Shown here: in pieces, positions 1 through 32,000 of the stretch
How positions within the stretch are numbered: the stretch's first letter is position 1
Layout: each line of letters starts with the position of its first letter
Assembly (NCBI GenBank): GCA_900234795.1
Contig: LT962688.1
Coordinates: 1,800,001-1,832,000, forward strand
Direction: 5' to 3'
Origin: Methylorubrum extorquens
GTDB taxonomy: Bacteria > Pseudomonadota > Alphaproteobacteria > Rhizobiales > Beijerinckiaceae
DNA: 32,000 nucleotides
Translations under genes and position numbers: made by a program
The notes under the pieces: model-generated
What the model was told of the DNA's origin: nothing
Database searches by the model: none
What the model saw: only the letters and a program-made list of their open reading frames with translations

Positions 1-85
1 TCGTTCCTGGCCACCGGCGAGAAGCGCGCGAAGGAACGCCATCGCGCCGCCGTGGTTTCTTTCGCCACCACCTGGGAGGAACAGC

Positions 86-367
86 ATGCGAATTCTTGCG
101 ACGGCGTTGGCGCTGACGGTCATGACGGGGCTCGGCGCCGGGACCGCGGAAGCCAAGGGATGCATCAAGGGCGCGATCATCGGCGGTGTCGCCGGACATT
201 ATCTGGCCGAGCGCGGCGTGGTCGGGGCCGTGGCCGGCTGTCTGGCCGGACGGGCCCTGGCGAACCGGCGCGCGCGGCGGGAGGTCGATTACGGCTCCCA
301 GGTCCAGCCCCGCGGGGCCGGCTATGGCGGCGGGCAGGCCTATCCGGGCCGGAATTACCGGTATTGA
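86..367 (+). CDS. small secreted glycine-zipper-type protein (hypothetical)
   Basis: ATG at 86 is preceded by a GGGAGGA Shine-Dalgarno at 74-80. The N-terminus MRILATALALTVMTGLGAGTAEA looks like a signal peptide. GAIIGGVAGHYLAERGVVGAVAGCLAG is a Gly/Ala zipper-like segment. A strong hairpin terminator lies directly downstream. Confidence 0.7.
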   Translation: MRILATALALTVMTGLGAGTAEAKGCIKGAIIGGVAGHYLAERGVVGAVAGCLAGRALANRRARREVDYGSQVQPRGAGYGGGQAYPGRNYRY

Positions 368-372
368 TGCAA

Positions 373-407
373 GAAGGGGCGCCGTTCGGCGCCCCTTCTC
401 GTTTCTG
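373..407. terminator. intrinsic terminator hairpin between convergent genes
   Basis: Perfect 11-bp stem GAAGGGGCGCC/GGCGCCCCTTC (373-383/388-398) with loop GTTC, followed by T-rich TCGTTTCTG. It sits between the stop of 86..367 (+) and the stop of the MCP gene (-). Confidence 0.75.
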
Positions 408-468
408 CAATTTCCGACACGGTCCGGGCCGCGCGAAATGTCCGGCGGCCGCTTCCTCGGAATGCGCC

Positions 469-2166
469 CTAGGCAGCGCGAATGGTCGCGAGGAAGCGAT
501 TGACCTCGGCGGACAGGTGCTCGGACTGACGCGACAGCTCTGAAGCGGACATCAGCACCTGGCTCGCGGCAGCTCCCGTTTCCTCCGAGGCCTCGGCCAC
601 TCCGCCGATGTTGGTCGTGACCTCGCTGGTTCCCACCGAAGCCTCGGCGACGTTGCGCACGATCTCCTGCGTCGCCGCGCCCTGCTGCTCGACCGCCGCC
701 GCGATCGTCGCGGTCACCGTGTTGATCTCCCGGATCCGCGTGGTGATCGAGCCGATCGCACCCACCGCCTGTCCGGTCGCCCCCTGGATCTGGCCGATCT
801 GGCCGGAAATTTCCTCGGTGGCGCGGGCGGTCTGGTTTGCCAGCTCCTTCACCTCGGCGGCGACGACGGCGAAGCCGCGACCGGCTTCGCCGGCCCGTGC
901 GGCCTCGATGGTGGCGTTGAGGGCGAGCAGGTTGGTTTGGCTCGCGATGTTGGCAATGAGGTTCACCACGTCGCCGATCCGGGTCACGGCCCTGCTCAAC
1001 TCGGTGACGTGGGAACCGGTCTCGTCCGCCTCGGCCACCGCCTGCTGGGCGAGGTTGGCCGAACCGGAGACCTGCCGGCCGATTTCCTGCACCGATGCAC
1101 CGAGTTCCTCGGCGGCGGAGGCGACCGTGTTGACGTTCGCGGCCGCCTCCTCCGCGGCCGAGGCGACGGTGGTCGATCGGGTGGCGGTCCTCTGAGCCGT
1201 CGATGTCATCTGCTGGGCGGTGGCCTGCAGCTCGGTCGCCGAGGAGGAGACCATGCCGACGATGCCGCCGACCGCCCCCTCGAAGCCGTCGGCGAGCTCC
1301 ATCATCGTGCGCTTGCGCTCGGCCGCCGCGGCGGTCTCGGCGATCTGCCGTCGCTCGGCGTCCTCGGCCGCCTTCCGGGCCACCATCGTCTTGATGCCCT
1401 CGACCGCCCGTCCCACGGCGCCGATCTCATCGCCGCGCGCGGCTTGGCGAATCGTGGAGTCGATCTCGCCCTGAGCCATCCGATTCAGAACGGAGACGAG
1501 CTGCGAGAGCGGCCGGGTAATGCCGAACACGACGATCGCACCGGAGAGCACGGCGGCCAGAAGCAGGCCGACCGCCGCCATCACGATCAGCTGGGTGACG
1601 GCCGTTCCGACATCCCGCTCGAGTTGGCTTGCGCCGGCCTGCATCTCCTCGATGATCTTCTGCGTGCGCGCTTCCACCAGCTCGGTGAGCTTGGCCCGCG
1701 CGGGCTGCCCTTCCTCCTGCACGATCGTCATCGCGGCATCGGTCTCGTTCCTGCTGCCGAGAACGATGGTCCGGTCGATGACGGCGAAATAGGCTTCGGC
1801 GAGTTTGCGAACATCGTTGCCGAATTTGACGCGTGCCGGCGTGTCCGCCAGGGCGATCAGCCGATCGATGTTTTTGTAAACGCCGCTGACGGTGGCGTCG
1901 TATCGTGCCTTGTATCGGTCGATCTTTTCCTTTCTGGGGTCGATGATGAGGTTGCGGCTGAGCAGGGTCGCCTCCGCAACACCGGCCTGGGCCTTGAGAT
2001 AAGACTCCTGCCGCACCGTCAGGACGTCGGCGACATAGCGGGATTGGACGGCGATTCCTTCGAACGTCGCCCGCTCGTGCAGAATAAGTGCGATAGCCAT
2101 GGCAGCGATCAGGACGAGCGGCGCGCATAGCTTCAACAAGACGCTCGCATTGTTGATATATCTCAT
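469..2166 (-). CDS. methyl-accepting chemotaxis protein (N-terminal TM, periplasmic helical sensor, second TM, HAMP, MCP signalling domain)
   Basis: 565-aa ORF with the highly conserved MCP signalling hairpin [35 protein letters not shown]. It has Ala/Ser/Thr/Gln-rich methylation helices, two hydrophobic segments ([13 protein letters not shown] and [24 protein letters not shown]) and a HAMP-like segment after the second TM. Confidence 0.95.
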
Positions 2167-2560
2167 TTGAGGTCAGTCCGCCCGCTCGGTGCCTAATGGA
2201 TCTATTGGAAAAGCGGGGCGAGTATTAAATAACGGGTTAAGATCCCTCGATCGATTATAATCCCTTGGGATGCTGCCGCCTTTGCAAAAAGAGGGCAGTG
2301 TAGAGGCGGGACATCAGACGCTTGGGTCGGCCGAAACCCCGTGCCGGTCAGGCACGCGGCGGGCGCAGAGGTCGCGCCGGACACGCCCTTCAAGGGCCGG
2401 CTTCCCGCTCGCGGATCGCTGAAATCTGCCCGGCGAAGATCAGCCCGGCCTCGCGAGCACGCTTTCAAAGGCCCTCCGAGGGGGAGGAGCGCTCGCACTT
2501 CGAATGGGCGGGACGGCGCCGATACGGCCTGTCGGAAGGCGGGCGGGAGACGTCCGGAGC

Positions 2561-2593
2561 GAAAAAAGGGGCGCCCTTTGAGGGCGCCCCTTT
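2561..2593 (-). terminator. rho-independent terminator of the DUF892 gene
   Basis: Perfect 12-bp stem AAAGGGGCGCCC/GGGCGCCCCTTT (2565-2576/2582-2593) with loop TTTGA. On the minus strand the hairpin is followed by TTTTTT (complement of the A-run ending at 2567). It lies about 80 nt downstream of the stop at 2672. Confidence 0.75.
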
Positions 2594-2671
2594 CCTGATC
2601 TGGCTTGCCTGCCTGCGATGCGCGGCCCGTCTTGCGGCAGGATCATCGGTCCTGCCGCAAGACGCCTGAGA

Positions 2672-3214
2672 TCAGGCGCTCTTGCGCCCGCCCTTGCCCT
2701 TCGCCGCGCCCGCCTCGACCTCCTCGGAGCCCTCGGTGTTGATGCGCTCGGCGATCTGCGAGAGCAGCGCGTCGGTCTTCTTCTCTTCCTGAAGGGTCTC
2801 GTCGAGCAGCTTGGCGGCGTCCGCGTAGCCGAGCTGGGTCGCCCAGGTCTTGAGCGTACCGTAGCGGGCGATCTCGTAATGCTCGACCGCCTGGGCGCAG
2901 GCCGCCAGCACCGCGTCGGCGGCCGGGCTGTCCTCGAAATCCTCCAGATCCTCCTCCATCTCGGAGGTCAGGCCCTGCATCGCCTCGCAGGTCTTGGCGC
3001 GGGCCGGCTTGCCGATGATCTCGAACACCTGCTGCAGGCGCTCGACCTGGTTGGCGCTCTCCTCGGCATGGGTCTCGAACGCTTGGCGGAGTTCGTCATG
3101 TTCGGCCGCCTTGGCCGACTTCTTCAGTGCACGCACCGATTGCTTTTCCGCGTAATAGACGTCCTTCAACGTCTCATAGAACGCATCGTGCAAGGTCTTC
3201 TGCTTGGTGGCCAT
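2672..3214 (-). CDS. DUF892 / YciE-YciF-like ferritin-like stress protein
   Basis: MATKQKTLHDAFYETLKDVYYAEKQ...AVEHYEIARYGTL...LLDETLQEEKKTD is the typical DUF892 four-helix pattern as I recall it. I chose the ATG at 3214 (AGGAGA Shine-Dalgarno just upstream) over the ORF-track start at 3265, whose extra residues are Arg/Pro-rich. Confidence 0.88.
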   Translation of the reverse strand: MATKQKTLHDAFYETLKDVYYAEKQSVRALKKSAKAAEHDELRQAFETHAEESANQVERLQQVFEIIGKPARAKTCEAMQGLTSEMEEDLEDFEDSPAADAVLAACAQAVEHYEIARYGTLKTWATQLGYADAAKLLDETLQEEKKTDALLSQIAERINTEGSEEVEAGAAKGKGGRKSA

Positions 3215-3424
3215 GGGAGTTCGTCTCCTGATTGCTGAACGAGGGGGCCGGGGGAGTGATCTCACCGTCGGCCGACACCTTAAGAACGTGAGTTCAGGCG
3301 ACAGGGTCCGAAAATTCTCTTGGGGGGAGGCCGTAAAATTCCGGGAACCTCGGCCGGTGGCGCCGGGGTTTCTGGGATCGGCCCGGAGGCAGGGCCACCT
3401 CCCCGGCCCAGGGCGCGGCGCGGG

Positions 3425-4429
3425 CTACAGCCACTTCTTCCAGCGGAAGAACACGTAGGGCAGCACGGCGGCCACCACCATCATGCCGACGGCGGCGGGG
3501 TAGCCGAAATGCCAGTCGAGCTCCGGCATGGTCTTGAAGTTCATGCCGTAGATCGAGGCGATCAGGGTGGGCGGCATGAACACCACCGCCATGACCGAGA
3601 ACAGCTTGATGATGTTGTTCTGCTCCAGGTTCACGAGGCCGAGCGTCGCGTCGAGCAGGAACTGGATCTTGGCCGAGATGAAGGTCGCGTGCTCTTCCAG
3701 CGATTGCAGGTCGCGTAAGGTGGAGCGCACGTCCTCGCGCAGCTCGCGCGGGGCCTTGGCCGTGCGGTAGGTGGCCGAGAGCGAGAGTAGGATGCGCTCC
3801 ATCGAGACGAGGCTCTCGCGCTGCTTCGAGATCAGGTCGCCGTAGCGCCCGAGCGAGCGCAATGTGTCCTGCAGCGCGTTGTTGCGCGAGGACGGGTCGC
3901 CCTTGTCCTCGAAGATCTTGCGCGAGAGGCGGTCGATGCGTTCGCCCTGGAGCTGGAGCACGTCGGCGGCGCGGTCGATCACCGCCTCGATCAGCCCGGC
4001 CAGGATCGACTCGCCCGAGACCGAGCGCGACGGCCCGTTGCCCGTCGCGCGGCCGGCGCGCTGTGTGTACATCCGGAACGCCTGCGGCTCCTCGTAGCGC
4101 ACGGTGATGAGCCGGTTGTCGCGCAGGATGAAGGTGATGCCGGCCAGGCCCGGCTCCTCGGAATCGCTGACGCGGGACAGCACGCGGCCCGTCATGTAGC
4201 GGGCGCCGGCCTCGACGTAGAGCAGCTCGGAAGGCTCGATGTCCTTCATCTCCTCGCGCGTCGGCACGGTGATGCCGAGGAAGGATTCGACTTTCACCTC
4301 CTCCTCCCGCGTCGGGCGCACGAGGTCGAGCCAGACCGTGTCCTCGGAGATCGGCTCCTGCAATTCGAGGTAGCGGCGTTCCAGCACCGTCTGGGAGCCG
4401 CCCGCGACGGGCTTGTGGGTGAAGATCAA
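3425..4429 (-). CDS. corA: CorA-family magnesium/cobalt transporter
   Basis: C-terminal signature SIYGMNF (GMN motif) lies between two TM helices, with a KKWL tail. The ORF track starts at 4567, which would overlap the upstream SDR gene by 112 nt with an Arg/Ser-rich extension. I prefer the TTG at 4429 (about 334 aa). The start is uncertain. Confidence 0.85.
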   Translation of the reverse strand: MIFTHKPVAGGSQTVLERRYLELQEPISEDTVWLDLVRPTREEEVKVESFLGITVPTREEMKDIEPSELLYVEAGARYMTGRVLSRVSDSEEPGLAGITFILRDNRLITVRYEEPQAFRMYTQRAGRATGNGPSRSVSGESILAGLIEAVIDRAADVLQLQGERIDRLSRKIFEDKGDPSSRNNALQDTLRSLGRYGDLISKQRESLVSMERILLSLSATYRTAKAPRELREDVRSTLRDLQSLEEHATFISAKIQFLLDATLGLVNLEQNNIIKLFSVMAVVFMPPTLIASIYGMNFKTMPELDWHFGYPAAVGMMVVAAVLPYVFFRWKKWL

Positions 4430-4454
4430 CGGATGTGACCTGTCGGATGGGGCT

Positions 4455-5309
4455 TCAGTCGAGTGCCCCGGGCGGGGCGACGCTTGTGTCCGGCACGAAG
4501 AAGTCCGGCGCAAGCGGAACGCCTGCTGTGACGCGGTATTTTGAAAAGTCCGTGACGCCTTCCTCACTCAGAACCGTGTCGTCGATGAGGAAATGCCCGG
4601 TGAAGTTCTTGGCCTCCCGCAGGAACACGGCGTGCGCGGCATCCGCCATGATCTCCGGCGTGCGGCTGGCCTGCATCAGCGCGTCGCCGCCGAGCAGGTT
4701 CTGAACGGCCGCCGTGGCGATGGTGGTGCGCGGCCACAGGGCGTTGACGGCGATGCCTCGGCCCCGAAGCTCCCCGGCGAGCCCGAGCACGCAGAGCGAC
4801 ATGCCGAACTTGGCCATCGAGTAGGCCAGATGCGGCGCGAACCATTTCTCCGCCATGTCGAGCGGCGGCGAGAGCATCAGGATATGCGGGTTCTCCGCCC
4901 GCTCCAGATGCGGAATCGCGTATTTGCTGACCATGTAGGTGCCGCGCGTGTTGATCTGATGCATCAGGTCGAAGCGCTTCATCTCGGTCTTGGGCGTGTT
5001 CGACAGCGAGATCGCGCTCGCGTTGTTGACCACGATGTCGATCCCGCCGAATTGTTTTGCGGTTTCATCCAGCGCCGTCTTCACCGCCTCTTCGTCGCGG
5101 ACATCGACGGTGAGCGGCAGCGCCCGGCCCCCTGCCCGCTCGATGGCTTCGGCGGCGGTGAAGATCGTGCCCTCTAGCTTCGGATGCGCCTGCGCGGTCT
5201 TGGCCGCGATCGCCACGTTGGCGCCGTCGCGGGCGGCGCGCAGGCCGATGGCGAGCCCGATGCCGCGCGAGGCGCCGGTGATGAACAGCGTCTTCCCCTT
5301 CAGGCTCAT
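4455..5309 (-). CDS. SDR-family NAD(P)-dependent oxidoreductase
   Basis: N-terminal Rossmann motif TLFITGASRGIGLAIG, NNASAI, and a Y-x3-K catalytic pair (YSMAK). The ATG overlaps the upstream stop as ATGA. Confidence 0.9.
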   Translation of the reverse strand: MSLKGKTLFITGASRGIGLAIGLRAARDGANVAIAAKTAQAHPKLEGTIFTAAEAIERAGGRALPLTVDVRDEEAVKTALDETAKQFGGIDIVVNNASAISLSNTPKTEMKRFDLMHQINTRGTYMVSKYAIPHLERAENPHILMLSPPLDMAEKWFAPHLAYSMAKFGMSLCVLGLAGELRGRGIAVNALWPRTTIATAAVQNLLGGDALMQASRTPEIMADAAHAVFLREAKNFTGHFLIDDTVLSEEGVTDFSKYRVTAGVPLAPDFFVPDTSVAPPGALD

Positions 5310-6169
5310 GCGTCATCCTCTCCGATCCGGAAGCGCTCCGGCTGGCGGCCGTCGGCGTCGGTGAAGCCGTAGGCGCGGGCGAGATCCCCGACATGGACCG
5401 TCCGCCCCGCCCGGTCCAGCACGGCGGGGTCGGCGGACAACGCCGCGAGCGCCCGGCCGGCATAGAGCGGGCTCTCGGTGGCGAGCGCCTCCTGGCCGAG
5501 ATCGCGCACCCGCTCGGTGGCGACGAAGCCCGGCGAGAGGCTGAGCGCGCAGACGCCGTGGGGGCTCAGTTCGGCGGCGCAGGCGAAGGCGAGCCGGTTC
5601 GTCGTCGCCTTGGCGAGGTCGTAGTAGAAATCGCCCAGAAACCCCTCCTCGGTGCCGAAGGAGACGAAGGCGATCAGGCCGGAGCGCGCGGCGACCATGG
5701 CCGGCGCCACGGCGCGGGCCAGCAGCAATCCCGGATAGGGCCCCGTCCCCAGAAACTGCGAGAACGGCTCGGCCGAGCGGCGCCAGAACGGCGTGCCCCA
5801 GGCGGCGCCGTCGGGGTAGCGTTCGCCGTCATAGCCCTCGTTGCCGCCCCACACGCTGGAGGCCGCGACATCGATCCGCCCGAACCGGCGCAGCGCCCAG
5901 TGCACGAGTTCGTCCACCGCCCGCTCGCTTGTGTGGTCGCACAGGTAATGGTGCCCCTCGCCGCCGGCCGCATCGACCTCGCGGGCGGTGTCCTCGATCG
6001 CTTCCGCGCGCGTCTCGGTGCGCCGCCCGGTCTCGGAGGAGCGCGCGGTGACGATCACCGTCGCCCCCGCCTCCCCCAACCCGCGGGCGAGCCCGCGCCC
6101 GACCCCGCGCGAGGCCCCGGCCACGAGGCAGACTTTTCCCCGCAGCGAGGGTGTGACGGAGGCGCTCAC
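5306..6169 (-). CDS. SDR-family oxidoreductase
   Basis: KVCLVAGASRGVGRGLARGLGEAGATVIVTARS is a Rossmann-type dinucleotide motif. The GTG start overlaps the upstream stop (GTGA), and the stop overlaps the next ATG (ATGA), so the genes look operonic. Confidence 0.8.
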   Translation of the reverse strand: MSASVTPSLRGKVCLVAGASRGVGRGLARGLGEAGATVIVTARSSETGRRTETRAEAIEDTAREVDAAGGEGHHYLCDHTSERAVDELVHWALRRFGRIDVAASSVWGGNEGYDGERYPDGAAWGTPFWRRSAEPFSQFLGTGPYPGLLLARAVAPAMVAARSGLIAFVSFGTEEGFLGDFYYDLAKATTNRLAFACAAELSPHGVCALSLSPGFVATERVRDLGQEALATESPLYAGRALAALSADPAVLDRAGRTVHVGDLARAYGFTDADGRQPERFRIGEDDA

Positions 6170-6930
6170 GCCTTGCCGGCGAGGAAGCGGGCGAGCCGCG
6201 CTTGCGTCTCGGGATCGCGCAGGCCCGCCTCGAAGGCCTGCGCCTCGGCCTCGATCGCCGCCTCGACCAGCGCCTGCTCGCCGCGCATCAGCGCGCGGGT
6301 CGCCTGCACCGCCCGGCGCGGCAGGGCGGCCAGCCGCGCGGCTTGCGCCAGCGCGTGCACCTCCAGCGCCTCGGAGGGCAGTTCGGCGTTGGCGAGCCCG
6401 AGCGCCACGGCGGCCGCGCCGTCGAACGGCTCGCCGAGCAGCAGCAGCGCCGAGGCGCGTGCGAGCCCGATCCGGCGCGGCAGCAGGTGGCTGGCGGCGG
6501 CCTCAGGCACCACGCCGAGTTCCACGAACGGCATGCGGAAGCGCGCCTGCGGCCCGACATAGACGAGGTCGCAATGCAGCGTCAGCGTCGTGCCGACGCC
6601 GATGGCGAGCCCGTCCACCGCCGCGACCATCGGGGTGCGGGTGCGGGCGAGCTGCCGGATGAAGCGCAGGGCCGGCATCTCGGAAAACGCGTCGCGCGGC
6701 GCCGTACCGGCGGCAAAGAAGTCGGCCAGATCGTTGCCGGCGGTGAAGGCGCCGGGCAGCCCGGCAAACACCACCGCCCCGATTTTTTGGGAGTTCGCGT
6801 CGGCGTCTTCCAGCGCCGCCGTGGCGGCGTCGTACATCGCCCCGGTCAGCGCGTTCTTCTTGGCCGGGCGGTTCCAGCGGATCAGGCGCACGCCGCCCGA
6901 AACATCCTCGATGGTGATGGCTTCGCTCAT
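6166..6930 (-). CDS. enoyl-CoA hydratase/isomerase (crotonase) family protein
   Basis: MSEAITIEDVSGGVRLIRWNRPAKKNALTGAMY...FTAGNDLADF...AAVDGLAIGVGTTL is the crotonase-fold pattern. I used the ATG at 6930; the ORF-track extension to 7110 is Arg/Gly-rich and implausible. Confidence 0.88.
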   Translation of the reverse strand: MSEAITIEDVSGGVRLIRWNRPAKKNALTGAMYDAATAALEDADANSQKIGAVVFAGLPGAFTAGNDLADFFAAGTAPRDAFSEMPALRFIRQLARTRTPMVAAVDGLAIGVGTTLTLHCDLVYVGPQARFRMPFVELGVVPEAAASHLLPRRIGLARASALLLLGEPFDGAAAVALGLANAELPSEALEVHALAQAARLAALPRRAVQATRALMRGEQALVEAAIEAEAQAFEAGLRDPETQARLARFLAGKA

Positions 6931-7360
6931 CCGCCCTCGCCCCACGCGCCGACCCCGAGCGCCGTCGCCGCCCTGACGGCATCGGCCCCTCGCCTCACCC
7001 TTCTTCCCGCGGCGACGCTTTGTCGAGGGGCCATCGGCGCGGTTCGGGCGCGCGCCCGCAAGCGGGTTCACGGCCCCGCGCCCCCTCCCCGTCCGGCCGG
7101 GGCCGCGCAACCCAGCCGCGCGGCGCCGACCCGCGCGGCATCACCGGCGGCGCCCGGGTTCGCGGGCCGGCGCCCCGGACGGAGGCGGCGGCAACGGGCG
7201 GCCCGAGCCGCCCTGCGCGAGGCCGGCCGGGTCGATCCGCCCGCAGGGCCCGAACCCAAGCCCCGTCGGCCGGCCGCGCCGGCCCCGACGCCTCGGCTTG
7301 CGGGGCGGTCCCGGTGTCGCACCCGCGAAACTTGGCGGTCCGCGTCTCGGATGACGGGCT

Positions 7361-7804
7361 ATGTGGTCACTCTACGCTCTCACGGTTCTCGCCGGTCTCG
7401 CCAACGCGATCCAGCCGGGACAGAACGCGACTCTGTCGAAGTCGCTCGGCCTGCCGGTGACGGCGGCCCTCCTGACCCTGCTGGTCAGCACCGCCGCCCT
7501 GCTCGTGGGCGGCCTCGCCCTGGGCAAACTCGAACTCCCCACCGGCCAACAGCTCGGGCAGGTGCCCTGGTGGGCGTGGCTCGGCGGCTTTTTGAGTATT
7601 CTGCTGATCCTGGCCCAGCTCTACGCCTCCCCCGCCATCGGCGCGGCGACGTTTTTGGGCATCATCGTCACCGTGGGCGTGCTCGCCTCGCTCGTGCTCG
7701 ACCACTTCGGCTGGATCGGATTTCAGGTGCACCCGGCCAGCGTTTGGCGGGTTGCCGGGGCGGTGTTGATGGTGATTGGGGTGGGGCTGGTGGCGGTGTT
7801 TTGA
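7361..7804 (+). CDS. DMT-superfamily small membrane protein (DUF606/YdcZ-like)
   Basis: 147-aa protein made almost entirely of hydrophobic helices (LYALTVLAGLANAIQPGQNATLSKSLG...VLMVIGVGLVAVF). The pattern matches DUF606 as I recall it. The stop at 7802-7804 coincides with the GC drop. Confidence 0.8.
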   Translation: MWSLYALTVLAGLANAIQPGQNATLSKSLGLPVTAALLTLLVSTAALLVGGLALGKLELPTGQQLGQVPWWAWLGGFLSILLILAQLYASPAIGAATFLGIIVTVGVLASLVLDHFGWIGFQVHPASVWRVAGAVLMVIGVGLVAVF

Positions 7805-7972
7805 TGGATAAGCATACGATCAATTGAATTATTCAGAAAATCATGCCCAGTCTGGACTAATCAGCGGGACAACTATTGTTCGAAAATCGTAGATACTGAA
7901 AAATTAATCTATATTCGTAAGAGCGCGGTGTCCCGCCCTAGGTGCGGTATCGGGTGCAAAATGTTTCTGAAA

Positions 7973-8000
7973 TTGCCTTGTCGGAAGGTTTGTTTATGCT
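7973..8000 (+). promoter_or_regulatory. possible sigma70-like promoter for the helicase gene
   Basis: TTGCCT (7973-7978), a 16-nt spacer, then TATGCT (7995-8000), about 35 nt upstream of the first candidate start. This is a motif match by eye only. Confidence 0.25.
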
Positions 8001-8034
8001 AGGTTGCGCCGAACCCTGGGCGTGATATTAGCCG

Positions 8035-9579
8035 TTGGAGCGAGAATTGAGATCGGGGTTGCCAGAAAATCACGGACTGCCAGAAGTAATACTAGACAGT
8101 AATTTAATACATAGAGATGAATTAGGCGAAATTCAGCTAACTGATATTCAGTTCGAAGCTTTGGAAGCAGGTGTTGCACGAGGGAATAACATCCTTGCCG
8201 TAGCGCCGACATCGAGCGGAAAAACTGACGTCGGTTTGTATGCTGCCGGTGCTTGGCTTGTAAGTGGGCTCGACGATGGAGCGAAAGTAGTTTTTCTTAC
8301 ATCCCATCGGGCGTTGGCTCGACAAAAATTCTATGAATTGATAGAAAATTTTGCTCCATTATTGATGCTGGGCTCTGACGAACTTGTTCTTGCGACTGGG
8401 GATGATGTACTTGATTCAAATGGTGATCCGGTACCTGATGCTCTTGCAGTACCTGTTATCGTTGCTACCTATGAAAAGTACCTCAATATGCTTTCAGGTG
8501 CCGGCTTCGAGGCCGGTAGATCTAAGGTTTGCTGCATTTGTGATGAAATTCAGCTAATCGGAGATCAAAACAGAGGGACTTCGGCTGAGATATTGCTTAC
8601 TCTGTTGAAGGGTAGAGTTGGGCAAATTGTCGGTCTGTCAGCCGTGCTTGAAAGCGGTTACGCAGGACTATTGTCAAGCTGGTTGGGTACGAATCTTATA
8701 AGAACTGTAGACCGAGAAATACCATTGAAATATGAGCTAAGAACAGCTCGCGCAACGATGATTACAGACACATCAAGCCAAAAGCAGCCAGAAATACTGA
8801 AGCCAAGATCAATTAATACGATCGACACACTGCGAGATATTCTAACTGATGGGTCAGATAGTGAGCCCATAGCTGTATTTTGCATGACAAAAAAACAAGT
8901 ATTCGATTTGGCTGAAGATTGGTCTGCCGAGGCTGCTAGGCTGGGAGCTCGTGTTGATGAAACATTGCCGCTCTTCAGCGAACTCACTTCCTCAGCCGAA
9001 GAGCTTGTTCGATATCTTCCTCATCGGTTTGCCTACCATACTGCAGATCTGAATGAAGATGAAAGAGTTGCGGTTGAAACAAAGCTGGACGACAATAACT
9101 TAAGAGTAGTTTTTGCTACGACCACCCTTGCATCTGGTCTAAACTACTCATTTAAGACCGTGATAATTCATAGTTGGATGCGGTACAATCAATTAGATAA
9201 GATATGGGCTCCTATCCCTTCTGCAGAATTCCATAATATGGCAGGCCGCGCGGGACGTCTTTCAAGGGTAGATAAAGCGGGAAGAGTAATATATTTCGCT
9301 GGCGACTCCAAAGAGCTTCGAGCGGCGCCGCGATATCTTTCATGGTGGGAATTGGAAGTACCACCACCGCGGATCCAACCAACCTCATTTTCGCAGCTCG
9401 GACTGCAATTGCTGGCCTCTGGCGTTGCGACGTCAGAGGTCACTTTGTTTGAATTTCTGCAGAGTACGTTTAGCGCGCAGAGAGAAATGGAACGCAATGC
9501 CCAGCAGCCTGAACTTTGGGGTGACGCTATCAGGCAGGCCATTTCTGATCTAAAAAAGTGGAGGTTTATTTCTCAATGA
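8035..9579 (+). CDS. SF2 helicase core, Hel308/Ski2-like (RecA1, RecA2 and N-terminal part of a winged-helix domain)
   Basis: All SF2 motifs occur in order: LTDIQFEAL (Q-like), APTSSGKT (8203-8226), VVFLTSHRALARQKF, ATGDD, VIVATYEKY, CDEIQLIGDQNRG (D at 8542), GLSAVL, IAVFCMTKK, AYHTADL, VVFATTTLASGLN and EFHNMAGRAGR (9238-9258). The start is non-ATG. TTG 8035 is the longest option. TTG 8047 has a GGAG Shine-Dalgarno at 8037-8040. Confidence 0.9.
   Translation: MERELRSGLPENHGLPEVILDSNLIHRDELGEIQLTDIQFEALEAGVARGNNILAVAPTSSGKTDVGLYAAGAWLVSGLDDGAKVVFLTSHRALARQKFYELIENFAPLLMLGSDELVLATGDDVLDSNGDPVPDALAVPVIVATYEKYLNMLSGAGFEAGRSKVCCICDEIQLIGDQNRGTSAEILLTLLKGRVGQIVGLSAVLESGYAGLLSSWLGTNLIRTVDREIPLKYELRTARATMITDTSSQKQPEILKPRSINTIDTLRDILTDGSDSEPIAVFCMTKKQVFDLAEDWSAEAARLGARVDETLPLFSELTSSAEELVRYLPHRFAYHTADLNEDERVAVETKLDDNNLRVVFATTTLASGLNYSFKTVIIHSWMRYNQLDKIWAPIPSAEFHNMAGRAGRLSRVDKAGRVIYFAGDSKELRAAPRYLSWWELEVPPPRIQPTSFSQLGLQLLASGVATSEVTLFEFLQSTFSAQREMERNAQQPELWGDAIRQAISDLKKWRFISQ
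9560..9564 (+). promoter_or_regulatory. Shine-Dalgarno (GGAGG) for the downstream nuclease-tail gene
   Basis: GGAGG lies 11 nt upstream of ATG 9576, which overlaps the ORF1 stop as ATGA. Confidence 0.5.
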
Positions 9580-10940
9580 TGGTTACTCCTGGCGGTAGAG
9601 CAGTGGCCCGCTCTGGATTGCTGCCGATAAGTGCCGACGAACTTCTAGGGTATATATCAGATAACTCTGTAAGATTTATCGACCTTATCCAAAATTGCTC
9701 TGAAAATGAAGGTATAGAATGCGAAGACTTTTGCTTTTTAATGATACATGCGGCTTACAGTTGCTCTGAATTTGGCGGTCAAGCCGTTGGCGGTCGCCGC
9801 TTCTTGCCATACCAATTGCTTAAGCCGCCTCTTAGAGGAGCGCAGCAGAGACTAGCCCCGATAATGTTCAAGTCTGGGCAATATGATACAATTAATGCCA
9901 CAATCCTGGCCATGCGATGGATTTCTGGAGATCCCATACGGGATATCGAGCGAGTATTTTCAGTAAGAAGTGGCGTATTGAACAATATGTTCAGTGATGC
10001 AGCAAATATTTTGCGTGGAATATCAGACATATTGTACGCTGTAACTGGTCGTCAGGGCGAATCTATGCTCCCAGCGGCGACGCCGCTTTCGAAAAGGGAG
10101 GAGCTCATATACATTCTGAGGGCAATTCGTCAAGTCTCAGCTAGATTGGATGTGGGTCTTCACGAGGACTCAATCTGGCTGACGACTGTGCATTACCCTT
10201 TATCAAACACGTCGAGAAGTATTCCTCCTATTTTGAGCCGCAAACACATCGTTTCTTTGAGGGGCGCCGGTTTTGTTTCGCCCGACAGTATTTTGGATCC
10301 AGGACGGTTTTCTAGTTTGATGGCCGCATTGGGTTCGGATCCCGCTTCAGCACGTCTACTCGCACAGAGCCTTCAAGATGGAGTTCGTTCTTGGCGCACT
10401 GTCGAGAGACAGCGTTTGATGGATAGTCAGGCTCGTAGACTTCCGGAATGTAAGTCGCTAATATTAAAGTTTTATAGGTCGACCGGTGTAGAATTCGAGA
10501 CGAATTTGGAATTGGCTCTAGAATGTGTTGGGATAAAAATTTTAGAAAAGGACCAGGCTGGAAAGACATCATTCCCTGATTTTGTGACAGAGTCAATTGC
10601 GAGTAGATCAACTGCAATCGAGTGCAAATCGAAGACCGTTGGAGACTCGGTAAATTTCAATGATGCAACTGACGTAATCCGCAAGGCAAATGTTAATGGC
10701 CTAAGTCAATCATTCAAAATCACTGTTTGCCAGCCGTATATAAGCCCAGATGTGCCTCGAAAGCTCACCAACTGCACTGAGCTTTGTGTGGTGAATGCGG
10801 AAGATCTTGCTGAGGCCCTAGTTCGAGTCAAGTTGGGAAAAATTTCTATGGAAACCTTCGCTGATTGGATACAGCGGCCCGGTCAAGCGTTGCGTGAAAT
10901 GTTGCCCAGTGATGGGTCTAGTGTTATTGGAATATCTTGA
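9576..10940 (+). CDS. helicase C-terminal module (winged-helix remainder, ratchet-like helical domain, HhH-like segment) fused to a PD-(D/E)xK nuclease domain
   Basis: VTPGGRAVARSGLLPISADEL resembles the Hel308 'T.lG..vS.lyidP' element. TINATILAMRWISGDPIRDIERVFSVRSGVLNNMFSDAANILRGISDIL is ratchet-like, and IVSLRGAGFVSPDSILDP is HhH-like. The C-terminus reads VEFETNLELALE...FPDF (D at 10578)...AIECK (E at 10620, K at 10626). The ORF track starts at GTG 9558. I prefer ATG 9576 for independent initiation. Confidence 0.85.
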   Translation: MMVTPGGRAVARSGLLPISADELLGYISDNSVRFIDLIQNCSENEGIECEDFCFLMIHAAYSCSEFGGQAVGGRRFLPYQLLKPPLRGAQQRLAPIMFKSGQYDTINATILAMRWISGDPIRDIERVFSVRSGVLNNMFSDAANILRGISDILYAVTGRQGESMLPAATPLSKREELIYILRAIRQVSARLDVGLHEDSIWLTTVHYPLSNTSRSIPPILSRKHIVSLRGAGFVSPDSILDPGRFSSLMAALGSDPASARLLAQSLQDGVRSWRTVERQRLMDSQARRLPECKSLILKFYRSTGVEFETNLELALECVGIKILEKDQAGKTSFPDFVTESIASRSTAIECKSKTVGDSVNFNDATDVIRKANVNGLSQSFKITVCQPYISPDVPRKLTNCTELCVVNAEDLAEALVRVKLGKISMETFADWIQRPGQALREMLPSDGSSVIGIS

Positions 10941-11004
10941 TTATTTTATCTTACTAAACAATTCAATATAAGCGAGTTTGATTATATTTGAAGCTATCTG
11001 ACTT

Positions 11005-11030
11005 CCGCAATATTGTTTATAATGTTGCGG
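11005..11030 (+). terminator. hairpin downstream of the islet operon (possible terminator)
   Basis: CCGCAATATT/AATGTTGCGG forms a 10-bp stem (one G-U pair) with loop GTTTAT, about 65 nt after the stop at 10940. There is no clear U-tract. Confidence 0.3.
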
Positions 11031-11711
11031 TGATGCTATTGCTATGATTCTATACTTCCTACTTTTCAATGCGGCGTTCGCGGGCAAATCAATTGACATT
11101 TTAGGCTTTTGGTCCTACATTCACGCCACTCGCCTCCCGGTCCAACCGGGGGAGCTTTTCCGGTGACCGGCCGGCGAGGCTCGTTGGGAGGTGGGGCGGT
11201 TCCCGCGTCGGTGGCCCGGTCGCCATCGCCTCGGGCGCTGTGCGCGACACAACGCCAACGCGGGATGGGGCCATAGGCCGGTCTCGGGTCGGCGCCCAGG
11301 ACCAACCGGAGCCGGGCCCAATACGAGGTCCGGTGCGGACGAGTCCGCCCATAGCCGTCTGCCGAGGTTCCCTCTCCCCTCGCGGGGAGGCGGGCCGAGG
11401 GTCCCACAGCGCCTAGATCCGGGGTCGATGCCGGTGGAGAGACCGTGACGCCAAAACGGAGGGACGGCTTCCCGTGATAAGGAAGCGGCCCCTCCGCGGG
11501 ACGCCGGGAAACCGGCAAAGTCTCACATACCCATCCGGAGGTTTCGCGGCGTCCCGCGTCCCCCTCGGGGTTTGTGTCCGATGCGTACCCAGCCGGCCGA
11601 TCGGCCAGCCGTCCTCCGGGCCCGGATCTCAGGGCCGCGGGGGGAAACGTGTTTTTGCAAGAATGCGGTTCGACCGGTCGGGGCGACGAGCGCGGTTCCA
11701 GCCCTCCGTCT

Positions 11712-11812
11712 CATCCTGAGGTGCGGCGCGAAGCGGCGCCTCGAAGGATCTTCCCGATCCCGCGCGATCCCCGGAGCCCCCTTCGCGGGCGCTTGCGCGC
11801 CACCTCAGGATG
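11712..11812. repeat. REP-like palindromic intergenic element
   Basis: Perfect 12-bp inverted repeat CATCCTGAGGTG (11712-11723) / CACCTCAGGATG (11801-11812), 77 nt apart. The left arm region CATCCTGAGGTGCGGCGCGAAGCGGCGCCTCGAAGGAT is itself hairpin-forming. It resembles the abundant Rhizobiales intergenic palindromes as I recall them. Confidence 0.5.
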
Positions 11813-11844
11813 CGGGCGTGGCGGGGCGGATGTGCGCGGCGCCG

Positions 11845-11945
11845 AGAGCCGTATCCGACCTGATGGCATCAGGCCGGCGTCTCTCGGTCCTTGTTGTGAC
11901 GCGCATTCTTTCGACGAACCGGTCACCACTTCGTCGGAATGCGCT
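11845..11945. repeat. 101-nt structured intergenic repeat, copy A
   Basis: 91 of 101 positions are identical, with no gaps, to 15108-15208 (hand alignment). It contains the hairpins CCTGAT-GGC-ATCAGG and CGACGAA-N11-TTCGTCG. Confidence 0.85.
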
Positions 11946-11994
11946 CGAGAGCATCATCCCGAAAGGTGGTGACCGGCTTTCGGAAAAAGATGAT

Positions 11995-12051
11995 GCAATA
12001 ACAAAAGGCTAGAGCATCGTGCTGGATCCGATATCCGGCACGATGCTCTAG
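11995..12051 (-). terminator. rho-independent terminator of kpsF
   Basis: Perfect 14-bp stem CTAGAGCATCGTGC/GCACGATGCTCTAG (12009-12022/12038-12051), extendable by about 4 more pairs. On the minus strand it is followed by CCTTTTGTTATT. The kpsF stop codon (12048-12050) lies inside the stem. Confidence 0.8.
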
Positions 12052-13070
12052 GCCACGCCGGTGCGCAGCAGGTCGTGGTAGTGCACGAGGCCGACGGGGC
12101 GGCCCTGGTCCACCACCACGAGCGCGGTGATCTTCATCGCCTCCTGGATCTGCAGCGCCTTGGCGAGCAGGGTCTCGGGCGTGATCGTGCGGGGGTTGGC
12201 GGTCATCACCGCCTCGACCGGCAGGCGGTCCAGCCCCTCGCGGGAGAAGACGGCGCGGCGCACGTCGCCGTCGGTGAGGATGCCGGCGAGCGCGCCCTTT
12301 CCATCGACCACGAGGACCGAGCCGAAACCCTTGGCGTCGATCTCGGCCACGGCGGCCCGCATCGCGGTGCCGATGGCCACCACGGGCAGATGCGCCCCGC
12401 CATGCATGACCTCGCGTACCTGCCGCAGCGAGGCGCCGAGCCGGCCACCGGGATGGAACACGGAGAAGTCGCGGGCCGAGAAGCCGCGGGCCTCCAGCAG
12501 CGCCACGGCGAGCGCGTCGCCGAGCGCGAGCTGCATCGCCGTCGAGGTGGTGGGGGCGAGCCCGTTCGGGCAGGCCTCCTTAGCTTTCGGCAAAGCGAGG
12601 CAGGTATCGGCCTCGCGGCCGAGCGTCGAGGCGGCGTTCGAGGTGATCGCCACGAGGCCGACGCGGTAGCGCCGGGTGTAGCCGATGATGTCGGCCAGTT
12701 CCGTGGTCTCGCCCGACCAGGACAGCGCCAGCACCACGTCGTCGGGCTGGATCATGCCGAGATCGCCGTGGCTCGCCTCGGCCGGGTGGACGTAGAGCGC
12801 GGGCGTGCCGGTGGAGGCGAAGGTCGCCGCGATCTTGCGGGCGACGTGGCCGGACTTGCCCATGCCGGTGCAGATCACCCGGCCGCGCGCCGCGCCGATC
12901 CGCTCGACGGCCTGCGCGAACGGCTCGCCGAGGCCGTTGTCGATCGCGGCCATCAGGCAGGCCAGGCCCTCGCGCTCGGTCTCGATGGTGCGCAGGGCCG
13001 AGGCGATGGCGGGCGCCCGCGCCGCGCCGTCCGTCCGGTTCCGGTCCTCGATCCGCTGTGCCAGGGCCAT
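12048..13070 (-). CDS. kpsF: KpsF/GutQ-family arabinose-5-phosphate isomerase (SIS domain plus tandem CBS domains)
   Basis: RVICTGMGKSGHVARKIAATFASTGTPALYVHPAEASHGDLGMI is the SIS-domain signature. The C-terminal CBS pair includes VVDGKGALAGILTDGDVRR and VVDQGRPVGLVHYHDLLR. Confidence 0.93.
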   Translation of the reverse strand: MALAQRIEDRNRTDGAARAPAIASALRTIETEREGLACLMAAIDNGLGEPFAQAVERIGAARGRVICTGMGKSGHVARKIAATFASTGTPALYVHPAEASHGDLGMIQPDDVVLALSWSGETTELADIIGYTRRYRVGLVAITSNAASTLGREADTCLALPKAKEACPNGLAPTTSTAMQLALGDALAVALLEARGFSARDFSVFHPGGRLGASLRQVREVMHGGAHLPVVAIGTAMRAAVAEIDAKGFGSVLVVDGKGALAGILTDGDVRRAVFSREGLDRLPVEAVMTANPRTITPETLLAKALQIQEAMKITALVVVDQGRPVGLVHYHDLLRTGVA

Positions 13071-13245
13071 GAAGCTGTCGTTTCCGTCTCAAAGCCCGGC
13101 GCCGGGCCCTCGCGATTCCTTAACCGCCCTCTTCACCCGCGACTGTGGCCGCATGGGGGCTACGCAACGGCTGCCCACGGCGGGACAGGGCGAGCGGGCG
13201 CCCCGCAACGGCGCGTTAACCATGCCCGGTGTAGCCCCGTTAACC

Positions 13246-15093
13246 ATGGAGCGCCGGCCGGACACGGAACGCCGCCCCGTCCACGGGCCGCCGGCCGTAT
13301 CCAGGGAAAGAGCGCTGCCGGTGTCACGCGAGCGGCCGAACGGGGACAAGCGAGGGGGGCGCCGCGGGGCGTTCGCTCTGGCGCTGCTCCCCGCCCTGCT
13401 CGGGGGCCCCGCGCTGGCGCAGGAGACGCCCGACCCGTCGCAGACCGAGCCCGCCCCGAGCACGGCGTCGAACCCGCTCGCGCGCAGCCCCTCCGAACCG
13501 GCGACCGCGGGCCGCCCACGCCGCTCCGCCTTCGACGCGCCGACGGCTTTGCGCGGCTCCGGCGCCTTCTCCGCCCCCGCCCCGCTCGGCAGCGGCACGC
13601 CCGCGAATCCGGCCCCCGCCTCCGAGGAGAGCGAGGAGCCGAGTGTGGCCCGCCTGCCGCGCTTCCGCAGCGCGACGAGCCTGCCCGGCTCCGCCGCGAC
13701 GCGGGGCACCCCGGCCCGGCCCTCGATCTTGCGCCTGCGCGCGGCACCCCCGCGCCGGCTCGGCACGGCGACCCGCCAGATCACGCAGACGCGCACGCAG
13801 CAGACGATCACGGATCTGCGCCTCACCCCGGTGATCCAGACGCCCGTCTCCGGCGTGCCGCTGCCGGCGCCGATCCTCGGGCTCGGCCTGCCGAACGCCG
13901 CCGGGCTGCTGCTCGGCACGGCTTTGCGCCGGCCGATCCCCGCCGACACCGCCTACGCGCCGCTCGGCATCCGGCTCGGCACCTTCACGCTGCTGCCGGC
14001 CTTCACCCAGAGCGTCGGCTACGATTCGAACCCGGACCAGATCGGCGGCACCCGCTTGCGGCCCTCCCTGGCGCTGCGCAGCGAGGCGGAGCTGGCGCTG
14101 CGCAGCGAATGGTCGGCGAGCGAACTCACCGCCGAGATGCGCGGCAGCTACCTCGAATATCCGCAGAACCCCGAGGCGAGCCGCCCCAACGCGGTGGGCA
14201 CCGCGCGGATGCGCGTCGACGTCGACCGCGACACCCGGATCGATCTGGAGACCCGCTTCCTGCTCGACAGCCAGCGCATCGGCAGCCCGGATCTCGGCGC
14301 GGGCGGGGGGGCGACGACCCGGCCGCTCTTCGCCACCTACGGCGCGACCGCGGGGGTGCAGGAAAACTTCAACCGGCTGCAGCTCTCGCTGCGCGGCTCG
14401 ATCGACCGCTCCGTCTTCGAGGACGCGCAGCTCGGCAACGGCACCACGATCATCCAGAGCGACCGCGACGCCAACCAGTACGGCCTGCGCCTGCGCGCCG
14501 GATACGAGATCTCGCCCGCGATCACGCCCTTCGTCGAGACCTTCCTCGACACCCGGGTCTACGACACGCCGGTGGACCAGTTCGGCCTGCGCCGCGATTC
14601 CGACGGCGTCGCCTTCACCGCAGGCGCGGCGGTGGCGCTCAACAGCACGCTGACGGCGGAAATCTCGGGCGGCCTGCAGCACCGCTCCTACATCGATCGC
14701 ACACTGCAGGACATCAACGCGCCGGTCATCAACGCGGCGCTCGTCTGGTCGGTCTCGCCGCTGACCACGGTGCGGTTCAACCAGCAGACCGGCGTGATCG
14801 AGACCGCGGTGCCGGGCTCCAGCGGCGCCTTCACCGACGCCGCCACGCTCGAAGTGCAGCACGACCTCCTGCGCAACCTCTCGATCACGCTGGGCGGCGC
14901 TTACCTCTCCACCAACTACGACGGCGTGCGCATCCGCGAGCGGGGCTATTCCGCCACCGCCCGGCTCGACTACCGCTTCAACCGCTGGCTCGCTCTCCGC
15001 GGCAGCTACATCTATTCGACGCTGAACAGCACCGTCCCGCTCTCGACCTACGAGGCGCACACGGTGCTGCTCGGGGTGCGGGTGAACCCCTGA
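13246..15093 (+). CDS. outer-membrane beta-barrel protein with a long Pro/Ala/Ser-rich N-terminal region
   Basis: Signal-like segment RGAFALALLPALLGGPALAQE is followed by about 200 aa of low complexity. Alternating beta-strand patterns follow, ending in the typical C-terminal ...YEAHTVLLGVRVNP. The start is uncertain: ATG 13246, 13222 or 13153. The ORF-track start at 12805 lies inside kpsF antisense. Confidence 0.78.
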   Translation: MERRPDTERRPVHGPPAVSRERALPVSRERPNGDKRGGRRGAFALALLPALLGGPALAQETPDPSQTEPAPSTASNPLARSPSEPATAGRPRRSAFDAPTALRGSGAFSAPAPLGSGTPANPAPASEESEEPSVARLPRFRSATSLPGSAATRGTPARPSILRLRAAPPRRLGTATRQITQTRTQQTITDLRLTPVIQTPVSGVPLPAPILGLGLPNAAGLLLGTALRRPIPADTAYAPLGIRLGTFTLLPAFTQSVGYDSNPDQIGGTRLRPSLALRSEAELALRSEWSASELTAEMRGSYLEYPQNPEASRPNAVGTARMRVDVDRDTRIDLETRFLLDSQRIGSPDLGAGGGATTRPLFATYGATAGVQENFNRLQLSLRGSIDRSVFEDAQLGNGTTIIQSDRDANQYGLRLRAGYEISPAITPFVETFLDTRVYDTPVDQFGLRRDSDGVAFTAGAAVALNSTLTAEISGGLQHRSYIDRTLQDINAPVINAALVWSVSPLTTVRFNQQTGVIETAVPGSSGAFTDAATLEVQHDLLRNLSITLGGAYLSTNYDGVRIRERGYSATARLDYRFNRWLALRGSYIYSTLNSTVPLSTYEAHTVLLGVRVNP

Positions 15094-15107
15094 GGGGAGC
15101 GCGCCTT

Positions 15108-15208
15108 AGAGCCGTCTCCGACCTGATGGCATCAGGCCGGCGTCTCTCGGTCTTTGTTTCGACGCGCTTTCTTTCGCCGAACCGGCGTCCACTTCGTCGG
15201 AAAGCGCT
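15108..15208. repeat. 101-nt structured intergenic repeat, copy B
   Basis: Ungapped match (91/101) to 11845-11945. It fills almost the entire gap between the convergent stops at 15093 (+) and 15209 (-). Confidence 0.85.
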
Positions 15209-15773
15209 TTAGCGCGCCATCGAGAGCTGCGCGCCGGATTTCGAGAGCGCGCCCTCGAGTCCGCCGCCGGCCTGCCGCAGGCGCGCCGTGACGGTGCCGC
15301 CCGGCTGGTAGAGGTAGACCTCGCCATCGCGGAAATCCCAGGCCGAGACCTTGGCGAGATCCTTGTTGCCGCAACCCGCGGCCGAGGCCTTGTAGAGATC
15401 GAGCGAGGGCGTGCTCGACAGCGACACCTTGCAGCTTCCCGCGGCATCGGTGGCGTTCCACGAGCCCACCACCGAGGAGCGGCCGGTCGCGACCACCGGC
15501 GGCGGAGCGGGCGGGGGGCGGCGGCTCGATCGCCTGCGAGGGGGCCGCGGCGACGCTCGGGGGCGGCGGCTCGCCCGGCGCGGCGGAGGCGCCCGGCGGG
15601 GGCGCGAGCGGCTCGCTCGTCACCGTGCCGGCGGGCAGAGCGGGCGTGGCGGGTTCAAGCGCCGCCTGGGGGCGCGGACGCTCGCGGGGCCCCTCGAAGC
15701 GGTTGGAGGCGCAGGCGCCGACGCTCGCGGCCAGCGCGAGACAGGCGGCTTTCGACAGGAACCCACGCGTCAT
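15209..15773 (-). pseudogene. Omp19/Inh-family (protease-inhibitor-like) lipoprotein gene, apparently frameshifted
   Basis: The frame from ATG 15773 (GAGGGG Shine-Dalgarno) gives a lipoprotein signal, MTRGFLSKAACLALAASVGAC, plus a Pro-rich linker. The conserved C-terminal domain VVGSWNATDAAGSCKVSL...LAKVSAWDFRDGEVYLYQPGGTVTARL...GAQLSMAR is in a different frame (15496..15209). The length is 565 nt, which is 3n+1. The switch maps near the G6 tract at 15513-15518. Confidence 0.7.
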
Positions 15774-15950
15774 CAAAGACCCCCTCACCCCAAACACGCA
15801 ACGGTCGCGCTTGCCCTCAGGGCCAAATGCGCTTGCGGCAAGGCAGGCTGCACGCCGGGCCGGGGAAAAGCCGTACACGTCCAGGTTTTCGCGGCAGTGT
15901 GGCGGCCCTGCCTCAGTCGAGGAGCACGGCCTGTGGGGTGCCGGAACGCG

Positions 15951-15981
15951 GAGAGCCGCGCCCGGATTGGGCGCGGCTCTC
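15951..15981 (-). terminator. hairpin downstream of sdhB (probable terminator)
   Basis: Perfect 13-bp stem GAGAGCCGCGCCC/GGGCGCGGCTCTC with loop GGATT, 34 nt after the sdhB stop. There is no U-tract. Confidence 0.5.
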
Positions 15982-16014
15982 GGACGTCGTCTCGTAGGTC
16001 CTGCGGCGAAGCGA

Positions 16015-16839
16015 TCAGACTTCGCGTTCGACCATCATCTTCTTGATCTCGGCGATCGCCTTGGCCGGATTGAGGTTCTTCGGGCAGGTGTTGGCGCAGT
16101 TCATGATCGTGTGGCAGCGGTAGAGCCGGAACGGGTCGTGCAGCCCGTCAAGGCGCTCACCGGTGTTCTCGTCGCGGCTGTCGATCAGCCAGCGATAGGC
16201 CTGAAGCAGAGCTGCCGGGCCGAGGAACTTGTCGCCGTTCCACCAGTAGCTCGGGCAGCTCGTGGTGCAGCAGGCGCACAGGATGCACTCGTAGAGGCCG
16301 TCGAGCCGGGCGCGGTCCTCGGGCGTCTGCTTCCACTCCTTCTCGGGCGCGGGCGTCTCGGTCTGGAGCCAGGGCTCGATCGACGCGTGCTGCGCGTAGA
16401 AGTTGGTCAGATCCGGCACGAGGTCCTTCAGGACCGGCATGTGCGGCAGCGGGTAGATCCGCACCGCCCCGTCCTTGTCCTTGCGGGTGAGAAACGGCAG
16501 GGCGTTGTCGGGGGTCTTGCACTCGTCGATGCCCATGGTGCAGGCGAGCGCGTTCTGGCCCTCGATGTTCATGGCGCAGGAGCCGCAGATGCCCTCGCGG
16601 CAGGAGCGGCGGAAGACCAGCGTCGGATCGACCTTGTTCTTGATCCACAGCAGGGCGTCGAGGACCATCGGGCCGCAATCGTCGCGATCGACCCTATAGG
16701 TGTCGATGCGTGGATTCTTCCCGTCATCCGGGTTCCAGCGATAGATCCGGAACGTCTGGAGGTTCTTGGCGCCGTCCGGCGCCGGCCAGGTCCGGCCTTC
16801 GGTGACCTGGGAGTTCTTGGGAAGATTGAACTGGGCCAT
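16015..16839 (-). CDS. sdhB: succinate dehydrogenase iron-sulfur subunit
   Basis: Three Fe-S cluster cysteine motifs are present: [23 protein letters not shown] and [13 protein letters not shown]. It sits in an sdh operon. Confidence 0.97.
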
Positions 16840-16895
16840 GTCGGGTGCCTTTTGAGGTGCGGCGGCCTTACGGCGCGCTCCGAGTTTCGAAGATC

Positions 16896-17456
16896 CTATT
16901 GCCGGTCGAGCCAGCCGGTCATGAGCCGCTCGGCCTCCGCCTTCGGAGGCTGCTTCGCGGCCAGGCCGGACAGGCGGAACTTCACGAATTGACCGCGCAG
17001 ACCGGTGAGGCAGAGCAGGCTCTCGGTGGCGCCGAGGGCCGGGTGATCAATGGTGAAGGCGCGGCAGGTGAGCCGGGCGCCCGCCTCCCCCGGCAGGCGC
17101 TCCGCGCCGCGATCCTCGCTGCCGCGGTAGATGCCCTGCGCCACCGCCGTTCTGACGTCGCCGGCTGCCTGCGCGAGCTGTCCGGTGACCACCGGTGAGG
17201 AGGCTCCGTCGGGGATGTTCGTCACACCGGCATCGTAGATGTAGATGTCCGCCTTCCAGCGCCCGTTCGTGTAGACGACGGAGTAGCCGAGCCCCGGTGC
17301 CCAGGCCTCGTAATCCGTGCGGGGGCCGCGCGCGAAGCCCGCGACTTCGGCCGGGAAGTCGAAATCCGCTGCCCGCGCCGCTGCCGACACGATCAGCAGC
17401 AACCCCGCCGCGGCGGATAGGACGGCACGCACGAGGCGACGCGAGGCTGGGATCAT
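16896..17456 (-). CDS. hypothetical secreted protein encoded between sdhA and sdhB
   Basis: ATG 17456 has a GGAGGGG Shine-Dalgarno upstream. The signal peptide is [29 protein letters not shown]. An alternative ATG at 17501 overlaps the sdhA stop (TGATG). I recognise no family. Confidence 0.6.
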
Positions 17457-17500
17457 CGTCCCCGCCCCTCCCCGTTCGACCGACTGCGCCGCGGGCTGCA

Positions 17501-19318
17501 TCAGTACACCCGTGCCTTCGGCTCGATGTACTGGATGTCGTTCGACATCGTGTAGGTGTGGACCGGACGGTAATCGATCTCGACGCCGTGCTTGGATTGG
17601 TCGAGCCACGCGAGCGTGTGCTTCATCCACTCCTTGTCGTCGCGGTCGGGGAAGTCCTCGCGGGCATGCGCGCCGCGGCTTTCCTTGCGGTTGACCGCCG
17701 ATTCCATGGTCACGACTGCCTGACCGATCAGGTTGTCGAATTCCAGGGTTTCGAGCAGGTCGGTGTTCCACACCAGCGAACGGTCGGTGATCGCGATGTC
17801 GGAGACGCCGCGCCAGACCTCGTGGATCAGGCCCTTGCCCTCCTCCAACACCTCGCCGGTGCGGAAGACGGCGCAGTTGTTCTGCATCGTCCGCTGCATC
17901 CGGTCGCGCAGCTGCGCGGTCGGGGTGCCGCCGTCGGCGTAGCGGAAGCGGTCGAGGCGCGCGAGCGCCTTGTCGGCCGAGCCCTTCGGCAGTTCCGGCT
18001 GGCGGGCGTCGGGCTCGACGATGTCGGCGCAGCGCAGGCCCGCGGCGCGGCCGAACACCACGAGGTCGATCAGCGAGTTCGAGCCGAGGCGGTTGGCGCC
18101 GTGCACCGAGACGCAGGCCGCCTCGCCGAGCGCCATCAGGCCCGGCACCACCGTGTCCGGGTTGCCGTTCTTCAGGGTCAGCACCTCGCCGTGGAAGTTC
18201 GTCGGGATGCCGCCCATGTTGTAGTGGACCGTCGGCAGAACCGGGATCGGCTCCTTGGTCACGTCGACGCCCGCAAAGATCTTTGCTGATTCCGAGATGC
18301 CCGGCAGGCGCTCGTGCAGGATCTTCGGGTCGAGATGGTCGAGGTGCAGGAAGATGTGGTCGCCTTCCTTGCCCACGCCGCGGCCGTCGCGGATCTCCAT
18401 GGTCATCGAGCGGGAGACCACGTCGCGGGAGGCGAGGTCCTTGGCCGAGGGGGCGTAGCGCTCCATGAAGCGCTCGCCCTCGGAGTTGGTGAGGTAGCCG
18501 CCCTCGCCGCGCGCGCCCTCCGTGATGAGGCAGCCGGCGCCGTAGATGCCGGTGGGGTGGAACTGCACGAACTCCATGTCCTGCAGCGGCAGGCCGGCGC
18601 GCAGCACCATGGCATTGCCGTCACCGGTGCAGGTATGGGCCGAGGTCGCCGAGAAGTAGGCGCGGCCGTAGCCGCCGGTGGCGAGGATGGTCTGCTGGGC
18701 GCGGAAGCGGTGGATTTCGCCGGTGGCCTGATCGATCGCCATCACGCCACGGCAGCGGCCGTCCTCGTCCATGATCAGGTCGAGGGCGAAGTACTCGATG
18801 AAGAACTGGGTCTTGTTCTTCACCGCCTGCCCGTAGAGCGTATGGAGCATGGCGTGGCCGGTGCGGTCGGCCGCGGCGCAGGTGCGCTGCGCGGTGCCCT
18901 TGCCGTAATCGGTGGTCATGCCGCCGAAGGGGCGCTGGTAGATCTTACCCTCGTCCGTGCGGGAGAACGGCACGCCCCAGTGCTCGAGTTCGTAGACGGC
19001 GGCGGGGGCGTTGCGCACGAGGTACTCGATCGCGTCCTGGTCGCCGAGCCAGTCCGAGCCCTTCACGGTGTCGTACATGTGCCAGCGCCAATCGTCCGGC
19101 CCCATATTGCCGAGCGAGGCGGAGATGCCGCCCTGCGCCGCCACGGTGTGCGAGCGGGTCGGGAAGACTTTCGTGATGCAGGCGGTGCGCAGCCCGGCCT
19201 GGGAGCAGCCGACCGTGGCGCGCAGACCCGCGCCGCCGGCGCCGACGATCACCACGTCGAAGGTGTGGTCGATGATGGCGTAGGCGGGCGCGCCGCCGTT
19301 CGTTCCGTTGGAGGCCAT
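17501..19318 (-). CDS. sdhA: succinate dehydrogenase flavoprotein subunit
   Basis: FAD-binding N-terminus [23 protein letters not shown] (covalent FAD His), and full-length similarity in pattern to SdhA (605 aa). Confidence 0.98.
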
Positions 19319-19347
19319 GGCGTGAGTCCTTGGTTCCGTGACGACGA

Positions 19348-19767
19348 TCAGGCGAGGCCGCCCAGGCTCACGCGGAGGATCGCGTAGAGGCAGGCGGCGG
19401 CCACCGCGACCGCGTAGAAGGTGTTGGCGATGAGCGCCGCGAACTTGAGGCCGTGGCTGTGCACGTAGTCCTCGATGACCGTCTGCATCCCCAGACGCAT
19501 GTGGATCGTCACCGACACCACGGCCAGGATCAGGATGATCGCAACCAGCGGGTGCGACACCAGCGCGACCGCCTGCGGGTAGGTCCGCCCGGCCATCAGC
19601 GCGATGATCACGACGAAGGCGAGCATCAGGAGCGCGTTCGAGGCGCCGGTCAGGCGCTGCAGCCAGAAATGGCCGGCGCCGTGGCCCGAGGCGCCGAGGC
19701 CCTTCACCCGGGCGCGGGGCGTGCGCATCGAGAGCGCGGTGTTCTGGCGGTTGTCGACCTGGGACAT
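19348..19767 (-). CDS. sdhD: succinate dehydrogenase membrane anchor subunit
   Basis: 139 aa from ATG 19767, with three TM helices and the haem-ligand region GHFWLQRLT. It lies between sdhC and sdhA. The ORF-track extension to 20187 overlaps sdhC in another frame. Confidence 0.88.
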
Positions 19768-19775
19768 GGCGAGCC

Positions 19776-20177
19776 TCAGCGCACGAGCAGGGCGATCGCC
19801 CAGATCACGATGGTCAGGGTGACGGAGCCGATCAGCGTGGCGCGGGCGAGCCCGAGGCGCCGGTCGCGGTCGAAGCCGTAGCCCGCATCCCAGATGAAGT
19901 GGCGCAGGCCGCCAAGCATGTGGTGCAGCAGCACCCAGGTATAGGCGAACAGGATGGCGCGCCCGGCCCACGAACCGAAGAACCACGCCACCGTGTCGTA
20001 GGCGCGCGGACCGGAGGCGAGCGCCACCAGCCACACCGCGACGAGGAAGGTGCCGCCATAGAGCGCCGTGCCGGTGATGCGGTGGAACACCGACATCGCC
20101 ATGGTCCAGGTCCAGCGGTAGATCTGGAGATGGGGCGAGAGCGGCTGGGCGACCGTAGGTCTGACGGTAGGGTTCAT
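19776..20177 (-). CDS. sdhC: succinate dehydrogenase cytochrome b556 subunit
   Basis: [11 protein letters not shown]...SVFHRITG is the characteristic SdhC N-terminal motif. It has three TM helices and is the first gene of the operon. Confidence 0.9.
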
Positions 20178-20304
20178 CGCGGCTCACGATCCTCGCGTCG
20201 AAGACTGGATAAATTCCAGGGAAGGGTTAGGGCGCTCGGCTCCGACCGGCAATGCCGGTGCTGCGGTGCAGCATTGGTCAAGCTGACGATCGCGCGGATC
20301 TGTC

Positions 20305-21630
20305 TCATGCCAGTCTCCCGGTCAGCCTGAACCAGAAATAGGCAAGCGGGGTCGCCACCAGCAGCGACGCGACGCCCGTGGCCAGCGTGAGTTTGGTCGC
20401 GTCGGCCAGGGACAGGCGGCCGAGATCCATCGTCATGATGATGGGCGGCGCCTGATAAGGCAGGAACAGCGTCGAATAGCCGACCACCTGCACCATCAGT
20501 ACGCTCATCAGGTCGAAGCCGCTGGCCCGCGAGAACTCTTCCGCCAGCGCCGTGTAGAGGGCGGGCGCGCCGTTGGCGGTGGCGGTGAACAGGAAACCGA
20601 TCGACAGGCCGGTCAGGGTCGCGAAGTTCTTGGCGGGTGCGCCCTGCTCCAGCGGGGCGACCGAGAGGAGCGCGTGGCCGAGATCGGCGCCGAGCCCGGT
20701 TTCGTTGACCACCGCCGTCAGACCGAACAGGGCGGCGACGTAGAAGCAGGTCCGCAACGGAATCTCACCGAAACTCGCCGACGACAGGACGCCGACGCCC
20801 GGCAGCAGGCAGATCACCGCGGCCGCGAGCCCGATCCAGGCCGGCGGGATGCCGTGCCAGCCGTCGCTGAGCCACAGCGCCAGCATCACCGCGAGGATCA
20901 CCGAGAGGCGCCGCTCTTCGGCCGATAACGGGGGCAGCGGCGGCAGTTCGGGCCGCTTTCCGTCGAGGCGATCGGGAAAGATCAGGATCGTGCAGGCGAC
21001 GAGCAGCGCGCCCTTAACGAGGCCGAGAACCGGAGCGTGCAGAAAGAGATACGGCAGATAGCTGAGATGGATATCGAACAGCGTCTCGGCGGTGCCGGCC
21101 ATGACGAGGTTCGGCACGTTGGCCGGCAGGATCGCCGCCGAGAGCATCGGCGTGGCGATGCCGAAGGCGAGCAGCGCGCCCGTCCGGCCGGGGCGCCCGG
21201 CCTCCAGCCCGAAGGCGTCGCACAGCGCGATGACCACCGGCACCATCAGGGCGATGCGGCCGAGATTGGACGGCATCACGAAGGCCAGCGCGAAGGAGAA
21301 GGCGACGAGGCCGGCGATGAACCCCGGATAGGAGGCGGGCAGCCGCGCGGCCAGTCGGCGCGCGAGCCGGTCGCCCAGTCCGGTGCGATTCATGGCGAGC
21401 CCGACCACCATGCCGCTCGTCACCAGCCAGAAGGCGGAGGAGGCAAAGCCGGAAAACACCGTCTGCGCCGGGGCGAGCTTGAGCAGCATCGCGAGCGCGA
21501 AGAACATCAGCGCCGTGACGATCTCGGCCACCAGCCCGCTCGCCCACAGCCCCATGCACAGCACGAGCAGGCCCCCGGCCGCGACGACCGTGCCCTGTCC
21601 TCCGAAGATGCTGGCGGCTGCAGCGCTCAT
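20305..21630 (-). CDS. anion permease of the ArsB/NhaD-DASS (SLC13-like) superfamily
   Basis: 441-aa polytopic membrane protein. The pattern LWASGLVAEIVTALMFFALAMLL...AFVMPSN..RIALMVPV is typical of DASS/CitT-like permeases as I recall them. It is divergent from a LysR regulator. Confidence 0.8.
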   Translation of the reverse strand: MSAAAASIFGGQGTVVAAGGLLVLCMGLWASGLVAEIVTALMFFALAMLLKLAPAQTVFSGFASSAFWLVTSGMVVGLAMNRTGLGDRLARRLAARLPASYPGFIAGLVAFSFALAFVMPSNLGRIALMVPVVIALCDAFGLEAGRPGRTGALLAFGIATPMLSAAILPANVPNLVMAGTAETLFDIHLSYLPYLFLHAPVLGLVKGALLVACTILIFPDRLDGKRPELPPLPPLSAEERRLSVILAVMLALWLSDGWHGIPPAWIGLAAAVICLLPGVGVLSSASFGEIPLRTCFYVAALFGLTAVVNETGLGADLGHALLSVAPLEQGAPAKNFATLTGLSIGFLFTATANGAPALYTALAEEFSRASGFDLMSVLMVQVVGYSTLFLPYQAPPIIMTMDLGRLSLADATKLTLATGVASLLVATPLAYFWFRLTGRLA

Positions 21631-21646
21631 GGGCGCGCTTCAAACG

Positions 21647-21670
21647 CGAATTGGAACCGTTCGCAATTCG
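21647..21670. promoter_or_regulatory. dyad in the permease/LysR intergenic region (candidate LysR operator)
   Basis: CGAATTG-N10-CAATTCG inverted repeat (21647-21653/21664-21670) sits between the divergent permease and LysR genes. It contains an ATTG-N10-CAAT core reminiscent of LysR T-N11-A boxes. Confidence 0.3.
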
Positions 21671-21806
21671 GCTTTCGTGGTGGGTGCCTTCGTTATTGGC
21701 GAAGGCTGGTGCCTCGCTCACGCTCTCGTGATAGGCGTGATGACCAATCCTTGCTCCATCTCACGCGAATGCGGGGGCTGAGAGCGCCTTGTCGAATTCA
21801 CCTGTG

Positions 21807-22697
21807 ATGCGCTTCGATCTCGTCGATCTGAACCTGTTCCGCCACGTCGTCGAGGCCGGTTCGATCACCCATGGGGCCGAGCGGGCGAACCTCGCGCTCG
21901 CCGCCGCCTCGGCGCGGGTGCGGGCGATGGAGGCGTCGCTCGGCGCGGCACTCCTCGTGCGCGGGCGCCAGGGCGTGACGGTGACGCCCGCCGGCCGCAC
22001 CCTGCTGGCGCATGCCCGCGAGATCATGGGCCAGATCGAGCGGCTGCAAGGCGATCTTTCCGTGTTCGCGGGCGGCGCGGTCGGCCAGATCCGGGTTCTG
22101 TCGAACACCAACGCGCTCACCGAATTCCTGCCCGAGGCGCTCTCCGCCTACCTCGCCCTGCATACCGGCGTCAGCGTCGATATCGAGGAGCGGACATCCG
22201 ACGAGATCGTCGGCATGGTGGCCGACGGGGCCGCCGATCTCGGCATCGTCGCGGGCACCGTCGATACCGGCACGCTCCAGACCTTCCCCTTCCGCCACGA
22301 CCGCTTCGTGGTGGTGGTCGCGGCCGGCCATCCGCTCGCCGACCGCGACAGCCTCGGCTTCGCGGAGGTGCTGGAGCACGATCTCGTCGGCCTCGACCGG
22401 CCGAGCGCCCTGACCCGCTTCCTCGCGGCCAAGGCCTCCCGCATCGGCCGGCCGATGCGGCTGCGGGTGCAGTTGCGCAGCTTCGACGCGGTCTGCCGCC
22501 TCGTGGAATGCGGCGTCGGCCTCGGCATCGTGCCGGAGACCACGGCGCGGCGGGCCAAGCGCACGATGAGCATCGCGCCCGTCCCGCTGGAGGATCCCTG
22601 GGCGGCGCGCGACCTCAAGCTCTGCCTGCGGGATCTGGCGGGTCTGCCGCCCTTCGCGCAGGATTTCGTGGCGCATCTGCGTGCGGCCGACGCATGA
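21807..22697 (+). CDS. LysR-family transcriptional regulator
   Basis: N-terminal HTH MRFDLVDLNLFRHVVEAGSITHGAERANLALAAASARVRAMEASLG, followed by a substrate-binding domain. The ORF track starts at TTG 21789. ATG 21807 gives the canonical LysR N-terminus. Confidence 0.9.
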   Translation: MRFDLVDLNLFRHVVEAGSITHGAERANLALAAASARVRAMEASLGAALLVRGRQGVTVTPAGRTLLAHAREIMGQIERLQGDLSVFAGGAVGQIRVLSNTNALTEFLPEALSAYLALHTGVSVDIEERTSDEIVGMVADGAADLGIVAGTVDTGTLQTFPFRHDRFVVVVAAGHPLADRDSLGFAEVLEHDLVGLDRPSALTRFLAAKASRIGRPMRLRVQLRSFDAVCRLVECGVGLGIVPETTARRAKRTMSIAPVPLEDPWAARDLKLCLRDLAGLPPFAQDFVAHLRAADA

Positions 22698-22709
22698 GGC
22701 GCCGTCGGG

Positions 22710-24044
22710 TCAGGTGCCGGCGAGCGTGTCGACCAGCAGCTTCACGTTCAGCACGACGATGATGCCGGCGATGACCCAGGACAGCCCCTTCAGCCAGCCG
22801 GGGATCACGAGCGGGCCCATCAGACGCCGGTCGGAGACGAAGCGCACCAGCGGGATCACCGCGAAGGGCAGTTGCATCGAGAGCACGACCTGGCTCAGCA
22901 CGAGGAGCCGGGCCGTGCCCTGCTCGCCGTAGAGGGCGGTGACGATCACCACGGGGACGATGGCGATGCCCCGCGTCACCAGCCGCCGGGCGAAGGGCGG
23001 CAGGCGCAGCCGCAGGAAGCCCTCCATCACGATCTGGCCCGCGAGCGTCGCGGTCACCGTCGAGTTGAGGCCGGACGCCAGGAGCGCCACGGCGAACAGC
23101 GTCGAGGCGATGCCGACGCCGAGCAAGGGCGAGAGCAGCTCGTAGGCCTGCTCGATCTCCTCGACATCGGTGCGCCCGCCCGCGTGGAACACGGACGCGG
23201 CCATGATCAGGATCGCGGCGTTGACGAACAGCGCCAGCATCAGCGCCACCGTCGAGTCGGTGACGGCGAAGCGCAGCGCCTCGCGCCGGCCCTGATCGGT
23301 GCGGGGATAGGCGCGCGTCTGCACGATCGAGGAGTGGAGGTAGAGGTTGTGCGGCATCACGGTCGCGCCGATGATGCCGATGGCGATGTAGAGCGCGGCC
23401 GGGTTGGTCACGATTTCCCGCGAGGGCACGAAGCCGCCGAGCACGGCCTGGATCGGCGGTGCCGCCATCGCGATCTGCAGGCCGAAGCAGACGAAGATGA
23501 TCGTCAGGAGGCCGATCACGAAGGCCTCTAGCGCCCGGAAGCCCCGTCGCAGCAGCAGCAGCACCACGAACACGTCGAGCGCCGTGAGGATCGCGCCCAG
23601 CGTCAGCGGGATGCCGAACAGGAGCTTGAGGGCGATGGCGGTGCCGATCACCTCGGCGAGGTCGCAGGCGATGATCGCCGCCTCGCAGATCAGCCAGAGC
23701 GCGATGCTCACGGGCCGCGAGGTCCGCTCGCGGCAGGCTTGGGCGAGGTCGAGGCCGGTGGCGATGCCGAGCCGCGCCGCCAGCGCCTGCAGCACGATCG
23801 CCATCAGGTTCGAGAGCAGGATGACGGAGAGCAGCGTGTAGCCGAACTGGGCGCCGCCGGCGATGTCGGTGGCCCAGTTGCCCGGGTCCATGTAGCCGAC
23901 CGAGATCATGTATCCCGGCCCGATGAAGGCGAAGAGCCGCCAGAGCCAGGACCCGCCCGCCCGCACCGGCACGCTGCCATTGAGCGCGCCGAGGCTCGGT
24001 TCCGCTGGGGCTTGCCCGGGCGGTGCCGGCCGAACCTGATCCAT
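22710..24044 (-). CDS. mntH: Nramp-family divalent metal (Mn2+/Fe2+) transporter
   Basis: The Nramp signature [31 protein letters not shown] is present with 11-12 TM helices. Start is uncertain: ATG 24044, 24056 or 24062. The longest ORF (24143) would leave only 11 nt before the operator palindrome. Confidence 0.93.
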
Positions 24045-24154
24045 CACCACTTCCATTCGCATCAAGGTGCCGATTGCCCCTGCCCGTCGCTCCCGATGGA
24101 GCAGACCGGCGCAGGAGAGCGGGCGCTCCATTCGCACCCGCACACAGCAAGGCC

Positions 24155-24172
24155 TTATAGCATTAGCTATAA
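24155..24172. promoter_or_regulatory. MntR-type operator palindrome in the mntH-mntR intergenic region
   Basis: TTATAGC-ATTA-GCTATAA is a perfect 7-bp inverted repeat with a 4-nt spacer. It has the same ATAGC-N4-GCTAT core as the E. coli MntR box as I recall it (AAACATAGCAAAGGCTATGTTT). Confidence 0.6.
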
Positions 24173-24428
24173 AGCTGCGCCGAAGCTGAGATCAAGGGGC
24201 TTCCAGCCGGGTTCCCGGCCGTGGGGGGCTTAGGTTAAACATGCCGGCAGGGTACCTTCGAAACACCGGGCGGATCGATCGCTCTCGCCGTCGCATTTGC
24301 CCCGCCGCACTTGCCATCGCTCGTGCCGAAGCGCGGTCCGTGCGCCGGGTGTTTCGTGAAGACGTTTGACGACCCTATGAGGCGTGGGCCAATCAGGCCG
24401 TGCCCGAAATGGAGGAGCCCGCCGCCTC

Positions 24429-24929
24429 ATGCAGGATGCGTCGCGAGATATGGGGCGAGAGATGGGTCAGAAGCCGGCACCCGAGGTGCACCCGGCGGGC
24501 GCGGATGCGCCGCTCGTCGATGCGGAGGTCCATGTCGAGAGCTTCCGTCAAGCCCGCGAGGCGCGCCGTCTCGAACTGGTGGAGGATTACGTCGAGTTGA
24601 TCGCCGACCTGATCGGCGATGGCGGCGAGGCGCGGCAGGTCGATATCGCCGCCCGCCTCGGCGTGGCCCAGCCGACGGTCGCCAAGATGCTCAAGCGGCT
24701 CGCCGAGGACGGCCTCGTGCAGCAGCGGCCCTATCGCGGTGTGTTCCTCACCCCGGCGGGGCAGGCGTTGGCCGAGCAGTCGCGGGAACGCCACCGCATC
24801 GTCGAGCGCTTCCTGCGCGCTGTGGGCGTCAGTGCCGAGACGGCCCGACGCGACGCGGAGGGGATCGAGCACCATGTCAGCGCCGAGACGCTGGAAGCGT
24901 TCCGCCGCTTCGCCGACGCGAAGCTGTAG
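24429..24929 (+). CDS. mntR: DtxR-family manganese-responsive transcriptional regulator
   Basis: It is near-colinear with E. coli MntR as I recall it: [64 protein letters not shown]...[11 protein letters not shown]...[13 protein letters not shown]. Start is uncertain: GTG 24384, or ATG 24429, 24450 or 24462. Confidence 0.9.
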
Positions 24930-24997
24930 GCTCCGATCCTGACCGCCCGGCGCGCTTCCCGCCCGACCTCTCGACGTGCTTTTGAGGACCCGACCCG

Positions 24998-25306
24998 ATG
25001 GACCAGACCCAGCAACTGACGGCGCTCGCCGCCGTCAGCGCCCGGCACGACGCGGCGGTAACGAACCTCGCCGAAGGGCTCGCCGAACTCGGCGCCAAGC
25101 AGGTGGCCCACCAGATGGCAGTGGGCTTCCTGGCCAGCGTGCTGCGCTCGATCGATTCCGATCACTACGACGAGCGCCTCGAAGGATACCTCGCCATGCT
25201 GCGCGACGTGCTGTTCCGCGACGATCCGGATGCGGTGCTCGCCACGACCGTTCTGGAGACGATCGAGCGCTCCTTACGTCCCGCGCAGGATCAGGACGAG
25301 AGTTGA
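24998..25306 (+). CDS. hypothetical protein (102 aa, helical)
   Basis: ATG-initiated ORF with balanced, non-Arg-skewed composition and G/C-ending codons typical of the host. I recognise no family. Confidence 0.5.
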   Translation: MDQTQQLTALAAVSARHDAAVTNLAEGLAELGAKQVAHQMAVGFLASVLRSIDSDHYDERLEGYLAMLRDVLFRDDPDAVLATTVLETIERSLRPAQDQDES

Positions 25307-25407
25307 GGGCACCCGTCCGGTGCAGGGATTCGCGCGCTTACAAATGTGAACGCCGCGCGGTGTCGCCGCGCCTTGGTCGCTGCCGCGGGGCATGGCACCA
25401 TGCCCGC

Positions 25408-25611
25408 ATGGCTGACCGGAACCACCATCCCTACTCCATCGATGTGAGACCCTGCTGGCGGCGCCCGGGCCGCTTCGTCTGCTCCATCGTCGAGAAGGGG
25501 GAGCCACGGCGCTACGGCGCGCAGAGCTACGCGACCTTCGACGAGGCCCGCCGCGCCGCCCAAACGCGGCTTCGCCAACTCGTCTTCGAATGGCAGCTCG
25601 TCGGATCCTGA
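25408..25611 (+). CDS. hypothetical small protein (67 aa)
   Basis: ATG 25408 starts MADRNHHPYSIDVRPCWRRPGRFVCSIVEKGEPRRYGAQSYATFDEARRAAQTRL. Composition is plausible, but the ORF is short and has no recognisable family. Confidence 0.35.
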   Translation: MADRNHHPYSIDVRPCWRRPGRFVCSIVEKGEPRRYGAQSYATFDEARRAAQTRLRQLVFEWQLVGS

Positions 25612-25662
25612 TCGGCCCCCTCGGACGGCAGGCCGCGGGGATTGCCGCCGTCCGCTTCGGTT

Positions 25663-25869
25663 CTACTCGGCGTCGGCGGTCTGCGCGTACTGAACCAAGG
25701 CGGCCATCTGCGCCGGCGCCCGGAACACCCGTCCGTCGCTGGTCTCCACGTAGACCTCCGAAGCGCCCATGCTCGCAAAGGTCATGGCCCGCTCGGCGGC
25801 CCTCGCCCCGAGGTCGTGCGGTTCCTTGGAAGGGCCCGAGGGTGAGGTCCAGTGAACGGTGTAGCGCAT
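25663..25869 (-). CDS. hypothetical small protein (68 aa)
   Basis: ATG 25869 is preceded by a GAGGAGAA Shine-Dalgarno. The protein begins MRYTVHWTSPSGPSKEPHDLGARAAERAMTFASMGASEVYVETSDGRVF. Confidence 0.5.
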   Translation of the reverse strand: MRYTVHWTSPSGPSKEPHDLGARAAERAMTFASMGASEVYVETSDGRVFRAPAQMAALVQYAQTADAE

Positions 25870-26042
25870 GACGTTCTCCTCTTCAGCGACCGTGATGTCG
25901 GGGCGCATCACCGCTGCCCGGCGAGCGGTATACCCGGTCCGGCCGATCAAATCTGCATCATAGTGCCGAATGGGCGGCTCCTTGGGGCTTGCTGCGCGTT
26001 CTACGGCCTGAAGCGCTCAGCGCTGCGAACCGGGAGACCATC

Positions 26043-26234
26043 ATGAGGAAGCCGGAGAAGCCGGGTGCGGATGCCGGCAAGACGCACAAAGGCGGTGCGC
26101 TCGGGAACATCGACGAGCAGACGGGGCATCCCGGCAAAGGCACGCCCGGCGCGACGCTCAAGCCCGAGGACAACCCCGACCCCTCGAAGGACTTCAAGCC
26201 GGAGACGCCGGAGGACCGCAAGCCGAAAGGTTGA
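26043..26234 (+). CDS. hypothetical small hydrophilic, probably disordered protein (63 aa)
   Basis: ATG 26043 is preceded by GGGAGA. The sequence is Lys/Pro/Gly/Asp-rich: MRKPEKPGADAGKTHKGGALGNIDEQTGHPGKG... Confidence 0.45.
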   Translation: MRKPEKPGADAGKTHKGGALGNIDEQTGHPGKGTPGATLKPEDNPDPSKDFKPETPEDRKPKG

Positions 26235-26401
26235 GTGCGGAACACGCGCCTTCGGGTCCGGCGCGGTTTCCGGTGGGCGTGGTCGAGGCTGAATGCGGGC
26301 CGAGCAGAGCGCCGTTCCGAGACGGCCAAGCGAGGCTGGGGTCGAAACGAAAGAGGGCCGGCATCACGCCGACCCCCCAATCTTATCTCGCTGCGGATCG
26401 G

Positions 26402-26701
26402 TCAGCGCCCGCCGGCCGCGCCGCCGGCACCGCTGGTGCCTGCACCGGTGCCGGTGCCCATGCTGCCGCCGGACGTACCGCCAGCAGCACCCGGTGCCGC
26501 CGGGGCCATGCCGGTCCCGGTCGTGCTGCCGGTCGCTGAACCCGCTGCGCGCTCCATGCTCTTCTCGGAATTGCTCTTCACGCTGGCCGGGTTGTTCATG
26601 TTGCCCTCGGCGCTTCCGCCGCCGGCAGGCGTTTGAGCCAGAGCGGCCCCCGAAAGGGCCAGTGTCAGCGCGGCGGCAAGGGCGATTGTCTTGGTCTGCA
26701 T
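26402..26701 (-). CDS. secreted Gly/Ala/Thr/Ser-rich small protein
   Basis: Clear signal peptide MQTKTIALAAALTLALSGAALAQ, followed by a low-complexity Gly-rich tail. An alternative ATG is at 26713. Confidence 0.6.
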   Translation of the reverse strand: MQTKTIALAAALTLALSGAALAQTPAGGGSAEGNMNNPASVKSNSEKSMERAAGSATGSTTGTGMAPAAPGAAGGTSGGSMGTGTGAGTSGAGGAAGGR

Positions 26702-26853
26702 GGTCGTTTCCATCCCTGTTTGTCGTTGAGCAGGATCAACGCCGGGGTTGCCCGGTTCGTTCAGGCCCCCGAAACGCCCCGGCGCGAATGCGACAGGGAC
26801 GCATATGGATGGATCACGCTGCGCATCTGCGTGAGGACGCAGATCCCTCACAA

Positions 26854-27063
26854 TCAGCGGAGGGTGGGAGACTCGTCGGGCTTGAGTGCCCGCTCTTCAC
26901 CCTCGGAACCACCGGTCGAGACGTGAGAGTTCAGCCGATCCAGGTGTTCAAAGACGTGCTCGAAAGCCCGTGTCACAGCCTTTTCGAAGGACCCGTCCTG
27001 CGTGCCCTGAGCCGCTTTGACAGCGCTGAGGAGTTCGTGATGCTGTTGCGTGTCGCTCGACAT
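26854..27063 (-). CDS. hypothetical small protein (69 aa)
   Basis: ATG 27063 is preceded by GAGGAA. The protein has a helical, acidic composition. Confidence 0.5.
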   Translation of the reverse strand: MSSDTQQHHELLSAVKAAQGTQDGSFEKAVTRAFEHVFEHLDRLNSHVSTGGSEGEERALKPDESPTLR

Positions 27064-27151
27064 GGCATTCCTCGCTTGCGGGTAAGATGCGATACCGAGC
27101 CAAACCTCAGCGGCAGGCTCGGTTCCGAGGCTCCTCGATCGCCTCTGCGCC

Positions 27152-27607
27152 TCAGCCGGCCGGCGGAACGAGAATGTACTTGCCGACGAAGGGGTCGCTC
27201 TGGCTGTTCACACCCGTGCACCCGTAGGGATGCTCGCCCGCCGCCATCGTCCTGAACTTGAGCGTGGCTTTGCCGTTCAGCTTGATGGTGTAGCCCTTCT
27301 CGCTGGCGGAGTGGCCCTGGTCACCATCCACGTGCTGCACGAGGCCGTTCTCGAACTGACCGTCCATGGTCAGGGTCACGGGCTGGTCGGCCTTGTTGAT
27401 CACCCGTAGCTCGGCATTCGTATTCGCCGGCAAACGAAGCTCGGCGGGCGAGCAGACGATCTTGCTGTCCTTTTTCTCGATCGTCAGCTCCATGACGGGC
27501 TGTCCGTCGGAGGCTGGCGGGGGCAGCGGCTTCCCTTCCGCATGGGCGAGGTTGGCGGACAGCATGAGGCACAGGGTGCCCAGCGTGCTTACGGCGTATC
27601 GTGTCAC
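27152..27607 (-). CDS. secreted cupredoxin-like / beta-sandwich protein
   Basis: GTG 27607 is preceded by GGGAG. A signal peptide, TRYAVSTLGTLCLMLSANLAHA, leads into beta-rich sequence (ELRLPANTNAELRVINKADQPVTLTM...HPYGCTG). Assigning it to cupredoxin-like folds is tentative. Confidence 0.55.
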   Translation of the reverse strand: MTRYAVSTLGTLCLMLSANLAHAEGKPLPPPASDGQPVMELTIEKKDSKIVCSPAELRLPANTNAELRVINKADQPVTLTMDGQFENGLVQHVDGDQGHSASEKGYTIKLNGKATLKFRTMAAGEHPYGCTGVNSQSDPFVGKYILVPPAG

Positions 27608-27905
27608 ATCGATCTCCCTGGGAGTTGAAGGGGCAAGGCAAACGCCGGCCGCCTGTTCCTGGACGTGACGCCGCAGGCCGACCCGCGGCGGGGCAGGCTC
27701 AGGGGGGAAACGACGGGCAGGGCACGAAGTCAGGCGGGCACTCAGTCCCAAGCACCCCAGCGAGAAGACGGCGCGAGCAAGGGCGTCACCGGTGAGGTCG
27801 TGAGACGGGCAACGTCTGACGGACCCCGACACCGTGGGAATGCAGAAGGACAGCAGGATCTCGTTCCGACCCCCGCCACTGAGTGCGCCGGAGCCTCGGG
27901 TAGCC

Positions 27906-28145
27906 TCAGCCGTGCAAATCGGCTTCAGCCTGAAGGTGCACTTCGGCCTTGCGGACGACACTGCAAGGATCGTGACCTTTCACCTCCGCCAACAGCAGGA
28001 GGTCGGTGACGAGGTCGATGATATCGCTCTCTCCGATATCGTCCGATCTGGCCGGATAGCACCAGCGTCGGATACCGGAGTGTTCGTGAAGGTAAGCGTC
28101 GAGGGCCTTTTGGGCGAGATCGGCGCGCTTTGCTTTGTCCGGCAT
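27906..28145 (-). CDS. hypothetical small protein (79 aa)
   Basis: ATG 28145 is preceded by GGGAGG. I recognise no family. Confidence 0.45.
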   Translation of the reverse strand: MPDKAKRADLAQKALDAYLHEHSGIRRWCYPARSDDIGESDIIDLVTDLLLLAEVKGHDPCSVVRKAEVHLQAEADLHG

Positions 28146-28471
28146 GAGGATCTTGCCTCCCACCGCATGACGCCGCGCCAGACATCATCTGATTCGGCTG
28201 GTATTCCGTAAACGATAGGCTGCGGCACCTGTTCAACAGGCCGATGGAGAATTTTGCCCGGACAGCTTCGAGGGTGGATTAGATGAGGATGTTATTCTCT
28301 ACCCCTTCCGGGGTACCCCGGCGGATTCAGGTCTATACAGGTGGCCAGGGTCCCGGTTGTCTTTAGCGCCAGTGTCGAACAACAGGTGCCGCGGCGGGTT
28401 GCACCGTTTCGGCCATCGCGCGATGGCACATGATCCGCAAAGTTGTCAGATCACTCCCTTGCCTTCCAAGA

Positions 28472-28717
28472 TTATCCAGCGCTGGTGAGCCGGAGTCCGG
28501 AATAGGTCAGCGTTCCCGTGTAGACGATGGCCCCGCTCTCATCGCGGACAAAAACGCTGAAGGAGCGGTGATCGCCGTCTTTCGGGATCTCCCAGCGCGC
28601 CACCTCAGGCAAGAAGATCATCGCCTCCTTGCGTGCCGCCTCAAAATCCGCCTGCTCGGACCCCTCATCGTCACGATGAAACTCACCGTCGTGCGTGTCG
28701 AAGAAGTAGCGCGGCAC
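28472..28717 (-). CDS. DUF6894-like small protein
   Basis: PRYFFDTHDGEFHRDDEGSEQADFEAARKEAMIFLPEVA... matches the YFFD..DG...D.EG.E..D pattern I recall for DUF6894. I chose the GTG start at 28717; the ORF-track start is 28753. Confidence 0.55.
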   Translation of the reverse strand: MPRYFFDTHDGEFHRDDEGSEQADFEAARKEAMIFLPEVARWEIPKDGDHRSFSVFVRDESGAIVYTGTLTYSGLRLTSAG

Positions 28718-28851
28718 TCCCGCCTCCGAATTGGCTCTGACTGCCTCAGCCAACCGCGATGGCCGGTGCCGGGTTTCTGCCTGATCTCACACTGAAGGTG
28801 CTGCCGAGCTTGGTGCGTGGCCGAGTCCGTTTACCGCCCTCGGCGGACCCC

Positions 28852-29214
28852 TCAGCCGACCGGCGCACGTAGGCTCATCCACTTGAGACCGAGGAACGTC
28901 AGAATCGCTGTGGCGGTGACGAACGGCATGGCCACGATCACCGCCGCCAGCGCGTCATTGCCGATCAGCGCAGCCAATGCGTCCCGCAGGGCGAGCAGAG
29001 ACAGAACCAGCGAGGCGAGGACCAGCAGGAGCGCCCCGCCGAACAGGAGCACGAGCAAGGCAAGCATACGGAGATTGCCGCGGACTTCCGTTCGCGCCAG
29101 CCGGAGCAGCTTGCCGAGGTGAGCGCTGGCCTCGCGGATCGCGACGAGGATCAGGACGGCGGTGGTGCGAGGATCGTCGCCCGGCTGACCTTTTTGAATG
29201 GTCTGTTCGTTCAA
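28852..29214 (-). CDS. small two-TM membrane protein (phage-holin-family/DUF1469-like)
   Basis: TTG 29214 is preceded by GAGGAAA. Two long hydrophobic helices (LALLVLLFGGALLLVLASLVLSLLAL and AAVIVAMPFVTATAILTFLGL) follow a charged amphipathic segment. Confidence 0.55.
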   Translation of the reverse strand: MNEQTIQKGQPGDDPRTTAVLILVAIREASAHLGKLLRLARTEVRGNLRMLALLVLLFGGALLLVLASLVLSLLALRDALAALIGNDALAAVIVAMPFVTATAILTFLGLKWMSLRAPVG

Positions 29215-29579
29215 TGGTGTTTCCTCACCGCTCTCCGAGCCTCTCGTCCCTGGCAGGCATGAGAGTCCGCGCCGCCATCAAAGCGGCCCGCGACCTACAG
29301 CTAGCGCGAAGCTTCTGCATGGCGACATCCGGATCGACAGCGCTCGCAACGTGAAGGTTCGCCACCGAGGCATCCCGTGACAGCCCGCCAGCATCAAGCC
29401 GAGCGAATCATCCGCTCGGCTGCCGTTTGCGGTTCGGAGCGAAGCAGCCGGTATCGTCGCAGGGCCATCGATCGGCCGCGAGCGCCGCACTTGCCAGACG
29501 AGCCAAGTCGCCGCACTCTCAGCTTAGCCTTACGATGGTCGGATTGATGCCGATGCATGTCCCCATCGGATTGCAGGAT

Positions 29580-30308
29580 ATGGAAAGCCCTGAAAGCATG
29601 ACGATGGATGGTGGGCACGCCGACGCCGGCGGTTCGGACGAGACCGGTCTGCTCGGATGCCGGTCACGGCGTCTTGGCCGCCGCTCGTTTCTGGCGGGCT
29701 CGGCGGCCACCCTCGGCGCATTCGGACTCGGTGGTTGCGTGACCTCCGACGGTACGATGCTCGCCGACGCGGCAAAGGTCTACGGGCCTATGCCGGACGA
29801 GAAGTTCCCGATCCCGGCGGTCGATATCAGCAAGGTCAATCCGAAATACTACCGCCGGACGGTTCGGTATGAGACCAAGGAGGCGGCCGGAACGATCATC
29901 GTCGATCCGCGCAACTACTACGTCTACCGCGTCGAGGGCGACGGTTCCGCCACCCGCTACGGCGCCAATGTCGGACGCGACGGGTTCTTGTGGAGCGGTG
30001 ACGCGTATGTCGGCCGCAAGTCCGAATGGGCGACTTGGACGCCGCCCAAGGAGATGATCCGGCGTCAGCCCGAGGCCGCTCAATATGCGCGCGGGATGCC
30101 GGGCGGCCTCGACAACCCGCTCGGTGCCCGCACCCTGCACCTCTACCAGGGCGGCGCCTACACGCTCTACACGATCTACGCCAGCAGCGACCCCGAATCG
30201 ATCGGGAGTGGCATCACGAGCGGCTGCGTCGGCTTGCTCAGTCAGGATATGATCCACCTCTACGCGCGAACCCCGGTCAAGACGAAGGTGGTGGTCCTGC
30301 CGGCATAG
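29580..30308 (+). CDS. L,D-transpeptidase (YkuD)-like lipoprotein with Tat-type signal
   Basis: It has twin-arginine and lipobox elements (RRLGRRSFLAGSAATLGAFGLGGC). The YkuD-like core is IIVDPRNYYVYRV...YGANVGRDGF.W.G...PPKEMI...GGLDNPLGARTLHLY...SIGSGITSGCVGLLSQD. Start is uncertain: ATG 29580, 29598 or 29604. Confidence 0.8.
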   Translation: MESPESMTMDGGHADAGGSDETGLLGCRSRRLGRRSFLAGSAATLGAFGLGGCVTSDGTMLADAAKVYGPMPDEKFPIPAVDISKVNPKYYRRTVRYETKEAAGTIIVDPRNYYVYRVEGDGSATRYGANVGRDGFLWSGDAYVGRKSEWATWTPPKEMIRRQPEAAQYARGMPGGLDNPLGARTLHLYQGGAYTLYTIYASSDPESIGSGITSGCVGLLSQDMIHLYARTPVKTKVVVLPA

Positions 30309-30319
30309 CGGCCTGCCTC

Positions 30320-30348
30320 GGCCCTGATTCCAGGGCCCTGTGGTTTTG
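30320..30348 (+). terminator. intrinsic terminator after the L,D-transpeptidase gene
   Basis: GGCCCTG-ATTC-CAGGGCC forms a 7-bp stem, followed by CTGTGGTTTTG. Confidence 0.5.
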
Positions 30349-30454
30349 ACGCGATCGCAACCGAGGGGCGGCTGCCGGATCGCGCCACGCGGCGCCGGCT
30401 ATGTCGCGGCGCTGTGAGTCGCGCGCGGCGGACCGGCTCGGCTATCATCCGGCG

Positions 30455-31108
30455 ATGTGCAATCTCTACGCCCTTACCAAGAGCCAGGACGAGATCCGGC
30501 GCCTGTTCAAGGTGGAAACCGATCGGACCGGTAACCTGCCGCCCCTGCCTGGGATCTTTCCCAACAATGCCGCGCCGATTGTTCACGTCGCGGAGGGGCA
30601 ACGCACCCTCTCGATGTATCGCTGGGGCATGCCCTCGCCGGCCTTCGCCCTGAAGGGCAAGAAGACCGATCCGGGCGTCACGAATGTGCGCAACACCGCC
30701 TCGCCGCACTGCCGGCGCTGGCTCGGGCCGGAGCATCGCTGCCTCGTGCCGCTGACGAGCTTCTCCGAGAACGAGGCCTTGCCCGACGGCTCCCACCCAC
30801 CCGTGTGGTTCGCGCTCGCCGAAGAACGTCCGCTCGCCTGTTTCGCCGGCATCAAGACCGAGGGCTGGACCTCGGTGCGCAAGGTGAAGGACGGCGAGAC
30901 GACGGACGACCTCTACGCCTTCCTGACCACGGAGCCGAATGTCGAGGTCGCCGCGGTCCACCCGAAGGCGATGCCGGTGATCCTGACGACGGATGAGGAG
31001 CGGGATCTCTGGCTGCGCGCGCCGTGGGCCGAAGCGTCGGTGCTGCAGCGCCCTCTCCCGGATCGGGCGCTGATCGTTGTGGCGCGCGGTGAGCGATCCG
31101 ACGCATGA
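30455..31108 (+). CDS. SOS response-associated peptidase (SRAP/YedK, DUF159)
   Basis: The N-terminus MCNLYAL carries the catalytic Cys2 and is diagnostic for this family. This is why I chose ATG 30455 over the ORF-track start at 30401. Confidence 0.9.
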
Positions 31109-31237
31109 GACGGACCGAAGGCCCGCGGCGCGAGAGCGCATGATCGCAGGCACTCACGTCACCCGACCGCCCCCGAAGGAGCCGGCGCCAGACTGTGCGT
31201 CGAAATCGAGCAGAGACTCGATGGGGCTGGGCTCCGA

Positions 31238-32000
31238 TTGATTGGAATAGAGTTGGCCTACTTGTCGATCGCCCTGGAACTTGTCGCACTTCTGCTGATC
31301 GTCGCGACGTTGCTACCCCTGATTCCGACGAACCTTGGCGTCATCCGCAGCCTGGATTTTCCCCGGCTGCAGATCGCGGTCGCGCTCGCTGCGAACTGTG
31401 TCGGGCTTCTCGCGATCTCCCGGGACGGCACGGCGCTGGCTCTGGCGGTCGCCATGGTCGCGGCTCTTGCCCTGCAAGCCAGCTATATCCTGCCGTTCAC
31501 GCGATTGACGGCGCCTCAGGCAAAGGGAGCAGGCTCGTGTCGTCCGGACGACCGCATCAGCCTCCTCGTCCTCAACGTGCTCCAGTCGAACCGTCATTAC
31601 GGTGCGGCGCTCGATCTCATCGCCGCCAAGGCGCCCGATCTGGTGTTGCTGCTCGAAACCGATGCGGGATGGCACGCCGCGATGGCTCCGCTGCGGGCGC
31701 ATTATCCGCATCGCGTCGAACATCCGCAGGACAACACCTATGGCCTGCTGTTCTACTCCCGCCTTCCCCTGCGCGATCCGACGATCCGCTTTCTGCTGCA
31801 GGAGGACGTTCCGTCGTTACGCACCACGGTGGTCCTGCCCAGCGGCGAACCGGTCACCTTCTACGGGCTTCATCCACGGCCACCCCATCCGGGCCATAGC
31901 AGCGCACCGCGCGATGCCGAGCTTGTCGTGGTCGCCCGAGAGGTCGCGCAAACGAAGGATTCGACCATCGTCGCCGGTGACCTCAACGACGTGGCCTGGT
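31238..32000 (+). CDS. membrane-anchored endonuclease/exonuclease/phosphatase (EEP) family protein, 3'-truncated by the window end
   Basis: This frame is open to the window end and is not in the ORF track. Its N-terminal TM helices (LAYLSIALELVALLLIVATLLPLI) are followed by LLVLNVLQSN...PDLVLLLETD...TFYGLHPRPP...IVAGDLNDVAW, the typical EEP motifs. The start is uncertain: TTG 31238 or 31253. Confidence 0.75.
   Translation, partial: MIGIELAYLSIALELVALLLIVATLLPLIPTNLGVIRSLDFPRLQIAVALAANCVGLLAISRDGTALALAVAMVAALALQASYILPFTRLTAPQAKGAGSCRPDDRISLLVLNVLQSNRHYGAALDLIAAKAPDLVLLLETDAGWHAAMAPLRAHYPHRVEHPQDNTYGLLFYSRLPLRDPTIRFLLQEDVPSLRTTVVLPSGEPVTFYGLHPRPPHPGHSSAPRDAELVVVAREVAQTKDSTIVAGDLNDVAW

Follow-up and report, generated by a model that had tools for sequence, protein, structure and literature searches.

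A low-GC cassette at a core-genome defence hotspot of Methylorubrum extorquens encodes a predicted split Hel308-type helicase–nuclease, a putative uncharacterised defence system

Here we report that a low-GC islet in a 32,000-nucleotide stretch of the Methylorubrum extorquens genome (the window) currently fills a core-genome defence hotspot of the genus Methylorubrum, at which low-GC one- and two-gene cassettes are interchanged. We consider this reading as a whole likely, with a probability of about 0.7, including that the cassette encodes a split Hel308-type helicase–nuclease that would act as an uncharacterised defence system. The islet, its genes and its surroundings comprise the following features.

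7361-7804, + strand: gene of a DMT/YdcZ-family membrane protein, the left anchor of the slot (Pfam DMT_YdcZ, 9.5e-31)
7805-11092, no strand assigned: the islet, one 3288-bp allele of a hypervariable cassette slot (GC 0.455)
7805-8046, + strand: AT-rich cassette leader that includes a GC-rich patch and resembles no other locus
8047-9579, + strand: ORF1, 510 aa, Ski2/Hel308-type SF2 helicase core (Pfam DEAD 3e-15, Helicase_C 8e-9)
9576-10940, + strand: ORF2, 454 aa, module equivalent to the ratchet and HLH domains plus a predicted PD-(D/E)xK nuclease (AF2 model, Foldseek, alignment)
11005-11030, + strand: perfect 11-bp hairpin, a possible operon terminator (RNAfold of the trailer)
11093-11121, + strand: Sigma70-type promoter TTGACA-17-TACATT, the exact right boundary of the slot (best promoter match of the region, 10/12)
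11128-11580, + strand: GC-rich conserved non-coding element, the right anchor, a candidate structured RNA of ~450 nt
12048-13070, - strand: KpsF/KdsD arabinose-5-phosphate isomerase gene, a core gene past the RNA element (NCBIfam KdsD 7.9e-97, kpsF 4e-90)

The islet is set apart from the rest of the window by its composition. Its GC content of 0.455, compared to 0.685 in the remaining sequence, lies about 9 SD from that of the 223 other 3288-nt windows (mean 0.683, sd 0.025, minimum 0.633), and in 300-nt windows GC passes from 0.69-0.83 left of position 7700 to 0.42-0.52 inside the islet and 0.60-0.73 past 11000. GC at third codon positions is 0.38 in ORF1 and 0.43 in ORF2, compared to 0.86-0.96 in the DMT, kpsF, SDR, and enoyl-CoA hydratase genes. 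The GC discontinuity and the A/T-rich third codon positions described in an earlier note on this DNA are thus real, and the tetranucleotide analysis that it proposed peaks on the islet (distance 0.064 vs ~0.02); its estimate of 38-42% GC was too low (measured, ~45%), and its right edge "near 11100" can be placed exactly at 11092/11093. Within the leader, where promoter prediction gave no confident candidate, the same note had pointed to a GC-rich patch at 7921-7958. The patch exists (GC 0.71, compared to 0.40 in the leader without it), but it matches no other allele or relative, and the idea that it is a relic of the ancestral intergenic DNA is therefore unsupported. The trailer (10941-11092) is AT-rich, with a GC content of 0.34; its hairpin was missed by a consensus terminator scan.

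Comparison across 22 Methylorubrum genomes and metagenome contigs revealed a single slot filled by 19 unrelated cassettes. Its left limit is the DMT/YdcZ stop codon (7802-7804), where homology to relatives stops in all loci, and its right limit is the -35 box in the promoter of a conserved non-coding RNA. Flank identity in the 21 other loci is 75-97%, and nine species-level relatives keep both flanks around different DNA of 1.6-3.5 kb in each. A genome that is 97% identical in the flanks and encodes an identical DMT protein has a different cassette in the slot, its breakpoints lying at 7802 and 11093, and comparison of the window with a DM4-type genome showed sharp breakpoints and no gradient of divergence or recombination in the flanks. 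The islet segment itself is confined to strains with 99.8-99.9% identity, and neither the other species examined nor the 97%-identical genome have it, which bears out the earlier view of a foreign, recently acquired accessory cargo; unrelated cassettes take its place in the 21 other loci. The simple insertion expected by that note does not hold, as the empty site sought in the 22 loci was found in none and the slot is filled in every genome seen. About 19 alternative cassettes and no empty site point to allelic replacement at a hotspot. This replacement already refutes the notion that the segment is ancient resident DNA whose AT-richness was kept by selection or mutation bias. Nearly all occupants of the slot have similar GC (0.40-0.47) irrespective of gene content, which might point to a compositional constraint acting locally, but the sequence is missing from all other species and from the genome sharing the same DMT protein, and homologous cassettes in unrelated genera and on plasmids also lie below the GC of their hosts; we regard an ancient origin as extremely implausible.

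The islet is thus one of about 20 cassettes that can replace each other at the slot, the majority being known anti-phage systems. Matches to known or candidate defence families of PADLOC were obtained for 13 of the 19 cassette types, several with E below 1e-50. A canonical Hachiman system (allele L021; HamA 1.6e-139, HamB 6e-233) occupies the slot in the closest species, and two further cassettes are also of Hachiman type, making three in all. Other occupants include a CBASS cassette (5.5e-194, plus 2TM 8e-79), an NsnA-like protein with a HEPN protein (the latter matched in Pfam), and cassettes matching PD-Lambda-2, KAP NTPases, SIR2-like, PDC-S20, PDC-S25, PDC-S49, LmuB-like, and other families. 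For six of the 19 types no defence match was recognised, so that slot membership is suggestive, not proof, of a defence role. One allele, L008, appears regulatory and not defensive.

At the right border, homology with the DM4-type genome restarts at 11093. The -35 box and the TACA core of the -10 box are invariant in 10 of 10 aligned loci, the -10 sequence being TACAAC in the other nine. The downstream element has a mean identity of 89% with 1-nt indels, and no match was found to it in Rfam. RNAalifold predicted 125 pairs, with compensatory changes in 12; 97% of cells are paired, and the covariation of 0.132 compares to 0.033-0.040 in slid controls and was reached in 0 of 500 shuffles. An involvement of this structured RNA in the regulation or exchange of cassettes is a less likely proposition. 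The kpsF gene is 90-97% identical in relatives. The earlier note had mentioned neither this conserved non-coding RNA promoter as the right boundary nor the helicase–nuclease pair as the cargo.

In agreement with that note, domain, tRNA/tmRNA, Rfam, and repeat searches revealed no integrase, transposase, tRNA gene, or long terminal repeat in the islet. Its only ORFs with domains are the helicase and the unannotated ORF2 protein; tRNA and tmRNA genes and Rfam families were sought without success, and no terminal direct or inverted repeat is significant, the best being an AT-rich 17-nt pair (82%) at 7823-7839 and 10951-10967. The segment does not qualify as an integrase-mediated genomic island, with integrase or recombinase, tRNA/tmRNA, and direct repeats all absent. 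Could it be a decayed element of this kind, inserted site-specifically and later deprived of its integrase and att repeats? A tyrosine recombinase gene does lie within a few kb of the homologous cassette in Agrobacterium, Sphingopyxis, Methylobacterium sp. J-059, and Burkholderia. At the slot, a scan of proteins and gene calls found no integrase or recombinase in any of the other alleles examined, no tRNA/tmRNA target is present, the islet lacks flanking direct repeats, and 19 unrelated cassettes share two breakpoints that fall at functional limits (stop codon and -35 box) and not at an att core, all of which makes this origin very improbable. Cassettes at the hotspot would most likely be exchanged by homologous recombination in the conserved flanks following DNA transfer between relatives, a route needing no integrase.

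ORF1 starts with TTG at 8047, preceded by GGAG at 8037-8040 (the ORF listing starts at 8035, and gene calls agree on 510 aa). It contains RecA1, RecA2, and winged helix (WH) domains with intact GKT, DEIQ, SAV, and GRAGR motifs, and aligns to the PDB structure of Hjm (2zj2; 1.4e-28) over Hjm residues 27-446. Ski2-like helicases usually have DExH as motif II; in ORF1 it is DEIQ. Matches to NCBIfam models of the Hel308 type are limited to the N-terminal ~460 positions and score far under the cutoffs (at best 161 bits with a cutoff of 887; 96 with a cutoff of 1200 for helicase_Hel308). The top PADLOC matches are HamB models, at 1e-25.

The ORF2 start codon overlaps the ORF1 stop codon (ATGA, 9576-9579), an arrangement by which the two genes are predicted to be translationally coupled. 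No match to ORF2 was found in Pfam or PADLOC (both with E up to 0.1) or in NCBIfam. Its AF2 model (pLDDT 89.8, pTM 0.86) shows an all-alpha region from residue 1 to ~300 that corresponds to the ratchet and HLH domains of Hel308, and a PD-(D/E)xK nuclease domain at residues ~300-445. The top 15 Foldseek matches were Hel308, Hjm, and PolQ helicase domains, all with probability 1.0, and the next were NucS/EndoMS (0.77-0.82). Strand order in the model is that expected of the alpha-beta-beta-beta-alpha-beta nuclease core, and E308, P334-D335, and E349-x-K351 (nt 10578-10628) are invariant in 34 homologues. With this catalytic motif and modelled core fold, ORF2 belongs to the PD-(D/E)xK superfamily, and nuclease activity is predicted.

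Both halves occur in one chain in 37 cluster representatives. This fused form, of ~965 aa, comprises 374 clusters annotated merely as "DEAD/DEAH box helicase", and 53 fused sequences all have D860 and E873-x-K875. The model of a 969-aa fused relative (pLDDT 88.2, pTM 0.86) superimposes on whole Hel308/Hjm chains with target-normalised TM scores of 0.76-0.83. The five-domain Hel308 fold RecA1-RecA2-WH-ratchet-HLH is thus present, with ORF1 as its N-terminal and ORF2 as its C-terminal part. By extrapolation from the arrangement of a fused homologue with ~30-45% identity, the cassette is predicted to encode one enzyme built from two polypeptides, the ORF1 motor and the ORF2 ratchet/HLH/nuclease.

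Several known systems resemble this pair. Compared to archaeal and eukaryotic Hel308 enzymes (Hjm, HELQ, the PolQ helicase domain), the full five-domain architecture is shared, and ORF1 aligns to residues ~25-470; however, the split and fused forms constitute a bacterial, mobile, and patchily distributed family with an extra C-terminal module of ~270 aa containing the nuclease, and the chain in M. extorquens is split after the WH domain and has the DEIQ motif. A Hel308 orthologue in a single chain of ~700 aa was rejected on the score under the equivalog cutoff (161 vs 887 bits), the split, and the extra nuclease. Hachiman consists of the HamA nuclease and the Ski2-like helicase HamB (PMC12278908, PMC11914072). 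It is likewise a two-gene combination of a Ski2/Hel308-related DNA helicase and a PD-(D/E)xK nuclease, but in our pair the helicase gene comes first, the nuclease shares a chain with the ratchet and HLH domains of the helicase itself, and ORF2 is not a DUF1837/HamA protein (no PF08878 match, while the same tools score the true HamA of L021 at 1.6e-139). HamB identity was also rejected, with matches of ORF1 and the fused relatives being limited to the RecA core (~100-160 of ~1000 model positions, E 1e-25). ORF1 has no sequence counterpart of the N-terminal HamB region holding the HamA-binding bundle, and the fused relative is structurally nearest Hel308, with HamB not among its top 50 structural matches. 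Hna, first found in an alphaproteobacterium, is an 845-aa single protein with a DinG/XPD-like (ExoDinG) SF2 helicase, a reduced Arch domain, and a C-terminal PD-(D/E)xK nuclease, and degrades ssDNA during abortive infection (PMC13381803). It shares the joining of an SF2 ATPase to a C-terminal nuclease of this type but represents a different SF2 lineage, our helicase being of the Ski2/Hel308 type by sequence and structure. Neither sequence nor PADLOC searches gave a match linking the two families.

Outside Methylorubrum, homologues adjoin integrases and HEPN/Polbeta, PIN, and AbiJ/Abi_C genes, reside on conjugative plasmids near a DarTG-like pair and IS256, lie within an integrase/PrimPol island in Burkholderia, and in another case adjoin a resolvase and a second helicase pair. 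In near-identical strains, independent nonsense mutations have arisen (ORF1 Y367*, ORF2 E45*) and SNPs are 8-fold enriched in the islet (p = 7.6e-7), which suggests that the cassette is costly or dispensable. These observations bear on the alternative of an accessory DNA repair or recombination enzyme that processes stalled forks or crosslinks, carried by a hotspot accepting any cargo. Hel308-family enzymes are DNA repair helicases, and the nearest structural relatives are the repair helicases Hel308, Hjm, and the PolQ helicase domain; the nuclease domain resembles the mismatch/flap nuclease NucS/EndoMS, the Myxococcus copy lies by a DNA polymerase III alpha-type gene and has no evident mobile or defence genes around it, and at least one hotspot allele, L008, seems regulatory. 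Nevertheless, the patchy, strain-specific distribution with low GC everywhere, the recurrent integrase, IS, toxin-antitoxin, and Abi neighbours and conjugative plasmids, the slot shared with 13 recognisable defence cassette types, and the rapid pseudogenisation in sister strains form a pattern typical of defence and not of repair genes, and we judge a repair role unlikely. The ORF1-ORF2 pair is probably a new helicase–nuclease defence system.

By analogy with Hel308, Hachiman, Hna, and Cas3, we propose the following mechanism. ORF1, with its RecA1-RecA2-WH domains, would act as the ATPase motor in a helicase of Hel308 type with 3'-to-5' polarity, and the ratchet and HLH domains of ORF2 would close the DNA-threading ring, followed by the nuclease. 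In the DNA of an invading phage or plasmid, the heterodimer may load on single-stranded 3' tails or on aberrant intermediates that arise during replication or recombination, reel the strand through the ring at the expense of ATP, and pass it to the attached nuclease, which would degrade the invader DNA and possibly the host DNA, resulting in abortive infection.

Core defence hotspots are known, such as cDHS1 and cDHS2 of Pseudomonas aeruginosa (PMC10250203), as are hotspots of horizontal gene transfer (PMC5635113). The Methylorubrum slot resembles these in its fixed position between conserved core genes, its many alternative and mostly anti-phage cassettes, the lack of dedicated mobility genes, and turnover between close strains. 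In contrast to them, it is very small, with one 1.6-3.5 kb system per genome instead of a multi-system island, is filled in all genomes examined, and has base-exact limits, namely a stop codon on one side and the -35 box of a non-coding RNA promoter on the other. It offers, in a plant-associated methylotroph, a compact natural catalogue of about 20 defence-cassette alleles, in which the six unnamed types are candidates for new systems, and the always-filled slot with independent nonsense mutations in sister strains exemplifies how fast immune genes can be gained, lost, or left to decay.

A 2024 paper on Hachiman stated that Hel308/PolQ helicases are absent from bacteria. We tentatively suggest, as a possibility at somewhat under even odds, an undescribed bacterial immune family in which a complete Hel308-type helicase is combined with a PD-(D/E)xK nuclease and, in alphaproteobacteria and myxobacteria, is split so that the ring is assembled from two polypeptides. 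If so, the family would be the missing bacterial counterpart of the archaeal and eukaryotic Hel308/PolQ helicases and an evolutionary bridge to Hachiman HamB, and the two-polypeptide ring might permit regulated loading on invader DNA. Since the widespread proteins annotated as "DEAD/DEAH box helicase" carry the entire Hel308 fold and a predicted nuclease, it becomes directly testable whether Hel308-type motors serve in bacterial immunity, how the helicase of Hachiman came about, and what effect the splitting of a helicase ring has.

The abrupt GC discontinuity read from the sequence in the earlier note was confirmed by sliding-window GC, GC3 and tetranucleotide distance. In 300-nt windows, GC falls from 0.69-0.83 to 0.42-0.52 at the stop codon of the DMT/YdcZ gene and recovers just past 11000. 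The GC content is 0.455 in 7805-11092 vs 0.685 in the remaining window, and across 223 further windows of this size the mean is 0.683 (sd 0.025, minimum 0.633); the islet is indeed low in GC, at a measured value of about 45% instead of the proposed 40%. The two genes of the islet have GC3 values of 0.38 and 0.43 vs 0.86-0.96 in four neighbours, and the tetranucleotide distance is maximal on the islet. The right edge, previously placed near 11100, lies exactly at 11092/11093. The elements discussed below are as follows:

7802-7804, stop codon of the DMT/YdcZ gene
7805-11092, low-GC islet (cassette)
8047-9579, + strand, ORF1, 510 aa, predicted Hel308-type helicase core
9576-10940, + strand, ORF2, 454 aa, predicted ratchet/HLH domains and nuclease
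11093-11121, + strand, sigma70-type promoter TTGACA-17-TACATT, right boundary of the slot
11093-11580, + strand, promoter with a candidate structured RNA gene of ~450 nt at 11128-11580
12048-13070, - strand, kpsF

As the earlier note had it, the islet is devoid of an integrase, transposase, tRNA gene or long terminal repeat. No integrase or transposase domain was found in the window, and a tRNA, tmRNA or known RNA as integration target was dropped after ARAGORN detected no tRNA or tmRNA and Rfam no family at the gathering threshold; repeats flanking the islet were limited to short AT-rich matches at chance level. The GC-rich patch at 7921-7958, formerly suggested as a possible relic of the original intergenic DNA, resembles neither the other alleles nor the flanks, and that suggestion was discarded.

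A search with the DMT protein in one genome per species yielded 54 loci. Both flanks, namely the DMT gene and everything from ~11093 on including kpsF, are kept in nine species of the Methylorubrum clade, and the intervening DNA differs in each of the nine (1.6-3.5 kb, GC 0.41-0.47, one at 0.59). Contigs encoding exactly the DMT protein of the window fall into two groups, with either the islet or another cassette. The islet is present in L061 (CP021054.1) and L062 (LMNP01000027.1), whose identity to the window over 361-14804 is 99.83% and 99.91%, respectively. The locus L063 (FP103042.2), which we take to be M. extorquens DM4, has 97.2% identity up to 7802 and 96.8% from 11093, with an unrelated 2910-bp cassette in between. 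A metagenome scan with the invariant 22-mer of the right-flank element as query added 13 genuine loci; L079 was rejected as a chance 22-mer match inside unrelated coding DNA. All-against-all comparison distinguished 19 mutually unrelated cassettes over 22 loci. The empty site sought in relatives was found at none of these 22 loci, and the simple insertion model was therefore abandoned. Comparison of flank identity with the DM4-type and Leaf123 genomes revealed no gradient that would give a clear recombination signal.

The contents of the other cassettes were identified using PADLOC and Pfam, and 13 of the 19 cassette types match known or candidate defence families.

Known or candidate defence genes in other occupants of the slot (PADLOC/Pfam)
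Canonical Hachiman; slot of the closest species; HamA 1.6e-139, HamB 6e-233
Hachiman, two additional types; other slot alleles
Complete type I CBASS; cyclase 5.5e-194, 2TM effector 8e-79
PD-Lambda-2; B and C components
NsnA/GmrSD_N-like protein with HEPN partner
M78 peptidase pair, CapP-like
KAP NTPases PDC-S20 (3e-89) and PDC-S49
PDC-S25, SIR2-like
P-loop protein, PDC-M28B-like
REase-like protein, Argonaute-associated
SMC ATPase, LmuB-like; DM4-type genome (L063)

The islet is thus an allele of a defence hotspot rather than a one-off insertion, and its reading as recently acquired accessory cargo was right but incomplete. Core defence hotspots have been described as having core genes on both sides and no mobility genes, and the Methylorubrum slot fits this concept (PMC10250203, PMC5635113). 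Several occupants are unmatched in Pfam and PADLOC, including proteins of 417 and 408 aa, of 467 aa, and of 333 aa with a 205-aa membrane protein, while a ParA-like pair of 419 and 182 aa has only a marginal PADLOC match (E about 1e-3). Judged by their position, these unmatched or marginal occupants (L001 10722-13198, L002 10488-11891, L078 and L076) are candidates for more unnamed defence systems. A GC content of 0.40-0.47 is common to nearly all cassettes at the 22 loci (e.g., L001 10445-13394, L080 and L081), in genomes of ~69% GC and independently of gene content, which suggests that they are drawn from one mobile, AT-rich gene pool or that AT-richness is selected for; that the AT-rich cassette DNA is subject to xenogeneic silencing is a speculation. 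A more divergent relative, the metagenome contig RepKanNP_Acetate_BrdU_F21BDRAFT_1001237 (L074), has ~1 kb of GC-normal DNA and a 1.8-kb low-GC cassette between the DMT gene and an RNA promoter of the form TTGATA-17-TACAAT, and shows that the slot reaches beyond the core Methylorubrum group.

On the left, the slot is bounded by the DMT stop codon at every locus. At the right boundary, the promoter at 11093-11121 is the best-scoring one in the region, and none of the ten aligned loci departs from it in the -35 hexamer or in the TACA core of the -10 element. Downstream, a GC-rich block is 89% identical across species and differs by single-base indels, and therefore it is not coding. RNAalifold folded this block into a structure of 125 pairs, with compensatory changes in 12, in which 97% of cells are paired; the covariation is 0.132 vs 0.033-0.040 with partners slid by 1-3 columns, and the observed score was reached by none of 500 shuffles. 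Numerous G-U pairs are compatible with the + strand only. An Rfam search up to E = 1 gave no match to the element. Taken together, the region 11093-11580 is a promoter with a candidate structured RNA gene that forms the right anchor of the slot. The ten aligned Methylorubrum loci all keep the element, as do most metagenome contigs of sufficient length; in its long hairpin at ~11490-11555, A-U is replaced by G-C between species, and a short hairpin, CCCC/GGGG with a T-run, follows near 11560-11580. The variable DNA spans exactly from the stop codon to the -35 box, which suggests that purifying selection on the neighbours, and not a site-specific recombinase, sets the limits of the slot. The sole long repeat in the window, a 114-nt direct repeat (11845-11958 and 15108-15221, 87% identical), is probably a REP/MITE-like intergenic element because of its placement and weak Rfam matches: the first copy sits in ~200 nt missing from aligned relatives and overlaps sub-threshold matches to the Brucella sRNA models CI27 (E = 6e-6) and CI408.

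The cargo of the window consists of two genes. The start of ORF1 at TTG 8047, preceded by GGAG, is backed by gene callers and homologues (the ORF listing gave 8035). ORF1 has DEAD and Helicase_C domains with intact GKT, DEIQ, SAV and GRAGR motifs; DEIQ is motif II (8542-8553), and DE-x-Q is conserved in the fused family described below. The motif II typical of Ski2/Hel308 helicases is DExH. The best solved relatives are Hjm/Hel308 (1.4e-28), aligned over their residues ~25-470, which spans RecA1, RecA2 and the winged helix and leaves the ratchet and HLH domains outside. The Hel308-type models of NCBIfam also hit this N-terminal part, with scores far under cutoff. The ATG of ORF2 overlaps the ORF1 stop (ATGA, 9576-9579), and its product has no match in Pfam, PADLOC or NCBIfam. 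The residues invariant in a 34-member alignment (E308, P334-D335, E349-x-K351 and K370) correspond to the PD-(D/E)xK signature. The ORF2 AlphaFold model is of high confidence (pLDDT 89.8, pTM 0.86); its top 15 structural matches all come from Hel308, Hjm and the PolQ helicase domain (prob 1.0, 250-315 columns), followed by NucS/EndoMS-type nucleases over the C-terminal ~110 residues.

Both halves are joined in the homologue P0152, whose residues 3-436 resemble ORF1 and 442-894 resemble ORF2 (5e-64), and in 37 of the cluster representatives from an ORF2 profile search; 28 representatives are at least 850 aa long. A 969-aa fused member used as query retrieved 374 clusters across Proteobacteria, every one named just 'DEAD/DEAH box helicase'. 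The family was aligned with all-fused sequences (A5); another alignment (A4), in which helicase-only and ORF2-only sequences were mixed with fused ones, was set aside, as MAFFT put ORF2 homologues in the helicase half. The model of the 969-aa protein (53 sequences; pLDDT 88.2, pTM 0.86) superposes on entire Hel308/Hjm chains (target-normalised TM 0.76-0.83, E ~1e-29 to 1e-30, ~780 columns), with PolQ helicase domains ranking after them and HamB absent from the top 50 structural matches. By this whole-chain superposition, the family shows all five domains of Hel308 plus a C-terminal nuclease. The split between the WH and ratchet domains occurs in the window, Rhizobium, Agrobacterium, Sphingopyxis and Myxococcus, with the 4-nt overlap conserved.

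In Hachiman, the partner of the Ski2-like helicase HamB is the DUF1837 nuclease HamA, bound to the N-terminal bundle of HamB (PMC12278908). In contrast, the partner in the window's cassette is not DUF1837, its nuclease shares a chain with the C-terminal domains of the helicase itself, and the two genes stand in the opposite order. PADLOC gave only partial HamB and PDC-M23B matches to ORF1 (1e-25); membership in Hachiman or PDC-M23 was rejected, the matches being confined to the helicase core and the partner unmatched. Hna, an 845-aa DinG/XPD-like enzyme (PMC13381803), is alike in overall logic, but membership was rejected because its helicase belongs to the DinG/XPD lineage. Given these differences, and with no PADLOC model for the nuclease half, fused forms included, the cassette resembles these helicase-nuclease systems and belongs to none. 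Its cargo is an unnamed split Hel308-type helicase-nuclease.

Elsewhere, the cassette occurs with tyrosine integrases and HEPN/Polbeta, PIN, HSDR_N and AbiJ/Abi_C genes, with an rve transposase, in an integrase/PrimPol island in Burkholderia, and with a resolvase and a second large helicase pair in Lelliottia. On the Cereibacter sphaeroides conjugative plasmid p.D (CP031755.1, 5480-8368; L069), a fused 962-aa form lies between relaxase genes and IS256, near a DUF4433/ADP-ribosylglycohydrolase (DarTG-like) pair. Wherever measured, cassette GC is below host GC. Phage carriage was rejected, as neither 50,697 phage records nor IMG/VR contigs gave a match. The window's own copy is intact, and the cassette is decaying in sister strains at least 99.8% identical to it through independent nonsense mutations: ORF1 Y367* (9147) in L062 and L064, and ORF2 E45* (9708) in L061 together with eight missense changes, one at the invariant D326. 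In L061, 17 of 24 SNPs are inside the islet (5.2 vs 0.63 per kb, 8-fold, p = 7.6e-7), the majority of the islet SNPs being non-synonymous.

We favour an immune function carrying a fitness cost, given that the cassette is patchily distributed, has mobile neighbours, occupies the same slot as defence systems and is rapidly inactivated. ORF1 and ORF2 may form a Hel308-like ring that would load on invading DNA at 3' ssDNA tails or at branched intermediates, translocate 3' to 5' and feed the strand to the PD-(D/E)xK domain located after the HLH domain; by analogy with Hachiman, Hna and Cas3, the invader DNA would then be degraded or the infection would be abortive. Hel308 was stated to be absent from bacteria in the 2024 Hachiman paper (PMC12278908), and the family described here qualifies this statement as to fold, but not orthology.

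Follow-up and report, generated by a model that had tools for sequence, protein, structure and literature searches.

A predicted two-gene Hel308-family helicase-nuclease on a variable islet of Methylorubrum extorquens, a candidate anti-phage or anti-plasmid module

The window analysed here, a stretch of 32,000 nucleotides from Methylorubrum extorquens contig LT962688.1, contains an islet of about 3.3 kb with a GC content of 45-47%, against about 70% in the flanks (Table 1). The islet is compositionally foreign and fills the slot between ydcZ and the conserved region upstream of kpsF. It carries ORF1 and ORF2 only; searches for tRNAs, Rfam families, and other convincing open reading frames in it found none, in agreement with the original prediction of a foreign islet with nothing else aboard. 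Both reading frames exist as first described, from 8035 to 9579 (a maximal frame of 514 aa, opening with TTG 8035) and from 9558 to 10940, and all motifs quoted at that time occur in the translations and are invariant in an alignment of paired homologues. For ORF1, the TTG at 8047, giving 510 aa, is the likely start, because a 510-aa gene is called at this position in sister genomes, homologue N-termini read, for example, MRSGLP or MKTGLP, and a GGAG precedes it by 6 nt. ORF2 likely starts at the ATG at 9576 and would then comprise 454 aa; its 40 stand-alone homologues have 432-481 aa.

Table 1. Features of the islet and its flanks (positions within the window)
Feature	Position	Strand	Details and evidence
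Core gene ydcZ (DMT_YdcZ exporter), left flank	7361..7804	+	cassette begins directly past its stop codon
Low-GC variable cassette (islet)	7803..11121	.	GC contrast, collinear flanks
ORF1, helicase subunit	8047..9579	+	RecA1, RecA2, and winged helix (WH) to first wing strand (...KKWRFISQ, stop); Pfam, NCBIfam, and PDB matches
RecA1 lobe, about aa 30-215 (8035 numbering)	8122..8679	+	motifs, Pfam, alignment
RecA2 lobe, about aa 216-435	8680..9339	+	motifs, Pfam, alignment, model
WH domain, N-terminal part to wing strand 1 (WRFI)	9367..9576	+	weak HTH_61 match, model
ATGA stop/start overlap	9576..9579	+	ORF2 ATG 9576-9578, ORF1 TGA 9577-9579
ORF2, accessory-domain and putative nuclease subunit, 454 aa	9576..10940	+	homologues, AF2 model
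WH wing strand 2 (MMVTPGGRAVARSGLLP, T.lG..vs element) and first helical-bundle helices, aa 1-80	9576..9815	+	
Hel308 domain 4 (ratchet), aa 81-194	9816..10157	+	long helix 134-156; PF21280 mapping, Foldseek, profile
Hel308 domain 5 (helix-hairpin-helix), aa 205-272	10188..10391	+	includes IVSLRGAGFVSPDSILDP; HHH_5 mapping, profile
Putative PD-(D/E)xK (restriction-endonuclease-like) nuclease domain, aa 304-440	10485..10895	+	invariant residues, Foldseek, sub-threshold Pfam
Core gene of kpsF/gutQ type (SIS and CBS), right flank	12048..13070	-	

ORF1 holds the complete SF2 motif set (Q, I, Ia, Ib, II, III, IV, V, and VI). In the numbering from 8035, the RecA1 lobe contains the Q motif LTDIQFEAL, beginning at about residue 35, Walker A APTSSGKT (K63 at 8221-8223), motif II DEIQ (8542-8553), and motif III SAV, while the RecA2 lobe contains motif IV AYHTADL, motif V FATTTLASGLN, and motif VI HNMAGRAGR, together with a predicted beta-hairpin at 382-393. 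K63, D170/E171/Q173, and R405/R408 are invariant among the paired homologues. The Pfam domains DEAD and Helicase_C both match above their cut-offs, the NCBIfam Hel308 profiles match over positions 23-460 of about 720, and Hjm (PDB ID 2zj2) matches over residues 27-446 with an E-value of 1e-28. A weak match to Pfam HTH_61 (profile positions 36-91 of 92) and the predicted model, in which helices at 449-508 are followed by a strand at 512-513, point to the beginning of a WH domain. ORF1 had been read as a Hel308/Hjm-like core that stops within this domain, and the Pfam, NCBIfam, and PDB matches bear this out.

ORF2 itself matches none of the Pfam, PADLOC, and NCBIfam models searched. The PF21280 and HHH_5 matches of fused relatives, however, map transitively onto residues 81-194 and 205-272, and the family profile aligns with the Hel308 structure 2p6r across the ratchet domain. 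The AF2 model (pLDDT 88.6) is related by Foldseek, with a probability of 1.0, to Hel308, Hjm, and the Pol-theta helicase domain, supporting the earlier proposal that ORF2 continues as Hel308 domains 4 and 5.

The C-terminus of ORF2 is supported as a putative PD-(D/E)xK nuclease by its motifs, its secondary structure, and remote structural and Pfam similarities. The candidate catalytic residues are E308 (10497-10499), D335 (10578-10580), E349 (10620-10622), and K351 (10626-10628), with a conserved TVCQP motif downstream of K351. E308, P334-D335, and E349-C350-K351 are invariant, D335/E349/K351 in 20 homologues. This triad corresponds to D341/E355/K357 in the numbering from 9558, the nuclease motif of the original prediction, and to D849/E863/K865 in the concatenated numbering, where it is invariant in the paired-homologue alignment. 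The predicted secondary structure consists of a helix at 304-317, strands at 322-325, 336-338, and 346-352, a helix at 366-373, and a strand at 380-386. Foldseek returns, with weak E-values, FokI (probability 0.93), NucS (0.55), SfsA, viral restriction endonuclease and VRR-NUC proteins (up to 1.0), RecU, and Mrr. In fused relatives, Mrr_cat reaches 20.2 bits against a cut-off of 21, mapping to ORF2 residues 304-413, and Hjc is likewise sub-threshold; ORF2 shows no Pfam match for the nuclease domain.

The ATGA is a predicted translational-coupling junction at the turn of the WH beta-hairpin. All 10 loci examined have an [AG]TGA overlap at the same point of the hairpin, 15 pairs share one split point at the protein level, and the split is kept throughout the crown clade. 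Fused one-gene relatives of 900-980 aa also exist, reading WGFI-(turn)-xLxVTxLGRAVAxSGLLP at the junction, and in the tree the fused forms are intermingled with the split ones. By these comparisons, the gene split is real and the two forms appear equivalent. The split helicase of the original prediction therefore stands, with the nuance that the split is not peculiar to this member.

When ORF1 and ORF2 are modelled as one concatenated chain, the structure (pLDDT 92, pTM 0.90) forms a beta-hairpin across the junction and superposes on full-length Hel308 (PDB ID 2p6r) with a TM score of 0.81, an rmsd of 4.3 A, and an E-value of 3e-29 over 774 columns, whereas HamB is absent from its best 50 structural matches. 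The fused-family profile covers residues 1-669 of the 702 of 2p6r (E 2.7e-144), with about 195 more profile positions remaining for the nuclease; against HamB, it reaches an E-value of 6.5e-51 over the motor core only. RecA1, RecA2, winged helix, ratchet, and helix-hairpin-helix follow one another across the two genes in the same order as in archaeal Hel308/Hjm (2p6r, 2va8, and 2zj2) and the metazoan Pol theta/HELQ helicase domain. The NCBIfam Hel308 equivalog cut-offs are not reached (96-161 bits against 887-1216), indicating a divergent relative and not an orthologue of archaeal Hel308. Profile and structure searches alike support the Hel308 fold first suggested for the pair, and we regard it as very probable, from sequence and model, that the islet encodes a two-subunit Hel308-family helicase-nuclease.

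The family differs from Hel308/Hjm in being bacterial and mobile and not a core repair gene, in a putative nuclease of about 150-190 aa added at the C-terminus behind a helical linker, in the division here into two genes inside the WH hairpin, and in the motifs DEIQ and SAV of ORF1. To our knowledge, the literature places Hel308 in archaea and metazoans and reports none from bacteria.

Among defence systems, Hachiman is similar in being a two-gene module of an SF2 Ski2/Hel308-like helicase and a PD-(D/E)xK nuclease found in defence contexts. There, recognition of a 3' end or of damaged DNA by the helicase is coupled to DNA degradation, and the N-terminal helical domain of HamB binds HamA (PMC12278908). 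By analogy, it is plausible that the ORF1/ORF2 pair would follow the same sensing-to-degradation logic. The best PADLOC matches are to HamB profiles; these and a match to PDC-M23B cover the helicase core only partially; the HamB matches start at profile position 230-270 or so, in core stretches only, and the HamB structure 8vx9_B aligns over the motor only. ORF1 lacks the HamA-binding N-terminal helical domain of HamB, no HamA/DUF1837 match was found in ORF2 by PADLOC or Pfam at E <= 0.1, and HamA is not among the best 50 Foldseek PDB neighbours of the ORF2 model. Furthermore, the putative nuclease is covalently joined to helicase domains 4 and 5 instead of being a free subunit, and the gene order is opposite. 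The motor-only HamB match, the lack of any HamA match in these searches, and the missing HamA-binding domain lead us to reject an identity with Hachiman, upholding the distinction drawn in the original prediction from the reversed gene order and the fusion of the nuclease to the accessory domains.

Hna from Sinorhizobium meliloti is a single protein with a DinG/XPD-like SF2 motor, a reduced Arch domain, and a C-terminal PD-(D/E)xK nuclease, for which a defence role has been shown (PMC13381803). The combination of an SF2 motor with a C-terminal nuclease of this type in alphaproteobacteria is shared; the motor here, however, is of the Ski2/Hel308 type, and no sequence relationship to Hna was detected, and the only DinG match seen, typeIV_DinG in a fused relative, is marginal (E 1e-4), so that this identity is rejected as well. 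Cas3, AddAB/RecBCD, and DdmD offer a functional analogy only, as translocases feeding DNA to an attached nuclease, and belong to other helicase families with other nuclease folds or arrangements; only marginal matches were obtained (Cas3, E 0.006 in NCBIfam; DdmD, Foldseek probability about 0.1). PADLOC matches only parts of the helicase core (HamB, PDC-M23B) and no part of ORF2; no named system fits, as had been anticipated, and the module is unnamed.

The genomic slot is variable. A locus of the M. extorquens group (L015) aligns collinearly, at 96%, with positions 6001-7802 and 11122-13200 and holds a different cassette in the gap between them. In L015 and a second sister Methylorubrum locus (L018), the ydcZ-kpsF slot contains another low-GC cassette with one 786-aa ATPase, which shows partial similarity to LmuB, mad3, AriA, and PtuA; the alternative cargo of this hotspot is thus a defence-like ATPase. 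The presence of the cassette varies, and it is swapped among near-identical genomes.

The family is rare and patchy, with 146 representatives among 1.84 billion proteins and an occurrence in 2 of 185,579 species genomes. The phage collection searched contained no relatives. Some of its copies are decaying, with the helicase truncated in L001 and interrupted by an IS in L011. Neighbours elsewhere include integrases, resolvases, Prim-Pol, and transposases, as well as defence genes or candidates (Lamassu LmuA/LmuB, PDC-S73 and PDC-S06, which are PADLOC candidate defence genes, a DrmC-like protein, a type II methyltransferase, BrnTA, and PIN). Recognised or candidate defence genes are present in only about 4 of the roughly 12 neighbourhoods examined, and the surroundings in the Methylorubrum window and at L002 and L010 are plainly metabolic. 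In the neighbourhoods examined, no third gene is conserved beside the pair.

Hel308 translocates in the 3'-to-5' direction, with single-stranded DNA threading a ring of domains 1, 2, and 4 and the 3' tail exiting past domain 5. In the proposed mechanism, ORF1 would provide the ATP-driven RecA1/RecA2 motor and most of the WH domain, and ORF2 the second strand of the WH hairpin, the ratchet, the helix-hairpin-helix, the helical linker, and the putative nuclease. The two products would assemble 1:1 by completing the hairpin, forming the same enzyme as the 900-980-aa chain of the relatives. By homology with Hel308, this enzyme would load on 3' single-stranded tails, nicks, or forks, unwind the DNA, and pass it to, or license, the nuclease, which would be tethered past domain 5. 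As a result, DNA of an invading phage or plasmid could be degraded, or DNA could be degraded indiscriminately in the style of Hachiman, leading to abortive infection.

As horizontally mobile cargo in a strain-variable hotspot, the pair is most likely a self-contained anti-phage or anti-plasmid defence module. The hotspot swap, the defence neighbours, the recombinases, and the plasmid-borne copy strengthen the candidate defence system of the original prediction. Against such a role speak the plainly metabolic surroundings of several copies, the decay of some, and the lack of a visible self/non-self discriminator, either as a methyltransferase partner or as a reader domain. From this context, we consider a defence or anti-mobile-element role probable. 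For the whole explanation, a two-subunit Hel308-type helicase-nuclease acting as an anti-phage/anti-plasmid module, we estimate a probability of about 60%.

The pair might instead serve a mobile element, through the element's own maintenance, competition between elements by plasmid degradation, or recombination or processing of element DNA, which we consider rather unlikely. DdmDE, for example, degrades plasmids. A fused copy on a conjugative Cereibacter plasmid (MOBP) lies close to parAB, mobC, and a nickase, and other copies are found inside an integrase/Prim-Pol element or adjoin resolvases and transposases, all of which would suit such a role. However, the pair stands alone in the chromosome in the Methylorubrum window, L002, and L010, with no element genes nearby, and the alternative cargo of the hotspot is defence-like. 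The two readings overlap largely, since an anti-plasmid function is itself defence.

It is improbable that the pair is a modification-dependent, type IV-like restriction enzyme with a helicase motor, whose Mrr-like nuclease would cut modified DNA after translocation. The Mrr_cat similarity of the fused relatives, the structural neighbours annotated as restriction endonucleases, FokI, or Mrr, and the absence of a conserved cognate methyltransferase beside the pair in the neighbourhoods examined are consistent with it, but every Mrr_cat score is below the Pfam cut-off and no modification-reading domain (SRA, YTH, or a winged-helix reader type) was detected beyond the Hel308 domains. Hel308 enzymes, moreover, work on single-stranded tails and forks and not on duplex sites.

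Slightly less probable still is a host DNA-repair or fork-processing enzyme without an immune role, a bacterial counterpart of Hel308/Hjm with a nuclease, as in Hef or Hjm-Hjc. Among characterised proteins, the repair helicases Hel308, Hjm, and Pol theta/HELQ are nearest to it, and the Myxococcus pair adjoins a DnaE-type polymerase gene. The extremely sparse and patchy distribution, the foreign GC content, the swapping of the cassette between near-identical genomes, and the copies on plasmids and integrative elements do not fit a core repair gene and speak against the housekeeping role that had been set as the counter-hypothesis.

A single gene broken by a frameshift (as a pseudogene or sequencing error) or read by programmed -1 frameshifting is very improbable, because, although fused relatives exist and a perfect slippery heptamer A_AAA_AAG (9551-9557) lies in the ORF1 frame 19 nt ahead of its stop, with ORF2 in the -1 frame, the heptamer is missing from homologous junctions, slippage would remove the conserved WRFI wing strand, the catalytic residues are intact in both ORFs, and all 10 loci examined have the [AG]TGA split at the identical codon.

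Returning to the two-subunit helicase-nuclease, we tentatively suggest, as a possibility that the sequence and context would allow, an unnamed defence family, closer to Hel308 than HamB is, in which bacteria have taken up a complete Hel308-type helicase for a mobile helicase-nuclease of immunity, toggling repeatedly between one and two genes at the [AG]TGA in the WH hairpin turn, with subunits that reassemble by hairpin completion. If active, it would add a compact one- or two-gene helicase-nuclease family to the bacterial immune repertoire, and would link the eukaryotic and archaeal Hel308/HELQ/Pol-theta repair lineage directly to bacterial immunity by end-to-end homology, as opposed to the motor-only similarity of HamB. 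With its one-chain and two-chain versions found in nature, the latter divided at a beta-hairpin turn and translationally coupled, the family makes a clean model for the tolerance of gene fission in multidomain motors. In the Methylorubrum extorquens group, the ydcZ-kpsF slot becomes visible as a cassette-swapping hotspot that could be mined for more cargo.

We assign the two genes of the low-GC islet to a Hel308-family helicase of two subunits, the second with a C-terminal PD-(D/E)xK nuclease; the probability of this molecular identity is about 0.9. The original prediction had described a split Hel308/Ski2-like helicase with an attached nuclease, and profiles, structure models and fused relatives show this structural reading to be correct. 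All the helicase motifs named from the sequence are present in the translation of ORF1, the helicase gene, and the PD...ExK motif claimed for the second gene is present in that of ORF2. The start sites are refined from homologues and from the gene calls of sister genomes. The most likely start of ORF1 is the TTG codon at 8047 (510 aa), which has GGAG 6 nt upstream and gives the N-terminus MRSGLPENHGLP, comparable to MKTGLP and MRSGLP of the homologues. The most likely start of ORF2 is the ATG codon at 9576 (454 aa), overlapping the ORF1 stop codon as ATGA.

Coordinates of the features discussed in the window (nt)
Feature	Position	Strand	Basis or detail
Low-GC islet	7803-11121		45-47% GC, genome ~70% GC
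ORF1, maximal reading frame	8035-9579	+, same as ORF2	translation
ORF2, maximal reading frame	9558-10940	+, same as ORF1	translation
Slippery heptamer A_AAA_AAG	9551-9557		ORF1 frame, 19 nt before ORF1 stop
ATCAATTGA, left copy	7819-7827		9-bp palindrome
ATCAATTGA, right copy	11088-11096		9-bp palindrome
Promoter-like TTGACA-17-TACATT	11093-11121		partly common to both cassettes' right ends
GC-rich segment	11125-11660	+ (?)	~540 nt, without called gene
Direct repeat, first copy	11845-11958		114 nt, intergenic
Direct repeat, second copy	15108-15221		114 nt, intergenic
Sub-threshold CI27 match	11939-12083		Rfam
Inverted repeat	12009-12051		19 bp, 5-nt loop

ORF1 shows the DEAD and Helicase_C domains above the Pfam cut-offs and a weak match to the winged-helix domain HTH_61 at residues 451-512 (numbered from 8035). 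Residues 31-512 align to positions ~20-460 of the Hel308/Hjm equivalog profiles of NCBIfam (lengths 674-739), with E-values down to 4e-47 and scores far under the equivalog cut-offs. The best solved relatives are Pyrococcus furiosus Hjm (PDB ID 2zj2, residues 27-446), Brr2, and the Hel308 proteins of A. fulgidus and S. solfataricus; among solved structures, the match to the Hachiman helicase HamB is limited to residues 325-425.

ORF2 yields no match in Pfam, PADLOC or NCBIfam, and its family profile retrieves only noise from the PDB sequences; its relationship is visible only through structure and fused relatives. The stand-alone homologues form a conserved family of 432-481 aa, whose alignment shows E308, P334-D335, E349-C350-K351-S352, K370 and T383-x-C385-x-P387 to be invariant (numbered from 9576). 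The AlphaFold2 model built from this alignment (pLDDT 88.6, pTM 0.85) matches the C-terminal domains of Hel308, Hjm and the Pol-theta helicase domain over its N-terminal 250-310 residues with a Foldseek probability of 1.0. The C-terminal part retrieves FokI, NucS/EndoMS and SfsA from the PDB, and its matches in BFVD are annotated as restriction endonuclease, VRR-NUC, RecU and Mrr.

The concatenated ORF1 and ORF2 sequences, modelled with an alignment of unpaired rows and natural fusions, fold with a pLDDT of 92 and a pTM of 0.90. The end of ORF1 (strand 512-513) and the beginning of ORF2 (strand 516-517) form a beta-hairpin at the junction. The comparison with Hel308/Hjm and HamAB that the original prediction had proposed gives a full-length superposition on Hel308 (PDB ID 2p6r_A; TM 0.81 normalised by target, rmsd 4.3 A, 774 columns, E 2.6e-29), and the model also superposes on 2va8, Hjm and the Pol-theta helicase domain; HamB is not within the first 50 structural matches.

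An exhaustive profile search of 1.84 billion proteins yields 146 representatives of the family, among them full-length relatives in one chain (960-979 aa) and a more distant fused clade (895-931 aa). Some distant fusions carry HTH_61, Helicase_dom4_arc (PF21280), HHH_5 and a sub-threshold Mrr_cat, with PF21280 exceeding its cut-off in the fused relative P0245. Mapped to ORF2 via the family profile, these domains place the ratchet at residues 81-194, the HhH at 205-272 and the nuclease at 304-413, the same segments that had been proposed from the sequence. A profile of 23 fused members aligns to residues 1-669 of the 702 of A. fulgidus Hel308 (E 2.7e-144), leaving ~195 C-terminal positions beyond Hel308 for the nuclease, and matches HamB at 6.5e-51 in the motor only. 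The catalytic centres of helicase and nuclease are both conserved.

The split is genuine, conserved and reversible. In 15 ORF1/ORF2 pairs, each taken from one contig, the break position is identical, with W[G/R/N]F[I/V]x ending ORF1 and MxLxVTxxGRAVARSGLLP beginning ORF2, and in 10 of the 10 loci examined the start codon of ORF2 shares bases with the stop codon of ORF1, as ATGA or GTGA. Such a stop/start overlap is a classic translational-coupling arrangement. Fused relatives continue through the junction with a turn of 2-6 residues. A crude neighbour-joining tree of the ORF2-equivalent part has a distant clade that is nearly all fused, a middle clade with split and fused forms interleaved, and a crown clade, including the window protein, that is all split. 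Crude though the tree is, this mixture of forms speaks for repeated fission or fusion at the junction, at low cost, which fits a cut sited in a hairpin turn.

Two other explanations of the split were considered. ORF2 lies in the -1 frame relative to ORF1, and a perfect -1 slippery heptamer stands shortly before the ORF1 stop, which suggested a programmed frameshift; the heptamer is not conserved at homologous junctions and slippage would delete the WRFI strand, which rules this mechanism out, and the heptamer is probably a coincidence. A frameshifted pseudogene or a sequencing error is excluded by the conserved [AG]TGA junction at all loci examined and the shared split point of the 15 pairs.

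With regard to known systems, PADLOC returns only partial motor-core matches of ORF1 to the HamB and PDC-M23B profiles. Membership in Hachiman is ruled out, as the pair has no HamA/DUF1837 partner, the match is confined to the motor, and ORF1 lacks the N-terminal domain by which HamB binds HamA. Hna is likewise ruled out by its motor, which is DinG/XPD-like, whereas that of ORF1 is of Hel308 type. By architecture and sequence the pair is a member of the Hel308 family, but not an orthologue. The earlier statement that it could not be placed in a named system holds: no named defence system of Hel308-nuclease type turned up in full-text literature searches, and PADLOC-DB 2.0.0 contains no ORF2 model.

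The islet carries no tRNA, Rfam family or other convincing gene, in line with the prediction that nothing else is aboard, and no tRNA or tmRNA was found as an integration site in the window. The window is part of a Methylorubrum genome: P0041, a protein with 99% identity, is annotated as Methylorubrum zatmanii. Among sister genomes retrieved by their identical YdcZ protein, the same pair occupies the same place at six loci (L013, L014, L016, L017, L019 and L020). Two others, L015 (cassette at 6443-9384 of the locus; record FP103042.2, which we take to be M. extorquens DM4) and L018, hold another low-GC cassette there, with a single gene for a 786-aa AAA_23/AAA_13 ATPase that has partial similarity to LmuB, mad3, AriA and PtuA. 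The flanks are collinear with L015 at 96% up to position 7802 and from 11122. Immediately behind the ydcZ stop codon there is thus a slot that varies between strains and takes at least two alternative cargos, of which the islet is one. Since sister genomes have a different cassette in it, this slot between ydcZ and kpsF is a cassette-swapping hotspot.

The palindrome ATCAATTGA at both edges was considered as a target-site duplication and set aside as evidence, because chance alone would produce ~0.5 matches of this type in the windows scanned and similar fortuitous 9-mers occur in other loci. One copy lies at each GC transition of the islet; at its left end the alternative cassette has the related GATATTGAATT, and at the right end both cassettes share TTGACATTTT. 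These positions are suggestive of a recombination site, though the count is not significant.

Directly right of the slot and behind a promoter-like sequence lies a GC-rich segment that differs from L015 at ~3 of 540 aligned positions, compared with ~96% identity in the coding flanks. It matches no Rfam family and its folding energy is unremarkable (z = -0.66); it may be a conserved RNA or regulatory element marking the insertion hotspot. Further right, the two copies of the direct repeat (87% identity) are probably a dispersed alphaproteobacterial intergenic repeat element, overlapped by a sub-threshold match to the Brucella sRNA CI27 (35.9 bits, gathering score 59.8). The inverted repeat, 95% complementary and conserved in L015, reaches into the 3' end of kpsF and takes in the stop codon; it is likely to be a terminator hairpin.

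The cassettes have a GC content of ~46-53% in hosts of 60-70%; exceptions are a locus from a myxobacterium, at 61%, and the L011 copy disrupted by an IS, at 57%. One copy lies inside an integrase/Prim-Pol/resolvase element, one adjoins an integrase, an HSDR_N_2 protein and a PIN toxin-antitoxin pair, one adjoins a serine recombinase and a Lamassu system, and others adjoin resolvases. PDC-S73, PDC-S06 and a DrmC-like gene form one further set of neighbours, and a type II methyltransferase with transposase fragments and BrnTA another. On the question raised in the original prediction, whether homologous pairs sit in defence islands, recombinases and known or candidate defence neighbours such as Lamassu, PDC-S06 and PDC-S73 speak in favour; the R. 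leguminosarum and Myxococcus neighbourhoods are metabolic in appearance. No third gene is conserved beside the pair across the neighbourhoods examined. A pattern-seeded scan retrieved the family from 2 of 185,579 species-representative genomes, and tblastn found no relatives among 50,697 phage records.

Some copies are decaying. In Methylorubrum thiocyanatum (L001, 9024-11365), inside an integrase/Prim-Pol element beside rpsT-dnaA, a truncated helicase gene encodes 326 aa, and at L011 (6188-10688) an insertion sequence with an rve transposase took the first 82 codons, including Walker A, from an in-frame fused copy. A conjugative MOBP plasmid of Cereibacter sphaeroides (CP031755.1; L012, 7480-16164) carries a fused 962-aa member, AXQ96323.1, followed by IS256 and a pair of DUF4433 (DarT-like) and ADP-ribosylglycohydrolase genes, for which PADLOC gives no match.

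Hel308 translocates 3' to 5'; the strand is threaded through a ring formed by domains 1, 2 and 4, where the ratchet helix touches the bases, and the 3' tail exits past domain 5. By analogy with this translocation, the enzyme would load on 3' tails, nicks or forks, and the nuclease, tethered behind domain 5 by helices ~256-301, would act on motor-processed DNA. Invading DNA could be destroyed directly, or damage could trigger indiscriminate degradation of the kind shown for Hachiman (PMC12278908). A role in defence or against mobile elements is somewhat favoured. We class the pair as a candidate defence module of helicase-nuclease type, in which a full Hel308 chassis bears a covalently attached restriction-endonuclease-like domain and the gene split is conserved and translationally coupled. 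Hel308 has been stated to be absent from bacteria (PMC12278908), to which this family is a rare bacterial and mobile exception, fused to a nuclease.

Follow-up and report, generated by a model that had tools for sequence, protein, structure and literature searches.

A conserved ATGA boundary points to a two-gene form of a Hel308-like helicase-nuclease in Methylorubrum extorquens

Introduction

The classic examples of stop/start coupling of the ATGA type are gene pairs of the Escherichia coli trp operon. A different link between adjacent reading frames, -1 frameshifting at a slippery heptamer, is used by E. coli dnaX and by the IS3 family; the frameshift sites of dnaX and IS3 are conserved and their products have been demonstrated. 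Among bacterial heptamers, A_AAA_AAG shifts most readily in E. coli, and it is intrinsically prone to shifting in bacteria with a single tRNA-Lys (reviewed in PMC5009743). In principle, slippage is reduced by tRNA-Lys(CUU), which pairs tightly with AAG (PMC5009743).

Helicases and nucleases are combined in several defence systems. Hachiman, an anti-phage system, consists of the nuclease HamA and the Hel308-like helicase HamB (PMC12278908, PMC11914072). DdmD and Hna are single-chain helicase-nuclease defence proteins (PMC13381803).

We analyzed two overlapping reading frames in a window of M. extorquens DNA, that is, the whole stretch of 32,000 nucleotides under study. The original prediction described an in-phase heptamer, an ATGA overlap, a GGAGG sequence and a conceptual fusion of 968 aa at positions 9541-9600, and proposed that -1 frameshifting may occur there alongside translational coupling. 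All of these elements are present as described. It is very likely that the segment is the boundary of two translationally coupled genes, which together encode one Hel308-like helicase functionally fused to a PD-(D/E)xK nuclease.

Reading frames and sequence elements at the junction

The locus and its junction comprise the following features.

7805..11100, no strand: low-GC island, containing just ORF1 and ORF2 (composition profiles)
8047..9579, forward strand: ORF1, helicase subunit, 510 aa with TTG 8047 as the start, or 514 aa with TTG 8035
9552..9558, forward strand: A_AAA_AAG heptamer, in phase, with ORF1 codons CTA AAA AAG TGG at 9550-9561
9560..9564, forward strand: GGAGG, Shine-Dalgarno-like (SD-like) sequence for ORF2, from the Trp-Arg codons TGG AGG
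9576..9579, forward strand: ATGA overlap, ORF2 start ATG 9576-9578 over ORF1 stop TGA 9577-9579
9576..10940, forward strand: ORF2, 454 aa, beginning MMVTPGGRAVARSGLLP... (453 aa if from the in-frame ATG 9579)

ORF1 ends in ...DLKKWRFISQ*. Its start is most likely TTG 8047 rather than 8035, judging from a GGAG located 6 nt upstream, a gene of 510 aa called on contig L074, which is identical, and a length that fits the N-termini of homologues. Independent gene calling on identical contigs gives two genes, of 510 aa and 454 aa, that overlap by 4 nt. Logan contigs carry called genes for the exact 454-aa ORF2 protein (6 contigs) and for its 453-aa form (19 contigs), and stand-alone ORF2 homologues of 440-464 aa form about 35 clusters.

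In the -1 frame, TGA 9546-9548 is the final stop. The frame is open from 9549 and its first start-type codon is GTG 9558, where ORF2 had been proposed to open; this is corrected here to ATG 9576 (or 9579). A slip at the heptamer would yield the 968-aa product ...AISDLKK-VEVYFSMMVTPGGR. The GGAGG is spaced 11 nt from ATG 9576 and 14 nt from ATG 9579; the 11-nt spacing exceeds the optimum. The same GGAGG is found in two other split loci (L081, L084), while the remainder carry weaker G-rich runs derived from TGG GGN or GAG GGN codons.

Domain composition of the two proteins

The motifs and domains encoded by the pair are located as follows.

8203..8226, forward strand: Walker A / motif I, APTSSGKT
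8542..8553, forward strand: motif II, DEIQ
9232..9258, forward strand: motif VI, HNMAGRAGR
9565..9587, forward strand: winged-helix beta-hairpin coding region (AlphaFold: strand 512-513, turn 514-515, strand 516-517)
10431..10937, forward strand: PD-(D/E)xK nuclease domain, C-terminal in ORF2
10491-10511, 10575-10580 and 10620-10628, forward strand: nuclease catalytic residues, respectively the E in EFETNLE, PD and E-x-K

ORF1 contains the RecA1 domain, the RecA2 domain and the greater part of the winged-helix domain of an SF2 helicase of the Hel308/Ski2 type. It matches the Pfam families DEAD (3e-15) and Helicase_C (8e-9), and its best match in the defence library is a partial one to PADLOC HamB (1e-25). 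Matches to NCBIfam Hel308-type models (1e-27 to 4e-47) are under the model cut-offs; as scores for the Hel308 equivalogs reach 96-161 bits against cut-offs of 887-1216, the protein is a distant family member rather than an orthologue. Its placement among Hel308/Ski2-like SF2 helicases is based on the RecA1/RecA2 pair, motifs I, II and VI (GKT, DExQ and R..R invariant), the winged helix and the ratchet. Residues G62, K63 and T64 are invariant across 51 family members and in 8/8 assembled split loci. Profile matches to the sequences of Hel308-type helicases in the PDB (1e-46 to 1e-55) span the ORF1/ORF2 junction.

ORF2 completes the winged helix with its final strand and adds the ratchet domain, a helical domain and the C-terminal nuclease; it is without a match in Pfam, NCBIfam or PADLOC. 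The nuclease domain was modeled with a pLDDT of 91 and its top fold match is the FokI cleavage domain (4e-4); further fold matches are Hjc, MspJI, AspBHI, EcoRV, NucS and DdmD. Its alpha/beta core is restriction-endonuclease-like and bears the E...(P)D...(D/E)xK motif, and residues E822, D840, P848, D849, E863 and K865 are invariant in the family. The model thus confirms a FokI-like PD-(D/E)xK nuclease by fold, with predicted catalysis. The helicase with a nuclease tail that was originally proposed is borne out by these profile searches and fold matches.

ORF1 and ORF2 were concatenated into one chain and modeled with AlphaFold (overall pLDDT 88, pTM 0.86; junction block pLDDT 93). In this model, the full Hel308 architecture extends across both ORFs, ratchet included. 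It aligns with Hel308/Hjm/PolQ folds at target-relative TM scores of 0.77-0.81 over about 780-830 columns (Foldseek E ~4e-30). The gene boundary maps to the turn of the winged-helix beta-hairpin: one strand, (F)IS, is contributed by the C-terminus of ORF1, the other, MV(T), by the N-terminus of ORF2, and the turn is Q|M.

Conservation of the boundary

Most homologues consist of one ORF with a length of about 967 aa, but they join the two frames at the position of the ATGA and not at the heptamer. In this region, the closest full-length homologues have the sequence L(K/R)xWGFI-NSRLxLTPVGRRVAxSGLLP. The zero frame of the window, DLKKWRFISQ*, fits them up to FI, and the -1 frame fits from MMVTPGGRAVARSGLLP; since the match to the zero frame continues through ...LKKWRFI, the frames join at the ATGA. 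On a family HMM built without the window sequence, a frame switch after 9576 scores 953.2 bits, compared with 944.1 bits for a slip at the heptamer, which exchanges the conserved WRFISQ for VEVYFS. Two reservations of the original prediction are upheld by this comparison: KKWRFIS in the zero frame is a true match to the conserved W-G-F-I strand of the winged-helix domain, and LKK represents a local residue pattern, L-(K/R)-x-W.

Fifteen independent split loci were found, the window lineage included. They share 32-77% identity and derive from Rhizobium, Agrobacterium, Methylorubrum and metagenomes. In Rhizobium helianthi (L001, 60% identity), ORF1 ends ...WNFVA*, ORF2 starts at an ATGA overlap and the heptamer is absent. 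The others are L004, L005, L007, L045, L048, L054, L065 and L081-L086, the last six from M. thiocyanatum, R. leguminosarum, Agrobacterium leguminum and metagenomes. An NTGA overlap, with ATG or GTG as the start, occurs at one alignment column in 15/15 loci, well beyond what chance would give. The two halves have both been under long-term selection: dN is 0.18-0.53 and synonymous sites are saturated. Each of the eight assembled split loci has both ORFs open and retains GKT, DExQ, R..R, E, D, D and ExK; in L048, F replaces the P of PD. The clade of split loci that includes the window is monophyletic in 100/100 bootstraps, so the split is older than the clade.

On the basis of these alignments, the ORF1/ORF2 boundary is old and conserved, and marks a two-gene form of the helicase-nuclease. 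Both the stop/start overlap itself and its conservation in orthologous pairs are those of a coupled gene pair. The ATGA coupling reading is strongly supported by the presence of the NTGA overlap in every split relative found, and coupling between ORF1 and ORF2 would operate through this overlap.

Alternative explanations

The original prediction held that programmed -1 frameshifting at 9552-9558 yields a fused 968-aa enzyme together with the two separate products in a set ratio. The heptamer is in phase, it is of the type most prone to shifting in E. coli, the -1 frame is open from 9549 and the family consists mostly of single ORFs of fused length. Codon shuffles of ORF1 place a heptamer of this kind within the last 10 codons in 4% of cases (P ~0.04). 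The observation of the heptamer stands, but its being more than chance is not supported: two split loci with an in-phase heptamer were observed, against about 1.3 expected. Within the open zone of the -1 frame, it is restricted to the window lineage and L045, where it is A_AAA_AAC in a different alignment column. The remaining 13 of the 14 other independent split loci lack it, including the nearest relatives of different sequence (L004, 69%; M. thiocyanatum L081), and on this point the proposed frameshift fusion fails. The two ORFs contain six in-phase XXXYYYZ heptamers in 968 codons, among them a longer A_AAA_AAA at 8889 in mid-ORF1 that is unused. As the original prediction had cautioned, a stimulatory structure is lacking after the heptamer: the segment 9559-9640 folds at -23.2 kcal/mol, no more stably than shuffled sequences (mean -23.4; z = 0.07), and the sole predicted hairpin begins about 32 nt 3' of the heptamer. 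An SD-like stimulator is likewise absent upstream, where there are just weak AGG triplets at 9533-9538 (the GGAGG lies downstream). Furthermore, the slip product would have VEVYF in place of the conserved W-x-F-I strand, at a cost of 9 bits. High-GC alphaproteobacteria such as this host usually also have tRNA-Lys(CUU), which lowers slippage. Hence, while an in-phase heptamer and an open -1 frame are found, the stimulators, the conservation of site and phase, and a collinear trans-frame product are not. Programmed frameshifting is unsupported and we consider it highly unlikely; the heptamer appears to have arisen fortuitously from the Leu-Lys-Lys codons of a gene that is AT-rich. A minor fused product may nevertheless arise, as A_AAA_AAG is shift-prone where there is a single tRNA-Lys. 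There is a vanishingly small likelihood that the A6 is instead a phase-variation tract or a site of transcriptional slippage, toggling between a split (A6) and a fused (A7) form. A change from A6 to A7 would fuse the frames into the same product as the ribosomal slip, but that product is without the conserved strand, the tract is not conserved among relatives and all four independent assemblies of this lineage have A6. Six A residues are also short for polymerase slippage to be efficient, as natural cases use about nine or more, e.g. Thermus dnaX (PMC5009743).

The same four assemblies (the window, L003, L074 and L075) bear on whether the split is a lesion, either a recent 1-nt deletion producing a pseudogene or a homopolymer error in sequencing or assembly, such that the true or ancestral gene is continuous. 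In favor of a lesion, most homologues are single ORFs, the region contains A6 and T3 runs, and a 1-nt insertion just 5' of the ATG restores a 968-aa ORF of family-typical length. However, the assemblies are collinear without indels and identical at the junction. The NTGA boundary also recurs in 15 loci at 32-77% identity, where the ORFs are open and the catalytic residues kept despite saturated dS, and the monophyly of the window clade makes the split the older event. Sequencing error, assembly indel and recent frameshift are refuted by these data, and a lesion of any kind is exceedingly unlikely. More weight may be given to the view that the two-gene form is ancient and was once functional, but that the island is now a decaying relic in this host lineage, although this too we regard as unlikely. 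In close relatives (99.6-99.9% nucleotide identity), nonsense mutations have arisen independently: L003 carries Q454* in ORF1 as well as E45* in ORF2, with 4 nonsynonymous changes against 1 synonymous, and L075 has a premature stop in ORF1 (called at 366 aa; among 7 mismatches, most likely 9147 C>A). Products of ORF2 with 358 and 399 aa occur in the same 90% cluster, including that of Methylorubrum zatmanii (WP_129545778.1), and the island has 46% GC in a host of roughly 70%. The truncated products are P0123-P0125, with WP_129545778.1 among these. Against decay, the window copy is fully intact, as is L074, which is identical to it; the exact intact ORF2 is present on 6 + 19 contigs and every invariant family residue is kept. 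Part of the L003 changes (G>T) may be errors from a low-coverage metagenome. Given the nonsense mutations in sister strains, the pair may be under relaxed selection in this host.

Genomic context and proposed mechanism

The island has a GC content of about 46%, compared with roughly 68-72% in the genome (composition profiles). It is bordered on one side by a YdcZ-like DMT gene (7361-7804) and on the other by high-GC host DNA, and the flanking genes are of housekeeping type (SDRs, enoyl-CoA hydratase, SIS-CBS isomerase). No tRNA genes were found in the window, no direct repeats were found flanking the island and a Pfam scan of ten flanking ORFs gave no integrase-type matches. Promoter-like and terminator-like matches are at chance level. 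The neighbourhoods of homologues are rich in integrase, restriction and toxin genes. The pair probably has a role in anti-phage or anti-plasmid defence, as suggested by the island location, the low GC content, these neighbourhoods and the distant similarity to HamB.

For the two coupled genes, we propose the following mechanism. Translation of ORF1 would produce RecA1, RecA2 and most of the winged helix, and would end at TGA 9577-9579. ORF2 would be started, at ATG 9576 or 9579, by ribosomes that have terminated at this stop or that the GGAGG has recruited, and its product would comprise the last winged-helix strand, the ratchet domain and the FokI-like nuclease. The two chains would associate non-covalently into the usual Hel308 ring, with each providing one strand of the hairpin. 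Any slippage at A_AAA_AAG would be unselected noise.

Comparison with known systems

The core of the pair resembles Hel308/Hjm/PolQ-helicase (PDB 2p6r, 2va8, 2zj8), with which it shares intact motifs and the order RecA1, RecA2, winged helix, ratchet and helical domain. Unlike in Hel308, the chain is broken in the winged-helix hairpin and there is an additional PD-(D/E)xK nuclease domain, about 140 aa long. The DdmD and Hna proteins likewise combine an SF2 helicase with a C-terminal nuclease and are stand-alone cargo of genomic islands. However, the helicase core is Hel308-like here and the window form consists of two chains. The DdmD nuclease is among the weak fold matches to the C-terminal domain (E ~0.2), and PADLOC and PDB profile searches gave no sequence-level matches to Hna or DdmD.

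Hachiman also consists of a Ski2/Hel308-like helicase and a PD-(D/E)xK-type nuclease, which are separate polypeptides encoded by neighbouring genes in a mobile island. In contrast, matches to HamB cover about 100 residues of the RecA2 region here (PDB HamB 8vx9: 5e-22, residues 321-423 only), and the nuclease is the C-terminal domain of the downstream, ratchet-bearing chain, whereas HamA is a separate upstream DUF1837 protein. Identity with Hachiman (HamAB) was rejected in light of the partial HamB match, an ORF2 without a PADLOC or Pfam match and the presence of no other gene in the island.

With respect to the junction, the locus has the same heptamer in the right phase as dnaX and IS911/IS3 family orfAB, a downstream ORF in the -1 frame and a full-length conceptual product. 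It differs from them in lacking a downstream hairpin or pseudoknot and an upstream SD-like stimulator, in a heptamer that is not conserved and in a trans-frame peptide that disagrees with the family consensus at the shift site. Its similarities to ATGA-coupled operon pairs are the 4-nt NTGA overlap, an ORF2 in the -1 frame, an SD-like GGAGG inside the end of ORF1 and products that would be expected to function together in a single complex, in equal amounts. Unlike in such pairs, the boundary falls within a structural domain, and in most relatives this helicase is a single chain. This makes the pair a fission/fusion variant of one enzyme, not two classical subunits.

The ORF1/ORF2 junction

ORF1 and ORF2 meet in an ordinary ATGA-type overlap of stop and start, through which the two genes are probably translationally coupled. 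The elements of the junction are listed below.

Features of the ORF1/ORF2 junction (window positions)
8047-9579, + strand: ORF1, helicase half
9576-10940, + strand: ORF2, ratchet and nuclease half
9546-9548, + strand: TGA, after which the -1 frame is open
9552-9558, + strand: A_AAA_AAG heptamer, in phase with ORF1, 18 nt before the ORF1 stop
9560-9564, + strand: GGAGG
9576-9578, + strand: ATG of ORF2, sharing bases with the ORF1 stop (ATGA)
9577-9579, + strand: TGA, stop of ORF1
9579, + strand: further in-frame ATG of ORF2

The original prediction held that a -1 frameshift at the heptamer may fuse the two products. All of its sequence facts for the junction were correct on re-reading, including the 968-aa product of such a slip, joined as DLKK-VEVYFSMMVTPGGR. 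In frame 1, the 3' end of ORF1 reads ATT TCT GAT CTA AAA AAG TGG AGG TTT ATT TCT CAA TGA, encoding ISDLKKWRFISQ before the stop. A gene caller independently predicted two genes that overlap by 4 nt, one of 510 aa starting at TTG 8047 and one of 454 aa.

The start of ORF1 is most likely TTG 8047 rather than the first TTG at 8035 (region 8035-8049), given the GGAG 6 nt upstream, the 510-aa product and the lack of any ATG start on offer. The N-terminus, M-RSGLPENHGL, aligns with MKVGLPENHGL of Rhizobium helianthi. Inside ORF1, ~110 nt upstream of the junction, lies a terminator-like hairpin (9413-9442; 13-bp stem and T-rich tail), although the count of such elements around it is at chance level.

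Fused relatives and the joining of the frames

A single chain is the norm for this family, since a query with the conceptual fusion recovered more than 120 single-ORF homologues of ~965-970 aa, with 34-42% identity over 98-99% of the fusion. Whether homologues elsewhere are single fused ORFs had been raised with the frameshift proposal; most are, and it is because of this norm that the split in the window looks frameshifted.

The join point was sought in an alignment of the window with 25 full-length homologues. The nearest of these read L(K/R)xWGFI-NSRLxLTPVGRRVAxSGLLP. The zero frame of the window (DLKKWRFISQ, then stop) matches the homologues through W-x-F-I, and the -1 frame matches only from MMVTPGGRAVARSGLLP. 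All possible frame-switch points were also scored with an HMM built from the homologues alone. Because a switch after 9570-9576 (951-953 bits) outscores one at the heptamer (944.1 bits), the frames join at the ATGA, which lies 18 nt past the heptamer. A conserved strand would be lost to a slip at the heptamer, which would replace WRFISQ with VEVYFS; the proposal's own reservation, that zero-frame KKWRFIS fits the winged-helix strand better, was well placed.

Split relatives

Split relatives were found by a single GTDB genome scan, a metagenome scan and a protein search with ORF2 only. In Rhizobium helianthi (L001; 60% identity), found by the genome scan, the break falls in the same alignment column: ORF1 ends in YLKQWNFVA and a stop, followed by GC-ATGA-AA and then MKLTITTTGKAVARSGLLP. 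This junction has no slippery heptamer.

Split loci from the metagenome scan (ORF1 end before the stop; overlap)
L004: ..WRFIA; GTGA
L005: ..WNFVA; ATGA
L007: ..WGLAV; ATGA
L045: ..WGFIRL; GTGA
L048: ..WGFIL; ATGA
L054 and L065: ..FVEGA and ..FVEGP; ATGA

The ORF2-only search yielded ~35 clusters of stand-alone ORF2 homologues (440-464 aa), with sources including Methylorubrum thiocyanatum, Rhizobium leguminosarum, Agrobacterium and Methylobacterium. At all six of the loci inspected, a TGA-ended helicase gene overlaps ORF2 by NTGA at the same column; this gene is ~510 aa where intact, with shorter calls in L081 (M. thiocyanatum) and L085. The NTGA overlap is found in 15 of 15 independent split loci. 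Among the best 120 matches listed for the fusion query, which relies on a word-based candidate pre-filter, there was no split relative, none of the ~35 stand-alone ORF2 homologues and neither P0121 nor P0122 (the ORF2 cluster of the window), although the database contains them; the pre-filter, together with the use of the best 120 matches, accounts for the absence of the split clade. A plasmid tblastn search returned only two distant (28%) Cereibacter helicases.

Four loci (L064, L043, L044, L050) are broken at other, non-conserved positions, with ORFs ending 21, 321, 333 and 218 aa past the reference segment, in contrast to the precisely conserved NTGA split. These interruptions look like true pseudogenes or assembly errors.

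Frameshifting, assembly error and gene integrity

Among the 15 independent split loci, only the window lineage and L045 have an in-phase XXXYYYZ heptamer in the open -1 zone, that of L045 being A_AAA_AAC at a different column; chance alone predicts ~1.3 heptamers over the ~214 codons surveyed (density 6 per 968 codons). Split homologues without a slippery site are what the original prediction had named as evidence against a frameshift fusion. It had also cautioned that there is no strong stimulatory hairpin, and the fold of the 82 nt after the heptamer is indeed no more stable than that of shuffled sequence (z = 0.07); the sole downstream hairpin starts ~32 nt away. GGAGG cannot serve as a dnaX-type upstream stimulator because it lies downstream of the heptamer. 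The host is Methylorubrum-like and presumably has a tRNA-Lys(CUU). The heptamer A_AAA_AAG is shifty in E. coli owing to the sole tRNA-Lys of that species, roughly half of all bacteria possess another tRNA-Lys, one that reads AAG tightly, and unselected copies of the heptamer are frequent in weakly expressed genes (Atkins et al. review, PMC5009743). The junction does not belong to the dnaX/IS3 frameshift class, lacking three of the four defining features that could be tested, and recoding is not supported. A trace of incidental slippage at A_AAA_AAG may occur; nothing suggests that it is selected. It is most improbable that, in the window lineage only, the heptamer was co-opted to make a small fixed fraction of covalently tethered helicase-nuclease (VEVYFS for WRFISQ) beside a dissociable two-chain enzyme. 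If so, one mRNA would give a defence enzyme two states of assembly.

An assembly error at the A6 run, also put forward with the original prediction, is excluded because three same-lineage assemblies, a metagenome contig (L003) and two Logan contigs (L074, L075), independently share an identical junction and are collinear with the window, with no indels. In each of the eight fully assembled split loci both ORFs are open, with GKT, DExQ, the arginines of motif VI and the catalytic residues E, D, D and E-x-K retained; L048 has F in place of the P of PD. Values of dN within the split clade are 0.18-0.53. NG86 gave no dS in any pair of split relatives, and since synonymous sites are saturated in every pair, only dN and ORF integrity are usable. 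The comparative evidence establishes that the two-gene form is real.

A second in-phase heptamer, A_AAA_AAA, occurs mid-ORF1 at 8889-8895 (A7 run; codons ACA AAA AAA; T-K-K) with no -1-frame ORF to enter, which shows how freely heptamers arise in this AT-rich gene. A frameshift at the stop codon was also rejected as a general "savior" mechanism: the last sense codons vary among split loci (CAA, GCA, GCG, GTA, CTG, CTA, CCA, GGA, GAA, AGA) and provide no re-pairing.

Independent nonsense mutations occur in near-identical island copies from other samples (window positions 9147, 9394 and 9708; in L075 and L003). L003 has Q454-to-stop in ORF1 and E45-to-stop in ORF2, with four nonsynonymous and one synonymous further changes. 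In L075, ORF1 stops prematurely and is called as 366 aa, most likely through 9147 C>A. Truncated ORF2 products of 358 and 399 aa (P0123-P0125, same 90% cluster) include Methylorubrum zatmanii WP_129545778.1. In several strains the locus seems to be in decay, or else some of these changes are low-coverage errors.

Evolution of the split and fused forms

In a bootstrapped neighbour-joining distance tree of 51 family members, the window groups with L004, L001, L005 and L007 as a split clade in 100/100 replicates. All split loci together are monophyletic in 0/100, and the split L045 is sister to the fused protein P0004 in 99/100. A basal group holds all split loci, and a large all-fused crown is set apart from it in 100/100. 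Because the split loci are not monophyletic and L045 has a fused sister, several transitions between split and fused forms appear to have occurred at one site. Inserting 1 nt directly ahead of the NTG fuses the pair, always at the same position and with length unchanged; a split ancestor that fused repeatedly therefore seems more plausible than a series of identical fissions. It is possible, though we propose it tentatively, that the two-chain form is ancestral, that its chains part on activation as HamA leaves HamB, and that single-chain forms arose several times via 1-nt NTGA insertions. This is likelier than co-option of the heptamer in the window lineage.

Domain architecture

ORF1 encodes a Hel308/Ski2-type SF2 helicase core that matches Pfam DEAD and Helicase_C; its matches to Hel308-type NCBIfam models are well under the cut-offs, and PADLOC gives partial HamB matches. 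ORF2 has no match in Pfam, NCBIfam or PADLOC, so the nuclease was identified from invariant residues and fold. ORF1 and ORF2 were concatenated as a single chain and modelled by AlphaFold with 50 homologues (pLDDT 88, pTM 0.86). The model has a helix (491-508), a strand (512-513), a turn (514-515), a second strand (516-517) and a helix (519-527). Since the gene boundary (Q|M) coincides with the turn at 514-515, the break is predicted to fall in the turn of the winged-helix beta-hairpin.

In Foldseek, complete Hjm, Hel308 and PolQ-helicase structures align over ~780-830 columns (TM 0.77-0.81 relative to target), and a PDB profile search agrees with this placement. As the alignment puts the ratchet and the following helical domain in ORF2, the Hel308 ring would need both chains. 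Modelled on their own (pLDDT 91), the last 169 residues have the FokI cleavage domain as their best match (4e-4), with further matches to Hjc, MspJI, AspBHI, EcoRV, NucS and DdmD; these matches confirm the predicted PD-(D/E)xK nuclease fold.

The two genes would be coupled and translated off one mRNA, with ribosomes that end at TGA 9577-9579 restarting at ATG 9576 or ATG 9579, aided by GGAGG. Both chains would then assemble into a Hel308-like ring bearing the nuclease, each contributing one strand to the winged-helix hairpin.

Genomic island and predicted function

ORF1 and ORF2 fill a 3.3-kb island of 46% GC (~7805-11100) in chromosomal DNA of ~70% GC, flanked by housekeeping genes. The island borders show no flanking direct repeats or tRNA, and none of the flanking ORFs scanned has an integrase-type match. 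Homologues have integrases, a PIN-domain toxin gene and other island cargo as neighbours, and no partner gene is conserved. The low-GC island, the HsdR-like neighbour in R. helianthi and the position of homologues among island cargo suggest that the function is probably defence against mobile DNA.

In R. helianthi (coordinates of L001), the split pair lies beside a low-GC 212-aa ORF (9201-9839, - strand) and a 1151-aa type I restriction HsdR-like gene (13293-16748, + strand), a defence-island-like neighbourhood. In the window, AT-rich non-coding tails occupy both island ends (7805-8046, 10941-11100), and a promoter and terminator scan of 7700-11250 gave counts at shuffle level. Just past the island, host DNA at 11495-11558 contains a GC-rich 19-nt inverted repeat (95% complementary, 26-nt loop), possibly a terminator or repetitive palindromic element.

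Implications and comparison with known systems

Two annotation errors are foreseeable: as most relatives have a single ORF, such pairs are easily taken for frameshifted pseudogenes, and the textbook heptamer invites over-reading as a recoding site. At least four NCBI genomes inspected list their ORF2 homologues as separate hypothetical proteins. For recoding, the locus serves as a worked negative example: finding A_AAA_AAG in phase at a gene junction does not suffice.

A split Hel308-type helicase with repeated fusion and fission at a hairpin turn is modestly new. A Hel308-type ring can apparently be built from two chains, with the break at the winged-helix hairpin, and switching between one and two chains, several times at the same nucleotide position, is a natural experiment on whether it makes a difference that the ratchet-nuclease module is tethered to the motor. 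The family, with its Hel308-like motor and FokI-like nuclease carried as island cargo, is a candidate uncharacterised defence gene.

Literature searches turned up nothing specific for a Hel308-like helicase with a C-terminal PD-(D/E)xK domain as a named system or family; they did yield papers on Hna and Hachiman, for which no sequence link emerged. The pair differs from HamAB in that HamB matches are partial, HamA is absent, and gene order and domain layout differ; it resembles Hachiman in pairing a Hel308-like motor with a PD-(D/E)xK nuclease across two chains.
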